Positions 1-64,000 are shown, numbered from the stretch's first letter. The stretch: DNA of 64,000 nucleotides from Candidatus Latescibacterota bacterium (GCA_965222075.1 OZ244937.1:2528001-2592000); one strand, 5' to 3'. Notes: a model not told the origin generated them from the letters alone. Numbers and translations: made by a program.

Positions 1-86
1 TAGTCCCGCACCGCCCAGTACCCGAACCCGAGGCAACAGAGGATTGAAACAATAATAAAGAAAACGTGAAACGCTTTTAAAGACAT
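1..86 (-). CDS. small membrane protein of the oxidase cluster (partial, runs off the window; not in ORF track)
   Basis: Manual translation from ATG at 86 gives MSLKAFHVFFIIVSILCCLGFGYWAVRD..., hydrophobic and co-oriented downstream of oxidase subunit IV. Confidence 0.6.
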   Translation of the reverse strand, partial: MSLKAFHVFFIIVSILCCLGFGYWAVRD

Positions 87-224
87 GAGCGTATCCAGGT
101 GGCTAAGCAGAGTCAAAGGGGAACGCCCCCCAACATCAGTGGAAGGACAAAGGGCCCATCCACCCTTCCTGCGGTGTTCTGGCTTCTATATTCCAGGAGC
201 GGTGAGGCGGGGGCCTTTCACCTT

Positions 225-530
225 TCACACTCCAAAAATCGACTCCACATCCGTAAACACCGGCAGAAGCATCAGAACGATAAAAAAGAGGACCGTAATC
301 GCCAGCACCCAGAAAATGATCTGCTTTTCAGACACCAGGTGCATAAAGTAGCCGGCCACCAGCCCACCCTTAATGGTCGCGATAAACAGAGCAATCAGAA
401 CCGTGATCGCTACTGACTGGATGTGGAGATACGAAACCCCAACGGTCACCACAGTCAGCACGGACAGCGCGGCAAAAACGGTCAGATAGATCCTGACGTG
501 TTTTCTGATCTCTTCAGCGCTTTCGGCCAT
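225..530 (-). CDS. cytochrome c oxidase subunit IV family protein
   Basis: 101 aa, 3 TM helices, IATIKGGLVAGYFMHL motif typical of prokaryotic subunit IV; follows subunit III. Confidence 0.85.
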   Translation of the reverse strand: MAESAEEIRKHVRIYLTVFAALSVLTVVTVGVSYLHIQSVAITVLIALFIATIKGGLVAGYFMHLVSEKQIIFWVLAITVLFFIVLMLLPVFTDVESIFGV

Positions 531-540
531 TGCAAACTCC

Positions 541-1146
541 TTACAGGAGGTAGAGCGTCGGAAACAGGAAGATCCAGACCAGGTCTACAAAGTGCCAGTA
601 AAGCCCCGCGCACTCGATCCGGTTGGCAAACCGATCGGGTTCCGTCTTCCACATGGCGCTTCCGGGAAACAACAGATAGAGATTCACGATAATTCCGCCC
701 ACCACGTGCAGCCCGTGGAGGCCGGTCATTGTAAAATAAGTCGCATAAAAGGTGCTGGTTGAAGGATGGATGCCAAGATGGAACTTGTGCGTATACTCGA
801 AATACTTGACAACCAGGAAGACGAACGCTAAGAGAATGGTCAACCCCAGATAGAGCTGGAACCTGCCGAACTGGTCCATCTTCAGCGACGCCCATGCCAT
901 GACCATCGTCACACTCGAAGCGATCAGCACAAACGTATTGAGGGTCGCCAGCGGGACGTTCAGCAGTTCCCATCCGTGCGGCCAGGTCTCGGCGCCAACC
1001 CGGAGCAGCACCAGGGTGGAAAAAAGCGCGCCGAACAGCATGACCTCGGAGGCCAGAAAGAGCCAGAGGCCCAGCTTCCCGTTGTAGACTCCGGTTATGG
1101 GATGAGGTTCAACATTGTATGGAATCTCGACAGACACGATTGACAT
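541..1146 (-). CDS. ctaE: cytochrome c oxidase subunit III (short form)
   Basis: WLFLASEVMLF, TGLHGLHV and YWHFVDLVWIFLF motifs. Confidence 0.93.
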   Translation of the reverse strand: MSIVSVEIPYNVEPHPITGVYNGKLGLWLFLASEVMLFGALFSTLVLLRVGAETWPHGWELLNVPLATLNTFVLIASSVTMVMAWASLKMDQFGRFQLYLGLTILLAFVFLVVKYFEYTHKFHLGIHPSTSTFYATYFTMTGLHGLHVVGGIIVNLYLLFPGSAMWKTEPDRFANRIECAGLYWHFVDLVWIFLFPTLYLL

Positions 1147-1200
1147 CTCCTTTTTAAGCCCCCCCTCAATTGCGGAATGCGGATTGGGGAAGGGAGGGGT

Positions 1201-3018
1201 TCAGTCATCCGCGGGTATGGGTGCCAACTCGGCGGCAGCCCCTTCCTCCGGCACATATTGCGGCGAGAAATCCGTTGAACTCCCGGACACGCTGTACTCA
1301 TAAGGCCCACGGTAAACTTTTGGTGTTTCAAGAAAGTTCCCGTGCGGCGGCGGTGTGGGCGTCGCCCACTCTAAGGTCGTGGCCTCCCACGGGTTGTCCG
1401 ACGCCACCTGCTCACCCTTCTTCAGGCTCCAGATAAAATTGATGATGAAAAATATCTGCGCCAGCCCCAGCAGCCAGGCCGACCAGGAACTCATCACCGT
1501 GAGCCCCTGAACCTGCTCCCCGTAAGCGTACTGCGTCTGGTCGTAAAGCCGCCTGGAGACCCCGGCCATTCCCACGAAGAGCATTGGAAAGAAGACACCG
1601 TTCATAAAGATCAGGGAAAACCAGAAGTGGAGCTTACCCAGCGTTTTATTCATCATCCGTCCCGTGATTTTCGGGTACCAGTAGTAGATCCCCGCAAACA
1701 GGGCAAAGATCGTGCCTGGCGCCACCACGTAGTGAAAGTGACTGATCACATAGTAGGTATCGTGCAGGTGCAAATCCGATGTGGTCAGCCCCAGGGGCAG
1801 CCCGGTCAGCCCGCCGATGGCAAACATCGGAATAAACGCCAGGGCAAAAAGCATCGGCACCGTAAACCGCATGGACGCCCTATATAAGCTGAGGGCCAGC
1901 GCGGTCAGAATAACCACCGAAGGGATCGAAATAATCATCGTGGTGGCCTGGAAAAAGTTGCTCATCACGGTCCCCATCCCCGTCATAAACATGTGATGAG
2001 CCCACACGACGAAGGACATGAACCCTAAGAAGATCAGCGAATAGACCATCGTCCGGTAGCCCCACAGCGGCCTGCGGGTATTGTTGCAGAGGACCTCGGT
2101 CACAATGCCCATAGCCGGCAGAATCAGCACGTAGACCTCCGGGTGCGCCAAAAACCAGAAGAGGTGCTGCCAGAGCAAAGGGTTGCCCCCGCCGCTCACC
2201 TCCAGCGGCTGACCCGTAATCACCAGCCCGCTGGGCAGAAAGAAACTGGTTCCTGCCAGACGGTCCATCAGCTGAAGCACACCGGCGGCCTCTAAGGGTG
2301 GAAACGCCAGCAGCAGCAGGAAGGCCGTCACAAACTGCGCCCAGACGAAAAACGGCAGCCTGAAAAAGGACAGTCCCTCGACCCTCAACTGGACCGTTGT
2401 CACAATAAAATTGAGGGAACCCAGCAGCGAGGAAGTAATCAGAAAGATCATCCCCCAAAGCCACATGGTCTGCCCCATCGGCGCAATATTGGCAAGCGGA
2501 GTGTACGACGTCCACCCCGACTGGGCCGCTCCTTCGGGCACGAAAAAGCTGACGATCATCACGATCCCACCCGCCACAAAGGCCCAGTAGCTCGCCATAT
2601 TGATCTTGGGAAACGCCATATCCGGAGCGCCGATCTGAAGCGGCAGCACGTAGTTTCCAAATCCGCCCACCGCCAGGGGAACGACCCCCATAAAGACCAT
2701 AATGGTCCCGTGCATCGCCCCAAGCTGGTTGTAGAACTCCGGCAACATCTTCCCTTCCGGCATGGTGGATTCACTGAAAAGCGCGCCGATCAACGGCAGC
2801 GCCTGGCCCGGATAGGCGAGCTGCCACCGCATCATCATCATCAGGCAGAACCCGAAAAAGAGAAAGACCAGCGCGGTGAGGGCATACTGGATGCCGATCA
2901 CCTTGTGATCGGTGGAAAAAAAGTACTTCTGCCAGAATCCCAGTTCCTCGTGAGCGTGCTCCCCGCCGTGGGCGTGCGCCTCGTCCGTCTGTTTTTCCCG
3001 CTCAACGTGTTCACTCAT
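1201..3018 (-). CDS. ctaD: cytochrome c oxidase subunit I, A1 type
   Basis: STDHKVIG, GAMHGT, D-channel PDMAFP, HPEVY, WAHHMF and SHFHY motifs; start moved to MSEHVE behind a GAGGAG RBS. Confidence 0.96.
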   Translation of the reverse strand: MSEHVEREKQTDEAHAHGGEHAHEELGFWQKYFFSTDHKVIGIQYALTALVFLFFGFCLMMMMRWQLAYPGQALPLIGALFSESTMPEGKMLPEFYNQLGAMHGTIMVFMGVVPLAVGGFGNYVLPLQIGAPDMAFPKINMASYWAFVAGGIVMIVSFFVPEGAAQSGWTSYTPLANIAPMGQTMWLWGMIFLITSSLLGSLNFIVTTVQLRVEGLSFFRLPFFVWAQFVTAFLLLLAFPPLEAAGVLQLMDRLAGTSFFLPSGLVITGQPLEVSGGGNPLLWQHLFWFLAHPEVYVLILPAMGIVTEVLCNNTRRPLWGYRTMVYSLIFLGFMSFVVWAHHMFMTGMGTVMSNFFQATTMIISIPSVVILTALALSLYRASMRFTVPMLFALAFIPMFAIGGLTGLPLGLTTSDLHLHDTYYVISHFHYVVAPGTIFALFAGIYYWYPKITGRMMNKTLGKLHFWFSLIFMNGVFFPMLFVGMAGVSRRLYDQTQYAYGEQVQGLTVMSSWSAWLLGLAQIFFIINFIWSLKKGEQVASDNPWEATTLEWATPTPPPHGNFLETPKVYRGPYEYSVSGSSTDFSPQYVPEEGAAAELAPIPADD

Positions 3019-3028
3019 AGGAAACTCC

Positions 3029-3796
3029 TCAGAATGAAAATTCGTCCTCCTCTTCTTCGACCTGCTGCTCATTCAGCCAGGCCTCGAGCGCTTCGGGTGT
3101 CTGGATGTGCACCTGGCCCCGCATCCGGAAATGGCCCAACCCGCAAAGCTGCGCGCAGGCCAGGTCGAACGTGCCCGTCCTGGTGGCCTCAAACCAGAAC
3201 CGGATTTCCGTCCCCGGGATCGCGTCCTGGGTCAGGCGCAGCACCGGGACCTTGAAACTGTGGATCACGTCCTTGGAAGAGAGGCGAATGATGACCGGTC
3301 TGTTCACAGGAATATGCAGGTTATTAATAGAATTGATGTCGTCCTTCGCATTGGGATCGTTCGGGTCCAGGCCCAGCAGGTTATCGCTTCTCACAAACTC
3401 GGGGGCGGTCCGGCCGTAGACCCCATCCTTTCCCGGATAGTGAATGTTCCACGCAAACTGTTCAGGCACCACCCGCACCACAAAAGCATCCGCATCGGAC
3501 GGAAAATCGTGCTTGAATGCCGACCAGGCAGGTATGGAAATCCCGATCAAAAGAACCGCTTCTACAATCACAATGCCGATTTCCACGTACTTGGAGGTCG
3601 TTCCTTTGACATCCTCATAGGTAGCCCTCGGGTTGGCCCCCTGCCGAAAACGGATCAAACAATAAAAAAAATAAATTCCCCAGCCCACAAACAGCGCAAT
3701 CATAAACCAGTGGATCCAGTTGATCAGGAAATCGACAACGTGTCCATGGGTCGAGACATCCATCGGAAGCCAGTATCCGTAAACCTTTTCTTTCAT
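3029..3796 (-). CDS. ctaC: cytochrome c oxidase subunit II (CuA; no fused cytochrome c)
   Basis: DVIHSF plus CAQLCGLGHFRM CuA motif, two TM helices; start MKEK after GGAGGG (alternative start 3838). Confidence 0.93.
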   Translation of the reverse strand: MKEKVYGYWLPMDVSTHGHVVDFLINWIHWFMIALFVGWGIYFFYCLIRFRQGANPRATYEDVKGTTSKYVEIGIVIVEAVLLIGISIPAWSAFKHDFPSDADAFVVRVVPEQFAWNIHYPGKDGVYGRTAPEFVRSDNLLGLDPNDPNAKDDINSINNLHIPVNRPVIIRLSSKDVIHSFKVPVLRLTQDAIPGTEIRFWFEATRTGTFDLACAQLCGLGHFRMRGQVHIQTPEALEAWLNEQQVEEEEDEFSF

Positions 3797-3834
3797 AATG
3801 AGCAGCCCTCCCGCATTAGAGGCACCAATACCTA

Positions 3835-4578
3835 TCACGGCTTCTTCTTTTTCTTAGGTATCTGGAACGTGAAATCAATCGCCGCAGACTCCCCATCCTT
3901 CACCGCCACCTCCTGGGTCTGAGAACCCAGTCTCTCGTGCCAGACCTCAATGGTATAAGTCCCGGCAGGCAGATCCTTCAACGCAAACGTCCCCCCATCG
4001 CCGGTCACATTGAAGAAGGGATGGTCCATCACCCCGATGTATGCCTGCATCCAGGGATGCACATCGCACTTGACCGGGATCATTATCTCCGTCTTGTCGA
4101 AGGTCTTGGTCATCTGCTTCCTGAACTTCGGCATGGCCTGGTTGAACTCGGTATTGACCTTCGGCTTGGGATGGATATTGTGCAGTGTGCCGTCGCTGTT
4201 CAAAATCTTGATCGGCTGGCCGGCCCGGACACCGAACACATGGGGCTTGTACATACATCCGTTCTGATCCAGAACAACCGGCTCTGTCGGCACGTCAAAT
4301 TTCTTGCCCTCCAGTCCCGTCTTGACATACACAAAGACATTGTGCAACGCCCCGTCGTCGTCCACCACCACCACCTCACTGAGCGCGGGGGCCTCGGTGT
4401 GTTTGCCCGCACAAACCGGGTCGGCGGCCATCTGGAGCTTCTTGCGTCCGGGCTTTTTCCCCCCGGGCAACTCCAGTTTAACCGTGCCCGCAACCGTAGC
4501 CCCTGCCATCGCCTCGGCCGCAACAAAACAGAAGAAACAAAAAGCCAGAAACGATGAACACAACCTTCGCCGAGTCAT
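3835..4578 (-). CDS. secreted cupredoxin-like / carboxypeptidase-regulatory-like domain protein
   Basis: Signal peptide, HNIH...CDVHPWM type-1-copper-like ligand set, C-terminal beta-sandwich (LPAGTYTIEVWHE); AGGAGAGG RBS. Confidence 0.75.
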   Translation of the reverse strand: MTRRRLCSSFLAFCFFCFVAAEAMAGATVAGTVKLELPGGKKPGRKKLQMAADPVCAGKHTEAPALSEVVVVDDDGALHNVFVYVKTGLEGKKFDVPTEPVVLDQNGCMYKPHVFGVRAGQPIKILNSDGTLHNIHPKPKVNTEFNQAMPKFRKQMTKTFDKTEIMIPVKCDVHPWMQAYIGVMDHPFFNVTGDGGTFALKDLPAGTYTIEVWHERLGSQTQEVAVKDGESAAIDFTFQIPKKKKKP

Positions 4579-4652
4579 TGATCCTCTCCTTATAGATAAA
4601 GTGTTCAAAATTCTCCACACACATCCGATGAATCGAAAAGTTCCAGCCGCAT

Positions 4653-7600
4653 CTACCGCCGGCTCAACCGTTTCTCCTGGTGCAGGCCGTAGATAATATA
4701 ATCGGTCAGCACCTCAATCACGTACCGGGTTGGCAGTTCGATCCCGCCGCCTTCCGGTTCAACACCTTCGGGAAGCGTTAAATACCTGGCCAGTTCCATC
4801 CCGCCCGCCTCTTCCGGAAGATACGTCATCTCGTCCCCGAAAAACGTCGGCATCTTGGTCCCCGGCTGGATCTTCTGCGGGTCCCACAGCCAGTCCCTGA
4901 TCCACTCCGGCATCAGGCGCTGCCGGGCCATCGCCAGGTCGGGCGCCCAGCTTGCCGGATCCCCCTTCGGCTTGATATCGCCCTGCTGGTGGCAGGTAAA
5001 ACAGTTGTAAACCTCTACGCTGAACAGCGCATCTGCCCCCTGCATCTCTCTTGGGGACAGGCGCTTTTCTGCAAACGTATGGTAGGGGAACTGCTGCTTG
5101 TCCAGCCGGGAGAAATAGGTGACGATGTCAATCGCGTCCTGATCTTCAAACCCGAAAGTCGGCATCCGCACCTCCAGCCAGGGCCGGATCGGAACCGGCG
5201 CCTTCAGGAAGCTGAAGAACCAGTCCGGCTGCACCTTCTTCCCCTCGCCGTTGAGCACCGGCGGCGTAAACCCGACCGCCTCCGCCTCCAGCACACCTTC
5301 CTCCGCATAGGCCTTCACCAGCACGTCTTCGATGGCCCTGCCCTCCCCCTCGATCACGTGACACCCTTTACAGTTGCGCTTGTAAACCAGCCACCGCCCC
5401 TTCTCAATCTCAATCTCCTCGGGCGTAGGCTGCTTCTTGGCGGTCGGGAAGATAAACGACTTGGAAAAGCTCAGCAGCGCCGTCGTCACCGCATGCGCGT
5501 CCTCATCGCTGAATCCGAAGAACGGCATCCGCAGCTTCTCGTCGAAGGTCTTCACCTTCCCCTCGTCGAAAACCCTTGGCTTCTTCAGCTTGGTAAAGAG
5601 CCAATCGTGGCGGGTATAAGGAATCTTTTCCGATTCATAAAGGGTATGAGTACTCTTTCCCAGCTTGAGTGCGAGGAGCCCAAAATCCAGCTTGTCCACA
5701 TCCTTGCTCCCCTCCTCCGTCAACTCCGTCCCAACCGGCGTGGTGTCCTCAAATCCGGAAATGTGATGGCAGCCAAAGCACCCCTGCCGCGCAATAATCT
5801 TCTCCCCCAGCCAGAGATCCCGCTGCAGGCCAGACATCGCATCCAGCCTTTCCCTGGCCTGGGCAACAGGCAGCCGGCCCTGCAGATAGCTCAGAACGAG
5901 CTGGTCCCGCACCGCCCTGTCTACCTCCGCCGGCCGCCGATTCTCAAAGTCCGGGTTGCGCAGCGTCAACAGATAGGCCGTAATATCGGCCGCTTCCTGG
6001 TCCGTCAGCCGCAGGTTGGGCATCAGCGTTTCGGAAAAATAGGCCTCCGGGGCCTTCAACCAGGCGAAGAGCCATCCGGCCGACAGCTTACTGCCCACAT
6101 CGTTGATATTTGGCCCAAAATTGCGCAGTCCGTACTCCTGCCCCACATCGTCGTCTTTGCCCACCACGTGGCACCCCCGGCACCCCACCTTGGCCACTAA
6201 GGCCTCGCCCCGCACGCCATCCCCTTTCACGGGCGGATCGGGGTAGATCGGCCGCTCCGACGTCTCAAACAGGTAGGTCACAATCGCGTTGATCGCGGCC
6301 GTGTTCCGCGTCCTGTCCTCCGGAGAATCCACATTGGGCAGATCGAAAATCTTGGGCATCTTGGTGGCAGGCCGGAACCCCTTGGGGTCTCTGACCCAGT
6401 TGAGCGCCCACCGCCTCTCCACCTTTCCGGCGATCTTCCGAAGGTCCGGCCCCACCTTCCGCAGGTCCTGGAACCCCGGGATCGCAATCTTGTGGCAACC
6501 AAAGCACCCCACCGTTCGGATCAGGTGCATCCCCCGGTTCAGCCGATTGGCGTGCTTAACCTCCACCCCCCCCGTATGGCACTGGGCGCACGACGCCTCC
6601 CCGTACTGGCTCGAAAACATCGGATAGTCCCAGTACTTCATCTTTTTCCACCCGTATTGTTTTTTCCACCGCTCGGCCTCGGCCGCATCGGTGGGCGTGT
6701 GCGCCGTGTTGTTAAAGGTGATCCCCCGGTCCCGGCCCAGATGGCAGGTGGTACACCCCACCTGGTCGACCGGATGGGCCGACGCGCTGCTCAGGTAGAG
6801 GTCCATCCTGGGGTGTGTTGCAAATACCTTGGTTCGCGCAGGCCGTTCTTCCTCCGGATAGACCTCCTCGATGTATTTTCTGAGGACCTCATCCCGGAAG
6901 AATCCGGTCTCCGGATCGGTCTCATACCCCTCCCGATCAATGTTCGCATGGCAGGTGGTGCACCGATCCACCTTGGGTACCTGGGTAAAATTGATATCGT
7001 TTCGCAAATCTCCCAGCACAATCTGCCGCACCTCGACCGACGGATCGATAAAATCGACCATCGGCAGATTCCGGAACACATTGGGAAAACTGGGCACCAG
7101 GTTTATCAGATTCCGCTGGAGAAGCTCGGCCTTTTGGAAAAGAGCGCTCTTCTGCTGCTCCAATGCTTTTTTGCGACCGGCCACCTCGTCTACGATCTTC
7201 TGCTGCGCCGCCTGCTTTGCCTCTACCCCCTCTCTGACCAGCCGGAACACCCCGATCATACTGTCCATACGCGCCATTACAGCCTTCTTCCTGGCGGCCT
7301 CTTTCTCGTGCCCGTGATGAGCGGCCTCTTCATACTCATACTTAATCACATCGTACCCCGCCTTTTCAAACTTCCCATCCTGATCGGCTTTGTAGAACGC
7401 CCCCCTCAGGTCTTCCAATACCTCAAGAGCCGCCTCATAGCGCTCCTTCTGCGTCTGAATAGAGGCCTCAACCTCGGCAATCTCAGCCTCGATCTTTTTT
7501 AGTTCGCCCTGGTCAATCTCCCGCTGCGCCGCCTGCAAATCCGCCTCGACCTTGTATTGTTCCATAGCCATCGCTTCCCGCTGCAGGCCCTTCCACTCCC

Positions 7601-7730
7601 GATCATAGTCGTCCCAGACCATCCAGATGGTGGAAATAACCAGCGCAACGCTGGAAAGCGCAAAGACCGTATTCAGCTTATTGACATTGTAGACAAAGTC
7701 CAGAAAGCCCTGCTGTCGCTGCTCGTTCAT
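4653..7730 (-). CDS. membrane-anchored multiheme cytochrome c (8 CxxCH) with coiled-coil stalk
   Basis: CTTCH, CTTCH, CAQCH, CFGCH, CRGCH, CFGCH, CKGCH, CFTCH; N-terminal TM; long E/K/A/Q-rich helical region; xMP distal-ligand motifs. Confidence 0.9.
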   Translation of the reverse strand: MNEQRQQGFLDFVYNVNKLNTVFALSSVALVISTIWMVWDDYDREWKGLQREAMAMEQYKVEADLQAAQREIDQGELKKIEAEIAEVEASIQTQKERYEAALEVLEDLRGAFYKADQDGKFEKAGYDVIKYEYEEAAHHGHEKEAARKKAVMARMDSMIGVFRLVREGVEAKQAAQQKIVDEVAGRKKALEQQKSALFQKAELLQRNLINLVPSFPNVFRNLPMVDFIDPSVEVRQIVLGDLRNDINFTQVPKVDRCTTCHANIDREGYETDPETGFFRDEVLRKYIEEVYPEEERPARTKVFATHPRMDLYLSSASAHPVDQVGCTTCHLGRDRGITFNNTAHTPTDAAEAERWKKQYGWKKMKYWDYPMFSSQYGEASCAQCHTGGVEVKHANRLNRGMHLIRTVGCFGCHKIAIPGFQDLRKVGPDLRKIAGKVERRWALNWVRDPKGFRPATKMPKIFDLPNVDSPEDRTRNTAAINAIVTYLFETSERPIYPDPPVKGDGVRGEALVAKVGCRGCHVVGKDDDVGQEYGLRNFGPNINDVGSKLSAGWLFAWLKAPEAYFSETLMPNLRLTDQEAADITAYLLTLRNPDFENRRPAEVDRAVRDQLVLSYLQGRLPVAQARERLDAMSGLQRDLWLGEKIIARQGCFGCHHISGFEDTTPVGTELTEEGSKDVDKLDFGLLALKLGKSTHTLYESEKIPYTRHDWLFTKLKKPRVFDEGKVKTFDEKLRMPFFGFSDEDAHAVTTALLSFSKSFIFPTAKKQPTPEEIEIEKGRWLVYKRNCKGCHVIEGEGRAIEDVLVKAYAEEGVLEAEAVGFTPPVLNGEGKKVQPDWFFSFLKAPVPIRPWLEVRMPTFGFEDQDAIDIVTYFSRLDKQQFPYHTFAEKRLSPREMQGADALFSVEVYNCFTCHQQGDIKPKGDPASWAPDLAMARQRLMPEWIRDWLWDPQKIQPGTKMPTFFGDEMTYLPEEAGGMELARYLTLPEGVEPEGGGIELPTRYVIEVLTDYIIYGLHQEKRLSRR

Positions 7731-7754
7731 CAAGCGTCTCCAGCGTTTCTCCGG

Positions 7755-8831
7755 TTAAATATTGAAGAAATGTTCCGGGATAGCAACGATATACTTCAAA
7801 TTGAAGATCCAGCGCAGCAGCATCTTAACGGGGAGGGCGACCATGGTGAGGAAGAGAAAGACCATCACGCTGTAACGGGCGAACCCCATGTTCTTGTAGA
7901 AATCCTTGAAAAGGGTTCGAGCAAGAATCGGCGGAGGGAGCAGGTAAAAAAGGCCAACGAGCAAGAACCCCCAGATCTCGCGGGTCAACCAAAAGGTGGG
8001 CAGCCCTGTTCCCAACATCTTGACGTAGATGTACTCGGAGAGGTTGACATTGACCAGGGCTTCTAACTTGTGCACATCCCAGTATTCGTAGGGACCAAAA
8101 ATGTTCCAGTTGGGGCCCCGCAGGAAGGTTCCAATGGTAATCATACTCACCCAGAGCACAACAAACCCGAACAGGAATACCGTAATTGCAAAACGTCGTT
8201 CCTTGAACGTATAATAGCCGGCCCCCCGGGGATTCCGATCCATGTAGGGGATGGCCATCAACCCCACAATCACCAGCGTGGGCAGCACGACCCCCGCAAT
8301 CCAGGGATCGTAATAGACCAGCATCTCCTGCAAACCCAGGAAGTACCAGGGGGCCTTGGAGGGGTTGGGCGTCTTGGCGGGATTGGCCGGCTCTTCTAAG
8401 GGGGCCTTGATCAGGATCGACCAGAGGATTAAAAACACGGTCGCCAGCGTGAGGCAAATCAGCTCTGTGTAGACCAGGTGCGGCCAGGTCAGCACCTTCT
8501 CCTTGAACTCCTGTTTCTCTATCGGGGCTTCGCCATTCGCCATTCGTTCATCGTTTTCATACCCCTGCTTCAGACTGTACCACACAAAGAATCCCACCAC
8601 ATAAAGCAGCATAACAATCGGGATATTGTCTCCCTTGGTCACAATAATCCGAAAGTTCGGATCCTGAAAACTGACAACAAAAAAAACAATCGAGCCGATC
8701 AGTGCAACAAGCCCGACCTTGTTGGTCCAGACCCACCGGGTACGGAGCGCCAGGAAGAAGAGGACAGCGAATAATGGTAAAAAAATCTTAGGGGCCGTAA
8801 TCCAGTTGATCAACCCTTTCAGAGCTTCCAT
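7755..8831 (-). CDS. Rieske/cytb complex subunit IV-like protein (cytochrome b C-terminal part) with extra TM helices
   Basis: TWPHLVYTE and PLEEPANPAKTPNPSKAPWYFLGLQE align with PetD WPN...PADPFATPLEILPEWY; follows cytochrome b. Confidence 0.85.
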   Translation of the reverse strand: MEALKGLINWITAPKIFLPLFAVLFFLALRTRWVWTNKVGLVALIGSIVFFVVSFQDPNFRIIVTKGDNIPIVMLLYVVGFFVWYSLKQGYENDERMANGEAPIEKQEFKEKVLTWPHLVYTELICLTLATVFLILWSILIKAPLEEPANPAKTPNPSKAPWYFLGLQEMLVYYDPWIAGVVLPTLVIVGLMAIPYMDRNPRGAGYYTFKERRFAITVFLFGFVVLWVSMITIGTFLRGPNWNIFGPYEYWDVHKLEALVNVNLSEYIYVKMLGTGLPTFWLTREIWGFLLVGLFYLLPPPILARTLFKDFYKNMGFARYSVMVFLFLTMVALPVKMLLRWIFNLKYIVAIPEHFFNI

Positions 8832-8906
8832 AATCTCCCTCTAATCTATTGAAAATTGAATATCGAAAACGCTTCCAATATTCAATAATTCAATTCTCAA
8901 TATCCC

Positions 8907-9692
8907 CTACATCGGCCCGGAAATTCCGCCGTCTTTTCGGACCCGCCAGAAGTGAAGGCCCATCAGGGCGGCCGCTACGAACGGAATGGCCAGACAGTGC
9001 AGCACATAGAAGCGCAAAAGGGCTCCCTCGCCCACAAACCTTCCCCCCAAAAGCGCAAACCGCGCATCGTTCCCTGCGTGGACCAGGCTAATATCCCCCA
9101 ATTTCAACAACGCCGCACCCGGCCCCTCGTGGCCTAAGAAAGGGGTCGCCCGCGCCATATTCGACCCAACCGTAATCGCCCAGATGGCGAGCTGGTCCCA
9201 GGGCAGCAGATAGCCTGTAAAGCTCAGCAGCAGCGTCAGCAGCAGAAGGATAACGCCGATCGCCCAGTTGAACTCCCGGGGGGGCTTGTAAGCCCCGGTC
9301 ATAAACACCCGGAGCATGTGCAGCCACACCGTGATCACCATCGCATGGGCACCCCACCGGTGGATCTCCCGCATAATTCCCAGGGGCACCTGCTCGCCCA
9401 GATCGATCATATCGGTATAAGCATACTCTAAGGTGGGACGGTAATAAAACATCAGCAGAATGCCCGTGATCGTCTCCACAAGGAAAATAAAAAAGGTAAG
9501 CCCACCCATACACCAGGTGTAGCGCACCCGGATGCCCGACTTGGGCGTCCGGACCGGATGCAGGTGCAGGAAAACGTTGGTCAGCACCACCTGCGCGCGG
9601 CCCCGTTCCTCCCTTGGAATATCGTGGCGGAAAATCGACTTCCAGATCTGCGAACGTTTCACCTGGTCCATCAGGCCAGATCTTTTTGGCAT
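8907..9692 (-). CDS. petB: cytochrome b N-terminal (cytochrome b6-like) subunit
   Basis: WCMGG (heme ci Cys position), IHRWGAH...[22 protein letters not shown]...LHF heme b ligands. Confidence 0.9.
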
Positions 9693-9744
9693 AAGACACG
9701 CTCCATCAAATTCAGTGTGATTCTCTGCAAAGGAGGCTTTAAGT

Positions 9745-10521
9745 TCAGATCTTGAGAAACGATTCCGGATTCTCCCACTGCCCCTTCTCGTACTGGTACT
9801 TATACGTCTTATCCACCATCACCTGCCCGTCGTCGGCCAGCACAATACGCGCCCGTTCCAGAGGCCGGGGCGCGGGGCCTTCAAAGTTGATCCCCGTAGA
9901 ATAGAACCCGCTCCCGTGACAGGGGCACTTGAACTTCCCCTCGTTGGCCAGCCAGTTCGGCGTGCACCCCAGGTGGGTGCAGACCGAAATCAGGGCAAAC
10001 ATCCCCTCTGTATTCTTAATGATCCAGATACTGAACTTATCCTTCCACCGTTCGTCCACCCCCAGATCGTACTCATCCGGAGTTCCGATCTTGAACGACT
10101 GGGGCGGCTCAAAAAGAACGTTTGGAAACATGAACCGTCCGGTTGCCGCCAGCCCTGCTGCGGCCGCCGAGGCGAACGCCACCCACGCCAGCGTCAGCCA
10201 GGACAAAAACCCCCGCCGGGTCGTGATCCCCCCCTCCGAAACCGGAACCGTCCTGGGAGGTCCGGGCCGGATCGTTGGCGGTGCGGGTGTCCTCTGGAGG
10301 ATCACCTCTCGCTCGACGGCGCCTTCCTCCTTTTTGGCGGTAAGCGCGCGAGCCGCAGCCGCCCGGTCGGCCGTTGTCGCAGCCTTCTTGGCCTGCGCCT
10401 TCTTCGCAGGCGCAGGCCCCACCCCGCCCTTCGCCTTTCGCATGGCCTCCGCCTTGGCCTTGGCCCGAGCCACACGGTCTGGAATATCGTCAAATTCCGA
10501 AAGATCGACGTTCTCTTCCAT
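9745..10521 (-). CDS. petC: Rieske 2Fe-2S subunit with long N-terminal extension
   Basis: CTHLGC and CPCHGSGF boxes, GPAPRPL, TRRGFL Tat-like motif before the TM helix. Confidence 0.92.
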
Positions 10522-10608
10522 AGATAAATCACTCCCGGAATATCAGCTGCCTGGAGGTAAAAAACACCGCCGTAGTAGAAAAATTAGCCTGATTTGAAAA
10601 CTTTGGCC

Positions 10609-10637
10609 AATATATCGAAACAAGCTCATATTGTCAA
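10609..10637 (-). promoter_or_regulatory. sigma70-type promoter of the Rieske-cytb-oxidase operon
   Basis: TTGACA-N17-TATATT on the minus strand about 90 bp upstream of the Rieske start. Confidence 0.65.
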
Positions 10638-10716
10638 GCTCGGATTTTGGACCTTTCAGGCTCCTTTTTAAAGATTGCTGGAAAGACCACGCACGACCGA
10701 CCGCAGACGGACGCCC

Positions 10717-11652
10717 TTACTCCCTCCACGCCTTCAGGACCTCGATGGCCGCCTGACGGACCTGCATATCAGGATCTACTCCCCGAAGATCCCGAAGCGT
10801 GGGCGCCATAGACCGGGCATCTAAGAGTTTCACCGCCCGGATCGCCTCTACCATAACATCCCGACGGCGCTCCCCGCTCATCTGCTTGAGCGTCTCCAGG
10901 TACTGGCGGTTCAACATCTCACTCAGAACATCCAACCCGGCGTCATTCCCGGCCCCCGCAAGCTGCAGGGCCGCATTCCAGCGAACGTCGGGCACCCGGT
11001 CCCGTAGCGCAGCCTCCAGCACGGGCCGTACACGGGAATCCTTCAACTGCCCCAGGGCGTAAACCGCCGCCTTTCGAATCCCGGCGTCGTCGCTGGAGGC
11101 CAGCGCAATCAGAGAAGGCACGGCCCGGGCGTCCCCCTGCGCGCCCAGGGAGAACGCCGCATAAATCCGGGTCTCGTCATCCGGATCGTCCAGCGCAGAG
11201 ATCAAAACAGGTACAACCGCAGGGTCCTTGACCATTTTCATCGCAAGCGCGAGATAACGCCGCACCTGGGGGTCGTCGGAACGGGAGGCCTCAAAAACCC
11301 GGATCATCTCCCCGACAAATTTTGGGCGCACCCGCCCCTGGCGCTGCTCTTCGGCCAGCACCTTGGAAAGTTCGTACGCCGCCTGCCACCGGCTGTTGAT
11401 CCCGCCGACCCGAATCGTATCGAGATAGTCCTCCGCCGTCTTGTCCTCTGCCGTCAAAAGTCCCAACAGCAGATAAATCGCCACGCCGACAATCACAATC
11501 GTCAGCGGAAAAACCACAAACTGTCCGATCAGCCGCGACCTGGGCACATCCTGCTCTTTGATCGGAGCGGTCGCTTCCTCCACGATCTGCCTGAGCTCCT
11601 CCGGTGCCGATGTCTGGCCGTCTGTAGGAGGAACTTTCTCTCCTTCAGGCAC
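10717..11652 (-). CDS. membrane-anchored HEAT/PBS-lyase repeat protein
   Basis: One N-terminal TM, repeated ALDDPDDETRIYAAFSLG / DDAGIRKAAVYALG / DVRWNAA units. Confidence 0.85.
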   Translation of the reverse strand: MPEGEKVPPTDGQTSAPEELRQIVEEATAPIKEQDVPRSRLIGQFVVFPLTIVIVGVAIYLLLGLLTAEDKTAEDYLDTIRVGGINSRWQAAYELSKVLAEEQRQGRVRPKFVGEMIRVFEASRSDDPQVRRYLALAMKMVKDPAVVPVLISALDDPDDETRIYAAFSLGAQGDARAVPSLIALASSDDAGIRKAAVYALGQLKDSRVRPVLEAALRDRVPDVRWNAALQLAGAGNDAGLDVLSEMLNRQYLETLKQMSGERRRDVMVEAIRAVKLLDARSMAPTLRDLRGVDPDMQVRQAAIEVLKAWRE

Positions 11653-11704
11653 GTAGCGACTCCCTTTGATAACCTATCCCACAAGCGGGTGTATGAATGT
11701 CAAT

Positions 11705-11733
11705 AATGTAAACCAAATCATAAGCCCTGTCAA
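11705..11733 (-). promoter_or_regulatory. sigma70-type promoter of the HEAT gene
   Basis: TTGACA-N17-TACATT. Confidence 0.6.
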
Positions 11734-11858
11734 GAAATTGATGACACGATAATAAGAAAAAATGATTTCTTACATTAAGGGATATTCGGCGTCCACACCC
11801 TTCCGGCCGCGGGATATCAGCGGTTGTTCCCCGATACCATAAACAGGAGAGTTCTCCC

Positions 11859-11887
11859 TTGACAAGTCCGACAAAAGGCCGTATTTT
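11859..11887 (+). promoter_or_regulatory. sigma70-type promoter of the ferredoxin gene
   Basis: TTGACA-N17-TATTTT; this argues against the TTG at 11859 being the start codon. Confidence 0.55.
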
Positions 11888-11933
11888 ATGTCTTGGTCTA
11901 TCAATTTATTGGTTCTCTCCAGGAGGGCACAAG

Positions 11934-12671
11934 GTGGCCGAAGTCGATCTCTCCCAGTTTGACGGGATCTCAGACCGGGTTGCCCGCGCCAGGGCCAAAT
12001 CCGAGGCGATGCGCAAGGCAAAAGCGGGTGGGGGTGAAAGCGCCTCTGCTGCACCTGAAGCAGCCGTTGCGGAGGGGGCGCAGGGGGATGGAGGGGATGC
12101 CGTTGAAAAAGAGGCCCCGGGCCTCCCCATTCTCGAATTCAACCCCGGCATCCACTTCAAATGGAAAGGTCGGGCGGGCAGAACCATCGGCATCCGCTAC
12201 GACCTCGTCAGCTTTGTCTACGATGACGATCCCGACCAGGTCGTCACCGCCGACCGGTACCGGCTCAGCCATGCCCATGCGGAGGGAGACCTCGAATTTG
12301 CCCCCAAAGCCGAGGTCTATCGCCCCGACCGGGCCGGCAAGAGCGACCGGGTCGACTACCACGACTACCTGTGGCTCGACACCCGAAAGGGCATGACCGC
12401 GAAGAAAAGGCGCCCCAAGATTCTTGCCATCATCAACCCGGACTACTGTACCGGCTGCAACGCCTGCATCGAAGTCTGTCCTACCGACTGCATTGAAGAG
12501 GTCGATGTGGCCGACGCGGGTCTGGACGGTCTTGGCCACTTTTGCGAAGTCCGGCTCGAAGACTGTATCGGGTGCAAACAGTGCGTGCCGATGTGTCCCT
12601 GGGAGGCCATCGACATGTTCGACACCCAGCAGGTTGAAGAGGCCTACGGCATTCCGGTGGGAACCCTATAG
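11934..12671 (+). CDS. 2[4Fe-4S] ferredoxin with extended N-terminal region
   Basis: CTGCNACIEVCP and CIGCKQCVPMCP motifs; GTG start after AGGAGG at 11921. Confidence 0.85.
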   Translation: MAEVDLSQFDGISDRVARARAKSEAMRKAKAGGGESASAAPEAAVAEGAQGDGGDAVEKEAPGLPILEFNPGIHFKWKGRAGRTIGIRYDLVSFVYDDDPDQVVTADRYRLSHAHAEGDLEFAPKAEVYRPDRAGKSDRVDYHDYLWLDTRKGMTAKKRRPKILAIINPDYCTGCNACIEVCPTDCIEEVDVADAGLDGLGHFCEVRLEDCIGCKQCVPMCPWEAIDMFDTQQVEEAYGIPVGTL

Positions 12672-12695
12672 TCTCACGCCCCAGGCCCTATGGTG

Positions 12696-12729
12696 AAGCG
12701 GAGGTCGACACCCGTCGGCTTCCGCTTTT
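12696..12729. terminator. hairpin terminator between the convergent ferredoxin and rluD genes
   Basis: AAGCGGAGGTCGAC-N4-GTCGGCTTCCGCTT followed by T residues. Confidence 0.6.
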
Positions 12730-12779
12730 CTGTAAGAAGCTGGCCCCCTTCACATTCGGTCAAAATAACGATTCGCGGC

Positions 12780-13742
12780 TCACGACTCACCACTCGCAAC
12801 GATCTTCTCCAACACCTCCCGCATATCCTCCGGCGGCTCGGCCTCAAACCGGAGGGTTTCTCCCATGACCGGGTGGACAAACCCCAGAGCCGCTGCGTGC
12901 AGCATCTGTCGCGTGGCCCTCTTGAGCAGCGCCCTGGCCTCGCCCCGAAATTGTGGGGCAATCCCCTTTATCCTGCCCTGTCCCCCGCCGTAGACCGTAT
13001 CGCCAAAGACCGGATGTCCGATATGGGCCATGTGCACCCGGATCTGATGTGTCCGCCCCGTTTCCAGCCGCACCAACAACAGAGAGAGAAAATCGTAGGT
13101 CGCCGCTACCTCAAACCGTGTGGCCGCATGGCGCCCGCCTTCCTCTCGCACGGCCATCCGCTTTTTTTCCTTCCGATGCCGGCCAATCGGCGCCTCCACC
13201 CGCCCCGTCCTCTCGGGCAGGCGGCCCCAGACCAGCGCCGTGTAGCGCCGCATCGTGGTTCTCTCCTCAAACTGCCGGGCAAGCCTCCGGTGTGTCAGGT
13301 CGTCTTTGGCCACCACCACCAGCCCCGACGTCTCCTTGTCCAGCCGGTGCACAATCCCGGAACGGAGCACCCCGTTGATTCCCGACAGCCGGTCGCAGTG
13401 TCCCAGCAGCGCATTCACCAGCGTCCCCGACCACACCCTCCCGGCCGGGTGCACCACCATCCCCGCCGGCTTGTTGACCACCAGCAGATGATCGTCCTCA
13501 AAAAAAATATCCAGAGGAATCGCCTCTGGATGAATCGACGTCGGTTCAGGCGGGGGAGGGGAGATCGCCACCCGATCTCCGGCCGAAACCCGATAGCTTG
13601 GCCGCACCTCCCGTCCGTTGACCCTGACGTGCCCTGCGGCAATCAAGTGCTGAAGGCGGGATCTCGAAAACGCCGGGCAGGCCGCTGCCAGGAGCCGGTC
13701 TAAGCGTTCCCCTTCACGGTCGGGGTTGATCTCCATCTCCAT
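12780..13742 (-). CDS. rluD: RluA/RluD family pseudouridine synthase
   Basis: S4 domain RLDRLL, NKPAGMVVHP, HRLDKETSG, GRTHQIRVH. Confidence 0.92.
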   Translation of the reverse strand: MEMEINPDREGERLDRLLAAACPAFSRSRLQHLIAAGHVRVNGREVRPSYRVSAGDRVAISPPPPEPTSIHPEAIPLDIFFEDDHLLVVNKPAGMVVHPAGRVWSGTLVNALLGHCDRLSGINGVLRSGIVHRLDKETSGLVVVAKDDLTHRRLARQFEERTTMRRYTALVWGRLPERTGRVEAPIGRHRKEKKRMAVREEGGRHAATRFEVAATYDFLSLLLVRLETGRTHQIRVHMAHIGHPVFGDTVYGGGQGRIKGIAPQFRGEARALLKRATRQMLHAAALGFVHPVMGETLRFEAEPPEDMREVLEKIVASGES

Positions 13743-14202
13743 CCGTCTCTCCCTCACCCTTCTTCTGGAATCCATAGGAAAGAATCAGCAGACCGGCCCC
13801 GGTGGTCACACAGGAATCGGCCAGGTTAAACACCCACCAGCGGAGTGACCCGACCCCAAAATCCAGGAAATCGATCACCACGCCAAACCGCAGCCGGTCC
13901 ACCACATTTCCGATCGCACCGCCCAGGACCAAAGCCAGGCCCACAGCAGCCAGCCGCTCTGCTGCCGGCAGCCGCCACAGCAACACCCCCACCAGGACCA
14001 GAGCCGCCCCCGCAAAGAGGAGGTGGAGGACCTTCCCACCCAGCGTCAGCCCGAAAACCGCCCCCGGATTGTGGATATAGGTCAATTTAAAAAATGACCC
14101 CAGGACGGGAATCGATTCCCCCAGGGCCATCGTCTCCATTACCAGCCACTTGGAAGCCTGATCCAGCAGCACCACGATCCCTACAATCCAGAGCGTCCGC
14201 AC
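13714..14202 (-). CDS. lspA: lipoprotein signal peptidase
   Basis: DQASK, NPGAVFG, GGAIGNVVDR, VIDF, FNLADS; GTG start after AGGAGG (the track's N-terminal extension runs through a repeat). Confidence 0.92.
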   Translation of the reverse strand: MRTLWIVGIVVLLDQASKWLVMETMALGESIPVLGSFFKLTYIHNPGAVFGLTLGGKVLHLLFAGAALVLVGVLLWRLPAAERLAAVGLALVLGGAIGNVVDRLRFGVVIDFLDFGVGSLRWWVFNLADSCVTTGAGLLILSYGFQKKGEGETDGDGDQPRP

Positions 14203-14217
14203 CCCACCTCCTGTTGA

Positions 14218-14270
14218 ATTTCGGATTGCGGATCTGCGGATTGAAGCGCTTTTGTTCCGCAATCCGAAAT
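14218..14270. repeat. heptamer-based inverted repeat
   Basis: ATTTCGGATTGCGGA (14218-14232) and TCCGCAATCCGAAAT (14256-14270) are a perfect 15-bp inverted pair. Confidence 0.8.
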
Positions 14271-14287
14271 GATGTTCCTCCATCTAC

Positions 14288-14674
14288 CTAAACGAACTTA
14301 CGCTTCTGTTTCTGTTCCGACTCTTTACAGGGCACACAGACCGTGGTGGTGGGCACCGCCTCAATCCGCGCTTTGGGTATCTCCTTACCACAGACGCGGC
14401 ATATCCCGAACCTTCTATCCTGAATCCGCTTCAGAGCATCCTCCACCTGCTCCAAATACGCGCCGTTCCGGGAGGAGAAGTAATAGGCCTTCTCCCGTTC
14501 AATAGCGTCGCTGCCCAGTTCGGCCATATGATCGGAATAGGTCAGATCTCCCGAAGAATCGGCCACATCCGCATTCATCGAATGCGCTTCCAGCAGCCCC
14601 ATATCCCGCATTATCGACAACCGCTTTTCTTCGAGCAGCCGTCTGAAATGTTCGAGATCTTCCTCAGCCATCAT
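14288..14674 (-). CDS. TraR/DksA C4 zinc-finger protein
   Basis: Coiled coil, HMAELGSD tip, CRVC...RIEAVP...CVPC. Confidence 0.88.
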   Translation of the reverse strand: MMAEEDLEHFRRLLEEKRLSIMRDMGLLEAHSMNADVADSSGDLTYSDHMAELGSDAIEREKAYYFSSRNGAYLEQVEDALKRIQDRRFGICRVCGKEIPKARIEAVPTTTVCVPCKESEQKQKRKFV

Positions 14675-14737
14675 CCCCCTCCTGTGCCGCCGAAACCCCA
14701 TCCGATCCGGCTCAGCCGCTTTTTCTTAGAAACACCT

Positions 14738-17700
14738 TCACCGGCTCTGCGTCAATCTTATACGCGATATACCGATGGTGCCGGACAACCCGTTGAGCTG
14801 ACACTCCTGCTTCAGCAAACAGACGTCCGGTAGCTCGCCGATGAGCACATCCTCCGCGAGCGTCTCACCGCCGACGTAGTCACGGTGGCGCGCCACGGCC
14901 TCCTCCAGCGCCCCAGCGCCCCGAACGCCCACCCGGATGCGGTCGGAGACGTCCAGTCCGGTCTCCTTACGCATATTCTGTACCCTGTTGACAAACTCGC
15001 GCGCCGTGCATTCGGCGATCAGCTCGTCGTCTAAGCGAACGTCAAGCCCAACGCCTAAGTTGCTCTCAATGGCCACGATCAGATCGTCCTTCTCTCTGCG
15101 CTGGACTTCCAGGTCGTCGAGGCCGATCTCACCGGAGGCGGCCTCGATCTTTTCACCGGCGCGTAGGCGTTTGATCTCATCGGGCGTCAACTGCTGGATG
15201 CGCGTTACAACCTCCACCATCCGTTTTCCAAAACGGGGCCCCAGGATCCGGAAGTTGGGCTTGTAGGACACCTCGCTCAGTTCGGTCTCGTCCTCGATCA
15301 GCACCACGTTCTTGATGTTCAACTCATCGGCAATCAGTTTCTGAATCTCCATCAGCGCATCCTGGCTGCGTTCATCGGGCGGCAGCAGATAGAGCCGTCG
15401 CAGCGGCTGGCGGACCTTCAAATTGTGCTTGCTTCGAAGCGAGCGGCCCAGGCCCACGGCGCGCATTGCCAGGTACATCTGTTCTTCGAGATCCGGGTCG
15501 CGCAGCGACTCGTCGGCCTGCGGCATGTCGCACAGGTGTACGCTCTGGGGCGCATCGGCATTGTACGAGCGGACGAGGTTCTGGTAGATCTGTTCCGTCA
15601 CGAACGGAAGCACCGGAGCCAGGACCTTGACAAACGTGACCAGCACCTCATAAAGCGTCGCATAGGCCGACGCCTTGTCGGCATCGTCCTCCGACTTCCA
15701 GAAGCGCCGGCGGCTACGCCGGATGTACCAGTTCGTCAACTTTTTCACGAAGGCCACCATCACCGGCGCCGTCTTGTACAGCCGGTAGGCCTCCATCTCG
15801 GCATTGATGTCGTGCAGCAGCGTCTGGAGCTCGGAAATTATCCACCGGTCGAGCTTGTGCTCGCGCTCTACGCCCTCCGCCCGCTCCGGCGTCCAGCCAT
15901 CGATATTCGCGTACGTGACGAAAATGCCGCTGTAGGCATTCCACAGCGGGATGATCACGGCTCGCAGGCTCTCCTGGATCCCCCTCTCGCTGATGCGCAG
16001 TTCCTCAGCCTTGAGCGCGGACGAGTTCAGGAGGTAGAGCCGCAGGGCATCCGCGCCGTAGGCATCTAACATCTCGGTCGGATCGGGGTAGTTCTTCAGC
16101 CGCTTGCTCATCTTGCGCCCGTCTTCGGCAAGTAGCATGCCCGACACGATGCAGTTCTTGAACGCCGGCCCGTCGAACAGCGCGGCCCCCAGCACCGTGA
16201 GGGTGTAAAACCAGCCGCGGGTCTGGTCCAGGCCCTCCGAAATGAAATCAGCGGGAAAATTCGCCTCAAAAAACGCCCTGTTCTCAAACGGATAGTGGGT
16301 CTGCGCGTAAGGCACCGAACCCGACTCGAACCAGCAGTCGAGCACCTCCGGGATACGCCTGAGCACACCCCGTCCCGTTGGGCTGGGGATCTCGATCCGG
16401 TCGATCAGGTGCTTGTGTAAATCCTCTACCTTCTGTCCGCTGAGCGCCTCGAGTTCCTCCCGGCTGCCCACGCAAACAGCCTCCCCAGTCTCCTCGTTCC
16501 GCCACACCGGCAGCGGCGTGCCCCAGTACCGGTTCCGGCTGATCGCCCAGTCGCGCGCGTCTTCCAGCCAGCGTCCGAACCGGCCGTCTTTGATATGTTC
16601 TGGAACCCAGTGGATCTGCCGGTTTGCGGCGACCATCCGCTCCTTGATCGACTCGATCGCCACAAACCAGGTCGAAACCGCCCGGTAGATCAGCGGGGAC
16701 TCACACCGCCAGCAGTAGGGGTAGCCGTGGACCAGCGTGCCTTCGGAAAACAACAGCTCTTCCTCCCGCAGCCGCCGGGTAATGGCGCGGTCCGTATCCT
16801 TGACGAACTGCCCCTCGTAGCCCGGGACCTCATCCGTAAACGCGCAGTCCTCGTCGATTGGACACACCACCGGGATGCCCTGCGTCTGCCCGAGCCGGTA
16901 GTCGTCCTCCCCGAATCCCGGCGCGATATGAACGATCCCCGTGCCGTCTTCCGTCGACACGAAATCCGCCGCAACCACCCGAAAGGCTCCTTCCTCCCGC
17001 TTATCCTCAAAATCCTCGAACAGCGGCTCGTAGGTCATCTGCAGCAGCGCCTCAACCGGCTGGTCATCCACCCGGTCCACCCCTTCCCTGTGCGCCTTGA
17101 ACACCTCCTCGAAAAGCGGCTTTGCAACGATCAACTGCTCCCCGTCCACCATATGCACGCGCACATAGGCAATCTCTTCCCCCAATGCCAAGGCCATGTT
17201 CGACGGCAGCGTCCAGGGCGTGGTCGTCCACGCCAGGATCGACGTGTTCTCTTCCCCCCGCACGCTGAAGCGCACCGTAATGGACGGATCCTGCGTGTCC
17301 TGATAGCCGCCCAGGTTGACCTCGAAGTTCGACAGCGGCGTGGCGCAGCGGGGGCAGTAGGCTAAGGAGTAATATCCCTCGTAAATCAGTTCCTTTTCCC
17401 ACAGGCTCTTGAACACCCACCACACTGACTCCATAAAGTCCGCGTCCATCGTGCGGTACTGGTTGTTCCAGTCCACCCACCGGCCACACCGCTGGATGAT
17501 CTGTTTCCACTCCGATGTGTACCGAAGCACCAGTTCGCGGCAAAACTCGTTGAACTCGCTGACCCCGAACTTGAGAATGTCGCGCCTTGACTTCAGCCCC
17601 AGCTGCTGCTCGGCCTCGTTCTCGACGGGTAGGCCGTGGCAGTCCCACCCGAACCGTCGTTCCACACAATAGCCGCGCATCGTCCAGTACCGGAGCACAA

Positions 17701-17926
17701 CGTCTTTAATAATCGAGGGCAGAAGATTCCCGTAGTGGGGCAGGCCGCTGGCGAACGGAGGGCCGTCGATAAAGATAAAAGACTTCGATTCCGGACGGCC
17801 CGCCACGGACTTCTCGAAGGTCCTGTTCTCCTCCCAGAAGCGAATGACCTCCGCCTCCATCTTCGGAAAATCGGCCTGGCCTGAGACCTCTTGAAACACG
17901 GCGTTGCTCTTTTTTGCAGTTCCCAT
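14738..17926 (-). CDS. ileS: isoleucyl-tRNA synthetase, type 2
   Basis: DGPPFASGLPHYGN, GWDCHGLP, WTTTPWTLP, DWAISRNRYWG, KMSKR; long type-2 C-terminus without the type-1 Zn finger. Confidence 0.95.
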   Translation of the reverse strand: MGTAKKSNAVFQEVSGQADFPKMEAEVIRFWEENRTFEKSVAGRPESKSFIFIDGPPFASGLPHYGNLLPSIIKDVVLRYWTMRGYCVERRFGWDCHGLPVENEAEQQLGLKSRRDILKFGVSEFNEFCRELVLRYTSEWKQIIQRCGRWVDWNNQYRTMDADFMESVWWVFKSLWEKELIYEGYYSLAYCPRCATPLSNFEVNLGGYQDTQDPSITVRFSVRGEENTSILAWTTTPWTLPSNMALALGEEIAYVRVHMVDGEQLIVAKPLFEEVFKAHREGVDRVDDQPVEALLQMTYEPLFEDFEDKREEGAFRVVAADFVSTEDGTGIVHIAPGFGEDDYRLGQTQGIPVVCPIDEDCAFTDEVPGYEGQFVKDTDRAITRRLREEELLFSEGTLVHGYPYCWRCESPLIYRAVSTWFVAIESIKERMVAANRQIHWVPEHIKDGRFGRWLEDARDWAISRNRYWGTPLPVWRNEETGEAVCVGSREELEALSGQKVEDLHKHLIDRIEIPSPTGRGVLRRIPEVLDCWFESGSVPYAQTHYPFENRAFFEANFPADFISEGLDQTRGWFYTLTVLGAALFDGPAFKNCIVSGMLLAEDGRKMSKRLKNYPDPTEMLDAYGADALRLYLLNSSALKAEELRISERGIQESLRAVIIPLWNAYSGIFVTYANIDGWTPERAEGVEREHKLDRWIISELQTLLHDINAEMEAYRLYKTAPVMVAFVKKLTNWYIRRSRRRFWKSEDDADKASAYATLYEVLVTFVKVLAPVLPFVTEQIYQNLVRSYNADAPQSVHLCDMPQADESLRDPDLEEQMYLAMRAVGLGRSLRSKHNLKVRQPLRRLYLLPPDERSQDALMEIQKLIADELNIKNVVLIEDETELSEVSYKPNFRILGPRFGKRMVEVVTRIQQLTPDEIKRLRAGEKIEAASGEIGLDDLEVQRREKDDLIVAIESNLGVGLDVRLDDELIAECTAREFVNRVQNMRKETGLDVSDRIRVGVRGAGALEEAVARHRDYVGGETLAEDVLIGELPDVCLLKQECQLNGLSGTIGISRIRLTQSR

Positions 17927-17983
17927 GACTGTTATCACAAACTTTTGAATTCATCCGGTTGATTGTTCAGCTTTCGATTCTTG

Positions 17984-18247
17984 TCACTCATAAACCTCTC
18001 GACGATGTCCGACTTTTAAAACCGTCAACTTCTCAGCAGACCAGTCTATTTGGTAGATAATCCAATAATCGCCAATGCGGTATTTAAAACATCCCCTCCA
18101 CTCCTCTCCCTGGAGCGCCTGGTGACGCAACAGGTCTGTGTTTTTTCCCATCCACTCTATCTTGTCCAGAATACGTGTCTGAAAATCAGAAGTGAGGCGC
18201 CTGACATCTGCCTGTGCTTCAGGCGTCAGAATAATTTCAAGAGGCAT
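17984..18247 (-). CDS. RelE/ParE family toxin
   Basis: 87 aa, IILTPEAQADV...FKYRIGDYWIIY...KVGHRREVY. Confidence 0.85.
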   Translation of the reverse strand: MPLEIILTPEAQADVRRLTSDFQTRILDKIEWMGKNTDLLRHQALQGEEWRGCFKYRIGDYWIIYQIDWSAEKLTVLKVGHRREVYE

Positions 18248-18484
18248 TCATCGTCCAATCTGATCTCGAAAAGTCTTCAGATCGACGCCTTCTCCTGCAC
18301 GTGCCTGTTTCAGAGAACGCCTCAAAGATGCTGCGAACTCAGGCCGAAGTTCTCCCTCTTCTTCCTGTGAGCCTGTCAGAGCATCCATCAACTGAGTAAG
18401 CCAGACGTCGAGCCGCCTGTCTATCGTACGTCCGATCAGTTCCTCAAGCTCTTCTTGTGACAGGTCTGCCAAAGTCCTGCTCAT
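18248..18484 (-). CDS. putative antitoxin
   Basis: 78 aa acidic protein abutting the toxin start; C-terminal RSLKQARAGEGVDL resembles RelE-cognate antitoxins. Confidence 0.7.
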   Translation of the reverse strand: MSRTLADLSQEELEELIGRTIDRRLDVWLTQLMDALTGSQEEEGELRPEFAASLRRSLKQARAGEGVDLKTFRDQIGR

Positions 18485-18504
18485 CGCTCAATTCCCTTAA
18501 CGTC

Positions 18505-18636
18505 AAAGTTCTCTAAACCGAGATCGCATACCGACTTGGAATTGAAACCCAGATCCTTCTCCACCTCCACCTCCACCCACAGCCCCTGGCAGTCGAACCC
18601 GTTCTGATAGCGCTGGTCGAACCCCTTCATCGTCTT
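18505..18636 (-). pseudogene. relic fragment of a second isoleucyl-tRNA synthetase
   Basis: Manual translation KTMKGFDQRYQNGFDCQGLWVEVEVEKDLGFNSK...GLENF aligns with WTMRGYCVERRFGWDCHGLPVENEAEQQLGLKS...GVSEF of the intact IleRS. Confidence 0.75.
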
Positions 18637-18750
18637 TAATCTCAACAAATGAATTCGAACTTAACTCCATCTGGCTATCCAACGATCCTTTGTTGAGTGG
18701 CTGATAAACACCAGATAATTTTCTATTGTTCTTTTTGACACCAGCAGAAT

Positions 18751-19638
18751 TCATTCCTTAAAATAATGTCCGTAAAGCACCCCCAATCGCTCTTTCACCT
18801 CATCTGAAATCATCCCCGGCGCCGTGATGATCGCGTACTTTGCCGCGTGCAAGCATTCGCAGTCGGATGACGCCGGCAGCATCCGCGCGACCTCCTGCAC
18901 AATCAGATTCGCCCGCTCCGAATTCGCTTTCAGAATCGCCAGCACCGCATCGATGGACACATCCTCTTCCGCCTCGTGCCAGCAATCGTAATCAGTCCCC
19001 GTCGCCAGCATCGCGTAGCACATCTCCGCTTCCCGCGCCAGCTTGGCTTCGGGCAGCGCGGTCATTCCGATCACGGTGGCGCCTACCGCCTTGCGATAAA
19101 AATGGGACTCTGCGTGGGTTGAAAACTGCGGGCCTTCCATGCAGATATACGTGCCGCCCTCGCGCACCGTCGCCCCCTGGTTCTCCGCGGCCTCAACCAC
19201 GGTGCGGCTCAGTTCCTCGCAGAACGGATCGGCAAACGCCACGTGCCCCACGACACCATCTCCGAAAAAGGTCGAAGGCCGGATGCCCTTCGTGCGGTCG
19301 AAAAGCTGGTCCGGCACCACCATATCCCCCGGGCGGATGTGTTCCTGCATAATCCCCACTGCACTCACCGCCAGCACGTGTGTCACGTCCAGTTGTTTGA
19401 GCGCGTGAATATTGGCGCGGTACTTCACCTCTGAGGGCAGCAAATGGTGGTTGCGGCCGTGGCGCGGAAGGAAAAGCACCGTCCGCTCTCCAACCCTGGC
19501 CTCAACGACCGCATCGGACGGGCTGCCAAAAGGCGTTTCGAGCGTGTGCTCGCCCACCACATCCACCCCGTCCATCTGATACACCCCCGAGCCGCCAAGC
19601 ACACCCAGACGCACCGGTTTTGCCGTTCCCTCTGCCAT
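18751..19638 (-). CDS. mtnP: S-methyl-5'-thioadenosine phosphorylase
   Basis: GVLGGSG, TPFGSPS, PRHG, EGPQFST, VIGMT, TDYD. Confidence 0.9.
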   Translation of the reverse strand: MAEGTAKPVRLGVLGGSGVYQMDGVDVVGEHTLETPFGSPSDAVVEARVGERTVLFLPRHGRNHHLLPSEVKYRANIHALKQLDVTHVLAVSAVGIMQEHIRPGDMVVPDQLFDRTKGIRPSTFFGDGVVGHVAFADPFCEELSRTVVEAAENQGATVREGGTYICMEGPQFSTHAESHFYRKAVGATVIGMTALPEAKLAREAEMCYAMLATGTDYDCWHEAEEDVSIDAVLAILKANSERANLIVQEVARMLPASSDCECLHAAKYAIITAPGMISDEVKERLGVLYGHYFKE

Positions 19639-19657
19639 CGCATCCCTCCCTGTGTGC

Positions 19658-20221
19658 CTATCTCCCCCCTCCCGACTCCTCCGGCAGGGCCTCCACCTCC
19701 CCATCCATCTGACCGTTTCCCCCTTCGTCGGAAGACGCTTCGACCGACTCTTTTACCACATCCGCATCAGTAAACGAAAGCTGCGCTAAGAAATCCGACT
19801 GCGCCTGCACCAGCGCCTGAAATCTGGCCACAAACATGTCCCGCTGGTTTTTCAGAACCACAATCTCGGAACGGATCGTCTGGATCTGCACCCGGGCCTT
19901 CTCCACCGCCCGATTTCCCAGAACCTCCGCCTCCTTAACGATCAGCTGCGCCTCCTTGCGGGCATTCTCACGCACATCCTCCGCGGCCTGCTGCGCCGTT
20001 TGCAGCGCCTCCAGCAGCGTCTGCTCGATCTTGCGGTACCGCGCCACCTCCGACTGCAGCGCAGTCTCCTGATCCTTGAGGTCAATATTCTCCCGGTTCA
20101 GCCGCTCGAACTCCTCGGCAGTCATCTCTAAGAAGGCCTGAACCTCGTCCTGGTCGTATCCCCGCAGGGTCCGGCGGAACGTCTGCTTCCGAATGTCCAG
20201 AGGGGTCATCTTCAACGGCAT
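19658..20221 (-). CDS. divIVA: DivIVA domain protein
   Basis: MTPLDIRKQTFRRTLRGYDQDEV followed by coiled coil. Confidence 0.9.
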   Translation of the reverse strand: MPLKMTPLDIRKQTFRRTLRGYDQDEVQAFLEMTAEEFERLNRENIDLKDQETALQSEVARYRKIEQTLLEALQTAQQAAEDVRENARKEAQLIVKEAEVLGNRAVEKARVQIQTIRSEIVVLKNQRDMFVARFQALVQAQSDFLAQLSFTDADVVKESVEASSDEGGNGQMDGEVEALPEESGGGR

Positions 20222-20290
20222 CACCTCCTTAAGGCTTTCACTGCAAATGGGAAGACCTTAAAAATCCGTTGGGGAAAAAGCGCCGATCCA

Positions 20291-20884
20291 TTACCGGATC
20301 AAAATATTGTAAACAGCGTTCTGCACAAAATGCAGCAGAAAAATCAGAATAATTGGGGACAGATCGAACATCCCCAGCGGCGGAATCAACTGCCGGAACG
20401 GCGCCATAATCGGTTCGGTCAAGCTGTAGAGCGGCCACATCAGCCGGCTGTCCCGCCCAAACGGCAGCCAGGACAGTACAATCCGGGCCACGATCAGCGC
20501 CAGGATAACCGACACCGCGCCGTAGAGCAACCAGCCCAGACTCACGATCAGCGCACCGGCCGACAGTCCGTCGAGCAGTCCCAACAGCGCCTCCAGCACA
20601 TCCCCCACCACCCACTTAAAAAAATAGGCCGACAGCACCGTAATCAGGATCACCATCAGCGGGGCAAGGCCCATACTGTTGGGAACAGGCAGGGCCTGGG
20701 CAAAGGGCCAGATCATCGGATCGGTCATACGGCGAACCTGATAGGACGCCCATCCAAAGGGACTCACCTTCAGCAGCACCCACCGCAGCACCATCAGCAC
20801 CACCACGATCAGGATGACCACCTTCACCAGCACGTCCACTCCCACAAGCGCATAGACGATCAACTTCTCCAAAACATCGATCAT
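20291..20884 (-). CDS. yggT: YggT family membrane protein (two YGGT domains)
   Basis: Two repeats (RRMTDPMIWPF / SLTEPIMAPFR...FDLSPII). Confidence 0.85.
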   Translation of the reverse strand: MIDVLEKLIVYALVGVDVLVKVVILIVVVLMVLRWVLLKVSPFGWASYQVRRMTDPMIWPFAQALPVPNSMGLAPLMVILITVLSAYFFKWVVGDVLEALLGLLDGLSAGALIVSLGWLLYGAVSVILALIVARIVLSWLPFGRDSRLMWPLYSLTEPIMAPFRQLIPPLGMFDLSPIILIFLLHFVQNAVYNILIR

Positions 20885-20888
20885 TTTC

Positions 20889-21578
20889 TTATGACCTCGG
20901 CCCAAAGACCGCCGTTCCGACCCGTACCAGCGTCGCCCCCTCTTCGATGGCCGCCTCGAAATCGTTCGTCATCCCCATCGACAAACACCCCATCGAAACC
21001 CCCACAAGCCCTACCGCCGCGATCCGATCCCGCAGTTCGCGCAACCGCACAAAACAGGGCCGTACCGCCTCCGGATCGGGCAGAAATACCCCGATTGTCA
21101 TCACCCCCTCCACACCCACGCCCTCGACCTCTGAAATCTTTCCCACCAGATCCAGCGCACCTTCCGGCGCAACCCCGAACTGCGATTCTGTCCCGGAGGT
21201 ATTCACCTGCACCAGCACCCGCGCGACCTGCCCGTCCTGCACCGCCCGCTTGCCGATCTCCTGCGCCAGCCGCAGGCTGTCCACCGAATGGATCAACTCG
21301 AACATCTGCAGGGCGCTTTTCACCTTGTTTCGCTGCAGGTGCCCCACCAGGTGCCAGACCGCCGGGCCGTTCACGGCCCCCACCTTCGCCTCCGCCTCCT
21401 GGATCCGGTTCTCACCCAGCACCCGCACCCCTGCGCACACCGCTTCCTCAATCGCCGCCACAGGCTGGGTCTTGGAAACGGCCACCAAGGTAACCTCATC
21501 GGCCGACCGCCCCGACCGCTCCGCTGCCCGGGCGATCCGCTCCTGCACCCGCTTCAGGTTCTCCGAAATCGCAGACAT
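20889..21578 (-). CDS. yggS: PLP homeostasis protein YggS
   Basis: LVAVSKT, GENRIQE, GHLQRNK, LSMGMTND, VRVGTAVFG. Confidence 0.93.
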   Translation of the reverse strand: MSAISENLKRVQERIARAAERSGRSADEVTLVAVSKTQPVAAIEEAVCAGVRVLGENRIQEAEAKVGAVNGPAVWHLVGHLQRNKVKSALQMFELIHSVDSLRLAQEIGKRAVQDGQVARVLVQVNTSGTESQFGVAPEGALDLVGKISEVEGVGVEGVMTIGVFLPDPEAVRPCFVRLRELRDRIAAVGLVGVSMGCLSMGMTNDFEAAIEEGATLVRVGTAVFGPRS

Positions 21579-21667
21579 CGCCCTCTCCCCAGGCCTCGGT
21601 CCCGGACGTCTGAAAAATCCAGTGAAGTCTGTAAATATATTATAAAATAGGCGTTTTAGCAACATGA

Positions 21668-21697
21668 AAAGCGGAACCCATTCTGGAATTCCGCTTT
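21668..21697 (-). terminator. intrinsic terminator
   Basis: AAAGCGGAA...TTCCGCTTT hairpin ending in a T run on the minus strand. Confidence 0.6.
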
Positions 21698-21841
21698 AAA
21701 ATCCCCACCACCGGGACGTTTTTCCTCACCGGCTCAAATACGCGCTGTCGGTCATACGCCAGACCACCTCAACGGGGTCTCCAGTCTATCTCAGCGCGCT
21801 CAGTTGTCGCTTTGCCCAGGGTTCTGAAATCTAAGATATCG

Positions 21842-23086
21842 TCAAATAACCTCCTGTTCGACAACCGGATAGGGCGCCAGTACCTCCTCCATCGGCCGAC
21901 ACCATTCGAAGAAGGAAAGCACCCGGAGCAACACCTCGTCCATGACAGCGTCCGGGCACGACGCGCCGCAGGTGAGAACCACATCCAGCGAGCCCCTGTC
22001 GGGCAGCCAGCCTTCGGTTGTCACGACCTGTCGGGTCTTCAGTAAAAAGTGTCGAATACAGGATTCCGAGACAACCTCATCCGCATTCTGGATGAAATAG
22101 GTCGGCATCGCCTCTTCGCACAGCGCCACAATGTGCGAAGTATTGGACGAGTTGTAGCCCCCCACCACCAGCGCTAAGTCCGCCCCGTGCTCGATCAGCG
22201 CGTAGGTCGCATTCTGGTTCTCATTGGTCGCATAGCACAGCGTATCGGAGGTATCCGCAAAGTGGTCCTTCAGATCCTCCTCCCCATAACGATCGACCAG
22301 CGCCTGCCGCAGCACCTGCGCGACCTCCCGGGTCTCCGGCGCCAGCATCGTCGTCTGGTTCACCACGCCGATCCGCTGCAGGTCCCGGTCCGGATCGAAA
22401 CCGGAGGAAGACTTATGCCCGAAGCGTTCAAAAAAGGCCTCCCTGTCCAGCTTCCCCCCAATCACATCTCCCAGAAGATGGGCCTCTTCCAGGTCCAGCA
22501 CCACCACCGTCGGCGCATTCTGGATGCTGTGTGAGAATGTTGCCCGGGTCTCCTCGTGGGTCGCCTTGCCGTGCACCACCACCGTGTAGCCCTCGTCACC
22601 TAACCGGGCGCTTCGGTTCCACACCTTCTCCACAAACGGGCAGGTCGTATTGTAGGTATAAGGGTCAATCCCCCGATCCGCCAGTTCCTTCTGGACCTCC
22701 AGCGTGGTCCCAAAAGCGGGTACCACAACAATATCCTCCAGAGCAAGTGTTTCCCACTCGACCCGTTGTTCTCCGGATGGCTCGAAGATGAACCGTATGC
22801 CACGCTCCTGCAGATCCCGGTTCACATTCGGGTTGTGGATCATCTCGCTCAGGAAGAAGATCCGCCGGTCCGGGTGCTCCTCCAGCGTCCTGTAGGCGAT
22901 CTCGATCGCATTTTCTACCCCGAAGCAGAACCCGAAATGCCGGGCTAAGACAAACCGCACCGGGCCAAAATCGAGCACCGCCGGCGAGAGGTCCCGCTTG
23001 AGCCTATCCTGCACCTGCCGGGCCTTCTTCACCCGCGAAATAATCGGACTCTTGTAAAAGGTCGGAATCTCAAACTGCCGGGCCAT
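21842..23086 (-). CDS. ispH: 4-hydroxy-3-methylbut-2-enyl diphosphate reductase
   Basis: GFCFGV, IHNP, TCPFV, HEE, NQTT, TLCYAT, SSNT. Confidence 0.93.
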   Translation of the reverse strand: MARQFEIPTFYKSPIISRVKKARQVQDRLKRDLSPAVLDFGPVRFVLARHFGFCFGVENAIEIAYRTLEEHPDRRIFFLSEMIHNPNVNRDLQERGIRFIFEPSGEQRVEWETLALEDIVVVPAFGTTLEVQKELADRGIDPYTYNTTCPFVEKVWNRSARLGDEGYTVVVHGKATHEETRATFSHSIQNAPTVVVLDLEEAHLLGDVIGGKLDREAFFERFGHKSSSGFDPDRDLQRIGVVNQTTMLAPETREVAQVLRQALVDRYGEEDLKDHFADTSDTLCYATNENQNATYALIEHGADLALVVGGYNSSNTSHIVALCEEAMPTYFIQNADEVVSESCIRHFLLKTRQVVTTEGWLPDRGSLDVVLTCGASCPDAVMDEVLLRVLSFFEWCRPMEEVLAPYPVVEQEVI

Positions 23087-23119
23087 GGGGTATCCTCAAA
23101 AACAGCGTCAAACGGCAAA

Positions 23120-23572
23120 TCATCCCGTGCTCCCAAACCCTCCCCTGCTCTCCTCTTCCATCTCTACCTCACCCACCCATTCCACCTGCGCCACCCGCAC
23201 AAAGATCCCCTGCGCCAGGCGCTCTCCCCGCGCCACCTCCACCGGCCGGTCCGTAAAATTGTACACCTGCACCCTAACCTCGTCCTCCGGCCCCCGGTAA
23301 TCCTGGTCCACAATCCCCACGCCGTTCGGGATCATCAACCCCTTCTTCAGCGGCAGGCTGCTGCGCGCGGCGATCATCAGCATGTAGCCGGGCGGCACGG
23401 CCACAATCACATTCGCAGGAACCCGATAGAGCCCCTGCGGGGGCACCGTCACCCGCTCCCGGCAGATCAGGTCGAACCCGACCGCCCCGGGCGTCTCGTG
23501 CCTGGGCAGGGGCAGCGAAGGGTCCACCCGTTTGATTCGGACCTTCAGCGCAGCATCAGCCAGGGCACTCAC
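23120..23572 (-). CDS. dut: dUTP diphosphatase
   Basis: AVGFDL, RSS, GIVDQDYRG, LAQ, RGGFGSTG. Confidence 0.92.
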   Translation of the reverse strand: MSALADAALKVRIKRVDPSLPLPRHETPGAVGFDLICRERVTVPPQGLYRVPANVIVAVPPGYMLMIAARSSLPLKKGLMIPNGVGIVDQDYRGPEDEVRVQVYNFTDRPVEVARGERLAQGIFVRVAQVEWVGEVEMEEESRGGFGSTG

Positions 23573-23575
23573 TCC

Positions 23576-23767
23576 TCATGCGGCAGCGCTACGGAAGGCG
23601 CCCGTCTCAATGGACCGGTAGGCTGCCAGGGCAATCTCCGTCGCCGCACGGCCATCCGCGCCGGTCACCGGTGGGTCCTCTCCCTCAAGCACGGCCTCTG
23701 CAAACGCCCGGATCTCCTGGGCCACCGGGCTCTCCTCCTGTGACAGCTCTGATGTAGAAATCGACAC
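23576..23767 (-). pseudogene. C-terminal fragment of a Gfo/Idh/MocA oxidoreductase
   Basis: EIRAFAEAVLEGEDPPVTGADGRAATEIALAAYRSIETG matches the family C-terminus; no Rossmann domain upstream. Confidence 0.65.
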
Positions 23768-23799
23768 CTCGTCTCCGTCGTGCCGTAGGACGAATACTA

Positions 23800-23828
23800 A
23801 GTTTAACTGTCGGCACCCCCGCTGTCAA
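23800..23828 (-). promoter_or_regulatory. sigma70-type promoter of dut-ispH
   Basis: TTGACA-N17-TAAACT. Confidence 0.6.
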
Positions 23829-23983
23829 CAGTTTTCACAAAACCGGTGACTCCCACAAACGCAAGATAGCTCCGCCCCGTCAATTTCGGTTGACATCCGG
23901 CGGATAATGTACATCATTATCTACACCCTGTGGGGTAGGGCAAGGGAATCACCCCGTAAGAAAAAACAAAACATGAGGGTGTA

Positions 23984-25966
23984 ATGGTCTCCAAAACCGA
24001 GGAAAAAGAGTGGCTCAGGTATCTCATCCCGCTCCCCCACGAGATATCCATCCAGGACAGAATCGAATGTCACCCCAGAGACATCTCGATTCAGGTGAGC
24101 CCGGATGCGGGTGAAATCGAAAAAAACGCGGCCGCCGAACTGGAACGGCTATTTGTCGAAAAAGCCGGTGTGAAACCTGCAGGCCAAGGCTTTGAAATCC
24201 TCATCGGCGTCGCAGACCCCCAGGGGAAGTTAGGAGGCCATTCGGTCGATGTCCAGAGGCTCAACCGGCTTCCGAACAAAGAACAGGCCTACGTCATCCA
24301 GCCCAGGGGCAGCAGGGGTCTGCTGCTGGCGGCCCTGGATGGGAGAGGGGGGTACTATGCGGTCAGGACGCTGTACCAGCTCCTCGAATCGAAAATCTCC
24401 AAAGACCGCGTCTCGATCCCCCTGGTAACCGCGACGGACTGGCCGGATATGAACGAGCGGGGGATGTGGAACTTCCCCGACCTCGAAACCTGGATTCCCT
24501 GGATGTCGTCGATCAAACTGAACTACGGCAAAATGGCGTCCACGAAACTGGCAACCGTAGAGCGGGGCAAACCGAATCGAGCGACCATAAACAAAGACTC
24601 CATGCAGAAAGCACGCCTGAAGGCATTTAACTATCTGCCCTATATCCTGCATCTGAACTTCCTGAACGACTGCGGCCTGTTCACGGCCTATCCCGAACTG
24701 GCCGGAGTGGGAGACGGCGCGCTGGCCGGGCGGTATTTTGCGCACAAACAGGGCGACCAGCACCGGGCGCCCTGCGCCTCTAACCCCCTCCTGGCCGAAA
24801 TCCTCGCCGAGTGGATGGCCGACATCGCCTCGCAGGGCGCCGACGAAGTGAGCTGCTGGCTCAGCGAGCGTCCCTGCCAGTGCGGCTGCGTCAACTGTAC
24901 CGCAGTAGGCCAGTTCGTGCTGGAATCCCGCGCCTTTGTGGCGGCCTGGGAGGAAGTCCGCAAACACTACCCGGACTTGCAAATCCGCATCTTCCTGTCC
25001 ACCACAACAACCGTAAGAAACTACAGGGTCCTGGCGGAACTGCCTCCCGAAGTCAAAATCGAGCGGGCCTGCGCCACAGGCCTCGAACGCGTGACCCGCA
25101 TCCCCAGAGACCTGCTGGCCAACCCGCTCCTGGACCACGACGCGGCCCAGGGCCGGTGGATCGCCAGCTACGACGTGCCCATTGGCGCAAACGGGCTGGT
25201 GGACACCCCCGAATTCAAGGTTCCCCAGTCCTCCGCACACCGCATCAGGGACTTCGTCGGCCAGCTCATCCGCCGCAACTACAGCGGCGCCTATGGCATG
25301 ATGGCCTGGTCCAGTCTGGGCGTGGAAACGTCCGGATTTAACATCCACGCCCTCGCCGAATGGTCCTGGAACCTGAACGGGCGTAGCGAAAAGGAATTCG
25401 CGGTCGCCTGGGCCACGCGCGGTAGCTATGAGCACCCCGATGCAGTGGGCGAATGGGCCGAACTCCTGGGGCCTGTGGAATTCGACGTCTACGACTCGGA
25501 TTTTCCCATCTGTTATTCCTGGGGCAAGGCGATTGCCATGGTGCAGAACAAGCAGCGGCCCTATCTGGGGGAGGGGATATTCCGGTATTATACGGATGAT
25601 GGTGCTTTCGACCGCAAAAAAGCGGTCTGCGATCAGGCCCTGGAGATCGCAAAAGGCTTCGAGAACCTTGATCTGGCCAATGAGACCCGTATCGTCCGCT
25701 CCTACGTCGAACTCGCCAGGTGTGTCTACCAGATAGCCGAACAGGTGGCCACCCTCGACTTAACCGACCCGACCGTTCAGGACAAACTGCGCGAATCGAT
25801 CGCAGACCTGGAACAGGCGGGCGAGGGGAACGCCGCTACCATAAAAACCTGGCGGAGCGCGCTGGGGCCGGAGCCGTGGCACCACAGAGTGCACGATGCG
25901 ATCAAAGCGACCGAAACAACCGTTCGGGAAATCTCCAGGTTTGTGTCCGAACGGTATCTTTATTAA
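23984..25966 (+). CDS. hypothetical protein with GH20-type zincin-like N-terminal domain (putative glycoside hydrolase-like)
   Basis: LIPLPHE...EQAYVI...GGYYAVRTLYQL...DWPDMNERG pattern; no signal peptide; Cys-rich internal motif. Confidence 0.55.
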   Translation: MVSKTEEKEWLRYLIPLPHEISIQDRIECHPRDISIQVSPDAGEIEKNAAAELERLFVEKAGVKPAGQGFEILIGVADPQGKLGGHSVDVQRLNRLPNKEQAYVIQPRGSRGLLLAALDGRGGYYAVRTLYQLLESKISKDRVSIPLVTATDWPDMNERGMWNFPDLETWIPWMSSIKLNYGKMASTKLATVERGKPNRATINKDSMQKARLKAFNYLPYILHLNFLNDCGLFTAYPELAGVGDGALAGRYFAHKQGDQHRAPCASNPLLAEILAEWMADIASQGADEVSCWLSERPCQCGCVNCTAVGQFVLESRAFVAAWEEVRKHYPDLQIRIFLSTTTTVRNYRVLAELPPEVKIERACATGLERVTRIPRDLLANPLLDHDAAQGRWIASYDVPIGANGLVDTPEFKVPQSSAHRIRDFVGQLIRRNYSGAYGMMAWSSLGVETSGFNIHALAEWSWNLNGRSEKEFAVAWATRGSYEHPDAVGEWAELLGPVEFDVYDSDFPICYSWGKAIAMVQNKQRPYLGEGIFRYYTDDGAFDRKKAVCDQALEIAKGFENLDLANETRIVRSYVELARCVYQIAEQVATLDLTDPTVQDKLRESIADLEQAGEGNAATIKTWRSALGPEPWHHRVHDAIKATETTVREISRFVSERYLY

Positions 25967-25994
25967 AATTCTCGGCAAACGGCAAACAGGGTGG

Positions 25995-26042
25995 GGAGAC
26001 GATCCTGTGAGCCGGAGACAGGCGTTAGCCAATCGTCCGGGG
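25995..26042. repeat. 48-bp hairpin repeat, copy 1
   Basis: 45/48 identical to 63752-63799; GACGAT/ATCGTC outer stem. Confidence 0.85.
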
Positions 26043-26145
26043 CGGCGCCCCCTCTACCCTTCCCTGGAACCCCGGTTTCCGGATTTGGGAGAGGTGGCAC
26101 ATTTCACGTTTCACGTCTGCCGTCTGCCCTTTCACAGGAGACTCT

Positions 26146-27201
26146 ATGCCCGTTATCTCTCACACGGTTCTGCGACAGTTCGGCTACGCCATCTTCCAGG
26201 CCGCGGGCCTGCCTGAAGACCAGACCCGTATCGTTACCGACCATCTCGTCAACGCCAACTTGGTGGGGCACGACTCTCACGGCATGATGCGGCTCCCCGG
26301 ATATGCCCGTGCCCTGCGCAGGGGAGGCATCCGGCCTGCCGGAAACCACGAAATCGTTCGGGAGACCCCCGCATCCCTCGTCATAGACGCAAACTGGGGC
26401 ATCGGCATTGTCGTGGCCCACCAGGCCATGCAGATGGCCGTGGATCGGGCGGTACAGCATACCCTGGGCGCCGTGGCCGTCCACCGGTCCAGCCACATCG
26501 GCCGCCTGGGCGACTTTCCACCCCGGGCCGCAGAACAGGACTGCGTCGGCATCCTCATCCTCAACGGCGGTGGCCGTTTTACCGCCCCCTTTGGCGGCAC
26601 CGCCCGCCGTCTCCCGCCCAACCCCATCGCCATTAGCGTGCCCACCCACCACGGCCCACCCATGATGCTCGACATCACCACCAGCATGGCCGCCGGGGGC
26701 AAAGTCGACATCTACCGTGCCCGGAACCAGCCCCTTCCCGAAGGCTGGCTCATCGACCGGGAAGGCAACCCCGTGACCGACCCGGACGCCTTCCGGGCAG
26801 GCGATGTGGCCATGCTCCCCTTAGGCGGTGCGGCCGGCCACAAGGGCTATGGCCTGTCCATGATGATCGACGCAATTGCCGGAGGGCTGTCCCGGGCCGG
26901 ATGCAGCGCCGAACATCCCACCCGGGGCGGCAGCGGCTTTCTGGCCCTCGCGGTCAAAATCGAAAGCTTTATCGACCTGGATGACTTCAAGCGGGAAGTA
27001 CAGGTCCTCATCGACTGGGTCAAATCCTCTCCCACCCAGACCGGCGTGGACCGGATCTACCTCCCCGGCGAAATCGAAGACGAAACCCGCCAGCAGAGGG
27101 AGGTCGAAGGCATCTTCCTGGAAGCGTCTACCTGGAGCGACATTCTGGATGTCGCCGGAGAACTGGACATCCCCCAACCGGAAACCGGAGGCGCCCCATG
27201 A
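26146..27201 (+). CDS. Ldh_2 family (malate/lactate/ureidoglycolate) oxidoreductase
   Basis: GHDSHG, HIGRLG, NPIAI, DITTS, GHKGYGL, YLPGE. Confidence 0.9.
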   Translation: MPVISHTVLRQFGYAIFQAAGLPEDQTRIVTDHLVNANLVGHDSHGMMRLPGYARALRRGGIRPAGNHEIVRETPASLVIDANWGIGIVVAHQAMQMAVDRAVQHTLGAVAVHRSSHIGRLGDFPPRAAEQDCVGILILNGGGRFTAPFGGTARRLPPNPIAISVPTHHGPPMMLDITTSMAAGGKVDIYRARNQPLPEGWLIDREGNPVTDPDAFRAGDVAMLPLGGAAGHKGYGLSMMIDAIAGGLSRAGCSAEHPTRGGSGFLALAVKIESFIDLDDFKREVQVLIDWVKSSPTQTGVDRIYLPGEIEDETRQQREVEGIFLEASTWSDILDVAGELDIPQPETGGAP

Positions 27202-27443
27202 GGGTTCAGGAACTCATCGACTTCTACCTCGCCATTCGCACGCCCGGACAGCTCCTGGGATTCGACCCGGTCTTCAGCCAGAAACTGGATGGCCTCAAAG
27301 GTGCCATTCAAACCTACTACGGCAGCCAGGAAGTCTGGCTGGCTCTGCCCGAAGATACGGAACTGCCAGAAGAGATTGCCAAAATGGTGCAGGACCTCAT
27401 AGAAAAATATCAGGCGTGGAACAAGGGTGAGGATGGAACATAA
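27198..27443 (+). CDS. hypothetical protein
   Basis: ATGA overlap with the upstream gene, GGAGG RBS, protein-like composition. Confidence 0.6.
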   Translation: MRVQELIDFYLAIRTPGQLLGFDPVFSQKLDGLKGAIQTYYGSQEVWLALPEDTELPEEIAKMVQDLIEKYQAWNKGEDGT

Positions 27444-27554
27444 ATTTAGCTTCTTCGCCTGCGGACAACCAGCCAGAGGGAAACAGCAAGGGCAGCGCCG
27501 TCGCCACATCAGGATGGTCTGACCCCAGGGCCTCCTTTTTTTCCGAGATATCCC

Positions 27555-30188
27555 ATGCCTTCTCACACACCTCGTTCCATCACAAAATTCTGCAAAACCG
27601 TTCTTCCCCTGCTCCACAAACACACGGACGGACGGCGCACCCTCAACGACATTGCCGCAATTGCGGAAACCGACCGCTGGAACTCCTTCGACCGCTTCCA
27701 CGAAACCACGGAAACCCTTGTCCGGCGCTACACGGATGCGGGCGCTGTCGCCGAGGTCCACCCCATCCAGACGGGCGGCCGGATCGGATCGGGCCGCTGG
27801 ATCATCCACGAGGCCGCCGACGTGCGGTCGGCAACCGTGGACATCGTCAAACCCGTCCGGCAGCGCATCCTCGACTACAGAGAGAACCCCTGGCACGTCG
27901 TCCAGTGGAGCGGGGCTACCCCCCGGGGCGGGATGGTCAACGAACTCGTCGTCGTAGATGACGTGAAGGCACTCCAGCGCATGCCTGTGGGAGCGCTCGC
28001 CGGCAAGATGGTCCTTACACAAATCGACGTTCGCAGCGACATGCGAATATTTGCCGAAAAAGGGGCCGCGGGGGTTATCTACGACCGCCCGGTGCCTCAC
28101 CTGCCCAATGCCACGCCCTGGACCAAGTTCGGCTGGGGCGGCATCCCCATCGAAAACGCCCCCTTTCACCTGGTCGGACTTGTGCTCTCCGGCAATGAGG
28201 GAAAAAGAGTTCGCAGACTCGTGCAAAAACACGGCAGCCTCACCCTGCGCACCAGAGTCGACATCCGAAAATACGTGGGCACCCACGACATGGTCAGCGG
28301 CGTCGTCAAAGGCGCAGACGACCCGCAGGATGAGGTCTGGGTGCTTGCACACAGCGCCGAACCCGGCGCGCTCGACAACGCCTCGGGCGTTGCGCTCTGC
28401 CTGGAAATCGCCCGCATCATCGAGAGCCTGGTCGCCAGGGGGCTGCTGCCCCGTCCCCGGCGGTCGATAAGACTGCTCAACGCCTACGAATGTCACGGCT
28501 TCTTCAAATACCTGGAAGACGTAAGGCGTCTGCAGACCCCGCTGGCCGGTGTGGTCATCGATACCGTTGGGTCCAGACCCGGAGTCTGCAACGGCCGGCT
28601 CGAATGGCACGCCACCATCCCCATGTCGGCGGGGTTTGTGGACCGCGTAGGTGAAGCCATCATTCGCGCTGCACTGCGCCTCAATAACCCCGGCTACAAA
28701 CTCTACCTCGAACCCTTTATGTCCACCTCGGACACCCTCATCGGAGATCCGAAATACGGGTTTCCCTGCCCCTGGATCACCACCCACCACCGCGATGTGA
28801 ACACGGCCTCCTACGCCTATCACACCTCCGCCGACACCGTGGACCTCGTAAGCCCGCGGGGGCTGGCCGCCTGCGCCACTGCCATGGCCGGCTACCTCTA
28901 CTACCTGGCCGATGCCGGCAGCCGGGAGGTCGTGGACCTGGCAGCGGCGGAAACGCGTAGAACGCTGGATCGGCTTCAGCGCCAGCATAAAAAAATCTCC
29001 GAGGCCCAGGCGGCCTACATACGCAACGAACACCACGTCACCACGCAAAAGCTCCAGCGCTGGATGTGGGGTGGGGACCGCTCGGCAATCCTTTCCCGCC
29101 TCGCCGACTGCGAGCGCCGGGTGCGAGAAGCGGCCGAAAGAGCCGGTCGAAAGCAGGTGCGCAACCAGAAGCGGCGTGTGCCGGGTGCCTCCCGCGTCCC
29201 CCACCGCACCGCACCGCTCTCCCCCATACCCGAAAACATGCCTGCCGCCATCTCCAAACACATCGGAAGCGCAAAGCTCTCGTCCTGGGCGCTGTTCTGG
29301 GCGGACGGCAACCGCACACTCCTGGAAATTGCCGAGGCCATCTCCTGTGAAACGGAGCAGAACGTCGCCCTCAAGCGCGTTGTTACCTTCTTTGAAGCCC
29401 ACGCAGAACTCGGATACGTCAACCTGTTCGACCAGAAAGAGATGATCTTGAAGGCGCGGCTCGTCTCCGACCTCAAGGCCCTGGGCCTGGAGCGCGGCAT
29501 GGATGTCATAGTACACAGCTCCCTGTCCGCAATCGGCCACGTCATCGGCGGTCCCGACACAGTGATTGACGCCCTCCTGACCGTCATCGGCAAAAAGAGC
29601 ACACTGATGATGCCCTCCTTCAACCACGCCAGCGCAGTGGTCTACAACCCCATGACCACGCCGACCACCAACGGGGCGGTTCCCGACGCCTTCTGGCGCC
29701 GCCCCGAGGCGGTGCGCAGCCTGCAGCCCACCCACCCTGTTGCGGCCATCGGTCCCAGGGCCGAAGCCTACTGCCACGGCCATCTCGAAAACGGCATCTG
29801 GGCGCCCGACAGCCCCATCGGCCGACTCATCTACGGGGGAGGCTACGTCCTCTCCCTGGGCGTGGACCACAACGCCACCACCGCCTACCACGTGGCCGAA
29901 ATCCAGCTTCCGTGCGGCTGCATCGACTCCTTCGGCAACACCGACCGCATCGTCAGACCCGACGGCAGCGTTCAGGAAGTCCCCGGCCTCGCCTTCCGTT
30001 CCGGGGTCTGTCCCATCTCACCCGGCAAACTCAACACGACCCTCGACCGATGCAAACGCCAGAAACACGGCTGGGTCGGCAACGCGCCATCGACCCTGGT
30101 AAAAGCGATCGACGTCTGGAAAGCGCGCACCGACCATCTAAAAAACGTCTGCCCCACCTGCACGATTAAACCCAGAATAAGGACGTGA
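27555..30188 (+). CDS. M28/DUF4910-like peptidase domain fused to an AAC(3)-family N-acetyltransferase
   Basis: LAHSAEPGALDNASGVA and YHTSADT (M28-like); C-terminal VHSSLSAIG, LMMPSF, RSLQPTHPVAAIG, LGV...TAYHVAE (AAC(3)). Confidence 0.8.
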   Translation: MPSHTPRSITKFCKTVLPLLHKHTDGRRTLNDIAAIAETDRWNSFDRFHETTETLVRRYTDAGAVAEVHPIQTGGRIGSGRWIIHEAADVRSATVDIVKPVRQRILDYRENPWHVVQWSGATPRGGMVNELVVVDDVKALQRMPVGALAGKMVLTQIDVRSDMRIFAEKGAAGVIYDRPVPHLPNATPWTKFGWGGIPIENAPFHLVGLVLSGNEGKRVRRLVQKHGSLTLRTRVDIRKYVGTHDMVSGVVKGADDPQDEVWVLAHSAEPGALDNASGVALCLEIARIIESLVARGLLPRPRRSIRLLNAYECHGFFKYLEDVRRLQTPLAGVVIDTVGSRPGVCNGRLEWHATIPMSAGFVDRVGEAIIRAALRLNNPGYKLYLEPFMSTSDTLIGDPKYGFPCPWITTHHRDVNTASYAYHTSADTVDLVSPRGLAACATAMAGYLYYLADAGSREVVDLAAAETRRTLDRLQRQHKKISEAQAAYIRNEHHVTTQKLQRWMWGGDRSAILSRLADCERRVREAAERAGRKQVRNQKRRVPGASRVPHRTAPLSPIPENMPAAISKHIGSAKLSSWALFWADGNRTLLEIAEAISCETEQNVALKRVVTFFEAHAELGYVNLFDQKEMILKARLVSDLKALGLERGMDVIVHSSLSAIGHVIGGPDTVIDALLTVIGKKSTLMMPSFNHASAVVYNPMTTPTTNGAVPDAFWRRPEAVRSLQPTHPVAAIGPRAEAYCHGHLENGIWAPDSPIGRLIYGGGYVLSLGVDHNATTAYHVAEIQLPCGCIDSFGNTDRIVRPDGSVQEVPGLAFRSGVCPISPGKLNTTLDRCKRQKHGWVGNAPSTLVKAIDVWKARTDHLKNVCPTCTIKPRIRT

Positions 30189-30299
30189 AACGGCAAACGG
30201 TCCCCTCCACCCTACCCCAAAGCCCTGGCTCCGGCTTCCGGTAGGTGATGTGTGGGGACGTTTCACGTTTCACATCCCCAACAAGGAGACCAACCGCCG

Positions 30300-31610
30300 A
30301 TGAAAACCGACCGATCGGCCGAACTGTTCGCCGAAAGCTCCAAATACCTGGCGATGGGCGTCTCTTCGGGGATGCGAAAGGCCGTCACCGCCCCCCCGCT
30401 CTTTTTCAAGCGCGCAGAGGGATCTTACTACTTCGATGTGGACGGCAACAAACTGCTGGACTACACCCTCGCCTGGGGGCCCCTCATCCTGGGGTCCAAC
30501 CATCCGGCTCTCAACGCCGCTGTTGTTGAGGCGGTTCAGAAGTCCTACACCCTGGGTGCCCAGCATCCGGGCGAAGTGGAACTCGCCAGACGCCTCACCG
30601 AACTCCTCCCCGGAGTCGAACAGGTCATCCTCTCCAACACCGGTTCCGAAGCTGTCCAGGCCGCCTTCCGCCTGGCCCGCGCGGCCACCGGCCGCAGCAA
30701 GATCCTCAAATTCGAGGGCCACTACCACGGCTGGCTCAACAACACCTTAGTCAGCTATCACGCCCCCGAAGCGGCCATGGGTCCGCTCGAATCGCCCCAC
30801 ATTGTCCCCGCCTGCGAGGGCCAGCCCCCCTCCGAGTACGCCGAGACCCTGGTCCTGCCCTGGAACCGCCTCGACCTGCTCGAAGAGACCTTCGCCGAAA
30901 AAGGATCGGAAATCGCCGCCGTCATCGCCGAACCCATCCTCGCCAATTCCGGTTCCATCATGCCCGGGGAGGGATACCTGGAGGGCCTGGTCGACCTCTG
31001 CCGCCGCTGGGGCGCCGTCTCCATCTTCGACGAGGTCATCACCGGCTTTCGCATCGCCCTGGGCGGCGCCCGCGAATACTTCGGCCTGCAGCCCGACCTC
31101 TCCGTGTACGCAAAGGCGCTTGCGGGCGGCTTCACCCTGGCCGCAGTCGGCGGGCGCCGGGGCCTGTTCGACGTGCTTCGGGAGGGCAAGACCATCCACG
31201 CCGGGACATACAACGGCAGCTCGATCAACTTAGCCGCCGGCATCGCCACCCTGAATGTCCTCAGCGCCGACCCCGACGCTTATACCCGTATGCACGCGCA
31301 CGGGAATGCCATTCGTGAAACCTTTGAAAAGGGTGCAAAAGCCAGAGGCCTCACCCTCTGCACCTCGGGGGTAGGCACCGTCTTCACCATCCACTTCGGC
31401 GTCTCTGTGCCCCCCACCCACTACCGGGAATGCGCCTCGGTAGACACTGATCTCTACACCCGCTTCCGCGCTCAGATGCTCGAGGACGGCATCCAGCTCT
31501 TACCCGACGGCCGCTGGTACGTGGGCCTGATGCACACGGAGAAAGAACTGGCCCTCACACAGGCCGCCATCCAAAAAGGCCTCACCGTGCTTTCCCGGCT
31601 CAAAGCGTGA
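30300..31610 (+). CDS. class III PLP aminotransferase, GSA-aminomutase-like
   Basis: WGPLILG, NTGSEA, FEGHYHG, FDEVITGFR, AKAL, HAGTYNG. Confidence 0.85.
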   Translation: MKTDRSAELFAESSKYLAMGVSSGMRKAVTAPPLFFKRAEGSYYFDVDGNKLLDYTLAWGPLILGSNHPALNAAVVEAVQKSYTLGAQHPGEVELARRLTELLPGVEQVILSNTGSEAVQAAFRLARAATGRSKILKFEGHYHGWLNNTLVSYHAPEAAMGPLESPHIVPACEGQPPSEYAETLVLPWNRLDLLEETFAEKGSEIAAVIAEPILANSGSIMPGEGYLEGLVDLCRRWGAVSIFDEVITGFRIALGGAREYFGLQPDLSVYAKALAGGFTLAAVGGRRGLFDVLREGKTIHAGTYNGSSINLAAGIATLNVLSADPDAYTRMHAHGNAIRETFEKGAKARGLTLCTSGVGTVFTIHFGVSVPPTHYRECASVDTDLYTRFRAQMLEDGIQLLPDGRWYVGLMHTEKELALTQAAIQKGLTVLSRLKA

Positions 31611-31713
31611 GGGGGGCAGGCGCCCACAAGGGGCTTTTCCGCGCGGTTCCCTCCATCACCTGTTCGGCGTATCCCGGACCTTTTGGGAGTTACGGGGCTG
31701 GTTTGGAAAACCC

Positions 31714-31742
31714 TTGACAACGCAATAGCATTATCGTAAACT
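31714..31742 (+). promoter_or_regulatory. sigma70-type promoter
   Basis: TTGACA-N17-TAAACT. Confidence 0.6.
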
Positions 31743-31810
31743 GATTTTAGGATCAGGTTGTTTTTCCAGTTCAGAATCAACAGTAGAGAAACAGGCTCGG
31801 AGGACATTGT

Positions 31811-32569
31811 ATGACGGACAAAGACATCCAACCCTTCCTGGACGCATGGCCCTATGAGTCGGATAAGCTCTGTGTGCGAGAAATCAAGGGGGAGGATGGA
31901 CGTAAAAAGATCCAGCTCCGCATCGAAATGGGCATCTTGCAGATGGAGATCGCCGGCCGTCCCGATGGCCAGCGTCCACACGGCCACGAATCTCTCCTCC
32001 ACTACCACAAGGCACAGGCCGAAACCGCCAAACGGCAACAGGACGGCCGGGAGGCCTTTTCAATCGATCCCGAGACCTGTATCGCGCTTCAGATGGAGGC
32101 CCTCCAGTATTACCACCGGCGGATCAGTTTTCTGGAACTGGGGGAATATGGACGCGCCCAACAGGACGCTAAGCGCAACCTGAAGCTCTTCGACTTCGTC
32201 AAACAGTATGCAGCCGACGAGGAAGACAGTCTGGTCATGGAACAACATCGCCCCTTTGTGATTGGACACCGCGTGCGTGCGGCGGTCCTTCAAAAACTGG
32301 AAGAGGAGGACTACGACCGGGCCCTGAAAGAGATCGAAGAGGGGATCGGTGAGATTCAGGCCTTTTTCAAGGATTTCGATCGGCCCGATCTGGTGGACGA
32401 GAGCGAAGAGATCGCGTTCCTGAAGGAATGGGCAGATGAGATCCGGAAAGATCGGCCCAGATCCCTGTTGCAAGACCTGAAGGAGCAGCTGAAAGAGGCC
32501 ATCACCCAGGAAGACTTCGAACACGCGGCAGAACTCCGGGACCGGCTCCGTGCCCTCTCCGAGAATTAG
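31811..32569 (+). CDS. UvrB/UvrC-motif containing protein
   Basis: GRPDGQRPHG N-terminal domain; C-terminal EAITQEDFEHAAELRD UVR motif. Confidence 0.8.
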   Translation: MTDKDIQPFLDAWPYESDKLCVREIKGEDGRKKIQLRIEMGILQMEIAGRPDGQRPHGHESLLHYHKAQAETAKRQQDGREAFSIDPETCIALQMEALQYYHRRISFLELGEYGRAQQDAKRNLKLFDFVKQYAADEEDSLVMEQHRPFVIGHRVRAAVLQKLEEEDYDRALKEIEEGIGEIQAFFKDFDRPDLVDESEEIAFLKEWADEIRKDRPRSLLQDLKEQLKEAITQEDFEHAAELRDRLRALSEN

Positions 32570-32583
32570 GGAGGCCATATCGT

Positions 32584-33888
32584 TTGATAAGGGTTGAAAC
32601 CACAATCGAACAAGAACCCGAACGCGCACTGCTGGTGGGTTTGATCCTTCCCGAGGTGTCCCATCTGGAGGCCCAGGACACGATGGATGAAATCGTCCTG
32701 TTGGCTGACACGGCAGGCGCCCGGGTGCTGGATAGGATCGTACAGGAGCGGAAGAACATTGACCCGGCTTATTTTATCGGGCGTGGAAAGGCAGAAGAAC
32801 TGGGCCTGCGGGCAAAAGAGCTGGATGCCGAAGTCGTCATCTTCGACGACGACCTCTCACCGGCCCAGATGCGAAACCTGGAAGAGCTTATCGGCGTTAA
32901 AATCATCGACCGGAGCCGGTTGATTTTAGACATCTTTGCCGGACGGGCCAAAACCCGCGAGGCGCAGACCCAGGTCGAACTGGCGCAGCTCAACTATATG
33001 CTGCCCCGTCTCACCCGCCAGTGGACCCACCTCTCACGGCAGGCAGGTCACGGCGGCACAACCGGCGGCATTGGCACCCGGGGCCCTGGAGAGACCCAGC
33101 TTGAGGTGGACCGTCGGGCCCTTCGAAACCGCATCAGTACGCTCTCCCGGGCGCTGAATCAGATCGTCCGTCAGCGCGCCCTGGGCCGAAAGAGGCGTTC
33201 CAACACCTTTTGCGTTGCCATAGTCGGCTACACCAACACGGGCAAATCGACCCTTATGCATGCCCTCTCAGGCGCCGATGTCCTGGTGGAAAACCGGCTC
33301 TTCGCCACCCTCGACTCCACGACACGCACCGTCTACCTCGGATACAATCGGGAGATTCTCCTCACCGACACCGTGGGGTTCATCAGGAAACTGCCCCACC
33401 ACCTCATCGCCTCTTTCCGGAGCACCCTGGAAGAAGCGGTGGAGGCCGACCTCCTCCTCCACATCGTCGACGTCAGCCACCCTTTCTGCGGTGAACAGAT
33501 CGCGTCCGTATTCGAGACCCTGGAGGGGCTTGGAATTGTCGAGAAGCCCATGCTGATGGTCTTCAACAAGATCGACCGCCTCGACGATTCGGGCAAACAG
33601 TCCCGCCTCCAGGCCAAATATCCCCAAAGCGTCTGGATCTCGGCTCGCACCGGAGAGGGCGTAGACGACCTCAGGGAGGCCATCTACGACCGAACCGAAA
33701 GCGACCGCATCACCCTGTGCCTCCAGGTTCCTCAGGCAGACGGAAAACTCCTCTCAGAGCTGTACCGCGCCGGTGAGATCTTAAGCATACACTACAAGGG
33801 CAACGACGTCCTCCTTGAAGTCAAACTCAGCAGCCAGCACGCGCGGTGTCTCCTCCCCAACGGTCGGTATCGGCTCAAGAACGAATGA
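32584..33888 (+). CDS. hflX: GTPase HflX
   Basis: RGPGETQLE, GYTNTGKS, FATLD, DTVG, NKID. Confidence 0.95.
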   Translation: MIRVETTIEQEPERALLVGLILPEVSHLEAQDTMDEIVLLADTAGARVLDRIVQERKNIDPAYFIGRGKAEELGLRAKELDAEVVIFDDDLSPAQMRNLEELIGVKIIDRSRLILDIFAGRAKTREAQTQVELAQLNYMLPRLTRQWTHLSRQAGHGGTTGGIGTRGPGETQLEVDRRALRNRISTLSRALNQIVRQRALGRKRRSNTFCVAIVGYTNTGKSTLMHALSGADVLVENRLFATLDSTTRTVYLGYNREILLTDTVGFIRKLPHHLIASFRSTLEEAVEADLLLHIVDVSHPFCGEQIASVFETLEGLGIVEKPMLMVFNKIDRLDDSGKQSRLQAKYPQSVWISARTGEGVDDLREAIYDRTESDRITLCLQVPQADGKLLSELYRAGEILSIHYKGNDVLLEVKLSSQHARCLLPNGRYRLKNE

Positions 33889-33983
33889 CACGGAAGGTCA
33901 CCAAACCTTAAAAAAATAGGGGCACACCTGATTGTGCCCCTGTATGCCCCCGATTAATCGGTCGAATACCTTTGCCCCACCAC

Positions 33984-34391
33984 TTACTTCACCTCCACGG
34001 GCTCCTCGTCCCGATTCCAGGCAGGCTGGTCCATCTCCGTGGATTCGCCGGCATTGCAGACCCCCCGGAACGTCGCTCCCTCCTCCACGATCAGCACCTG
34101 TGCCGTAATATCTCCGACCAGCACCGCGCTCGACTCCAACTTGACCTGATGCGACGCCTCTAACTTCCCCTCCAGCCGTCCGGCAATAACCGCGTCCTTA
34201 ACCCGAATCGAATCGGCCTTCACCTCGCCGGAGGAGCCGACCACCAGCGCACCTGAAGAGGTCAACTGCCCTTTGAGGGTGCCGTCCACACGGATGCCTT
34301 CATGGACCTCAAAGCACCCTTCTAAGACCGTACCCTTCCCCACAACCGTATTGAGCGCATCTTTCTCTGTACCATATTTTTTGTTCGCCAT
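33984..34391 (-). CDS. bactofilin (polymer-forming cytoskeletal protein)
   Basis: TVVGKGTVLEG...IRVDG...GDI...VEEGATFRG beta-helix repeats. Confidence 0.88.
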   Translation of the reverse strand: MANKKYGTEKDALNTVVGKGTVLEGCFEVHEGIRVDGTLKGQLTSSGALVVGSSGEVKADSIRVKDAVIAGRLEGKLEASHQVKLESSAVLVGDITAQVLIVEEGATFRGVCNAGESTEMDQPAWNRDEEPVEVK

Positions 34392-34433
34392 TTGGATTTT
34401 CCCAACCGAATTGAACTTTCTTCGTATGGGCTT

Positions 34434-35270
34434 CTAAGGCAAATACTGCCTCGGATTTCGGTGCCCACCGCCTTCTAAAACCTCGTAGTGAAGGTGAGGC
34501 CCGCTGCTGTGGCCCGAGTTCCCCACCAGGGCAATCGGCTGGCCCCTCCGGACCTCTTCCCCTTCAGAGACCAGAAGGGCTGCATTGTGGCCATAACGTG
34601 TCAAAAAAACACCCGAATGGTCGATGGCAACCATCTGCCCCAGCACCTCGCTCACGCCTGCAAAAACCACCATGCCATCTGCGGTCGCCCGAATCACCGT
34701 ACCCTCGGCCGCTGCAATATCAATCCCCAGATGCTGATTTTGCAGAACGCCGGAGCGCTCCTCGAACTCCGCCGTCACCCATCCGACCGATCTGGAGATC
34801 GGCCAGATCAATGGTATCTGGCGGGGATCCACCGGCTCTTGAGAGCGTGGTGTAGAATGCCCTACGACCGTTGTAATCTGGCCCGACATCTCCGCGCTGC
34901 CCAGCAAGGTGCGGGAAGTGGCAGGGACCGAATAAGCGGCCGGCGCCAGATTCACTTTGGACGAAAGCATATGGCGCAACTGCTGATCCATCTGCTTCAT
35001 ATACGCGACCATCTGCGCCAGTTCTTCAACCCGTTCTACTTTGGCCTGCAATCGGATGTTCTCCCGCTTATGCGCCTGCGCCACCCGCTCCCAGTCGCGG
35101 GCCTGCCAGTAAAACCTCCCCCCCATAACCACCAGTACCAGGAGCACCCCAAGGCCCCCGGCTACTGCCCACAGCAGCCAGTAACTGACCTTGAACTCCA
35201 GCGTGTGGGCTCCGTCGTCCGGGACCACCAGCACCGACAGTTGTCTGCGACGCCGTTTGGACAATCTCAT
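34434..35270 (-). CDS. M23 family metallopeptidase
   Basis: TM, coiled coil, HLGID and GPHLHYE; promoter TTGACT-N17-TATATT at 35321-35349. Confidence 0.9.
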   Translation of the reverse strand: MRLSKRRRRQLSVLVVPDDGAHTLEFKVSYWLLWAVAGGLGVLLVLVVMGGRFYWQARDWERVAQAHKRENIRLQAKVERVEELAQMVAYMKQMDQQLRHMLSSKVNLAPAAYSVPATSRTLLGSAEMSGQITTVVGHSTPRSQEPVDPRQIPLIWPISRSVGWVTAEFEERSGVLQNQHLGIDIAAAEGTVIRATADGMVVFAGVSEVLGQMVAIDHSGVFLTRYGHNAALLVSEGEEVRRGQPIALVGNSGHSSGPHLHYEVLEGGGHRNPRQYLP

Positions 35271-35378
35271 AGACCTTCCGGTCAATACAGGTCGGGGGCA
35301 AAAGGGCAAACAGGTCGGGTAATATAAAGCGTACACCTGCAAAAGTCAATATCCCGATAGTCTTGTTCCCTTATCTCT

Positions 35379-35873
35379 TCACCGTGTGTTCTTAAACATC
35401 CGGTCCGCTAAGATGTGGAGCAGGTCGGGCAAACAGAGGCCGCAAAGCGCCCAGCCCACTCCGGTCCAATCCACATGCCGCAGGTTCCGAATCGACATCT
35501 TCCAGCCCAGATCAAAACAAACGTTTGCCACGGACGACAGAATATACACCATCGCCAGAAGATAAAGCACCCGGGTCAGGGTGCCAACAATCGGCATATG
35601 CGAAATCCCGCGGTGCTTGAACATCTGCGCATACGGCCGCCAGACTAAGCGGAGCAACCCCCAGTTGTGCATCGGATCGCTCCTGGCCAGATCCATATCG
35701 GGAGAAAGGAGGAACGTCCCGAAGAGATAGGCCAGCACAAAAACCGCACTGTACTCCACCAGTTCATCCCAGCCGAAATACCGCGCCAGCGGCTCCCGGA
35801 AATAGAAGGCCAGGCCGAACAGTACGGCCAGCATAAAAAGATCGATCCGTGTATGGGTCTGTCCAGAGGGCAT
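35379..35873 (-). CDS. DUF2227-like metal-binding membrane protein
   Basis: MPSGQTH, LSPDMDL, HRGISH, HILAD. Confidence 0.8.
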   Translation of the reverse strand: MPSGQTHTRIDLFMLAVLFGLAFYFREPLARYFGWDELVEYSAVFVLAYLFGTFLLSPDMDLARSDPMHNWGLLRLVWRPYAQMFKHRGISHMPIVGTLTRVLYLLAMVYILSSVANVCFDLGWKMSIRNLRHVDWTGVGWALCGLCLPDLLHILADRMFKNTR

Positions 35874-35954
35874 TGTATTGATTGCGGAATGCGGATTTGG
35901 GATTGCGGATTTAAAGTCTTTTATTGTTCGCGGTGGTGATCCGAAATCCGAAAT

Positions 35955-36971
35955 TTAAAAGGATGACTCAAAGTGGCGCACCGCCGCCCGGCCATCCCCG
36001 GCTGCCCGTACGCCGGTCAAAATCTCAACCCCCCGCCCGGGTTCTCCCAGCAGCAGCAGGCCCGTCAGGCCCCCCCCCACAGGTCCGTATCCCCGAAAGC
36101 GCAGACCGTCTCCCTCCAGACCGTAAACCCTCACGGCCCCGTCCATCGCCCCCACGCCCACCAGCCCGGGGGCGCCTGAAAGCGTCGACAGGTTCAGGGC
36201 ACGGGTCCTCCCCCCGGTAACCGGCCCGCGCCAGATCTCGGCGTAGCGCCCCCCGGCGGCTCGATAAACCCTCGCCTCTCCCCCTTCGTCGCCGGTCCCA
36301 ACCTCCAGCACCAGTTCGGGCGTCCCTGCGCCGTCCAGATCGCCCAGGGCCAGATCGCCCACATGCATCCGCACCTCCAGCGTCTGCCAGCGCCGCAGCA
36401 TCCCCTTCCCCCACCGGTAGAAAACCACCGCAGTTTCCTCCAGTTCGGCATCCCCTGCAATGTCATAAAGTGTCACCGCCACCTCGGCCCGTCCGTCGCC
36501 ATCTGCATCTGCGACTTCAACCCGGTCCGTCCACTCAGAGGCCAGCCGTTCTACATGCCACACGCTCAACCCGCCATTCTGCCAGCCCAGAACCACCAGC
36601 CGGCCCCCGCCAACCGCCACCAACTCCGCACTTCCGTCCCCATCTAAGTCCCCTGCCGCCACATCCTCTACCACGTGCAACTCCGGCCCAACTGCCAGGA
36701 GCTGCAAGAGCCGTCCTGCTCGCCGGTACACCTCCACCCGGGCGCGCTTTGAAACGGTGGGATCGGTCACCGCCCGAAAGGGCCCCACTCGCCCCCCCAC
36801 AATCACTTCAGCCCGCCCGTCGCCATCCACATCGCCCGATGCAAACCGCGGCCGGGAGATCCCTTCGGAGAAACCCACCTGTGCGGAAGCAGGGAAATGA
36901 AAAATGAAAAATGAAAAATGAAAAATGAAAATTCCAATCGTCATTCCGCGTTCTATATTCATCGTCCGCAT
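35955..36971 (-). CDS. secreted FG-GAP/VCBS repeat protein
   Basis: Repeated GDxDGDGxxE motifs; signal peptide ending ASA. Confidence 0.8.
   Translation of the reverse strand: MRTMNIERGMTIGIFIFHFSFFIFHFPASAQVGFSEGISRPRFASGDVDGDGRAEVIVGGRVGPFRAVTDPTVSKRARVEVYRRAGRLLQLLAVGPELHVVEDVAAGDLDGDGSAELVAVGGGRLVVLGWQNGGLSVWHVERLASEWTDRVEVADADGDGRAEVAVTLYDIAGDAELEETAVVFYRWGKGMLRRWQTLEVRMHVGDLALGDLDGAGTPELVLEVGTGDEGGEARVYRAAGGRYAEIWRGPVTGGRTRALNLSTLSGAPGLVGVGAMDGAVRVYGLEGDGLRFRGYGPVGGGLTGLLLLGEPGRGVEILTGVRAAGDGRAAVRHFESSF
36897..36931. repeat. (ATGAAAA)5 perfect tandem repeat inside a signal-peptide coding region
   Basis: Five exact 7-bp units read directly. Confidence 0.9.
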
Positions 36972-36991
36972 ATCGCCCTTATCCCTGGTTT

Positions 36992-37699
36992 TTAAAATCC
37001 CCGATCATCAATATGCACCCACGACACCCGCGGCTGCCCATCGACCGACACCGAGGTCTCCGCCAGGGGAAGCACGAAATCGACCCCCACATCCCGGGCC
37101 TCGTTGAAGACCTCCTGCGCCCGCACGTTCGCGTCCGCACGGGCCTGGTCCACATCGATATCCACGGCATCCCCATAGATATGCCGGCTGTACGTCGCTC
37201 CCCCGACCGCCCGATTGTGTTCGGGGGAGCGGAACGCGCTGTTTAGCGTCAAAGGACGGCCCAGCCCGGACCGAATCTGCTGCACGTGGTCCGCAATCTG
37301 GGGGTCCACATAGGCCCGGGTCGCCCCCCTCTGACGCGCCGAAGCCACATACTCCCGGAGCCGAAAGTTGGCCGTAACCTGCTGGGAGAGCGACGCCCGG
37401 GGCAGATCGATAAAGTACGCCACACGGGCGTAGTGCCTTCCTCGGGCGCTGCCAAAGGGATTCCCATCAGGCGCAGGGTAGGTGGCCGTCAGCCCCCGGT
37501 CCCGAACCAGGATCAACCGCAGTCCGCTGCGAAAGACCACCCGCTCCGAATAGGGCGGGTCCGAAGATGTGGAAGCGCCCGGTTCTCCTGTGGTAACCTC
37601 CACAGAAACCGCCGTCTCCCGCCCGCACCCCACGGCCAGCCCCAGGGCCACCGCCAGCCACCCAATCCGAAATCCGCCATTCCCATGCATCATACACAT
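36992..37699 (-). CDS. M15A (D-Ala-D-Ala carboxypeptidase-like) lipoprotein
   Basis: Lipobox LAVGC; SAFRSPEHNRAVGGATYSRHIYGDAVD and WVHID. Confidence 0.85.
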   Translation of the reverse strand: MCMMHGNGGFRIGWLAVALGLAVGCGRETAVSVEVTTGEPGASTSSDPPYSERVVFRSGLRLILVRDRGLTATYPAPDGNPFGSARGRHYARVAYFIDLPRASLSQQVTANFRLREYVASARQRGATRAYVDPQIADHVQQIRSGLGRPLTLNSAFRSPEHNRAVGGATYSRHIYGDAVDIDVDQARADANVRAQEVFNEARDVGVDFVLPLAETSVSVDGQPRVSWVHIDDRGF

Positions 37700-37708
37700 C
37701 CTTGGAAC

Positions 37709-38560
37709 TCACCTCTGCTCTTGCACGCTCTCCAGGGCCCGCCTCGCCTTATACCGCACCCCCTCATCCGGATCCTCCAGCATCCGCTCTAAAAGCGCCG
37801 CCGTGTCTTTTCCCCCCAACCTCCCAAGCGCCGACACTGCGGCCCCCCTGACCCTCGGATTGGAATGGGAAAGCCGGGCCTTACAGGCCGCCGCTGCACG
37901 GTCATCTCCGGTCCGACCCAGCCCCACCAGCACCGCCGCTACCACCACATCCGACGTATCCTCCAGCGCCCCAACCAACGCCGGAACGGCCCGGACATCG
38001 CCCACCTCTCCCAGCGCATGCGCCGCAGCCATGCGCACCCAGGTGTTGGAATCGTTCAGACGAGCTGCCATCTCCACCACCCCCTCCCGGGCCTTCAGCT
38101 TTCCCAGCGCATCCAGGGCCTGAACGACCGTCTGCCAATCCCGGCTCTTTGACACAAGCCGGATGAGGGGCACCACGGCATCTTTGCCCTGCCGCAGGAG
38201 GATAACCTCAAAATCGAGCTTCTCCTCTCCCCCGGCCGCCTCCAGCAATCCGGCGGCCAAGCGGGCGGCCCGAACCCGGTCGTCTGCGGCCAGACTGTCT
38301 AACAGCGCACGCACCAGCGCCCGGTCTGAGGACCGGTACCGGGAGACCAAAAATGCCGCGCCATCCTCCTGCTGCAGGAGTTCTCCTCCCGCTGCCAGGC
38401 GCTCCTGTCTGGAGAGGGAGGCATCGGCGAACCGGCGCTTCAGGACCTCTCCCATCTTTCCGTCCGCCTCCACCCGACCCGGCGGCCGCTCGGGCCTCTC
38501 CTCACCCCCACACCCCGGCATCAAACAGAACACGACCATCCACAAAAACGCCCGCCTCAT
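37709..38560 (-). CDS. HEAT repeat lipoprotein
   Basis: MRRAFLWMVVFCLMPGC lipoprotein signal; HEAT repeats. Confidence 0.8.
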   Translation of the reverse strand: MRRAFLWMVVFCLMPGCGGEERPERPPGRVEADGKMGEVLKRRFADASLSRQERLAAGGELLQQEDGAAFLVSRYRSSDRALVRALLDSLAADDRVRAARLAAGLLEAAGGEEKLDFEVILLRQGKDAVVPLIRLVSKSRDWQTVVQALDALGKLKAREGVVEMAARLNDSNTWVRMAAAHALGEVGDVRAVPALVGALEDTSDVVVAAVLVGLGRTGDDRAAAACKARLSHSNPRVRGAAVSALGRLGGKDTAALLERMLEDPDEGVRYKARRALESVQEQR

Positions 38561-38806
38561 CGTCCCCCCAGGCGCTTCTGAATCAACCACCCCACCAGAA
38601 AAACCGCGCCCCCAAGGGCGGTAAACCACAGTTCCCGTCGAATGTCGCTCTCAAAAAGCCCAATAAAGAGCCCGTACCCCACTTCCAGAAGCCCTACAAG
38701 CTGTAAGGCCCGCGCCAGAACTCTCATCGTTTCCCCTCAAAAAACCCCCTTACGCGCAAGGCATTCTGCCTGTCCATTCCCTGGATGTTAACCGGCCTAT
38801 CGAAAA

Positions 38807-38835
38807 ATTATAAGACATAACTGCTCATTTGTCAA
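38807..38835 (-). promoter_or_regulatory. consensus sigma70 promoter
   Basis: Exact TTGACA-N17-TATAAT. Confidence 0.75.
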
Positions 38836-39031
38836 TGAGTTCCCGTGTCCCGGCGGGATTGTTCAGGAGGCAAGCGACCATGCCCGGAATCCACGATAGA
38901 CCGCCTCTTGGAGCCATTCGGCATCTGACACAAAAAACCGGCCGGTATCTTTTTCATACCGGCCGTTCTGTTTTTCACCTTCCCCGGGGAGGAGCGGCGG
39001 GGACCAACGCCAGGCCTCCAGCCTCTGCCTC

Positions 39032-39490
39032 TCAAAATCCCTTCTTCAACCTCACCCGCACCCCCCGTCCCAGCGGGTCTCCCGCCACATCTAAGGCCAC
39101 CCCTTTCACCTTCACCAGCCCTTCGTCCATCTTCGGGGGAGGCAGGTCCTCTTTATCGTCCGACAGCATCAGATGGATCGAATAGCCGAGGGTACCCAAC
39201 CCCAGTCCCAGCATCACCACACTCCGGGTATCTTTCCGCTTGCTCTCGTCGTACAGCTCCTGTGCCTGCTGCGCAACCCCGGCCGCCTTGTACCGGTCGT
39301 AAAGGTCTCCGGCATCCTTCCGAGCGTTGTAAGCCTCCTTTAAAAACAGGGTACCGGCTCCGATGCCCAGAACCCCATAGAGCTTTTTGGAAAAAAGAAT
39401 ATCACCCTTCTTTGCACAGGCAGGCGCCGTTGCCGAAAGGACCAGCGCTGCTGCAACCAGTATGGCAGAGACTCGAAAGCACCCCTTCAT
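39032..39490 (-). CDS. hypothetical exported/membrane protein
   Basis: Signal peptide, two hydrophobic segments, C-terminal Phe; GGAGG RBS. Confidence 0.6.
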   Translation of the reverse strand: MKGCFRVSAILVAAALVLSATAPACAKKGDILFSKKLYGVLGIGAGTLFLKEAYNARKDAGDLYDRYKAAGVAQQAQELYDESKRKDTRSVVMLGLGLGTLGYSIHLMLSDDKEDLPPPKMDEGLVKVKGVALDVAGDPLGRGVRVRLKKGF

Positions 39491-39573
39491 GGAATCCTCC
39501 GTATGATATGAAGATTGGGGTTGACGCCAATTTCCCTGTTCCCCGATCTCTGTCTCAAGTCCAACAGTCCAAC

Positions 39574-40950
39574 TCACTCCCCTTCCGGTCCCACAACCCG
39601 TCCGCCCATCGCCTGCTCCAGTCGGGCAAATTCAATCTGGTAGTTGTAGATAGACTGCACCAGATTGTTACGTTCCTGAAACAGGTCCCTCTGGGCCTGA
39701 AGCCGCTCCAAAAACGTCCCGGCGCCGAAATTGTAGCGTTCCTCCGCCAGCTTGAAGTTCTCCTCCTGGGCGCGCACCGAGGCCTTATTGGCTTCAAGGA
39801 GCCGGCGGAGCCGCCCCAGGCTCAGATAAGCCTGCTTGACCCGCAATGCCTGTTGCCGCTTGGTCTGGTCGAGCTGTTCCTGGCTCCGCAGGTACCTCAG
39901 CTGCTGCTGCTTGATGTTATTTTCAGTTCCCATGTTAAAGATAGGCAAACTGACATTCACACTGAAAGAGTAGCTGTAGTTCTTCAAAAACAGGTCTTCC
40001 AGCCCCCTGAAAGACTCACCTCTGCCCAGACTCCAGCCGTAACCGCCACTTACCCCCACCCTCGGATGGTACCGGCTGCGCTGGAGCCCCTTCAGACTCT
40101 CTCGGGACTGAAGCATTGTATATTTCGTCGACAAAAGGCCGGGATGTCCCTTCAGCGCCCGGTCCAGCGCCTCTTCGTAAGTCAGCGGCGGGACTTTAAC
40201 TTCAAACTCCTCTTCGGTGGGCACAATACGCACATCCGTTCCCAGACCCAGCGAGAAGCTTAAATTGGTGCGGGCGATCTCCACGGCGTTTTCCCGCTCA
40301 ATCAGCCCGGCCTGGAGACTCGCCAGGTTGGCCTGGGCGCTGTATACATTCGAAATAGGTGCCGAGCCGATCTCGTAAAGCGTCTCGTTCCGGCGCAGGT
40401 TCTCCTTGGCAACCCGGATCTGCTCCTGCTGGACCTCTAACAATTTGATCGCCTGGAGGAGGTTGAAATAGTCCTGCTTCACATTGAAGACCACCTGCTG
40501 ACGGTTGGCAGTCTGGCCCATCTTCACAGACTTCAACGCCTGTTTGCTCGCCGAGAGGTTTGCATTGAGCTGTGCATCGTAAACGGGAATGCTAAGACTG
40601 CCAAAACCTAAACCCTGTGATCCACCAACCCGGCTCTCTGTCAGGGTTGTAATCACCTGACCGGTGCCTTCCTCGATAAACGACCCTTCCCGGGGGCCGG
40701 TGATACTGCGGGACATGGACCAGCTGAAACTGGAACTCGGCAAAAAAGCGTTCCGGCTGTTGTCCACACCCGCTTCTGCAAGCGCCACATTGTACCGGTC
40801 CTGGACAACCAGGGTATTGTTCTTCAGACCAATGTCGATGCATTCGGAGAGGCTTAACCGCAACTCCTTTTCCTGGGCCAGGACAGCCCTGGACGGAAAA
40901 AGGGCCGCAATGACAAAGCAGAGCAACATGGACCGTAGATATCGTCCCAT
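39574..40950 (-). CDS. TolC family outer membrane protein
   Basis: Signal peptide, LSLSECI...VKQDYFNLL...EERYNFG two-fold OEP repeat. Confidence 0.9.
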   Translation of the reverse strand: MGRYLRSMLLCFVIAALFPSRAVLAQEKELRLSLSECIDIGLKNNTLVVQDRYNVALAEAGVDNSRNAFLPSSSFSWSMSRSITGPREGSFIEEGTGQVITTLTESRVGGSQGLGFGSLSIPVYDAQLNANLSASKQALKSVKMGQTANRQQVVFNVKQDYFNLLQAIKLLEVQQEQIRVAKENLRRNETLYEIGSAPISNVYSAQANLASLQAGLIERENAVEIARTNLSFSLGLGTDVRIVPTEEEFEVKVPPLTYEEALDRALKGHPGLLSTKYTMLQSRESLKGLQRSRYHPRVGVSGGYGWSLGRGESFRGLEDLFLKNYSYSFSVNVSLPIFNMGTENNIKQQQLRYLRSQEQLDQTKRQQALRVKQAYLSLGRLRRLLEANKASVRAQEENFKLAEERYNFGAGTFLERLQAQRDLFQERNNLVQSIYNYQIEFARLEQAMGGRVVGPEGE

Positions 40951-41166
40951 ACAATCGTTTCCTTGTTAAACAGGAGGGGTTAACTGTGTCAGGTCACCGT
41001 TAAATTAGACGTCAAAAACCCAAAAAAGTTACCGAACTCTTACCAACACAGGAGCAAAACCATAACAAAAAAAACAGAATCAGAGCAAAAAAGAAAGCGA
41101 AAAATGATAATTTTTTTAAAATTCGGCCCTTGAATCCTTGCCAGAACCAGGCCATCACCGCCTCGT

Positions 41167-44100
41167 TCACTCCCCCCGGTCCATCAGCGAATAGACCGTC
41201 GGAATGATCACCAGGGTCAACAACGTGGCGCTGATCAGTCCGGCCACCACGGTAATCGCCATCGGCGTGCGGATCTCAGCCCCTTCCCCCACCCCTAAGG
41301 CCATGGGCAGCAGCCCCAGCACGGTGGTTGAGGTTGTCATCAAAATCGGCCGCAGGCGCACCGACCCCGCCTGCACGATCGCCTCGAATTTGGCCATCCC
41401 CCCCCGGCGCAGATGGTTGATATAATCCACCAGCACAATCGCGTTGTTCACCACAATGCCCGCCAGCATAATCAGCCCCAGAAACACCACCACGCTCAGC
41501 GGGGTACCGATCAAGCTGAGCACCACAATCACCCCGACCAGCGCTAAGGGGAACGTAGAAATGATCACAAAGGGATGGATGAAGGACTCAAACTGGGATG
41601 CCATCACAATATAAACTAAGAAAAGCGCCAGTCCCAGGGCTTTCCATAAGCTATCCAGCGATGTCTGCATCTCCCGGTTCTGGCCGCCAATCACAAACCT
41701 CACGTCCTGCGGCACGTCGATCCGTTCCAGAGCCTGCTGGATCAGCCCGGTCACGGTGCCCAGATCGATCCCGCTCACATTGGCCGTAATCAACACCGCG
41801 CGCTGCTGGTCGATGCGTCGAATCTCGCTGGGCCCCTCCTGCACCTGAATGTCGGCTACCGTCGCCAGCCGGATGGGCACCTCCCCGTTCGGATTCACCA
41901 CCAGACGCCGCAGGTCCGCCACCCCCGCCCGATCCGCTTCGCTTACCCGCACCAGCACATCGATGCGTCGGTCCGCCTCCCGAAACTGGGTCACCACCTC
42001 TCCCTGTACTTTCTCCCGAACCAGTGTGGCCACCGTGCGGAGGTTCAAATTGTACTTGGCCAGCAGATCCCGCCGGTAGACGACCTGCACCTCGGGGCTG
42101 CCCCGCTGCAGGCTCGACTTCACATCGTAGAGGCCGGGGATGCCCGACAGCGCCCGCTCCGCCTCCCGCCCCAGCCGGCTCAGATCGCGCAGTTCGTACC
42201 CCCGGAACTCCACCTCGATAGGAGTCTTAAAGCTGAACAGCGAGGGCCTGGAAAAAACGATCTTCACCTGCGGCAGATCGCCCAGGCCCGCCCGCAGCCG
42301 GGCCAGCAGGCCCTCCTCCCGCTGCGCCAGCAGGTTCTCGCCCATAACACCGCCCCAGATCTCCGCAGGCAGATGGCCTGTGGTCTGCCAGATCCGCGCC
42401 AACACGCCCTCTTCAACTGCGCCCTCGGCTTCCCGCAGCGCAACCGTCACCTTGGCGGTATGCTCGCCCTGATCCGAGGAGACAATCGACATCCGGTCCG
42501 CACCCACAACCGTTGCAATCCCCCCCACGTCCGGTTCGTTCAAAATCCGGGATTCGATCCGACGGACCACCGCGTCGGTCCGCTCCAGGGGCGTGCCGAC
42601 CGGCAGGGCGACCTCAACGTTAAACTCCCCCTGGTGCACCTGTGGAATCAGCTCCTTGCCGATCCGGGGCAGGAGGACAAACCAGCAGATGCCAAACGAC
42701 ACCAGCGCCAGAAAGACCACGGCCCAGCGGTTGTGCAGCGCCCACCCGATCGCCGGAGGATAGGCCCGGCTGACTGCGCCGAATCCCCTCTCAAACAGGA
42801 AAAGCAGAGGCCTCAGGATTGGTACGACCAGCAGGGCCAGCAGGGTCAGGCAGGCCACGCCGGTCAGGAGGACCAGCATCAGGGCCAGAACCAGGACCTT
42901 GCCCACCAGCACAAGCAGCAGAAAAATCAGGTATCGAAGCAGAAAATAGAAGGGTTCCAGCGGGAAAAGCAGCGCCAGAAAGACCAGGGCCAGCAGGGCC
43001 GGCGCCCCCTTCAAGATCCGCTTTGCATCCCGCTCCTGAAGCGCCCACCGGACCGTCCGCCGCATGGCCCCCCACGCCCAGCGCACCCCCTGGGGCAGGT
43101 CACCACCCAGCGACGCAGGGGCCGTGAACACAAGCAGATCGTCCCAGATCAACCGCACAAAGGCAGATCCGAACAAATCCCGGTCTTCGGCCCACCTGCA
43201 CAGCCCCTGCCAGACCTGGCCGGGGCCTGCCTTCCGCCGGACCTTCTGAACCAGCGAGGCAATCGGAAAAACCAGCACAGCCCCCACGATCAACGCCGCG
43301 GCTTTAAGAGCCACAGCGACGGTGGAAAGGAGCACCCACAGCACCCGCAGAACGAACTCGCCCAGCATCCAGAGCAACACAAGCAGGCCCCAACCCAGCA
43401 GGAACACGATCCCCCTGTGCCCCCCCGCCTGTCCCGACGCGACCGCCTTCAGCGCGGCGACCGACCGAAATTGCAAAATCTCCGACCGGACCAGCCCCCT
43501 CAGGCCGCCGGATCCCCCCACTTCCGCTTCGGGCGCGCCCCTGCCCAGTTGAACCCGGCGGGACGCCAGCATGGGGATGAAAAAGAGGGCCACGCCCAGA
43601 GAGGCCAGCAGAGAGAAGACCACCGCCAGTGACATGCTGCCAAAGACCTGACCCGCCACCCCCTCCACAAAAACGATCGGAAAAAAGACCGCGACCGTGG
43701 TCAACGTGGAGGCAAACACCGCCCCACCCACCTCGCCGGTCCCCCGTATGGCGGCCGCAACGATATCGTCCCCCTCCTCCCGGCAGCGGAAGATGCTCTC
43801 TAACACCACGATCGAATTGTCCACCAGCATCCCGACCCCCAGCGCCAGGCCGCCCAGCGACATGATATTCAGCGAGACGTCAAAAATCTTCATGGGCGCG
43901 AAGGTGGCCACAATCGAAATTGGGATGGCCAGTCCCACAATTGCGGTATGACCCGGGTTGCGGAGAAAAATGTAGAGTATCAGAATGGCCAGAATGCCCC
44001 CGATGATGGCCGTGTGCTTGACCTCGTCCAACGAACGCTTGATGAACGTGGACTGGTCCGACAGCACCTCCACCTCCAGGCCCGTGGGCAGGGCGTAGGC

Positions 44101-45186
44101 AATAAAACTCGTCATCTCCTTCAGCTGCACAAACTGCCGCACCTGGGCCTTCCGGTCGTCCGATTTGGCCTTTTCGATCTCCCCTGCTTTCAGCTTGGCC
44201 ACATAGTCCAGCTGCTCCGGCTCCCCGAACAACCGGGCCCGCACCCGCTGCGCCGTGGCCACAATATTGGCGTCGGCCTCCTTGAAAATCTCGATCTCCA
44301 CGCTTTCGACGCCGTTGACGCGGGTGGTCATCTCCCGTTCCTTGTGCGTGCGCGCCACCAGCCCCACATCCTTGAGCCGGATCTCCACCCCGTTCTTCTG
44401 CCCCACCACTAAGTTCTTGATCTCCTCCATCGACTGGAACTCATTCAGCGTGCGCACCAGGTACTGAGTCTGCCCATCCAACAGGCTCCCTCCCGCTAAG
44501 TTCACGTTCTCCTCCTGCAGCCTCCGGTTGATGCCGGCAATCCCCAGGCCCATCAGCGCAAGCTGGCGCTCGCTGATCTCCACCCGGATCTCCTCTTCCA
44601 GCCCACCGTGCACCCGCGCCGCGGCCACCCCCTTCAGCGCCTCTAACTCCTGTTTGATCTCCTCCTCGGCGATCCGCCGGAGCGTAAAGAGGTTCGCATC
44701 TCCGTAGACCCCGATGCGCATAATCGGATCCTGCGTTGGATCATAACGCAAAATCAGAGGTTTGTTCACCCCCCGCGGCCGGCGCCACCGGTCTAAGTTC
44801 TCGCGCACCGTCTGCACGGCGTCGTTCATATTGGCGTCCCAGCCAAACTCCAGGATAACGTCTGAGAGGCCCGCCCTGGAGATGGAGGTGATGCTGACTA
44901 AGTTGTTCAGCACCCCCAGGGTTTGTTCGATGGGACGGGAGATCAGATTCTCCACCTCTTCCGGCGCCGTATCCGGGTAATCCGTACGAACCGTCAGCGT
45001 CGGATAGGAGATGTTGGGCATCAGCGTAAGGGAAAGCTTCTGGTAGGAGATATACCCAAAAACAGCCACGGCTAAGACCACCATAATGATGGCCACGGGC
45101 CGCCGCGTCGTAATCTCAAACGTCTGGGAAACCCGCGTCCTGGCCCGGAAGAGGGGGGAGGGCGTCTCTTTGGGGGAATCGTCCAT
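41167..45186 (-). CDS. RND efflux permease with large hydrophobic insertion
   Basis: RRPV, GMLVDNSIVVLE, GIVVNNAIVLVD, RLRPILMT; 1339 aa. Confidence 0.92.
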   Translation of the reverse strand: MDDSPKETPSPLFRARTRVSQTFEITTRRPVAIIMVVLAVAVFGYISYQKLSLTLMPNISYPTLTVRTDYPDTAPEEVENLISRPIEQTLGVLNNLVSITSISRAGLSDVILEFGWDANMNDAVQTVRENLDRWRRPRGVNKPLILRYDPTQDPIMRIGVYGDANLFTLRRIAEEEIKQELEALKGVAAARVHGGLEEEIRVEISERQLALMGLGIAGINRRLQEENVNLAGGSLLDGQTQYLVRTLNEFQSMEEIKNLVVGQKNGVEIRLKDVGLVARTHKEREMTTRVNGVESVEIEIFKEADANIVATAQRVRARLFGEPEQLDYVAKLKAGEIEKAKSDDRKAQVRQFVQLKEMTSFIAYALPTGLEVEVLSDQSTFIKRSLDEVKHTAIIGGILAILILYIFLRNPGHTAIVGLAIPISIVATFAPMKIFDVSLNIMSLGGLALGVGMLVDNSIVVLESIFRCREEGDDIVAAAIRGTGEVGGAVFASTLTTVAVFFPIVFVEGVAGQVFGSMSLAVVFSLLASLGVALFFIPMLASRRVQLGRGAPEAEVGGSGGLRGLVRSEILQFRSVAALKAVASGQAGGHRGIVFLLGWGLLVLLWMLGEFVLRVLWVLLSTVAVALKAAALIVGAVLVFPIASLVQKVRRKAGPGQVWQGLCRWAEDRDLFGSAFVRLIWDDLLVFTAPASLGGDLPQGVRWAWGAMRRTVRWALQERDAKRILKGAPALLALVFLALLFPLEPFYFLLRYLIFLLLVLVGKVLVLALMLVLLTGVACLTLLALLVVPILRPLLFLFERGFGAVSRAYPPAIGWALHNRWAVVFLALVSFGICWFVLLPRIGKELIPQVHQGEFNVEVALPVGTPLERTDAVVRRIESRILNEPDVGGIATVVGADRMSIVSSDQGEHTAKVTVALREAEGAVEEGVLARIWQTTGHLPAEIWGGVMGENLLAQREEGLLARLRAGLGDLPQVKIVFSRPSLFSFKTPIEVEFRGYELRDLSRLGREAERALSGIPGLYDVKSSLQRGSPEVQVVYRRDLLAKYNLNLRTVATLVREKVQGEVVTQFREADRRIDVLVRVSEADRAGVADLRRLVVNPNGEVPIRLATVADIQVQEGPSEIRRIDQQRAVLITANVSGIDLGTVTGLIQQALERIDVPQDVRFVIGGQNREMQTSLDSLWKALGLALFLVYIVMASQFESFIHPFVIISTFPLALVGVIVVLSLIGTPLSVVVFLGLIMLAGIVVNNAIVLVDYINHLRRGGMAKFEAIVQAGSVRLRPILMTTSTTVLGLLPMALGVGEGAEIRTPMAITVVAGLISATLLTLVIIPTVYSLMDRGE

Positions 45187-45274
45187 TTTCCTGGTTCACC
45201 TGGTCAATATTGAGTTTACTCCGAAAAGGCAGGTTTACTCATTCGAAAAAAAGTACTAATCCGCATTCCGAAAT

Positions 45275-46438
45275 CTATGACGCCTGGTCCTTCCCCTTCG
45301 TCGTATCCGGCCTGGCCGGGATCCGGAGGCCTTCTCCTTCGATAACCCGGACCTTTGCCTGGTCCTTCAACCCGTTTTGCCCCACCACCACGATCAGATC
45401 TCCCCGCTCGATGCCCGAAAGCACCTCTAAGTGCTTGCTGTCTTCAAATCCTACCTCAAGCTTGACCTTCCTGGCGGTGCTGTCCTCCACCACAAACACG
45501 TGGGGCAGCCCATCGTCGTAAACCACGGCGCGTTTGGGCACCAGAACCGCCTGCTCGTGGGTCGCCGTCACAATATGGGACTTCACGAACATACCGGGAC
45601 GCAGCTGACCGTCCGTGTTGTGGAGTTCGAGCGTCACCTTAAACGTCCCGCTGCCCGGGTCCACCACCGGACTGATGCGCATGACGCGCCCCCTCAACGT
45701 GGAATCGGGCAGAAAATCGGTCGTGATCATCGCGGGCCGCCCCACAGACAGATTTCGCATCTCCCGGCCCGGCACGTGCACCCGGGCAATCAGGCTCACC
45801 ATATTCACAAGCACATAGAGCTTGTTGCTCGGCCCAATCCGATCGCCCAATTTCACGATTCGCTCCGCAACCACTCCGTCCACGGGCGACCGTACCGATG
45901 CGTGGGCCAGCGCCAGTTTGGCCCGTTCCCATTGGATCCGGGCCTGCTCCAGACCGTATTTTTGTTGCTCGTACTCCTCATTGGAAAGCAGCTTTCGGCT
46001 GAACATCTCCTTCCTCCGACGGAACTGGCTCTCCAATTTCTGGTAGTTCACCCAGGCATCGGCCTCAGACAGCTTCAAATCGTCGTCCATCAGCTCCACC
46101 AAGACCTGCCCTGTCCTCACCTGGTCCCCCTCTTCTGCCAGCACACGCCGCACCAGACCCGTCGTCTGGGTGTAGACGTCCACCGCCTCCTCCGTCTCCA
46201 CCGTCGCGTCGTACAGCAAATAGGAGGAAATCTCCCCCGCCTCCACAGAGTCCACCTTCACCGGCACCCCCTCGGGCACCTTCTTTTTCTTTTGCGCGGC
46301 CTTTGTCGAATCGGCCTTCGCGCCTTCCTGCTTTTCCCCCTCGGCCCCCTCCCCTCCACAGCCGGTTAGCGCCATGGAAATCAGAAGCAGCACGGCGAGG
46401 GACTTCCACACCCGTACCCCTACCGCATACATAAACAT
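45275..46438 (-). CDS. RND periplasmic adaptor (MFP) lipoprotein
   Basis: Lipobox LTGC, lipoyl-like EGDQV, SPVDG, LRPGMF. Confidence 0.9.
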   Translation of the reverse strand: MFMYAVGVRVWKSLAVLLLISMALTGCGGEGAEGEKQEGAKADSTKAAQKKKKVPEGVPVKVDSVEAGEISSYLLYDATVETEEAVDVYTQTTGLVRRVLAEEGDQVRTGQVLVELMDDDLKLSEADAWVNYQKLESQFRRRKEMFSRKLLSNEEYEQQKYGLEQARIQWERAKLALAHASVRSPVDGVVAERIVKLGDRIGPSNKLYVLVNMVSLIARVHVPGREMRNLSVGRPAMITTDFLPDSTLRGRVMRISPVVDPGSGTFKVTLELHNTDGQLRPGMFVKSHIVTATHEQAVLVPKRAVVYDDGLPHVFVVEDSTARKVKLEVGFEDSKHLEVLSGIERGDLIVVVGQNGLKDQAKVRVIEGEGLRIPARPDTTKGKDQAS

Positions 46439-46782
46439 CCAAAACCCCTTCTCGAATTTCGGAATTCGGTTGAACTTCGACCTCTCTTTTTCGACTCTTA
46501 AAGGCGGCCGGATGTTTCACCAAAAGGCGCCGTCATCCTCAGGACCTCACGCCGTCCAGCAGCAGCCGGCCGATGAAATCCTCCCGGTAGCCCAGGGTGT
46601 AGAGCAAAAAAAAACAGGATAGATCGATCCTGCGCCAAATCGGTGTTCGGCCGGGAACAAGCGTAATCGCCTGCCCCACAGGCACATGGTGTGGTACTCC
46701 TCCCCAGGAGATCCCGGAGAAGCAACTCTGCGCGTCCGTCCATCCCCGTTCGGATGACGTCTCCGGGGCGCAGCAGGTCTCC

Positions 46783-47589
46783 CTATTCCAGACCTCCCTT
46801 CTCGATCGTTTCTATGACCCGCCTGGCCACCCTCCGATACGTCCGCCCCACCTCCGACTCGGGTTCGGCCGCCGTGATCGGTGTGCCCACATCTCCAGCC
46901 CGCCGCACCTGCAAATCTAAGGGGATCTCCCCCAGGAAGGGGATCCCGTAGAGATCCGCAGTCTGTCGCCCCCCGCCGTGCCCGAAGATATCCGTATGCG
47001 TCTTGCACTTTCCGCAGATGTACGTGCTCATGTTTTCAACAACCCCCAGCACCGGCACGTTGACCGTGTGAAACATCTGTACCCCCCGCCGCACATCCTC
47101 CAGCGCCACCGGCTGGGGGGTGGTCACAATCACCGCACCCTCTAAGGGCGCCGTCTGCGTCAGGGTCAGCTGCACATCCCCGGTCCCGGGAGGCAGGTCC
47201 ACCACCAGATAATCTAAAGGCGCCCACGCCACATCCTGCAGAAACTGCGTCACCATCTTGGCCAGCATCGGCCCTCGCCAGATCACCGGCACCCCCTCCT
47301 GGGCAATCAACCCCAGCGAGATCACCTTCACCCCGTGCCGCTCCGGGGGAACCATCTTTCCCTCGTCGCTCATCTCGGGTCGTTCTCTTACCCCCATCAT
47401 AATCGGCACATTGGGGCCGTAGATATCGCCGTCCATCAGCCCGACCTCTGCCCCCTCCTGCGCCAGAGCCACCGAGAGATTTACCGCCGTGGTCGATTTG
47501 CCCACTCCCCCCTTTCCACTGGCCACGGCCAGCATGTGCTTCACGCCTGGAATGGACGGACGCTCGGGCATGGTCGGATGTGCGTTCAC
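46783..47589 (-). CDS. mrp: Mrp/ApbC (NBP35) Fe-S carrier ATPase
   Basis: SGKGGVGKST, DIYGP, WRGPM, DLPPGTGD, ENMS CxxC; GTG start after GGAGAGGAG (alternative ATG 47571). Confidence 0.92.
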   Translation of the reverse strand: MNAHPTMPERPSIPGVKHMLAVASGKGGVGKSTTAVNLSVALAQEGAEVGLMDGDIYGPNVPIMMGVRERPEMSDEGKMVPPERHGVKVISLGLIAQEGVPVIWRGPMLAKMVTQFLQDVAWAPLDYLVVDLPPGTGDVQLTLTQTAPLEGAVIVTTPQPVALEDVRRGVQMFHTVNVPVLGVVENMSTYICGKCKTHTDIFGHGGGRQTADLYGIPFLGEIPLDLQVRRAGDVGTPITAAEPESEVGRTYRRVARRVIETIEKGGLE

Positions 47590-47760
47590 ACCGAATTCTC
47601 CTCTCCATACAACCGTTTCAGGGTGCCCCTCACCGTGCCCAAATATACGGGAGACCGCACGGACCGTCAACCCCTTCCGGGAGCTGCGACGAGGGTTGCC
47701 ACAAGAAAGGGCCGTCCTGCCGGATTCAGAACGGCCCTTTTCGATCGCCAGGCGCAACAC

Positions 47761-48879
47761 TTACCCTTCCTGGGTCTCCCGCACACACTCGGCCAGCAGG
47801 GCAATCCCCTCCCGGATCTCGTCTAAAGAGGCAAACCCGAACGCCAGCCGTATATAGGCTACATCCCGGCTGTAAACGTGGAAAGCCTTTCCGGTTGCGT
47901 AGTCGATCCCCCGCGACTCGGCAAGCCGTTCACACACGGCCGTATCGGTCCCATCCGGCAGCTTCACCCAGATAAAGAGGCCCCCTTTGGGGCGGCTAAA
48001 CCATTCGAAAGCATCGGGGAACTGCGCCAGCATCTCGAACATCAGGTCTCGCTTCTGCTTCACAATCGCGTTGATCACCTCTAAGTGGGACCACATCTCC
48101 TCGCGGAAGAACTCGTATACAACCGCGGCGCTCAAAGCACTGGTCCCCCCGTCCCGGCGGTACTGCAAGATCTGGTCCAACAGCGGCTGCGGCGCCGCAA
48201 AGTAGCCCATGCGCACCCCCGGCCCCAGGATCTTGGAAAGCGACTCGATGTGGATGACAGGCGTCTCGTGTTCCAAAGTGTAGAGCGCAGGCACGTGGCA
48301 CGCTTCATACACCGTATCGGCGTAGCAGTGGTCCTCTACCACCGGGATCTCAAACCGACCTGCAATCGCAAGCAGCTCCTCTCGTCGTTCCAGCGGCATA
48401 ATCGACCCCGTCGGATTCTGGTAGGTGGCCAGAGTATAGATAAACTTCGGCCGCTTTCCCCGGGCCGTCAAATCCGCCACCGCATCCTCCAGGGCGTCCA
48501 TCCGCATCCCATCCTCATCCAGCGGGATGCCCACCAGTTCGGCCCGCTCCTTCTGGTAGGCGCCGATGGTCCCCGAATAGGAGTACTCCTCCATCACAAT
48601 CACATCCCCAGGCGCCTCCACAAAGGCCTGCGCCATCAGGGTCACCGCCTGCATTGACCCCGTGGTCAGCGCCACCTGGCCCACCGGCAGAGGCGCCCCC
48701 TCCCGCCGCTCGAACCGCTCCGACATCAGCCGCCGCAGAGGCTCAAACCCGAGACTGCCGGGATATTTCGCCAGTTCATCGCCCAGCTCGGGCAGGATCC
48801 GCATCGCCGCCTCGGCCAGCCCCCGGTTCGGAAACGAGCCAGGATCGGGCCGCCCGCTGCCAAAGGGAAACGTCTTCAT
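47761..48879 (-). CDS. class I/II PLP-dependent aminotransferase (2-aminoadipate transaminase-like)
   Basis: QNPTG, EDHCY, SLSKILGPGVRMG. Confidence 0.85.
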   Translation of the reverse strand: MKTFPFGSGRPDPGSFPNRGLAEAAMRILPELGDELAKYPGSLGFEPLRRLMSERFERREGAPLPVGQVALTTGSMQAVTLMAQAFVEAPGDVIVMEEYSYSGTIGAYQKERAELVGIPLDEDGMRMDALEDAVADLTARGKRPKFIYTLATYQNPTGSIMPLERREELLAIAGRFEIPVVEDHCYADTVYEACHVPALYTLEHETPVIHIESLSKILGPGVRMGYFAAPQPLLDQILQYRRDGGTSALSAAVVYEFFREEMWSHLEVINAIVKQKRDLMFEMLAQFPDAFEWFSRPKGGLFIWVKLPDGTDTAVCERLAESRGIDYATGKAFHVYSRDVAYIRLAFGFASLDEIREGIALLAECVRETQEG

Positions 48880-48932
48880 TCAGACCCTTTATCATTGTAG
48901 ATTGTGGATTGAAGGTTTTTAAATTCGCAATC

Positions 48933-50528
48933 CTAATACCCTTTCTCTTTCCCGCCCAGCCTTGGATCCAGCGTCGCCATCAGTTCGCTTGACTCCGCCA
49001 CCTCAATCGCCCGCACACTTGCAGCCGCACTCCCCTTGCGCAGCGTATATCCCACCGACCGGAGATACGCCGGGGCGGCCTCGCCAAACTCCTCTTCCAT
49101 CATCACCCACTTGTTGCCTTCCGAGTGCACCCTGGGCGCAGATACGGCCCAGTCGAGATCTTCGTCCAGCACCAGCCGCCGTGTCAAAACCTGAAACAGG
49201 GACGACGGAATGCGTGTGCCGCCCGATGCCCCAATCGTCATAGACGGATCCCGATCTTTCAGAACCAGTGTGGGACACATATTCACCAACGGGGCCTTGC
49301 CGGGGCCCACCGAGTTGGGCAGGCCAGATCCCGGATCGAAACGGGACATCCCGGCGTTCATCGTCAACCCCATTCTGGGAATGGTCACAAACGACCCGTA
49401 AGACGGACCGTGAGTCAGCGTGAGCGACACCATATTTCGATCTACATCTACTACCGAGATATGGGTGGTACCGCCCGAATACAGGGGGCGCAGCAGGCAC
49501 TGCCCGTGTTTTCCCTCCGAAACATAGTCGGCCACCTCGCGGCCCGTTGCCCCGATATTCACATCCGACATCACCATGTCAAGCGGCACATCCACAGCCC
49601 TGGGGTCTCCAAAGTGCCGGTAGCGGTCCAGCCAGGCCGCGCGGATCGTCTCCGTCATGCCATGCGCCAGCCGCGCGGCGTCCCTCGCCCAGAGATCCAG
49701 CTCGGCCACCTCGGCAATGCGGCACATCTGCAGCAGGCTGACCCCGCTGCTGCAGAGGGGAGCGCTGTAAAGATCGTAGCCCATGCACGTTGCGTGGACC
49801 GGCTCCACCAGCCGGGCTTGATACGCTTCCATATCTTCTTTGGCCAGAATCCCCCCGTTTTCCTGGATGTGGGCCACAATCCGGTCCGCAATTCTTCCCT
49901 TGTAAAATTCCTCAACGCCTTTCCTGGCAACCTGTTCCAGCATCTTACCCAGGTAAGTATTCTTGGCCCGATCCCCTGTCCTGGGAGGGGCATTGTCAAC
50001 CAGAAGCAGACGGGCGGTTTCCGGAAACATCCGGATGTTCCGTTCACAACTCGCCACACGGTCCGCATACGCCGCCGAAATCCGAAACCCGTTCTGGCAG
50101 GCGCGGACTGCCGGTGCCAGCGCATCGGCCAGCGAAAACGTCCCGAACCTCTCCAGGGCCAGGGCCAGCCCTGCCAGCACACCGGGCACCGACACCGCCC
50201 GGTAACCGACCGCATTGGCCCCGTCTTTCACCGTTGATCCGAAGCGCCCATCCGAACGGAGCACCTCATACATCGTCGGCGCAGCGGCACGGGGCGCAAC
50301 CGTATTGAAATCGATGCACCTGACCTCGCCCCCCATATAAATGACCATCATCCCCCCGTACCCCCCAATCCCGCTTGCGTGGGACGCGACCACACTTGCC
50401 AACAGGGCGGCCGTTACGGCTGCATCCACCGCATTTCCCCCCTTCTTCAGCACAGCAACCCCTGCAGTATCTGCCTCCGGCTGTCCCACAACAGCTCCGT
50501 GGTCAAACGTCAACGACACAGATTTCAC
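48933..50528 (-). CDS. ggt: gamma-glutamyltransferase family protein (no signal peptide)
   Basis: GGNAVDAAV, SGIGG, VPG, autocleavage site TTHISVVD, GASGG. Confidence 0.88.
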   Translation of the reverse strand: MKSVSLTFDHGAVVGQPEADTAGVAVLKKGGNAVDAAVTAALLASVVASHASGIGGYGGMMVIYMGGEVRCIDFNTVAPRAAAPTMYEVLRSDGRFGSTVKDGANAVGYRAVSVPGVLAGLALALERFGTFSLADALAPAVRACQNGFRISAAYADRVASCERNIRMFPETARLLLVDNAPPRTGDRAKNTYLGKMLEQVARKGVEEFYKGRIADRIVAHIQENGGILAKEDMEAYQARLVEPVHATCMGYDLYSAPLCSSGVSLLQMCRIAEVAELDLWARDAARLAHGMTETIRAAWLDRYRHFGDPRAVDVPLDMVMSDVNIGATGREVADYVSEGKHGQCLLRPLYSGGTTHISVVDVDRNMVSLTLTHGPSYGSFVTIPRMGLTMNAGMSRFDPGSGLPNSVGPGKAPLVNMCPTLVLKDRDPSMTIGASGGTRIPSSLFQVLTRRLVLDEDLDWAVSAPRVHSEGNKWVMMEEEFGEAAPAYLRSVGYTLRKGSAAASVRAIEVAESSELMATLDPRLGGKEKGY

Positions 50529-50904
50529 TCCCCCTTTCCGATGATGAAGAATATATATATCATGTCGCTCTCCACCTGATCAAGCCTTTTTTCCCTGGCC
50601 AACCGTCAGTCCAAACGCCAAACGTCTGATGCCTTTTGTTTCACGTTTATGGACGGTATCATGCACAACCGTATCATAATATAGTGCCTCTTCCCGTGAA
50701 AGTCAATCGGGCTGAGGGGGTAGAGATTCTCTTGACGGCGGGTGGTGAAATTTTTATCTTGTCGAAGCTGAAAACCTGAACCTCTGCGCTTTGCAAAAGT
50801 CGGGATAAAAGTACACCTGAGGTACGGCTGCCTCAAGTTCGATGGGGGGACCTCCCCGTTGGAGATCTTCTGAACCAGCCGGGCCCCAACGAGGATGTAC
50901 GCAT

Positions 50905-52575
50905 ATGAAAACGCTGAAGACGTTTTCCCTGAGTCTGGTGATCGCCTCGGTCCTGCCGGCCGGCCAGCCCCTTGCCGGATCTCAGCTCTGGACCCACACA
51001 TTCAACAAGGATATCTGGTGGCACAAGGTAACGGACCTGGGGACGCTGCTGGTGGGCACGGAAGACGGCATCTACAGTTTCAATCCTGAGACCGGTCAGA
51101 TCGCCTGGCAGCGGGAGGATCTCAAAAAAACCCCCGAGTTCAACGTGGAGGAGATCAAGGGAACGCCCTTCCTCTTAGTCAGCCAGGTCGAGGGGAAGAT
51201 CAAAGTCAAAACGAAGCTCTACGCCCTCAACGTCTTAACCGGCGAGGCCATCTGGGAAACGGACAAGGTCAAGGGGTTGGGCGTGGATGCCGTGCCTGTG
51301 CCTTCAAAGGGGCTTGTCCTCCTCCTGACGACGCCCTACACCGCCCTCAAATCGGAACTCGGCCTGACCGCCTTGGACCTGGCCACCGGAAACGTCGTTT
51401 GGGAGTCGGAGTTGAAGCAGAAGGTGGATCTCGCCATAGCCGAGGGGTCGGACAAATTCTTCAAAAAGTTCGACCTGAGCGGCCACCAGCCGCCCGTGAT
51501 TGAAAGGGACGCGATCTATTTCACCTGCGCGGGCCTGCATAAATATGACCTCAACACCGGCAAGCTCCTCTGGGGGCAGAAATATGACATCACGGAGAAA
51601 AACCTGAAGCGGGCGAACGCCCAACCCATCATCGACGGAGACGTCATCTACACGTCTGCCAAGAAAAAACTGAAAGCGATCGACAAGAACACAGGACAGC
51701 TCAAGTGGGAATCCGAGAAGAAATTCAGTGGCGCGGTCGCTGAGATGGCCGCAGTCGGGGACGTCATATACGGGCGGATGGGAGGCAATTTCTTCGACAC
51801 CATGAAGCAGCAGTGGGAATTGAAAAAACCCCTCGGCGTGGTGGCCGTAGACAAGCGCACCGGCGAGCTCATCTGGAAATACGACAAGGCCAAGAACGGC
51901 ATCACCAACATGGTCATCCGGGAGGATCTGGGCACGATTCTCATCGCCGACGCCAGGAACCTGATCGGCCTGGACGCGCACAGCAAGAAGAAGCCCAGGG
52001 AGGCGTTCAAGGAAAAGCTGGCGTTCAACCTGAAGATCGGTCTGGAAGGCCACAAAGGGGGCAGGTTGAAGGGAGACATGCCGGTGGCCATTTCAACGCG
52101 GGAAGACGGCATCGCGGTGGTAAGAGGTAAGCAGCACCTCTTGGCTTTCGATCCCCGGAAACGGAACATCGTCTGGTCGGTGCAGTACAAGGCCCCCGGC
52201 GTCTCCGGATGGACGAAGCTGGCCATGGGCGCGGTCACGGCGTTCGCCTATGCCGAGGCCAGCAACCGGGCCGCCGGCTCCCCCAGACAGAACCAGTGGA
52301 CCAACGAAGACCGGTGGAAGGCCCTCGCCAACTACGACCAGGTCGCCGGCCAGCGCTTCTCGGCAGCGGCCGACAAATATGCCTACATCCTGACCGAAAT
52401 CGAAGAGGGAAACGAAAAGGGCGCGGGCGTCATCGGCGTGAACTTAGATACGGGAAAAGGGGAGCGGCAGGTCCTCCTGAACGACGAGAAGCCGAACTAC
52501 AAGGTAGACGAAGTGGCCGGCCGCGTCTTCAACGTGGTGAAAAAGAAGGAGCTGATCGCCTTCTCGGTCAATTAA
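50905..52575 (+). CDS. secreted PQQ-like beta-propeller repeat protein
   Basis: Signal peptide; repeated xD/NxxTGxxxW motifs; promoter TTGACG-N17-TATCTT at 50732-50760. Confidence 0.8.
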   Translation: MKTLKTFSLSLVIASVLPAGQPLAGSQLWTHTFNKDIWWHKVTDLGTLLVGTEDGIYSFNPETGQIAWQREDLKKTPEFNVEEIKGTPFLLVSQVEGKIKVKTKLYALNVLTGEAIWETDKVKGLGVDAVPVPSKGLVLLLTTPYTALKSELGLTALDLATGNVVWESELKQKVDLAIAEGSDKFFKKFDLSGHQPPVIERDAIYFTCAGLHKYDLNTGKLLWGQKYDITEKNLKRANAQPIIDGDVIYTSAKKKLKAIDKNTGQLKWESEKKFSGAVAEMAAVGDVIYGRMGGNFFDTMKQQWELKKPLGVVAVDKRTGELIWKYDKAKNGITNMVIREDLGTILIADARNLIGLDAHSKKKPREAFKEKLAFNLKIGLEGHKGGRLKGDMPVAISTREDGIAVVRGKQHLLAFDPRKRNIVWSVQYKAPGVSGWTKLAMGAVTAFAYAEASNRAAGSPRQNQWTNEDRWKALANYDQVAGQRFSAAADKYAYILTEIEEGNEKGAGVIGVNLDTGKGERQVLLNDEKPNYKVDEVAGRVFNVVKKKELIAFSVN

Positions 52576-52673
52576 CCCAAAGGGCAGAACGCATAAAAAA
52601 ATAGGTGGGGCGCACGGCCGTTCAGGTTCGCAGGGCGTTCAGGTGGTTCTGGACTTTAACCTGGAACCTGGAA

Positions 52674-54836
52674 CTATGTTGTCACATAAATCGGACTCGC
52701 CCACGCCTTCGCGCCGTCTACCTGAACGACTCGCACCCAGTACGGATGGCAGCCGGACCGCAGGTCGGGCTCACGGAAGGTGAAAGCGGTTTCCCGTCCT
52801 GCGCCTGTGGGCATCTGTTCAAAAACCACCGTAATCTGGATCCCCCCGGCGTCCACCCGCACCGGCCCCCTGGCAATCTCCGCAAGCGAAACCGATCGAT
52901 CGACCACGTCGGTCCTGAAACTCAGCACCGTCTCCGGGGGCGCATCCAAGGTCAGGACCACGCCGTCGGCATCCCCGGTCGTCACCGACTTCCATGACAC
53001 CGACCGCTCCGTTACCTCTTGAATCCCCTCCGACGCCGAATCGAATGCGTACCCCCCCGCCTTTAGAATTCGTCCCCGGTCAATGGACAGCTCACCGTCC
53101 CACCGCACCAGACGATTCCGTGCGCGGATACGCTGTCCTGACCATGCCACCCGGATCCTGTTATCGGACCGTTCGACCGTCTCCGGAAAGCTGTAGACCT
53201 GCTCCAGGCCTCTGAAAACATCCACCCGCTCGACAGGCGCCGTTCCGGTGACATGTACGGAAATTTCCGGAGATGCGGTCGCCTGGTAATCGGCCCCCAT
53301 CGAGTGTCCGTCCGCCGTCACCTCCAGCAGGATGCGCTGCCCGGTGGTCCCGTAACATCGGCGGGCCTTCAGCGCCTCCCAGAGCCCCTCCCGCGTCAGC
53401 TCTTTCGCATAGATACAGGTCAACCCTCCGTAGACCCCGAACGACCCGCTACCGGGATAGGCCGCGCCGGGCCGGCCTTTGTGGTCGTCACTGCCTGCGG
53501 TGAACCCCACCCTGTAGCCCTTTTCCAGCGCCTCTCTCAGGAACCACTCGAACTCTCCCCATTCGGAATAGACCTCCACGACCCACTCCAGCTCCGGATC
53601 GTGCCAGGTCAGATTTGCATAGCGCCCCCCCACGTGGGGCACCAGCAGCACGTCCCGGCGGCCCTTCAGCGCCTGGTAAAGATCGGTCACGTGTAAACAA
53701 TCGGTGTCGATATCAGACTGATCCGGAATCAACACATGGCTCGACCGGTACAGCGGACCGTCTTCCCCCAGATAATAAACGTTGTGGTCGCCCCCAACGG
53801 GCGTGTTCCCGGACCATTCGTAGCCCACGAATGCGACAAACCGCCCGGGCTTGTACTGAGTATTCGCCTGCTTCTTGATCTCGGTCCAGACTGCCTCCGT
53901 AATCTGGAAGTCGTTTCCCTGATGACCCGCAAAATCGACCAGCGCCGACTCCCTGGCAAACCGGAAATACGCAGAGACCGGATTGGTCCCCACCGTCTCC
54001 TCGCTCTGCCCGTGCAGATCCCCCCAGAATGGACGGAATTCTCCCCGTGTCTCCACGCACACAAGCGGATTCCCCTCTGCCTCCATCCCGTTCTCCCGGT
54101 CCTCTACCCGAACCCGGTAGACCCCCGGCGCCGACGCTACCACCCCCTCGAAACGGTTCACTCCCCGGTCTTTCGGACCGAACCGATAGACCTCCCGCAG
54201 CCCGGAAAGCCCTCCTGCATCGATCCGAACTTCTCCGTCGTAGCCTGTACAGGGGTTCCCCCACACATCTTCCGCCTTGATCCCCACCCACGTCTTCTCC
54301 CCGGGCGCCGTCTCAGACGGCCCCAGTACCACCAGCTTGTGGGGCGGTCCGCTCACGACCTCCACCTTCGGCGAGGGCACCACCGTGTAGACCCACGTGC
54401 CGCACCAGTCCACCGCCACCCGGAACTCAAATGCCTCCTTGCAGAACGTCTGCACCCGGCTGCCCGGGCTTCCCCCCGACGTCTCCCCCAGGGTCAGTGT
54501 CACCCAGTCCCCTTCCAAGAGCGAATCGTCGAACACATCAATCGTCACGCAGCGTCGCCAGGGTCGCACGAAGCGCTGTTTCTCAAATGCCGGCCGCAGC
54601 GACGCCGGACCGGACGTGGACACCGTCGCGTATCCCGGCGCACCGGGATCGGTAAACTGGGGCGCCTCCCAGTCGCTTACATCCCGCCATGCGATCTTGA
54701 GCACCCCGCCATCGTCCACCCCGTAGCGTCCGGCGTGGTAGGTGATCCGCCACGTCCCGGTCGATCCGGCTACCACCGGACCGTCGGGGTCAATCTCCGC
54801 CCATCCGTACAGCTCTCGGACCTCCGCTTCTGTCAT
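52674..54836 (-). CDS. DUF3604-like / PHP-type metal-dependent hydrolase
   Basis: WGDLHGQSEET, GYEWS, DHNV, VPHVGG, GSDDHKGRPG, CYGTTG. Confidence 0.75.
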   Translation of the reverse strand: MTEAEVRELYGWAEIDPDGPVVAGSTGTWRITYHAGRYGVDDGGVLKIAWRDVSDWEAPQFTDPGAPGYATVSTSGPASLRPAFEKQRFVRPWRRCVTIDVFDDSLLEGDWVTLTLGETSGGSPGSRVQTFCKEAFEFRVAVDWCGTWVYTVVPSPKVEVVSGPPHKLVVLGPSETAPGEKTWVGIKAEDVWGNPCTGYDGEVRIDAGGLSGLREVYRFGPKDRGVNRFEGVVASAPGVYRVRVEDRENGMEAEGNPLVCVETRGEFRPFWGDLHGQSEETVGTNPVSAYFRFARESALVDFAGHQGNDFQITEAVWTEIKKQANTQYKPGRFVAFVGYEWSGNTPVGGDHNVYYLGEDGPLYRSSHVLIPDQSDIDTDCLHVTDLYQALKGRRDVLLVPHVGGRYANLTWHDPELEWVVEVYSEWGEFEWFLREALEKGYRVGFTAGSDDHKGRPGAAYPGSGSFGVYGGLTCIYAKELTREGLWEALKARRCYGTTGQRILLEVTADGHSMGADYQATASPEISVHVTGTAPVERVDVFRGLEQVYSFPETVERSDNRIRVAWSGQRIRARNRLVRWDGELSIDRGRILKAGGYAFDSASEGIQEVTERSVSWKSVTTGDADGVVLTLDAPPETVLSFRTDVVDRSVSLAEIARGPVRVDAGGIQITVVFEQMPTGAGRETAFTFREPDLRSGCHPYWVRVVQVDGAKAWASPIYVTT

Positions 54837-55090
54837 CCGGTTATCCTTCCTGCCTTCAGAGCGAACGGCCGTTCGCCCCTGCAGGTTGCATGATCCATTT
54901 TTTCGATTAGACCCTTGCCCCTCAACAAAATAACGATACTTCTTCCTCGGCCCCTCCCTAACCCTCCCCTTTCTGCTTGACCGTTCCCCCCTTCTATCTT
55001 ACCTTTTCAGAGGCCGTCTGCAGCCTTAGAAGCTGTCTTAAAACCCCCACAAGAAAAAGGCCAAGAGCAAAAGAACCGTTGACCCAGGTC

Positions 55091-55396
55091 ATGTCCAAAG
55101 AGCCTCCCCTCCCCCGCGTCACCCTCTACTCCAAACCGGACTGCCACCTCTGCGACATCGCCAAAGAACGAATCGCGAACGTCCGAAAGCGCGTGTCCTT
55201 CGCCTTAGAAACGGTCGACATCACGACCCACCCCGACCTCTTTAAACGCTACAAAGAGCGCATCCCCGTCGTCCTCATCAACGGCGAGGAAGCCTTCGTC
55301 TACCGAGTCAGTGAAAAGCACCTCACCCGAAAACTCCGGGCGCTCCACCCCCGGTCCTCCATGTGGGAGCGCCTCACACGTCCCAAACCGACATGA
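55091..55396 (+). CDS. glutaredoxin-like (DUF836) protein
   Basis: TLYSKPDCHLCD, VDI, IPVV. Confidence 0.85.
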   Translation: MSKEPPLPRVTLYSKPDCHLCDIAKERIANVRKRVSFALETVDITTHPDLFKRYKERIPVVLINGEEAFVYRVSEKHLTRKLRALHPRSSMWERLTRPKPT

Positions 55397-56682
55397 ACAC
55401 AGGCGACCTCTTTGCTGCCCTGCCGCCCGAGGCCCCGCTGGCCGACCGCATGCGCCCCCGCACCCTGGACGACATCCGCGGGCAGGACCACCTCGTTGCG
55501 CCCGGCGCCTCCCTGCGCGGGCTCATCAAGGGCGACCAGGTTCCCTCCCTCATCCTCTGGGGGCCTCCCGGCTCGGGCAAGACCACCCTCGCGCGCCTCG
55601 TCTCCGACGCCACCAAGAGCCTGTTCGTCGCCTTCAGCGCGGTTACCTCCGGCGTCAAGGACATCCGTGAAATCGTCGCCCGGGCGCAACAGGAACGCCG
55701 TCTGGGGCGGTGCACCATCCTCTTTGTGGACGAAATCCATCGCTTCAACAAGGCCCAGCAGGACGCCTTTCTTCCCCATGTGGAGAATGGCACGATTATC
55801 CTCATTGGCGCCACCACTGAAAACCCCTCCTTTGAGGTCAACGCCGCCCTCCTCTCCCGGGCGCAGGTCTTCGTCCTCAACCCCCTGGACGAGGCCGCCA
55901 TCCGGGACGTCTTAGACGCCGCCCTCTCCGACGTCGAATGCGGCCTGGCCCCCCTGAAGGCCGACCCCGGCGCCCTCGACCTGATTGCAAAAACCGCCGA
56001 AAGCGACGCTCGCCGGGCGCTCAACACCCTCGAAATGGCCGCCGCGGCCGTAGAGGTCGGAGGCCGGCTCACGGTCGACACCGTCAAAAACGTTCTGGGC
56101 GGCAAGGCCCTCCTCTACGACAAAAGCGGTGAAGAGCACTACAACCTCATCTCCGCCTTCCACAAAAGCCTCCGGGGCAGCGACCCCCACGCATCTCTCT
56201 ACTGGCTGGCCCGCATGATGGAATCCGGTGAACACCCCCACTACATCCTCCGGCGCATGGTCCGCTTTGCCTCCGAAGACATCGGCAACGCCGACCCCCG
56301 CGCCCTCGCCATCTGCCTGGCCGCCAGGGAAACCTACGACTTCTTAGGCAGCCCCGAAGGCGACCTCGCCATCGCCCAGGCCGCGGTCTACTTAGCCACG
56401 GCTCCCAAAAGCAACGCTGTGTACGCCGCCTACGGCGAGGCGATCAAAGACGTCCGCGAACAGCCCAACCTCCCCGTCCCCCTCCACATCCGAAACGCCC
56501 CTACCGACCTCATGAAATCCCTGGACTACGGCAAAAACTACCGCTACGATCACAACGACAAAAACGCCTACCTCCCCCAGGACTACCTCCCCGAAAACCT
56601 CCTGGGCCGCGAATACTACCGCCCCACAGACCGCGGCTACGAAAACAGATCCGCGCCCTTATGGACTGGTGGGAAGAACTGA
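55393..56682 (+). CDS. rarA: replication-associated recombination protein A
   Basis: PLADRMRP, GPPGSGKT, DEIHRF, ATTENP, SAFHKSLRGSD; last residues probably frameshifted (true end likely 56705). Confidence 0.93.
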   Translation: MNTGDLFAALPPEAPLADRMRPRTLDDIRGQDHLVAPGASLRGLIKGDQVPSLILWGPPGSGKTTLARLVSDATKSLFVAFSAVTSGVKDIREIVARAQQERRLGRCTILFVDEIHRFNKAQQDAFLPHVENGTIILIGATTENPSFEVNAALLSRAQVFVLNPLDEAAIRDVLDAALSDVECGLAPLKADPGALDLIAKTAESDARRALNTLEMAAAAVEVGGRLTVDTVKNVLGGKALLYDKSGEEHYNLISAFHKSLRGSDPHASLYWLARMMESGEHPHYILRRMVRFASEDIGNADPRALAICLAARETYDFLGSPEGDLAIAQAAVYLATAPKSNAVYAAYGEAIKDVREQPNLPVPLHIRNAPTDLMKSLDYGKNYRYDHNDKNAYLPQDYLPENLLGREYYRPTDRGYENRSAPLWTGGKN

Positions 56683-56806
56683 GAAAACGGCATCAAAAAA
56701 AATAAAAACGATTGCAAAGTGATAGAATCAGCAATCTGCAATACGCTCAATTCTCTCCGCGGTCTCTGCATCTGTGCGGCGCATTTTTCCAGACTCCTGA
56801 CCCCTG

Positions 56807-57661
56807 ATGGTCTACCTCATTCTCACCCTCGGCGTCTGCGCCGCTTCCTCCGCGGCCGTCCTCATCCGGCTCTGCGACGCTCCGGCCCTCGTCATTGCCG
56901 CCTACCGCCTGGGCATCGCCGCCTGCGTGGTCCTCCCTCTGGCCGTCTTCAGGTATCCCGGGCAGTTCCGAACCGGCTCCCGCCGCGACCGCCTCATCCT
57001 CCTCGCCAGCGGTATCTTCCTCGGCCTTCACTTCGCCCTCTGGATCTCCTCTCTTTCCCACACCTCCGTAGCCAGCTCCGTGCTGCTTGTTACCACCAAC
57101 CCGATCTTCATCGGCCTGGGCGGGTGGCTCATCCTTAAAGAACCGGCCGACGCCCGCCTGACCATCGGCACGGTCGTCTCCCTCTTGGGCGCCTCCATCG
57201 TCAGCCTCAACGACTGGGGCCAGGAGCAGCACGGCCTCTTTGGAGACCTCCTCGCCCTGGCCGGGGCTATGGCCATCTCCGGACACCTCCTCATCGGCCG
57301 CCGGCAGCGCCAGCGGCTGGCCCTCATCCCCTACCTCGCCGTGGTCAACACCACAGGCGCGGTCGTGCTTGCGCTCCTCGCCCTCGCGGCCGGACACACC
57401 TTTGCCGGCTACAACGACCACACCTACCTGCTCTTCGCCCTCCTCGCCCTGGGGCCCCAGCTTTTGGGCCACACCAGCTTCAACTATGCCCTCAAGCGTG
57501 TCTCCCCCTCCCTCGTCGCCCTCATTCTCCTGGCCGAACCGGTCGGCTCCTCCGCCCTGGCCTACCTCGTCTTAGACGAAGTCCCTTCCATCGCGCTCTT
57601 CATCGGCGCCGCCGTAATCCTCACCGGCATCGCCCTGGCCACCCGGCCCAGGGGTCGGTAG
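56807..57661 (+). CDS. EamA/DMT family transporter
   Basis: About 10 TM, LHFALWISSL, GHTSFNYAL, EPV. Confidence 0.88.
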   Translation: MVYLILTLGVCAASSAAVLIRLCDAPALVIAAYRLGIAACVVLPLAVFRYPGQFRTGSRRDRLILLASGIFLGLHFALWISSLSHTSVASSVLLVTTNPIFIGLGGWLILKEPADARLTIGTVVSLLGASIVSLNDWGQEQHGLFGDLLALAGAMAISGHLLIGRRQRQRLALIPYLAVVNTTGAVVLALLALAAGHTFAGYNDHTYLLFALLALGPQLLGHTSFNYALKRVSPSLVALILLAEPVGSSALAYLVLDEVPSIALFIGAAVILTGIALATRPRGR

Positions 57662-57759
57662 ACATTGATCCTTCGATACGCCCACTCAGTCAGGATCAAC
57701 GGTGTAGCCGTGTCTCCCGGCAGGCCGAAGGCCATATCGTGGGGATGCACACCCCCCCT

Positions 57760-58092
57760 TCACATCGACACACCCAGCTTCTGCCGAATCAGCACCAGCA
57801 GAACCCCAACGATCACACTCAGCAGCAGCACCGCTCCGGCCGGCATCATTTTCCGCGTCCGAAAAAACCGGCTCGAAAAGACTCCCGTCAGCAGCAGCGC
57901 CAGCATCGTTCCAATCAGAAACCCCTGCGCCGGATCGCTTAGACTCACCCACAGGGCGACCAGCGAGACCAGCCCGCACAGCCCCCCGGCAGCCAGTGAA
58001 ACCGTGCTCCCGGACTTCACCTGTCCCATCACCCCCCCCAGAATCAGCAGCATCCCGTAAACTCCCAGAACCACCTGTCCTGCCAGCAGCAT
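57760..58092 (-). CDS. TMEM14 family membrane protein
   Basis: YGMLLILGGVMG-x-x-KSGS-x-x-SL-x-x-G and RFFRTRKMMPAG. Confidence 0.8.
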   Translation of the reverse strand: MLLAGQVVLGVYGMLLILGGVMGQVKSGSTVSLAAGGLCGLVSLVALWVSLSDPAQGFLIGTMLALLLTGVFSSRFFRTRKMMPAGAVLLLSVIVGVLLVLIRQKLGVSM

Positions 58093-58156
58093 AAGTCACC
58101 TCTCCCTGTCTTTCTGCACCCAACGCCAGTGCCTGCCTCCCACGCTTCAATTTCCT

Positions 58157-59161
58157 CTACCCTATACGATATTTCTCCACCCCCCCCATATCCAGCGTCA
58201 CCCCCAGCCCCGGTTTCTCCGGCACTTCAAAATGCCCGTTCTCCAGAACCAGACCTTCATCCAGCACATCCGCCACGCGCGTAAACGGCAGCTCGTCGCA
58301 CGGCAGCGTCGCATTTGGAATCGTCGCCTGCACATGCACCGAATAAGCGGTCTTGACCCCCAGGCACAGCCCCCCCATCTGTACCCAGCAGGGCACGTCC
58401 GCCGCAGCCGCCACAGCCGCCGCCGCCTTCACCTGCTGCGCCGGCCCGCCTAAGTTCACATAATCAATACACTCCGCCTTCAGCGCCTTCAACACATCAC
58501 CGGGCGCGCCCAGGTGCAGTGCGATCGGAATATGCGTCTTCTCCCGCAGCAGGCGGTACCAGTCCAGGTTGTTCTTCAGCACCGGATCTTCAAAATTGGC
58601 CACCGTCCCAAACGGCTCCAGCTCCTCCGCCAACCGCGCTGCAACATAGGGATACTTGAACAGCGTATTCGGATCTACGCCTACCGTGTAGTCGGCACCC
58701 GCCGACTCCTTCATCATCCTTACCGTCTCCACGATATTCCACGGCCGCGCCTTCAACTTGTGGTTGGTAAACCCCAGCTTCGCGCCCACCTCCGCCTCCG
58801 CTGCCGTCTCGTGCGGCTCCATCGAGCAGGACCAGTACGAAACCGGCACCCGGTCGCGCACCTTCTCGCCAAAGAACCGGTAGACCGGAATGCCGAAGGC
58901 CTGTCCCGCAATATCCAGCAGCGCGCACGTAAAGGGGTCCGGCTGGGCAAACGGGTCCAGCGCCAGCGGATCCTGTCCCTCGTAAGACGCGGCCTGCGCT
59001 TCAAACTGCAGCGGTTTCCCCTGCGTCTCCCCCAACCCCACGGTCCCCTCATCCGTCTGCATCCGGCAGACCGTCAGATCGTAGATCTTGGGAAAGTACT
59101 TCGCAATCGGCGGAATCGGTGGAATCTCTATCTCGTAGAGGTCGATCTGAGTGATCTTCAT
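58157..59161 (-). CDS. mandelate racemase/muconate lactonizing enzyme (enolase superfamily) protein
   Basis: MKITQI, ALLDIAG, HKLK, VDPN, FEDP, PGLGV. Confidence 0.85.
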   Translation of the reverse strand: MKITQIDLYEIEIPPIPPIAKYFPKIYDLTVCRMQTDEGTVGLGETQGKPLQFEAQAASYEGQDPLALDPFAQPDPFTCALLDIAGQAFGIPVYRFFGEKVRDRVPVSYWSCSMEPHETAAEAEVGAKLGFTNHKLKARPWNIVETVRMMKESAGADYTVGVDPNTLFKYPYVAARLAEELEPFGTVANFEDPVLKNNLDWYRLLREKTHIPIALHLGAPGDVLKALKAECIDYVNLGGPAQQVKAAAAVAAAADVPCWVQMGGLCLGVKTAYSVHVQATIPNATLPCDELPFTRVADVLDEGLVLENGHFEVPEKPGLGVTLDMGGVEKYRIG

Positions 59162-59187
59162 GGTAGCTCCTTTATGTTGAAGAAGGG

Positions 59188-60693
59188 TCAGCTCATCTTC
59201 AGACACTGCTTCACCGCCGCAAGACAGACCTCCACCACCGTATCCGTATTCATCACCAGCGCGTGCACATCGTCCCGGTTGCCCGACATCTCAATCAAAA
59301 ATGCAGCCGGCGTCCCCTGCTCCGCCGCATACGAGATGCAGTAAGGCTCCGGCGATCCGAAATCCGTGATCCGCTCCATATTCACCTGCTGATACGGCCC
59401 ACCGTACGGCCTCTGCGTGAGGTACCGGTCCTTCAACCTTCGCCTGATATCCCGATGGATGCCCTCCAGCAGCGCCCTGTCCCCTTTGTGGGGCAGCAGC
59501 ATAATATAGTCCGCCGTGTGATAATCGATCACACACACAGGGCGGTGGCGGTCAATGATTCCCTGAACGATCTGCACCTCCCGCTCGGACGCAGGCCGGG
59601 TGCCCTTATAGTTGTAATCCCACGGCATGCCCACATCCTGAGCCTCCTGGAACTGCCTCCAGTGGCAGTCGAAATTTCGGTTGAGGTCCACGCCGTTCCC
59701 ATTCTGCCGCGTGAAATGGTCGTACCCCCAGGGATTCTGAATCGGCACGATTTTGAAGTGCAGCTTCCGGGTATTCATACGCTCCACCCCCGGATTTTCG
59801 CACAGCACCTCCGCAAGCCGCATCAGCCCGAACGCATTTTCCCATTCCCATCCATGAATCGCCGCCCCGAAATAGATCGTGGGATTTGCCTCATCCCCGA
59901 TATTGAACGACCAGACCTGCCGCCCGTCGCTGCACGGCCCCTCCGCCTGAACCGACAGATCGGGATGGCGCTCTGCAAGCGCGTGCATCGCATCCACAAA
60001 CCCGTCGTAGGACAACCGCTCCGGATAGTGTTGCCCGTACCGGACGGCCCCGTTAATCACGTTGCCGACAAAAAGATACTTATTCGTACTCCCCCATGAA
60101 TTGTAAAACGGCCGGTTCGGCGACAGCAGGTCCATCGCCACAATCCGCCCCTTACCGACCTTTTCCTCAACCATCATAGCCCCGCCGTTCACGGTCGAAC
60201 TTCCAAGCAGGGAAACACCCCCGACTTCCACCAGCCCCATCACCTGCCGCTGAAACATCTGGTTGGAATACATGGAGTCCGTCGCGCCCGAAGACACCGT
60301 CCCGTACCACCAGAGCGTATCGCCGATCGCGTAGCCCCGGGTCACATCCTTCTCCATCTCGATCTTCATCCCCGGCCGGATGCGGTCCATCACGTGTGTC
60401 TTGCTGAAGTGAAGCCCCCGGCTGCCGGCATACTCGTAAAGACAGGAAATCACCTGCCCTCCCGCCTTCGCATAAGCCGTCACCGCGGGATAATCCAGCT
60501 TGTGAAGATTGCACCCATCTCCCACCACCGTAATCACGTGCTCGTACTGCCCGAGCAGCCGCACCCCGTATCTTTCCCGCGTAAAATTCAACCGCCTGAC
60601 CCGCCCCGGGTAGAGAACATCCAGATCGGTCCCGATGCTCCCTCCCCGTCCGGCGCCGTCCGTCAACAGCAAAATGGTTTGTCCTTGAGGCAT
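59188..60693 (-). CDS. M14 zinc carboxypeptidase domain protein with unknown N-terminal domain
   Basis: IHGWE, NPWG, RQN, DLNRNF, DYH, LIE. Confidence 0.8.
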   Translation of the reverse strand: MPQGQTILLLTDGAGRGGSIGTDLDVLYPGRVRRLNFTRERYGVRLLGQYEHVITVVGDGCNLHKLDYPAVTAYAKAGGQVISCLYEYAGSRGLHFSKTHVMDRIRPGMKIEMEKDVTRGYAIGDTLWWYGTVSSGATDSMYSNQMFQRQVMGLVEVGGVSLLGSSTVNGGAMMVEEKVGKGRIVAMDLLSPNRPFYNSWGSTNKYLFVGNVINGAVRYGQHYPERLSYDGFVDAMHALAERHPDLSVQAEGPCSDGRQVWSFNIGDEANPTIYFGAAIHGWEWENAFGLMRLAEVLCENPGVERMNTRKLHFKIVPIQNPWGYDHFTRQNGNGVDLNRNFDCHWRQFQEAQDVGMPWDYNYKGTRPASEREVQIVQGIIDRHRPVCVIDYHTADYIMLLPHKGDRALLEGIHRDIRRRLKDRYLTQRPYGGPYQQVNMERITDFGSPEPYCISYAAEQGTPAAFLIEMSGNRDDVHALVMNTDTVVEVCLAAVKQCLKMS

Positions 60694-60707
60694 CTCTCCT
60701 CCTCCCC

Positions 60708-62675
60708 TCACAAAGCAACGATCTGCCACAGTTCATTGCCCTGGGAGAACAGAAGACTGTTTTCAAAAGCGGCCAGATAGGGGACATTCTGTGTAAACGG
60801 GATACCGCTCTCCGAAGCAGGGGCGGCAGCCTCTCCCTCATCCAGCCGGACCTGCGTCAGGGTTTCCGTCTCCGGATCGAGACAGACAACGCGGTTGCCA
60901 TGCACAAAAAACAACCTGCCGTTAGCGGCGACCGTCATCGGCCTGTTCTGAACCCTGCCATCCTCCAGGCGGTGTTCCAGCGTCCGGATCGTATGCGATC
61001 CCGACTCGTAAACAAACAGCCGCTGCCCCCCGTCGTGGTCGTCCGTCCAGAAAAAGACCTTCCCGGATGCGCAGCCCATCGTGATGAGACTGCGTGCGCC
61101 GTCAATAGCATATTGGAATAGGACACCCTCCTGATCCGGGTCGAACACCAGAAAATACGCATCTCCCTCCGCCTGTGCGATATACCCGTCGGCAACAACA
61201 CTCGTCCCCACGTACACGTGCTCCGGCCCGGCGGCCAGCCCCAGAACCGAGTGGTCCTGAACCAGATGTCGGAAAGACTGCTGCGTATCGTCATTCGGAT
61301 CGACAACCGTCAGCGCCCCGCCCCGGCTGCCGTATTCGGGCATTGTCCCCACATACAGTTTCCCCCCGGGGCCGTTCAAAATTCCGGTCACCGGCCGGTA
61401 CTGTTCCTCTCCCAGCGACCCCAGGTTGCGGGGGTTGTCCCCCGCCTCAGGCCCCGGCTGCCAGGGCCGGTCCGGATCGTACACCGTCAGAACCGCATTG
61501 GTATAAGACACGCTGTAGATTTTTCTGTTCGCCTCGGCGCTTCCGTAGATCTCGCCCGACCCGTTGTGCACAAGCCCCAGGATCTCTGTCCGTCCGGTTT
61601 GAGGGTGCACGCGCGAAAGCGTCACACCCAGGTGTGCGGAACAGTAAATGTCCCCCCTGCCGGACCCCAGGATGGAAAAGATTCCGATTGGGGGATTCTC
61701 CACCTCGGTCCGGTGCAGGTCGAAGTGACCGTCCGCGATATGGTACACACCGTAATACTGCGAATGCCCCGCCATCAGGATGCGCTGGCCGTCGAGAAAG
61801 TAATACACCGCCCGGCTCGGCACACGGGGCACCCGGTAGGCCAATTCAGCGGATTCGGCCTCCAGGTCCAGGGCATAGATCGCCCCTCCGTCCACCGACA
61901 GATACGGCTCGCCTCCCGGCCCCTGTAAAAACCGGCGCCCCGACACAACGGGCATCCTCACCGGAAAAGACCCCCGAAACGCCAGATCGCCAGCCGAAAA
62001 CCGGCAGATCTCAATCCCCCCGTCCACACCCCCAACCGAAACCAGAAACTCATCCCCACACCGCAGAAACTCGCTGTAGGCATCCGCACGCCCGGCCAGG
62101 TCCGGGGGAGATTGGAACACGACATCCTCCGTCTCCGGATTCACGGCATACACCCCATGCTGTAGACCGTTGAGCACGCCGATATAACCCTGATCCGTCA
62201 CACAGGCCCCGAACAACTGGTGGTTCTCTTCCGCAACCGGGTACTCCTGATATTCACCTGTGTTACGATCATATGCCACGAGCATCCCCGCAGGATAACT
62301 CGGCATATACAACCGTCCATCCGGGCCTTCCACCACATCCGTCAGGTGCGACGTCTTTCTGGACGCCTCATAACGTGGCACCTCTGTGAACCGTTCTTCC
62401 ACCGGGTCGAAGCAGGCCAACTGTCCCGGTCCATTCATCCCGAACCAGAGCCTGTTGTCGGACAGCAGCCGCACGCGCCACGACCCCCGTCCATCCGGCT
62501 GTGTGAAAGAGCGGTATTCGTGTCGCTCAAAATCGATCCTCACCAGCGCAGGAGGCCGGTTCGGAATACCCGAAAACATCGACTGGTAGAGCAACTCCCG
62601 CCCGACGACGACCAGTTCCCCGGACGAAGTCGAAGGCGCCAGAAACGGCACCTCACAGATTTTTCGCACATGCAT
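60708..62675 (-). CDS. beta-propeller repeat protein (cytoplasmic)
   Basis: GPDGRLY, YDP, GKLYVGT repeats; promoter TTGACG-N17-TATATT at 62716-62744. Confidence 0.7.
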   Translation of the reverse strand: MHVRKICEVPFLAPSTSSGELVVVGRELLYQSMFSGIPNRPPALVRIDFERHEYRSFTQPDGRGSWRVRLLSDNRLWFGMNGPGQLACFDPVEERFTEVPRYEASRKTSHLTDVVEGPDGRLYMPSYPAGMLVAYDRNTGEYQEYPVAEENHQLFGACVTDQGYIGVLNGLQHGVYAVNPETEDVVFQSPPDLAGRADAYSEFLRCGDEFLVSVGGVDGGIEICRFSAGDLAFRGSFPVRMPVVSGRRFLQGPGGEPYLSVDGGAIYALDLEAESAELAYRVPRVPSRAVYYFLDGQRILMAGHSQYYGVYHIADGHFDLHRTEVENPPIGIFSILGSGRGDIYCSAHLGVTLSRVHPQTGRTEILGLVHNGSGEIYGSAEANRKIYSVSYTNAVLTVYDPDRPWQPGPEAGDNPRNLGSLGEEQYRPVTGILNGPGGKLYVGTMPEYGSRGGALTVVDPNDDTQQSFRHLVQDHSVLGLAAGPEHVYVGTSVVADGYIAQAEGDAYFLVFDPDQEGVLFQYAIDGARSLITMGCASGKVFFWTDDHDGGQRLFVYESGSHTIRTLEHRLEDGRVQNRPMTVAANGRLFFVHGNRVVCLDPETETLTQVRLDEGEAAAPASESGIPFTQNVPYLAAFENSLLFSQGNELWQIVAL

Positions 62676-62873
62676 AGCGTACCCCCCAGGTCAAAAAAAG
62701 CCACAAAGTTCGCCCAATATAATACGCCTCGCAAAAGCCGTCAACCCCTATAAGTGTCTGCGCCGTGAGCGCGTCCTGTCTTGGGGCTAAGAAAAAAGGC
62801 CCAGAGCATTCTCTCTGAGCCCCTTTGATAACTTCCGATCTGTCCGGTGGCGCCCTTCAGATCATCAGAAGCG

Positions 62874-63673
62874 TCAGAACCCGGGGTAAAACCGGACCTC
62901 CGGAATCTTCTCAATCAAACCCAGCTCAAAAGCATACCCGTAGAACCGCCGGAGCCCCTCCAGTTCCGCATCGCCGAGGTCGTACCCGATATTGCAAGAG
63001 AGATACGCTGCGTAAAACGCCGCCGGAAAGGAATGAGAGGCTGCAAACGCTTCTGCGATCGAAGGAATCTGACGAACCCCGAGCTCCTTGGCCTCAACCA
63101 GCTTCTGCGCCTCCCCGGGCTTCAGTACCCCCGGCCGGCCGGTCCAGCACGCGTATACAAAGGGCAGCCCGGTCAACTCGGTCCACGCCGCACCTAAGTC
63201 CAGCACGCGATAGGCACCCGGATCCAGCTCCAGCGCCGAATCTCCGATCAGCAGTGCGGCATCGGCGCGTTCCAGCATCCGGTCCGGCTCCGGAGGGCTT
63301 TGAAAGACTTTGGGCACACACCCGTACTGTTTCTGGAGGATAATCCGGCTCAATGCGATTGACGTTCGAGAACTGGTATCAAGCGCCAGAGAGCAGATCT
63401 CTTCGGGCGCTTTTTTAAGGACAAGAATAACGCTGCGGACCGGCCCCGAGGAGGCGATACTCACGCCGGAACAAATCTCATAAGGCTCAGGGCTGCGGGC
63501 GACCTCTATGGAGGGAATCAGCGCGACATCGGTCTCTCTGCTGTGCAGCCGTTCGGCGCAGCGGGAAGGCACATCGTAGATCAGATCGAAGGAATGGCCC
63601 AGCCCGCCCGATTCAAACGCCTGAACAAGAGGCCGGGTATTCAAAAAGCTAACCCGCCAAGACGGGTACGCAT
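62874..63673 (-). CDS. mqnA: chorismate dehydratase (futalosine pathway); 5' end apparently frameshifted
   Basis: SFLNTRPL, GPVRSV, SSRTS, LLIGD, DLG..W...TGLPFVYA; ATG at 63673 is one base out of frame. Confidence 0.85.
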
Positions 63674-63751
63674 TTGAAGGTCTTCAACAGCCGGGCATTC
63701 CCGATTTCGGAATGCGGAATACGGATTTAAAATCATTTATTCCAACGGAAA

Positions 63752-63799
63752 GGAGACGATCCGCTGAGCCGGAGACAGGCCTTAGCCAATCGTCCGGGG
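63752..63799. repeat. 48-bp hairpin repeat, copy 2
   Basis: 45/48 identical to 25995-26042. Confidence 0.85.
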
Positions 63800-63818
63800 T
63801 GGAGTGCTTTGGGAGGGA

Positions 63819-64000
63819 TCAGTTCAAAATGTTATACCGGGTATTCCGCCGAACCGGCTCGTACCCGGCGTCCCGGATCACGCGCTGCATCTCGGGCAGC
63901 GTCATCTCGTTCGTATGGCTCGTCCCCGCTGCGCTCACCACATTCTCCTCCATCATCGTAGAGCCAAAATCATTCACCCCGTAGCGCAACCCCACCTGGG
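63819..64000 (-). CDS. mqnC: cyclic dehypoxanthine futalosine synthase, C-terminal part (partial; not in ORF track)
   Basis: Manual translation ...YGVNDFGSTMMEENVVSAAG...IRDAGYEPVRRNTRYNILN*; lies next to mqnA. Confidence 0.85.
   Translation of the reverse strand, partial: QVGLRYGVNDFGSTMMEENVVSAAGTSHTNEMTLPEMQRVIRDAGYEPVRRNTRYNILN

Follow-up and report, generated by a model that had tools for sequence, protein, structure and literature searches.

Introduction

The closest described relatives of the complex discussed here are the Rieske/cytochrome b complexes of anammox bacteria (Kuenenia), in which a four-helix b6-like cytochrome b is combined with a subunit IV and a hexa- or octahaem cytochrome c replaces cytochrome f (available part of PMC12954380). 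A cytoplasmic Fe-S/FAD NAD(P) oxidoreductase subunit has been proposed for the negative side of these complexes, receiving electrons from haems bN/cN (same part of PMC12954380). A split of quinol oxidation that reduces ferredoxin is another proposal for anammox complexes. Ferredoxin and FNR have also been considered at the stromal face of cytochrome b6f, together with the idea of a ferredoxin:plastoquinone reductase (available part of PMC5600118).

Two old questions in this field are without a tractable natural system: whether ferredoxin delivers electrons to the haem ci side of b6-type complexes or withdraws them from it, and where the 11-subunit complex I without NuoEFG obtains its electrons. 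We describe here a dedicated ferredoxin that is tied genetically to a b6-type complex and has the same conserved peptide as the Rieske N-terminus, with relatives of the peptide on NuoI and NuoC. Redox docking by leash-borne elements is familiar from the CpcD-like domain of cyanobacterial FNR, from the FNR-binding motifs of TROL and Tic62 and from NdhS at NDH-1, a small SH3-like barrel whose basic tail lies at the site of ferredoxin. The likeness is that a short docking part and a flexible linker bring a soluble electron carrier to a membrane complex, and that NdhS shares the SH3-like barrel with the middle domain of the local ferredoxin; there is, however, no sequence relation, and here the same peptide sits on both partners. 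We give even chances to the reading that this peptide, which we call the tag, docks the ferredoxin-side protein at the cytoplasmic face of the Rieske/cytochrome b complex.

A b6-type complex and a neighbouring ferredoxin gene

The window, a stretch of 64,000 nucleotides from a Candidatus Latescibacterota bacterium, encodes on its minus strand a Rieske iron-sulfur subunit of 258 aa (9745..10521; PF00355, E 1.3e-7), whose match to the PetC-type NCBIfam (E 1.1e-19) is below the family cut-off. The remaining genes of the complex lie on the same strand (4653..9692) and were assigned by Pfam, alignment and haem motif count. Cytochrome b is split in the b6f style into a b6-like protein of 261 aa (9692..8907; PF00033, PF13631) and a subunit IV-like protein of 358 aa (8831..7755; PF00032), and in the place of the c-type subunit we find not cytochrome f but a membrane-anchored cytochrome c of 1026 aa with eight CXXCH motifs (7733..4653). 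In cytochrome b6 the ligand of haem cn/ci is Cys35, and the local WCMGG aligns with YCLGG at this cysteine of a solved structure (1vf5_A numbering, E 2.4e-40). The earlier note had invoked electron transfer via haem ci, and the retained cysteine is consistent with a putative haem ci site.

Judged against the available part of PMC12954380, the complex resembles that of anammox bacteria in its b6-like cytochrome b with subunit IV, in the multihaem cytochrome c that stands for cytochrome f and in having an extra Fe-S protein. The differences are that the additional protein, a small 2x[4Fe-4S] ferredoxin, shows no FAD or NAD(P) domain and is encoded divergently and not in the operon, that the operon here continues into aa3-type oxidase genes, and that a peptide tag is common to the Rieske protein and the ferredoxin, whereas that part of the paper describes none. 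No FAD/NAD(P)-binding Fe-S subunit was found at the locus, the 245-aa ferredoxin with its Fer4 domains being the sole extra Fe-S protein. The likeness to cytochrome b6f, as covered by the available part of PMC5600118, lies in a b6-type complex that has the cysteine for haem cn/ci and in the proposal that electrons enter from ferredoxin at the negative side. In contrast to b6f, the local ferredoxin carries its own putative docking parts (tag and beta-barrel), the matching tag is on the Rieske N-terminus and not on a stromal subunit, and no photosynthesis genes were seen in the annotated stretch 1-17938.

The ferredoxin gene starts on the plus strand with a GTG at 11934, with GGAGGG 8 nt upstream, and its product begins (M)AEVDLSQFDGISDRVARARAKSEAMRKAK; the database protein P0004 (245 aa) is 100% identical over 100% of this query and has the same start codon. 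The tag occupies residues 4-30, VDLSQFDGISDRVARARAKSEAMRKAK (11943..12023; HMM E 2e-18), and is kept in 24 further aligned orthologues. It is followed by an acidic Gly/Ala/Glu-rich leash (residues 31-62, 12024..12119), delimited by orthologue alignment and AF2, which varies in length and sequence among orthologues, has a net charge of -6 and is modelled with pLDDT <50 over residues 32-62. Next comes a small beta-barrel (residues ~63-125, 12120..12308; AF2 pLDDT 81-89), for which a fold search gave CarD, Tudor and KOW folds as the best matches, with Z 5-7, too low to tell relatives from common arrangements; the barrel is perhaps Tudor/SH3/KOW-like and has no family assignment. The 2x[4Fe-4S] domain (residues 164-245, with the stop codon 12423..12671) matches the Fer4 families PF00037 (E 4.8e-14) and PF12838 (E 1.5e-12), has two CxxCxxCxxxCP motifs (residues 172-183 and 211-222) and a net charge of -14, and is poorly modelled by AF2. 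A Tat motif with a hydrophobic helix was not found in the ferredoxin, and a twin-arginine after the tag is not common to all carriers.

In the Rieske protein the tag spans residues 5-31 (10429..10509, minus strand; HMM E 7e-18). The leash behind it, cytoplasmic and delimited by an alignment of 17 orthologues (residues 32-100, 10222..10428), contains a Lys/Ala/Pro-rich linker with PAKKA-type repeats directly after the tag helix, a degenerate tag-like helix (10339-10371, where AF2 predicts a helix in a two-tag orthologue) and a Pro-rich stretch conserved in the same 17 sequences (10252-10290). A twin-arginine motif, TTRRGF, and a membrane helix follow, with R102 and R103 invariant in the 17 orthologues.

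The shared tag

The match between the two tags is far beyond chance. A codon-by-codon comparison gives 22/27 identical residues and 61/81 identical nucleotides, with 12 of the 22 codons for identical residues differing synonymously, which reproduces the counts of the earlier note, and its codon examples (CTT/CTC, CGT/CGG, GTG/GTT, CGA/CGC) are all correct. Its description of a low-complexity linker after both peptides also holds, as does that of unrelated remainders: a Rieske 2Fe-2S domain in one case and two 4Fe-4S motifs in the other. An HMM built from the two peptides recovered only these two proteins among 96,718 six-frame ORFs of the 5.36-Mb genome, at the E-values given above, the next best hit being at E 0.65.

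The tag had been suspected to lie outside any named domain, and no Pfam, NCBIfam or PDB entry covers it: there is no Pfam match on it in either protein or in N-terminal pieces of 48-49 aa at E up to 10, no NCBIfam match within residues 1-31, and the best PDB sequence against a profile of 36 tags reaches E 1.8, which is at chance level. An ESM Atlas search with ferredoxin residues 1-130 returned no usable match. A resemblance to PCP_red (PF08369) through the pattern IPxFVRxKAR was considered and rejected: PF08369 matched neither protein nor the N-terminal pieces at E up to 10, and a six-frame search of the whole genome at the same threshold gave three weak matches, none at the tag loci. The likeness to the Ala/Lys-rich C-terminal repeats of RnfC/RsxC is one of composition (ARAKA-type), and no RnfC-like protein is present in 20 of the 28 matches of the tag profile among 1.84 billion representatives; the remaining eight include P0026 and P0051, both ferredoxin orthologues. 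Neither the tag nor a tethered Rieske/ferredoxin system was found described in the main texts of open PubMed Central papers and bioRxiv.

Eight positions (D6, L7, I13, D15, R16, R19, A20 and K23) are invariant across 36 tags. The architecture is an acidic and hydrophobic half followed by a basic Ala-rich helix, and each tag has the same charge pattern, from -4 to -7 in the acidic half and +6 in the helix. The helix contains two or three large hydrophobic residues, with basic residues all around it, and in six tags its hydrophobic moment is 0.05-0.15 and its mean hydrophobicity -0.45 to -0.70, so that no hydrophobic face for a coiled-coil or amphipathic docking helix was found by this measure. 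Since the helix is not amphipathic and the charge pattern is the same on each tag, a classic coiled coil between two tags, as one way to read the homotypic tag put forward earlier, is disfavoured.

The same charge would also fit another role, in which the basic helix holds the leash on acidic lipid head groups or another polyanion with no specific protein partner, and both proteins have the tag only since both work at the membrane surface. The net +6 of the helix agrees with this, as do the PAKKA-type repeats that follow it in the Rieske protein and the membrane as the known or proposed site of action of both carriers. However, a helix with almost no hydrophobic face is poorly suited to such a task, the Rieske protein and the tagged protein of family f3 (see below) are already integral membrane proteins, and the strict conservation of D6, L7, I13 and D15 points to a specific site. 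We consider this role unlikely.

Distribution and evolution of the tag

The tag is real and old, is under purifying selection, occurs always on both proteins and is confined to them, sits on variable linkers that are predicted to be disordered, and varies in copy number. It is present in 30/168 Latescibacterota genomes with two or three copies each, all within the Rieske/ferredoxin locus, one or two at the Rieske N-terminus and one or two on the divergently encoded ferredoxin-side protein. Two copies are found on the Rieske protein in 20 of the 30 loci, the second being internal (residues ~75-105), and on the ferredoxin-side protein in 2/30. The expected co-occurrence of the tag on the Rieske and ferredoxin-side proteins is thus found in all 30 tag genomes; the ferredoxin itself is tagged in 28 of them, and the same 30 genomes have the full-length ferredoxin orthologue together with a close Rieske orthologue. 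The prediction of further carriers among redox proteins failed, as there is none in the genome of the window and none outside the locus in the 168 genomes, where a polyanion-binding tail would be expected on other proteins too. As all the carriers are related, these 30 genomes represent few independent events.

Within a genome, the first Rieske tag and the ferredoxin tag agree in 19.9/27 residues and 56.8/81 nucleotides, and 11.3 of their codons differ synonymously (n=30). When these two tags are compared across genomes, the identity is 19.7/27 residues, and for tags of the same type it is 22.3/27. Since the paralogous tags are equally alike within and between genomes, they go back to an old duplication under purifying selection and not to gene conversion, and the earlier proposal of selection on the peptide in place of a recent DNA duplication extends to all 30 genomes. 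Co-evolution of the two tags within one genome gave no signal, with a mean excess identity of 0.26 residues. There are isolated shared states, MRAAK in all three tags of family f3 and DRVERAK in all three tags of L024, too few to be informative.

The family f3 (L030 and L031) deviates from the common arrangement. Here the tagged protein consists of a beta-barrel plus two membrane helices and has no cofactor motif, and the ferredoxin is a separate, untagged ORF of 105 aa. Since the tag marks a cofactor-less membrane protein and the ferredoxin goes without, the tag is not a signal for Fe-S insertion, and it is not required for recruitment to the membrane. In addition, L048, a paralogous Rieske/cytochrome b operon, has a homologous 85-aa ferredoxin gene between subunit IV and the octahaem cytochrome, which implies that this type of ferredoxin is tied to the type of complex independently of the tag.

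These observations bear on the idea that the tag is a handle for maturation, assembly or quality control. One factor would then bind first one and later the other of the two proteins, with no tether between them; it might be a chaperone that retains the Rieske protein ahead of Tat export, or a factor for Fe-S delivery. Both tagged proteins of the window are Fe-S proteins, and the Rieske tag precedes the twin-arginine motif. Against this, tag and Fe-S motifs are on separate proteins in f3, the second Rieske copy is internal, the ferredoxin lacks a Tat motif and membrane helix, none of the genome's other Fe-S proteins is tagged, and NuoC, which carries a related module (see below), has no Fe-S motif. 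A shared maturation or localisation signal, which the earlier note had kept as its alternative, is therefore weakened by the internal copies and the f3 tags although the Tat and Fe-S context remains in its favour, and we regard such a handle as decidedly unlikely.

Relatives of the tag on complex I

Outside Latescibacterota the tag has distant relatives: it can be aligned to the first half of a module of ~65 aa on NuoI C-tails or NuoC N-termini from marine metagenomes. The module was seen in 54 of 80 marine metagenome loci, on NuoI C-tails in 42 and on NuoC N-termini in 12. The tag profile matches P0075, P0076 and P0077 with E 1.6e-8 to 4.1e-7 among 1.84 billion proteins, and 10/12 NuoC N-termini at E<1e-3 among 5,087 ORFs, and hhalign of the tag against the module gives a probability of 97.7% and E 1.8e-12 (for a single comparison) over 32 columns. 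The likeness consists in the common motif xDLSxLxxIxDRVxRxKAK...R.GG and in the placement on linkers, in one to five copies, on the cytoplasmic face of a complex that reacts with quinone; NuoI has one to five copies and NuoC one. In contrast to the Latescibacterota tag, the Nuo module continues with two further helices (...AAxxIKATLxxLGKLDxExEAxLAQL): the tag ends in GG and passes into low-complexity linker, and the hhalign alignment ends at template position 32/65.

The operons concerned are of the 11-subunit complex I type, with source names Marinimicrobia, Fidelibacterota and FCB group bacterium; in L087, the one checked by Pfam, the genes run nuoA-B-C-D-H-I-J-K-L, so that nuoD is followed by nuoH and nuoE, F and G are missing between them. 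The position of the module on NuoI and NuoC suggests another cytoplasmic electron-entry site. A second carrier of the module was found within 7 kb in 0/54 loci. A candidate second carrier elsewhere is P0080, an SRPBCC protein that is anchored in the membrane and has four NuoC-type modules.

We can thus imagine an undescribed leash-borne family, with the tag as one member, which would mark cytoplasmic electron-entry sites of quinone-reactive complexes in the FCB group and recruit a low-potential Fe-S carrier there. One site would be the negative side of the b6-type Rieske/cytochrome b complex, the other the NuoI/NuoC top of the 11-subunit complex I without NuoEFG. We hold this extension to be rather unlikely, but if it were true, the haem-ci Rieske/cytochrome b complex of Latescibacterota, wired to the aa3 oxidase, would be a ferredoxin-coupled enzyme, either a ferredoxin:quinone reductase or one that splits quinol oxidation between oxygen and ferredoxin.

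The complex I relatives also fit an electrostatic 'fishing line', in which the basic helix on its leash captures acidic 2x[4Fe-4S] domains at electron-entry sites, with no pairing of tags and no dedicated scaffold; the ferredoxin's own tag would either mask its Fe-S domain in cis or link ferredoxins head to tail. A helix of +6 that is basic all round and has a low hydrophobic moment, facing an Fe-S domain of -14, is what such capture would use; NdhS of photosynthetic complex I, with its basic tail at the site of ferredoxin, offers a precedent, all f3 tags are on membrane proteins with the small ferredoxin untagged, and the modules on NuoI and NuoC belong, in L087, to a stretch that shows no nuoE, F or G. 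On the other hand, a tag on the ferredoxin itself in nearly all tag genomes is awkward to explain in this way, and the invariant D6, L7, I13 and D15 of the acidic/hydrophobic half would have no role in purely electrostatic capture. We find this explanation quite unlikely.

Proposed docking at the cytoplasmic face

Returning to docking, we propose that the ~27-aa peptide on flexible leashes serves as a docking element for the protein composed of tag, leash, barrel and 2x[4Fe-4S] domain, so that the two proteins would associate physically via the tag. A low-potential Fe-S carrier would then lie close to haems bn/ci, and electrons might pass between ferredoxin and quinone through haem ci in either direction, from ferredoxin to quinone or, in a split quinol oxidation, to ferredoxin. 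The exclusive pairing in 30 genomes, the constant gene arrangement (29/29 loci, see below), the old purifying selection and the tag-on-leash build argue for docking, as do the f3 tag placement, the L048 ferredoxin, the NuoI/NuoC relatives and the presence of the genes in RNA libraries.

The non-amphipathic helix and the missing within-genome co-evolution argue against it, as do two further results. In an AF2 model of a natural two-tag Rieske N-terminus (16-row alignment) the three helices are isolated, with pLDDT 76-78, pTM 0.20 and no confident packing between them, and an orthologue of the neighbouring HEAT protein is present in G008, a genome without the tag. A complex prediction of the full ferredoxin with two 4Fe-4S clusters and Rieske residues 1-40 scored 0.00/0.01 against a mark of 0.32 and speaks neither way.

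How would the tag dock? Direct binding to the partner protein, at the beta-barrel or at the very acidic Fe-S domain, is possible in our view, if doubtful, while pairing of the tags with each other is highly improbable. The third form, in which both tags bind a common scaffold, as also suggested in the earlier note, we take to be unlikely. The candidate scaffold is the HEAT protein, a single-pass membrane protein with HEAT (PBS-lyase-like) repeats (10717..11652, minus strand; PF13646, E 1.9e-27), whose membrane helix has flanks (15 residues each) with 2.0 versus 2.7 K/R, a count that by the positive-inside rule favours neither orientation. Its gene lies between the Rieske and ferredoxin genes in all 29 related loci, with the divergent arrangement kept. 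Orthologues occur in 31/168 genomes, namely the 30 tag genomes and G008, where the Rieske protein has a different N-terminal module and the ferredoxin orthologue is lacking.

If the tag docks, short peptides and two small domains will suffice for binding assays, and partners of complexes could be found by their tags. If it does not, it is still a new and sharply conserved module with a very narrow distribution.

Expression and the intergenic region

The Rieske, HEAT and ferredoxin genes are covered by RNA-library contigs at >=99% identity, i.e. at least 99%, in 4/4 metatranscriptome runs, all from one study, and this coverage denotes presence in RNA libraries only. The segment 11739-12043 is uncovered by such contigs in all four runs, a gap that carries no inference. 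The divergent intergenic region between the HEAT and ferredoxin genes (11653..11933) was delimited from the sequence and by a consensus scan. The scan found four promoter-like sites there versus 0.8 expected, including a back-to-back pair at 11733..11705 (minus strand) and 11859..11887 (plus strand), all of them consensus matches only.

Genomic context of the tagged proteins

Pfam matches on the minus strand of the window identify, in gene order, a HEAT-repeat membrane protein (11652..10717), the Rieske protein (10521..9745), a cytochrome b6-like protein (9692..8907), a subunit IV-like protein (8831..7755) and a membrane-anchored cytochrome c of 1026 aa (7733..4653), which contains 8 CXXCH motifs. 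The string continues on the same strand (541-4620) with the gene of a 261-aa protein containing a CarboxypepD_reg-like domain, followed by the genes for haem-copper oxidase subunits II, I and III (COX2, COX1 and COX3), and the Rieske/cytochrome b and oxidase genes together look like a quinol-to-oxygen supercluster. The best alignment for the window cytochrome b is to solved cytochrome b6 (E 2.4e-40), and the cysteine aligned with b6 Cys35, the ligand of haem ci/cn, is kept. Divergently from the HEAT gene, on the plus strand, the 245-aa ferredoxin-side protein starts with GTG at 11934, the same start codon as in a database protein of equal length and 100% identity.

A narrowly distributed, paired peptide

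The N-termini of the Rieske protein and the ferredoxin share 22/27 residues and 61/81 nucleotides, with synonymous differences in 12 of the 22 identical codons, so the common peptide (the tag) proposed in the earlier note is real. Searched against the 5.36-Mb genome in six-frame translation (96,718 ORFs), an HMM built from the two peptides found only these two (E 2e-18 and 7e-18), the next-best match being at E 0.65. The tag is covered by no Pfam, NCBIfam or PDB entry, in line with the earlier note, which did not recognise it as a named domain. A likeness to PCP_red was also tested and did not hold.

A profile built from 36 tags and run over 168 Latescibacterota genomes detected the tag in 30: all 21 of family f1 plus the window's own genome, 6/31 in f2 and 2/3 in f3, with none in the 112 genomes of eleven other families. 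Each positive genome has two or three matches, all in the one Rieske/ferredoxin locus; the further carriers predicted earlier were thus found neither in the window's own genome nor outside this locus in relatives. Full-length ferredoxin orthologues (28 genomes, E 8.6e-91 or better) and a split form in G037 and G039 together mark out the same 30 genomes, while all others of the 168 match the generic Fe-S domain only. Close Rieske orthologues (73-100% identity; the copy in G044 is cut by a contig end) are confined to the same 30, so tag and close orthologues of both proteins go together, and the lack of the tag in close relatives that would have spoken against the earlier proposal is not observed. 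More distant Rieske relatives (53-62% identity; G008, G009, G010, G031 and a second G039 locus) lack the tag. The divergent order of the Rieske, HEAT and ferredoxin genes is kept in 29/29 related loci of the species collection, a 30th (L032) being left out as an unrelated match to the Fe-S domain. The tag is a real and sharply conserved module that has not been described before, and its distribution is both paired and strikingly narrow.

Within a genome, the average identity between the first Rieske tag and the ferredoxin tag is 19.9/27 residues and 56.8/81 nucleotides, and 11.3 codons differ synonymously (n=30). Between genomes the same comparison gives 19.7/27, and tags of the same type share 22.2-23.5/27. 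Since within-genome and between-genome similarity are about equal and same-type tags are closer, the duplication must be older than the split of the three families. Gene conversion between the tags is absent and purifying selection holds the peptide, in line with the earlier suggestion of selection rather than a recent DNA duplication. A comparison of the two tags within each genome gave no sign of co-evolution.

Leashes, copy number and the beta-barrel

Of the 30 cases counted (the window and 29 loci), 20 encode a Rieske protein with two tags and 10 a Rieske protein with one; the ferredoxin-side protein is singly tagged in 28 and doubly tagged in 2. The second Rieske tag begins at residues ~75-102, therefore an N-terminal position is not required. 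The linker after each tag varies in both length and sequence. A degenerate third tag-like helix of 11 residues (10339-10371, minus strand) is conserved in the Rieske extension and is a helix in the AF2 model of a two-tag orthologue. Ahead of the twin-arginine (Tat) motif, the Rieske linker contains a Pro-rich stretch of 13 residues (10252-10290, minus strand), conserved in 15 aligned f1/f2 proteins and missing from the two of f3 (L030, L031). Ferredoxin residues 63-125 form a small beta-barrel in AF2 (pLDDT 81-89), with weak likeness to Tudor, CarD and KOW folds (Z 5-7). The Pro-rich stretch is a possible ligand of this SH3-like barrel, an anecdotal association from one lineage. The lineage without the stretch, f3, is the one in which membrane helices are part of the barrel protein itself.

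The f3 variant and an untagged ferredoxin

The divergent gene of the f3 loci L030 and L031 encodes two tags, a linker, a beta-barrel homologous to that of the window ferredoxin (E 2.5e-6) and two C-terminal membrane helices; neither a cofactor motif nor a match to Pfam is present. It is followed by a separate untagged 105-aa 2x[4Fe-4S] ORF. Metagenome representatives P0058, P0060, P0071 and P0072 have an f3-like build with one to three tags. Could the tag be a maturation handle or, as the earlier note offered as its alternative, a maturation or localisation signal? Both tagged proteins of the window do contain Fe-S centres; the f3 carrier, however, has no need of Fe-S insertion or of recruitment to the membrane, which disfavours such readings. 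What is left is a structural role like that of an adaptor.

In the paralogous Rieske/cytochrome b operon on G039 contig 69, an 85-aa 2x[4Fe-4S] ferredoxin gene (L048:8400-8657, plus strand) lies between the subunit IV and octahaem cytochrome genes, and its product is 41% identical to the window Fe-S domain. This type of ferredoxin therefore belongs with this type of complex even without tags.

Orthologues of the HEAT protein accompany this type of Rieske/cytochrome b operon in 31/168 genomes, the 30 with tags plus G008, where the HEAT gene is the last of the Rieske operon and a ferredoxin orthologue is lacking. This pattern fits a scaffold role, yet is not tag-specific. The G008 Rieske protein (L045:6789-8006, minus strand; 62% identical) has, instead of the tag, a long N-terminal extension in which another module of ~45 aa (LxAEQLRAAAEALGIEVKAHGRLGAGAMKRVQ) occurs twice. 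Matches of the HEAT protein to bilin lyase families are weak and below cut-off (CpcE E 2.2e-10, NblB E 4.1e-10); that it might, besides a possible scaffold role, be a factor for thioether-linked haem ci is pure speculation. G010 (L046:7011-7766, minus strand) and G009 (L049:6488-7234, plus strand) encode Rieske proteins that share 54-56% identity with that of the window and have no adjoining cytochrome b gene, each with a Lys-rich N-terminal extension containing the repeat PQKAVSKR.

Proposed role of the tag

AF2 predicts the tag as a short turn and a 17-24-residue helix (pLDDT 64-78), with the linkers disordered. The tag is a charge dipole, in which an acidic half (net -4 to -7) that keeps L, F and I conserved is followed by a helix of net +6, and the Fe-S domain of the ferredoxin has a net charge of -14. 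We propose that tags on leashes at the cytoplasmic face would tether the ferredoxin-side protein to the Rieske/cytochrome b complex, where its clusters could exchange electrons with haems bn/ci. Docking of this kind is the best-supported reading, and we give it an even chance of being correct; physical contact of the tagged proteins and the whole of the electron flow are what we infer. In favour of docking, the tags are exclusive, co-occurring and conserved and sit on leashes; to this come the f3 variant, the ferredoxin paralogue inside an operon of this type and the related modules found at a further site of electron entry (see below).

How would the tags dock? Coiled-coil pairing is unlikely because the helix has no hydrophobic face (hydrophobic moment 0.05-0.15) and all tags have an identical charge pattern. 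We rank two candidates above it: the conserved acidic/hydrophobic half and the basic helix may bind the beta-barrel or the acidic Fe-S domain of the partner, or the HEAT protein may bind both tags. The same charges would also suit two rivals, a general ferredoxin-capturing basic helix and a polyanion or membrane-surface tail; the conserved acidic/hydrophobic half speaks against both, and the confinement of the tag to one locus in the 168 genomes against the second.

Among described systems, anammox Rieske/cytochrome b complexes and ferredoxin/FNR at b6f come nearest. The former combine b6-like cytochrome b, subunit IV and multihaem cytochromes with a cytoplasmic Fe-S/FAD subunit proposed to accept electrons from haems bN/cN (PMC12954380); for the latter, ferredoxin electron entry at haem cn has been proposed and FNR is bound to b6f (PMC5600118). 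The window system has the same core and shares the idea of a negative-side Fe-S protein. In contrast to what these accounts describe, its extra protein is a small, divergently encoded ferredoxin with its own beta-barrel, and the Rieske N-terminus and its partner bear the same peptide. The tag is of interest as a small and experimentally accessible way into ferredoxin coupling of b6-type complexes, and perhaps also of 11-subunit complex I. Leash-and-dock redox arrangements that work similarly are the CpcD-like domain of FNR, TROL/Tic62 and NdhS at the ferredoxin site of NDH-1.

Related modules and environmental occurrence

When 1.84 billion representative proteins were searched exhaustively with the tag profile, only 28 matched at E 0.001 or better; among the 20 sequences inspected, most are fragments or variants of Latescibacterota proteins. 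P0075, P0076 and P0077 are NuoI-like Fe-S proteins with one to three C-terminal ~65-aa modules, whose relatives are named in the sources as Candidatus Marinimicrobia, Fidelibacterota or FCB group bacterium. The tag aligns with the first 32 positions of this module (hhalign 97.7%, E 1.8e-12, as a single comparison). Among 80 marine metagenome loci the module is found, in nuo operons of the nuoA-B-C-D-H-I... type, on the NuoI-like protein in 42 (C-tail, 1-5 copies; for example L052:6715-8481, plus strand) and on the NuoC N-terminus in 12 (L087:4086-4808, plus strand, and 11 similar loci), with no second carrier within 7 kb in any of them. In the L087 operon, the only one checked with Pfam, the gene order is nuoA-B-C-D-H-I-J-K-L, and nuoE, F and G are missing between nuoD and nuoH. 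P0080, a 477-aa metagenome protein from a cluster of 45 members, is membrane-anchored and SRPBCC/polyketide-cyclase-like, with four NuoC-type modules (IEDRVxRAKAKSALVKAKR), and could represent a second instance in which a complex subunit has a module in common with some other protein.

The Rieske, HEAT and ferredoxin genes are covered at 99% identity or more by contigs of four metatranscriptome libraries from one study labelled sponge metagenome; such contigs are silent on level, strand and transcript ends, and may stem from DNA carry-over. DNA near-identical to 9700-12700 of the window occurs in runs of nine studies, several of them likewise labelled sponge metagenome.
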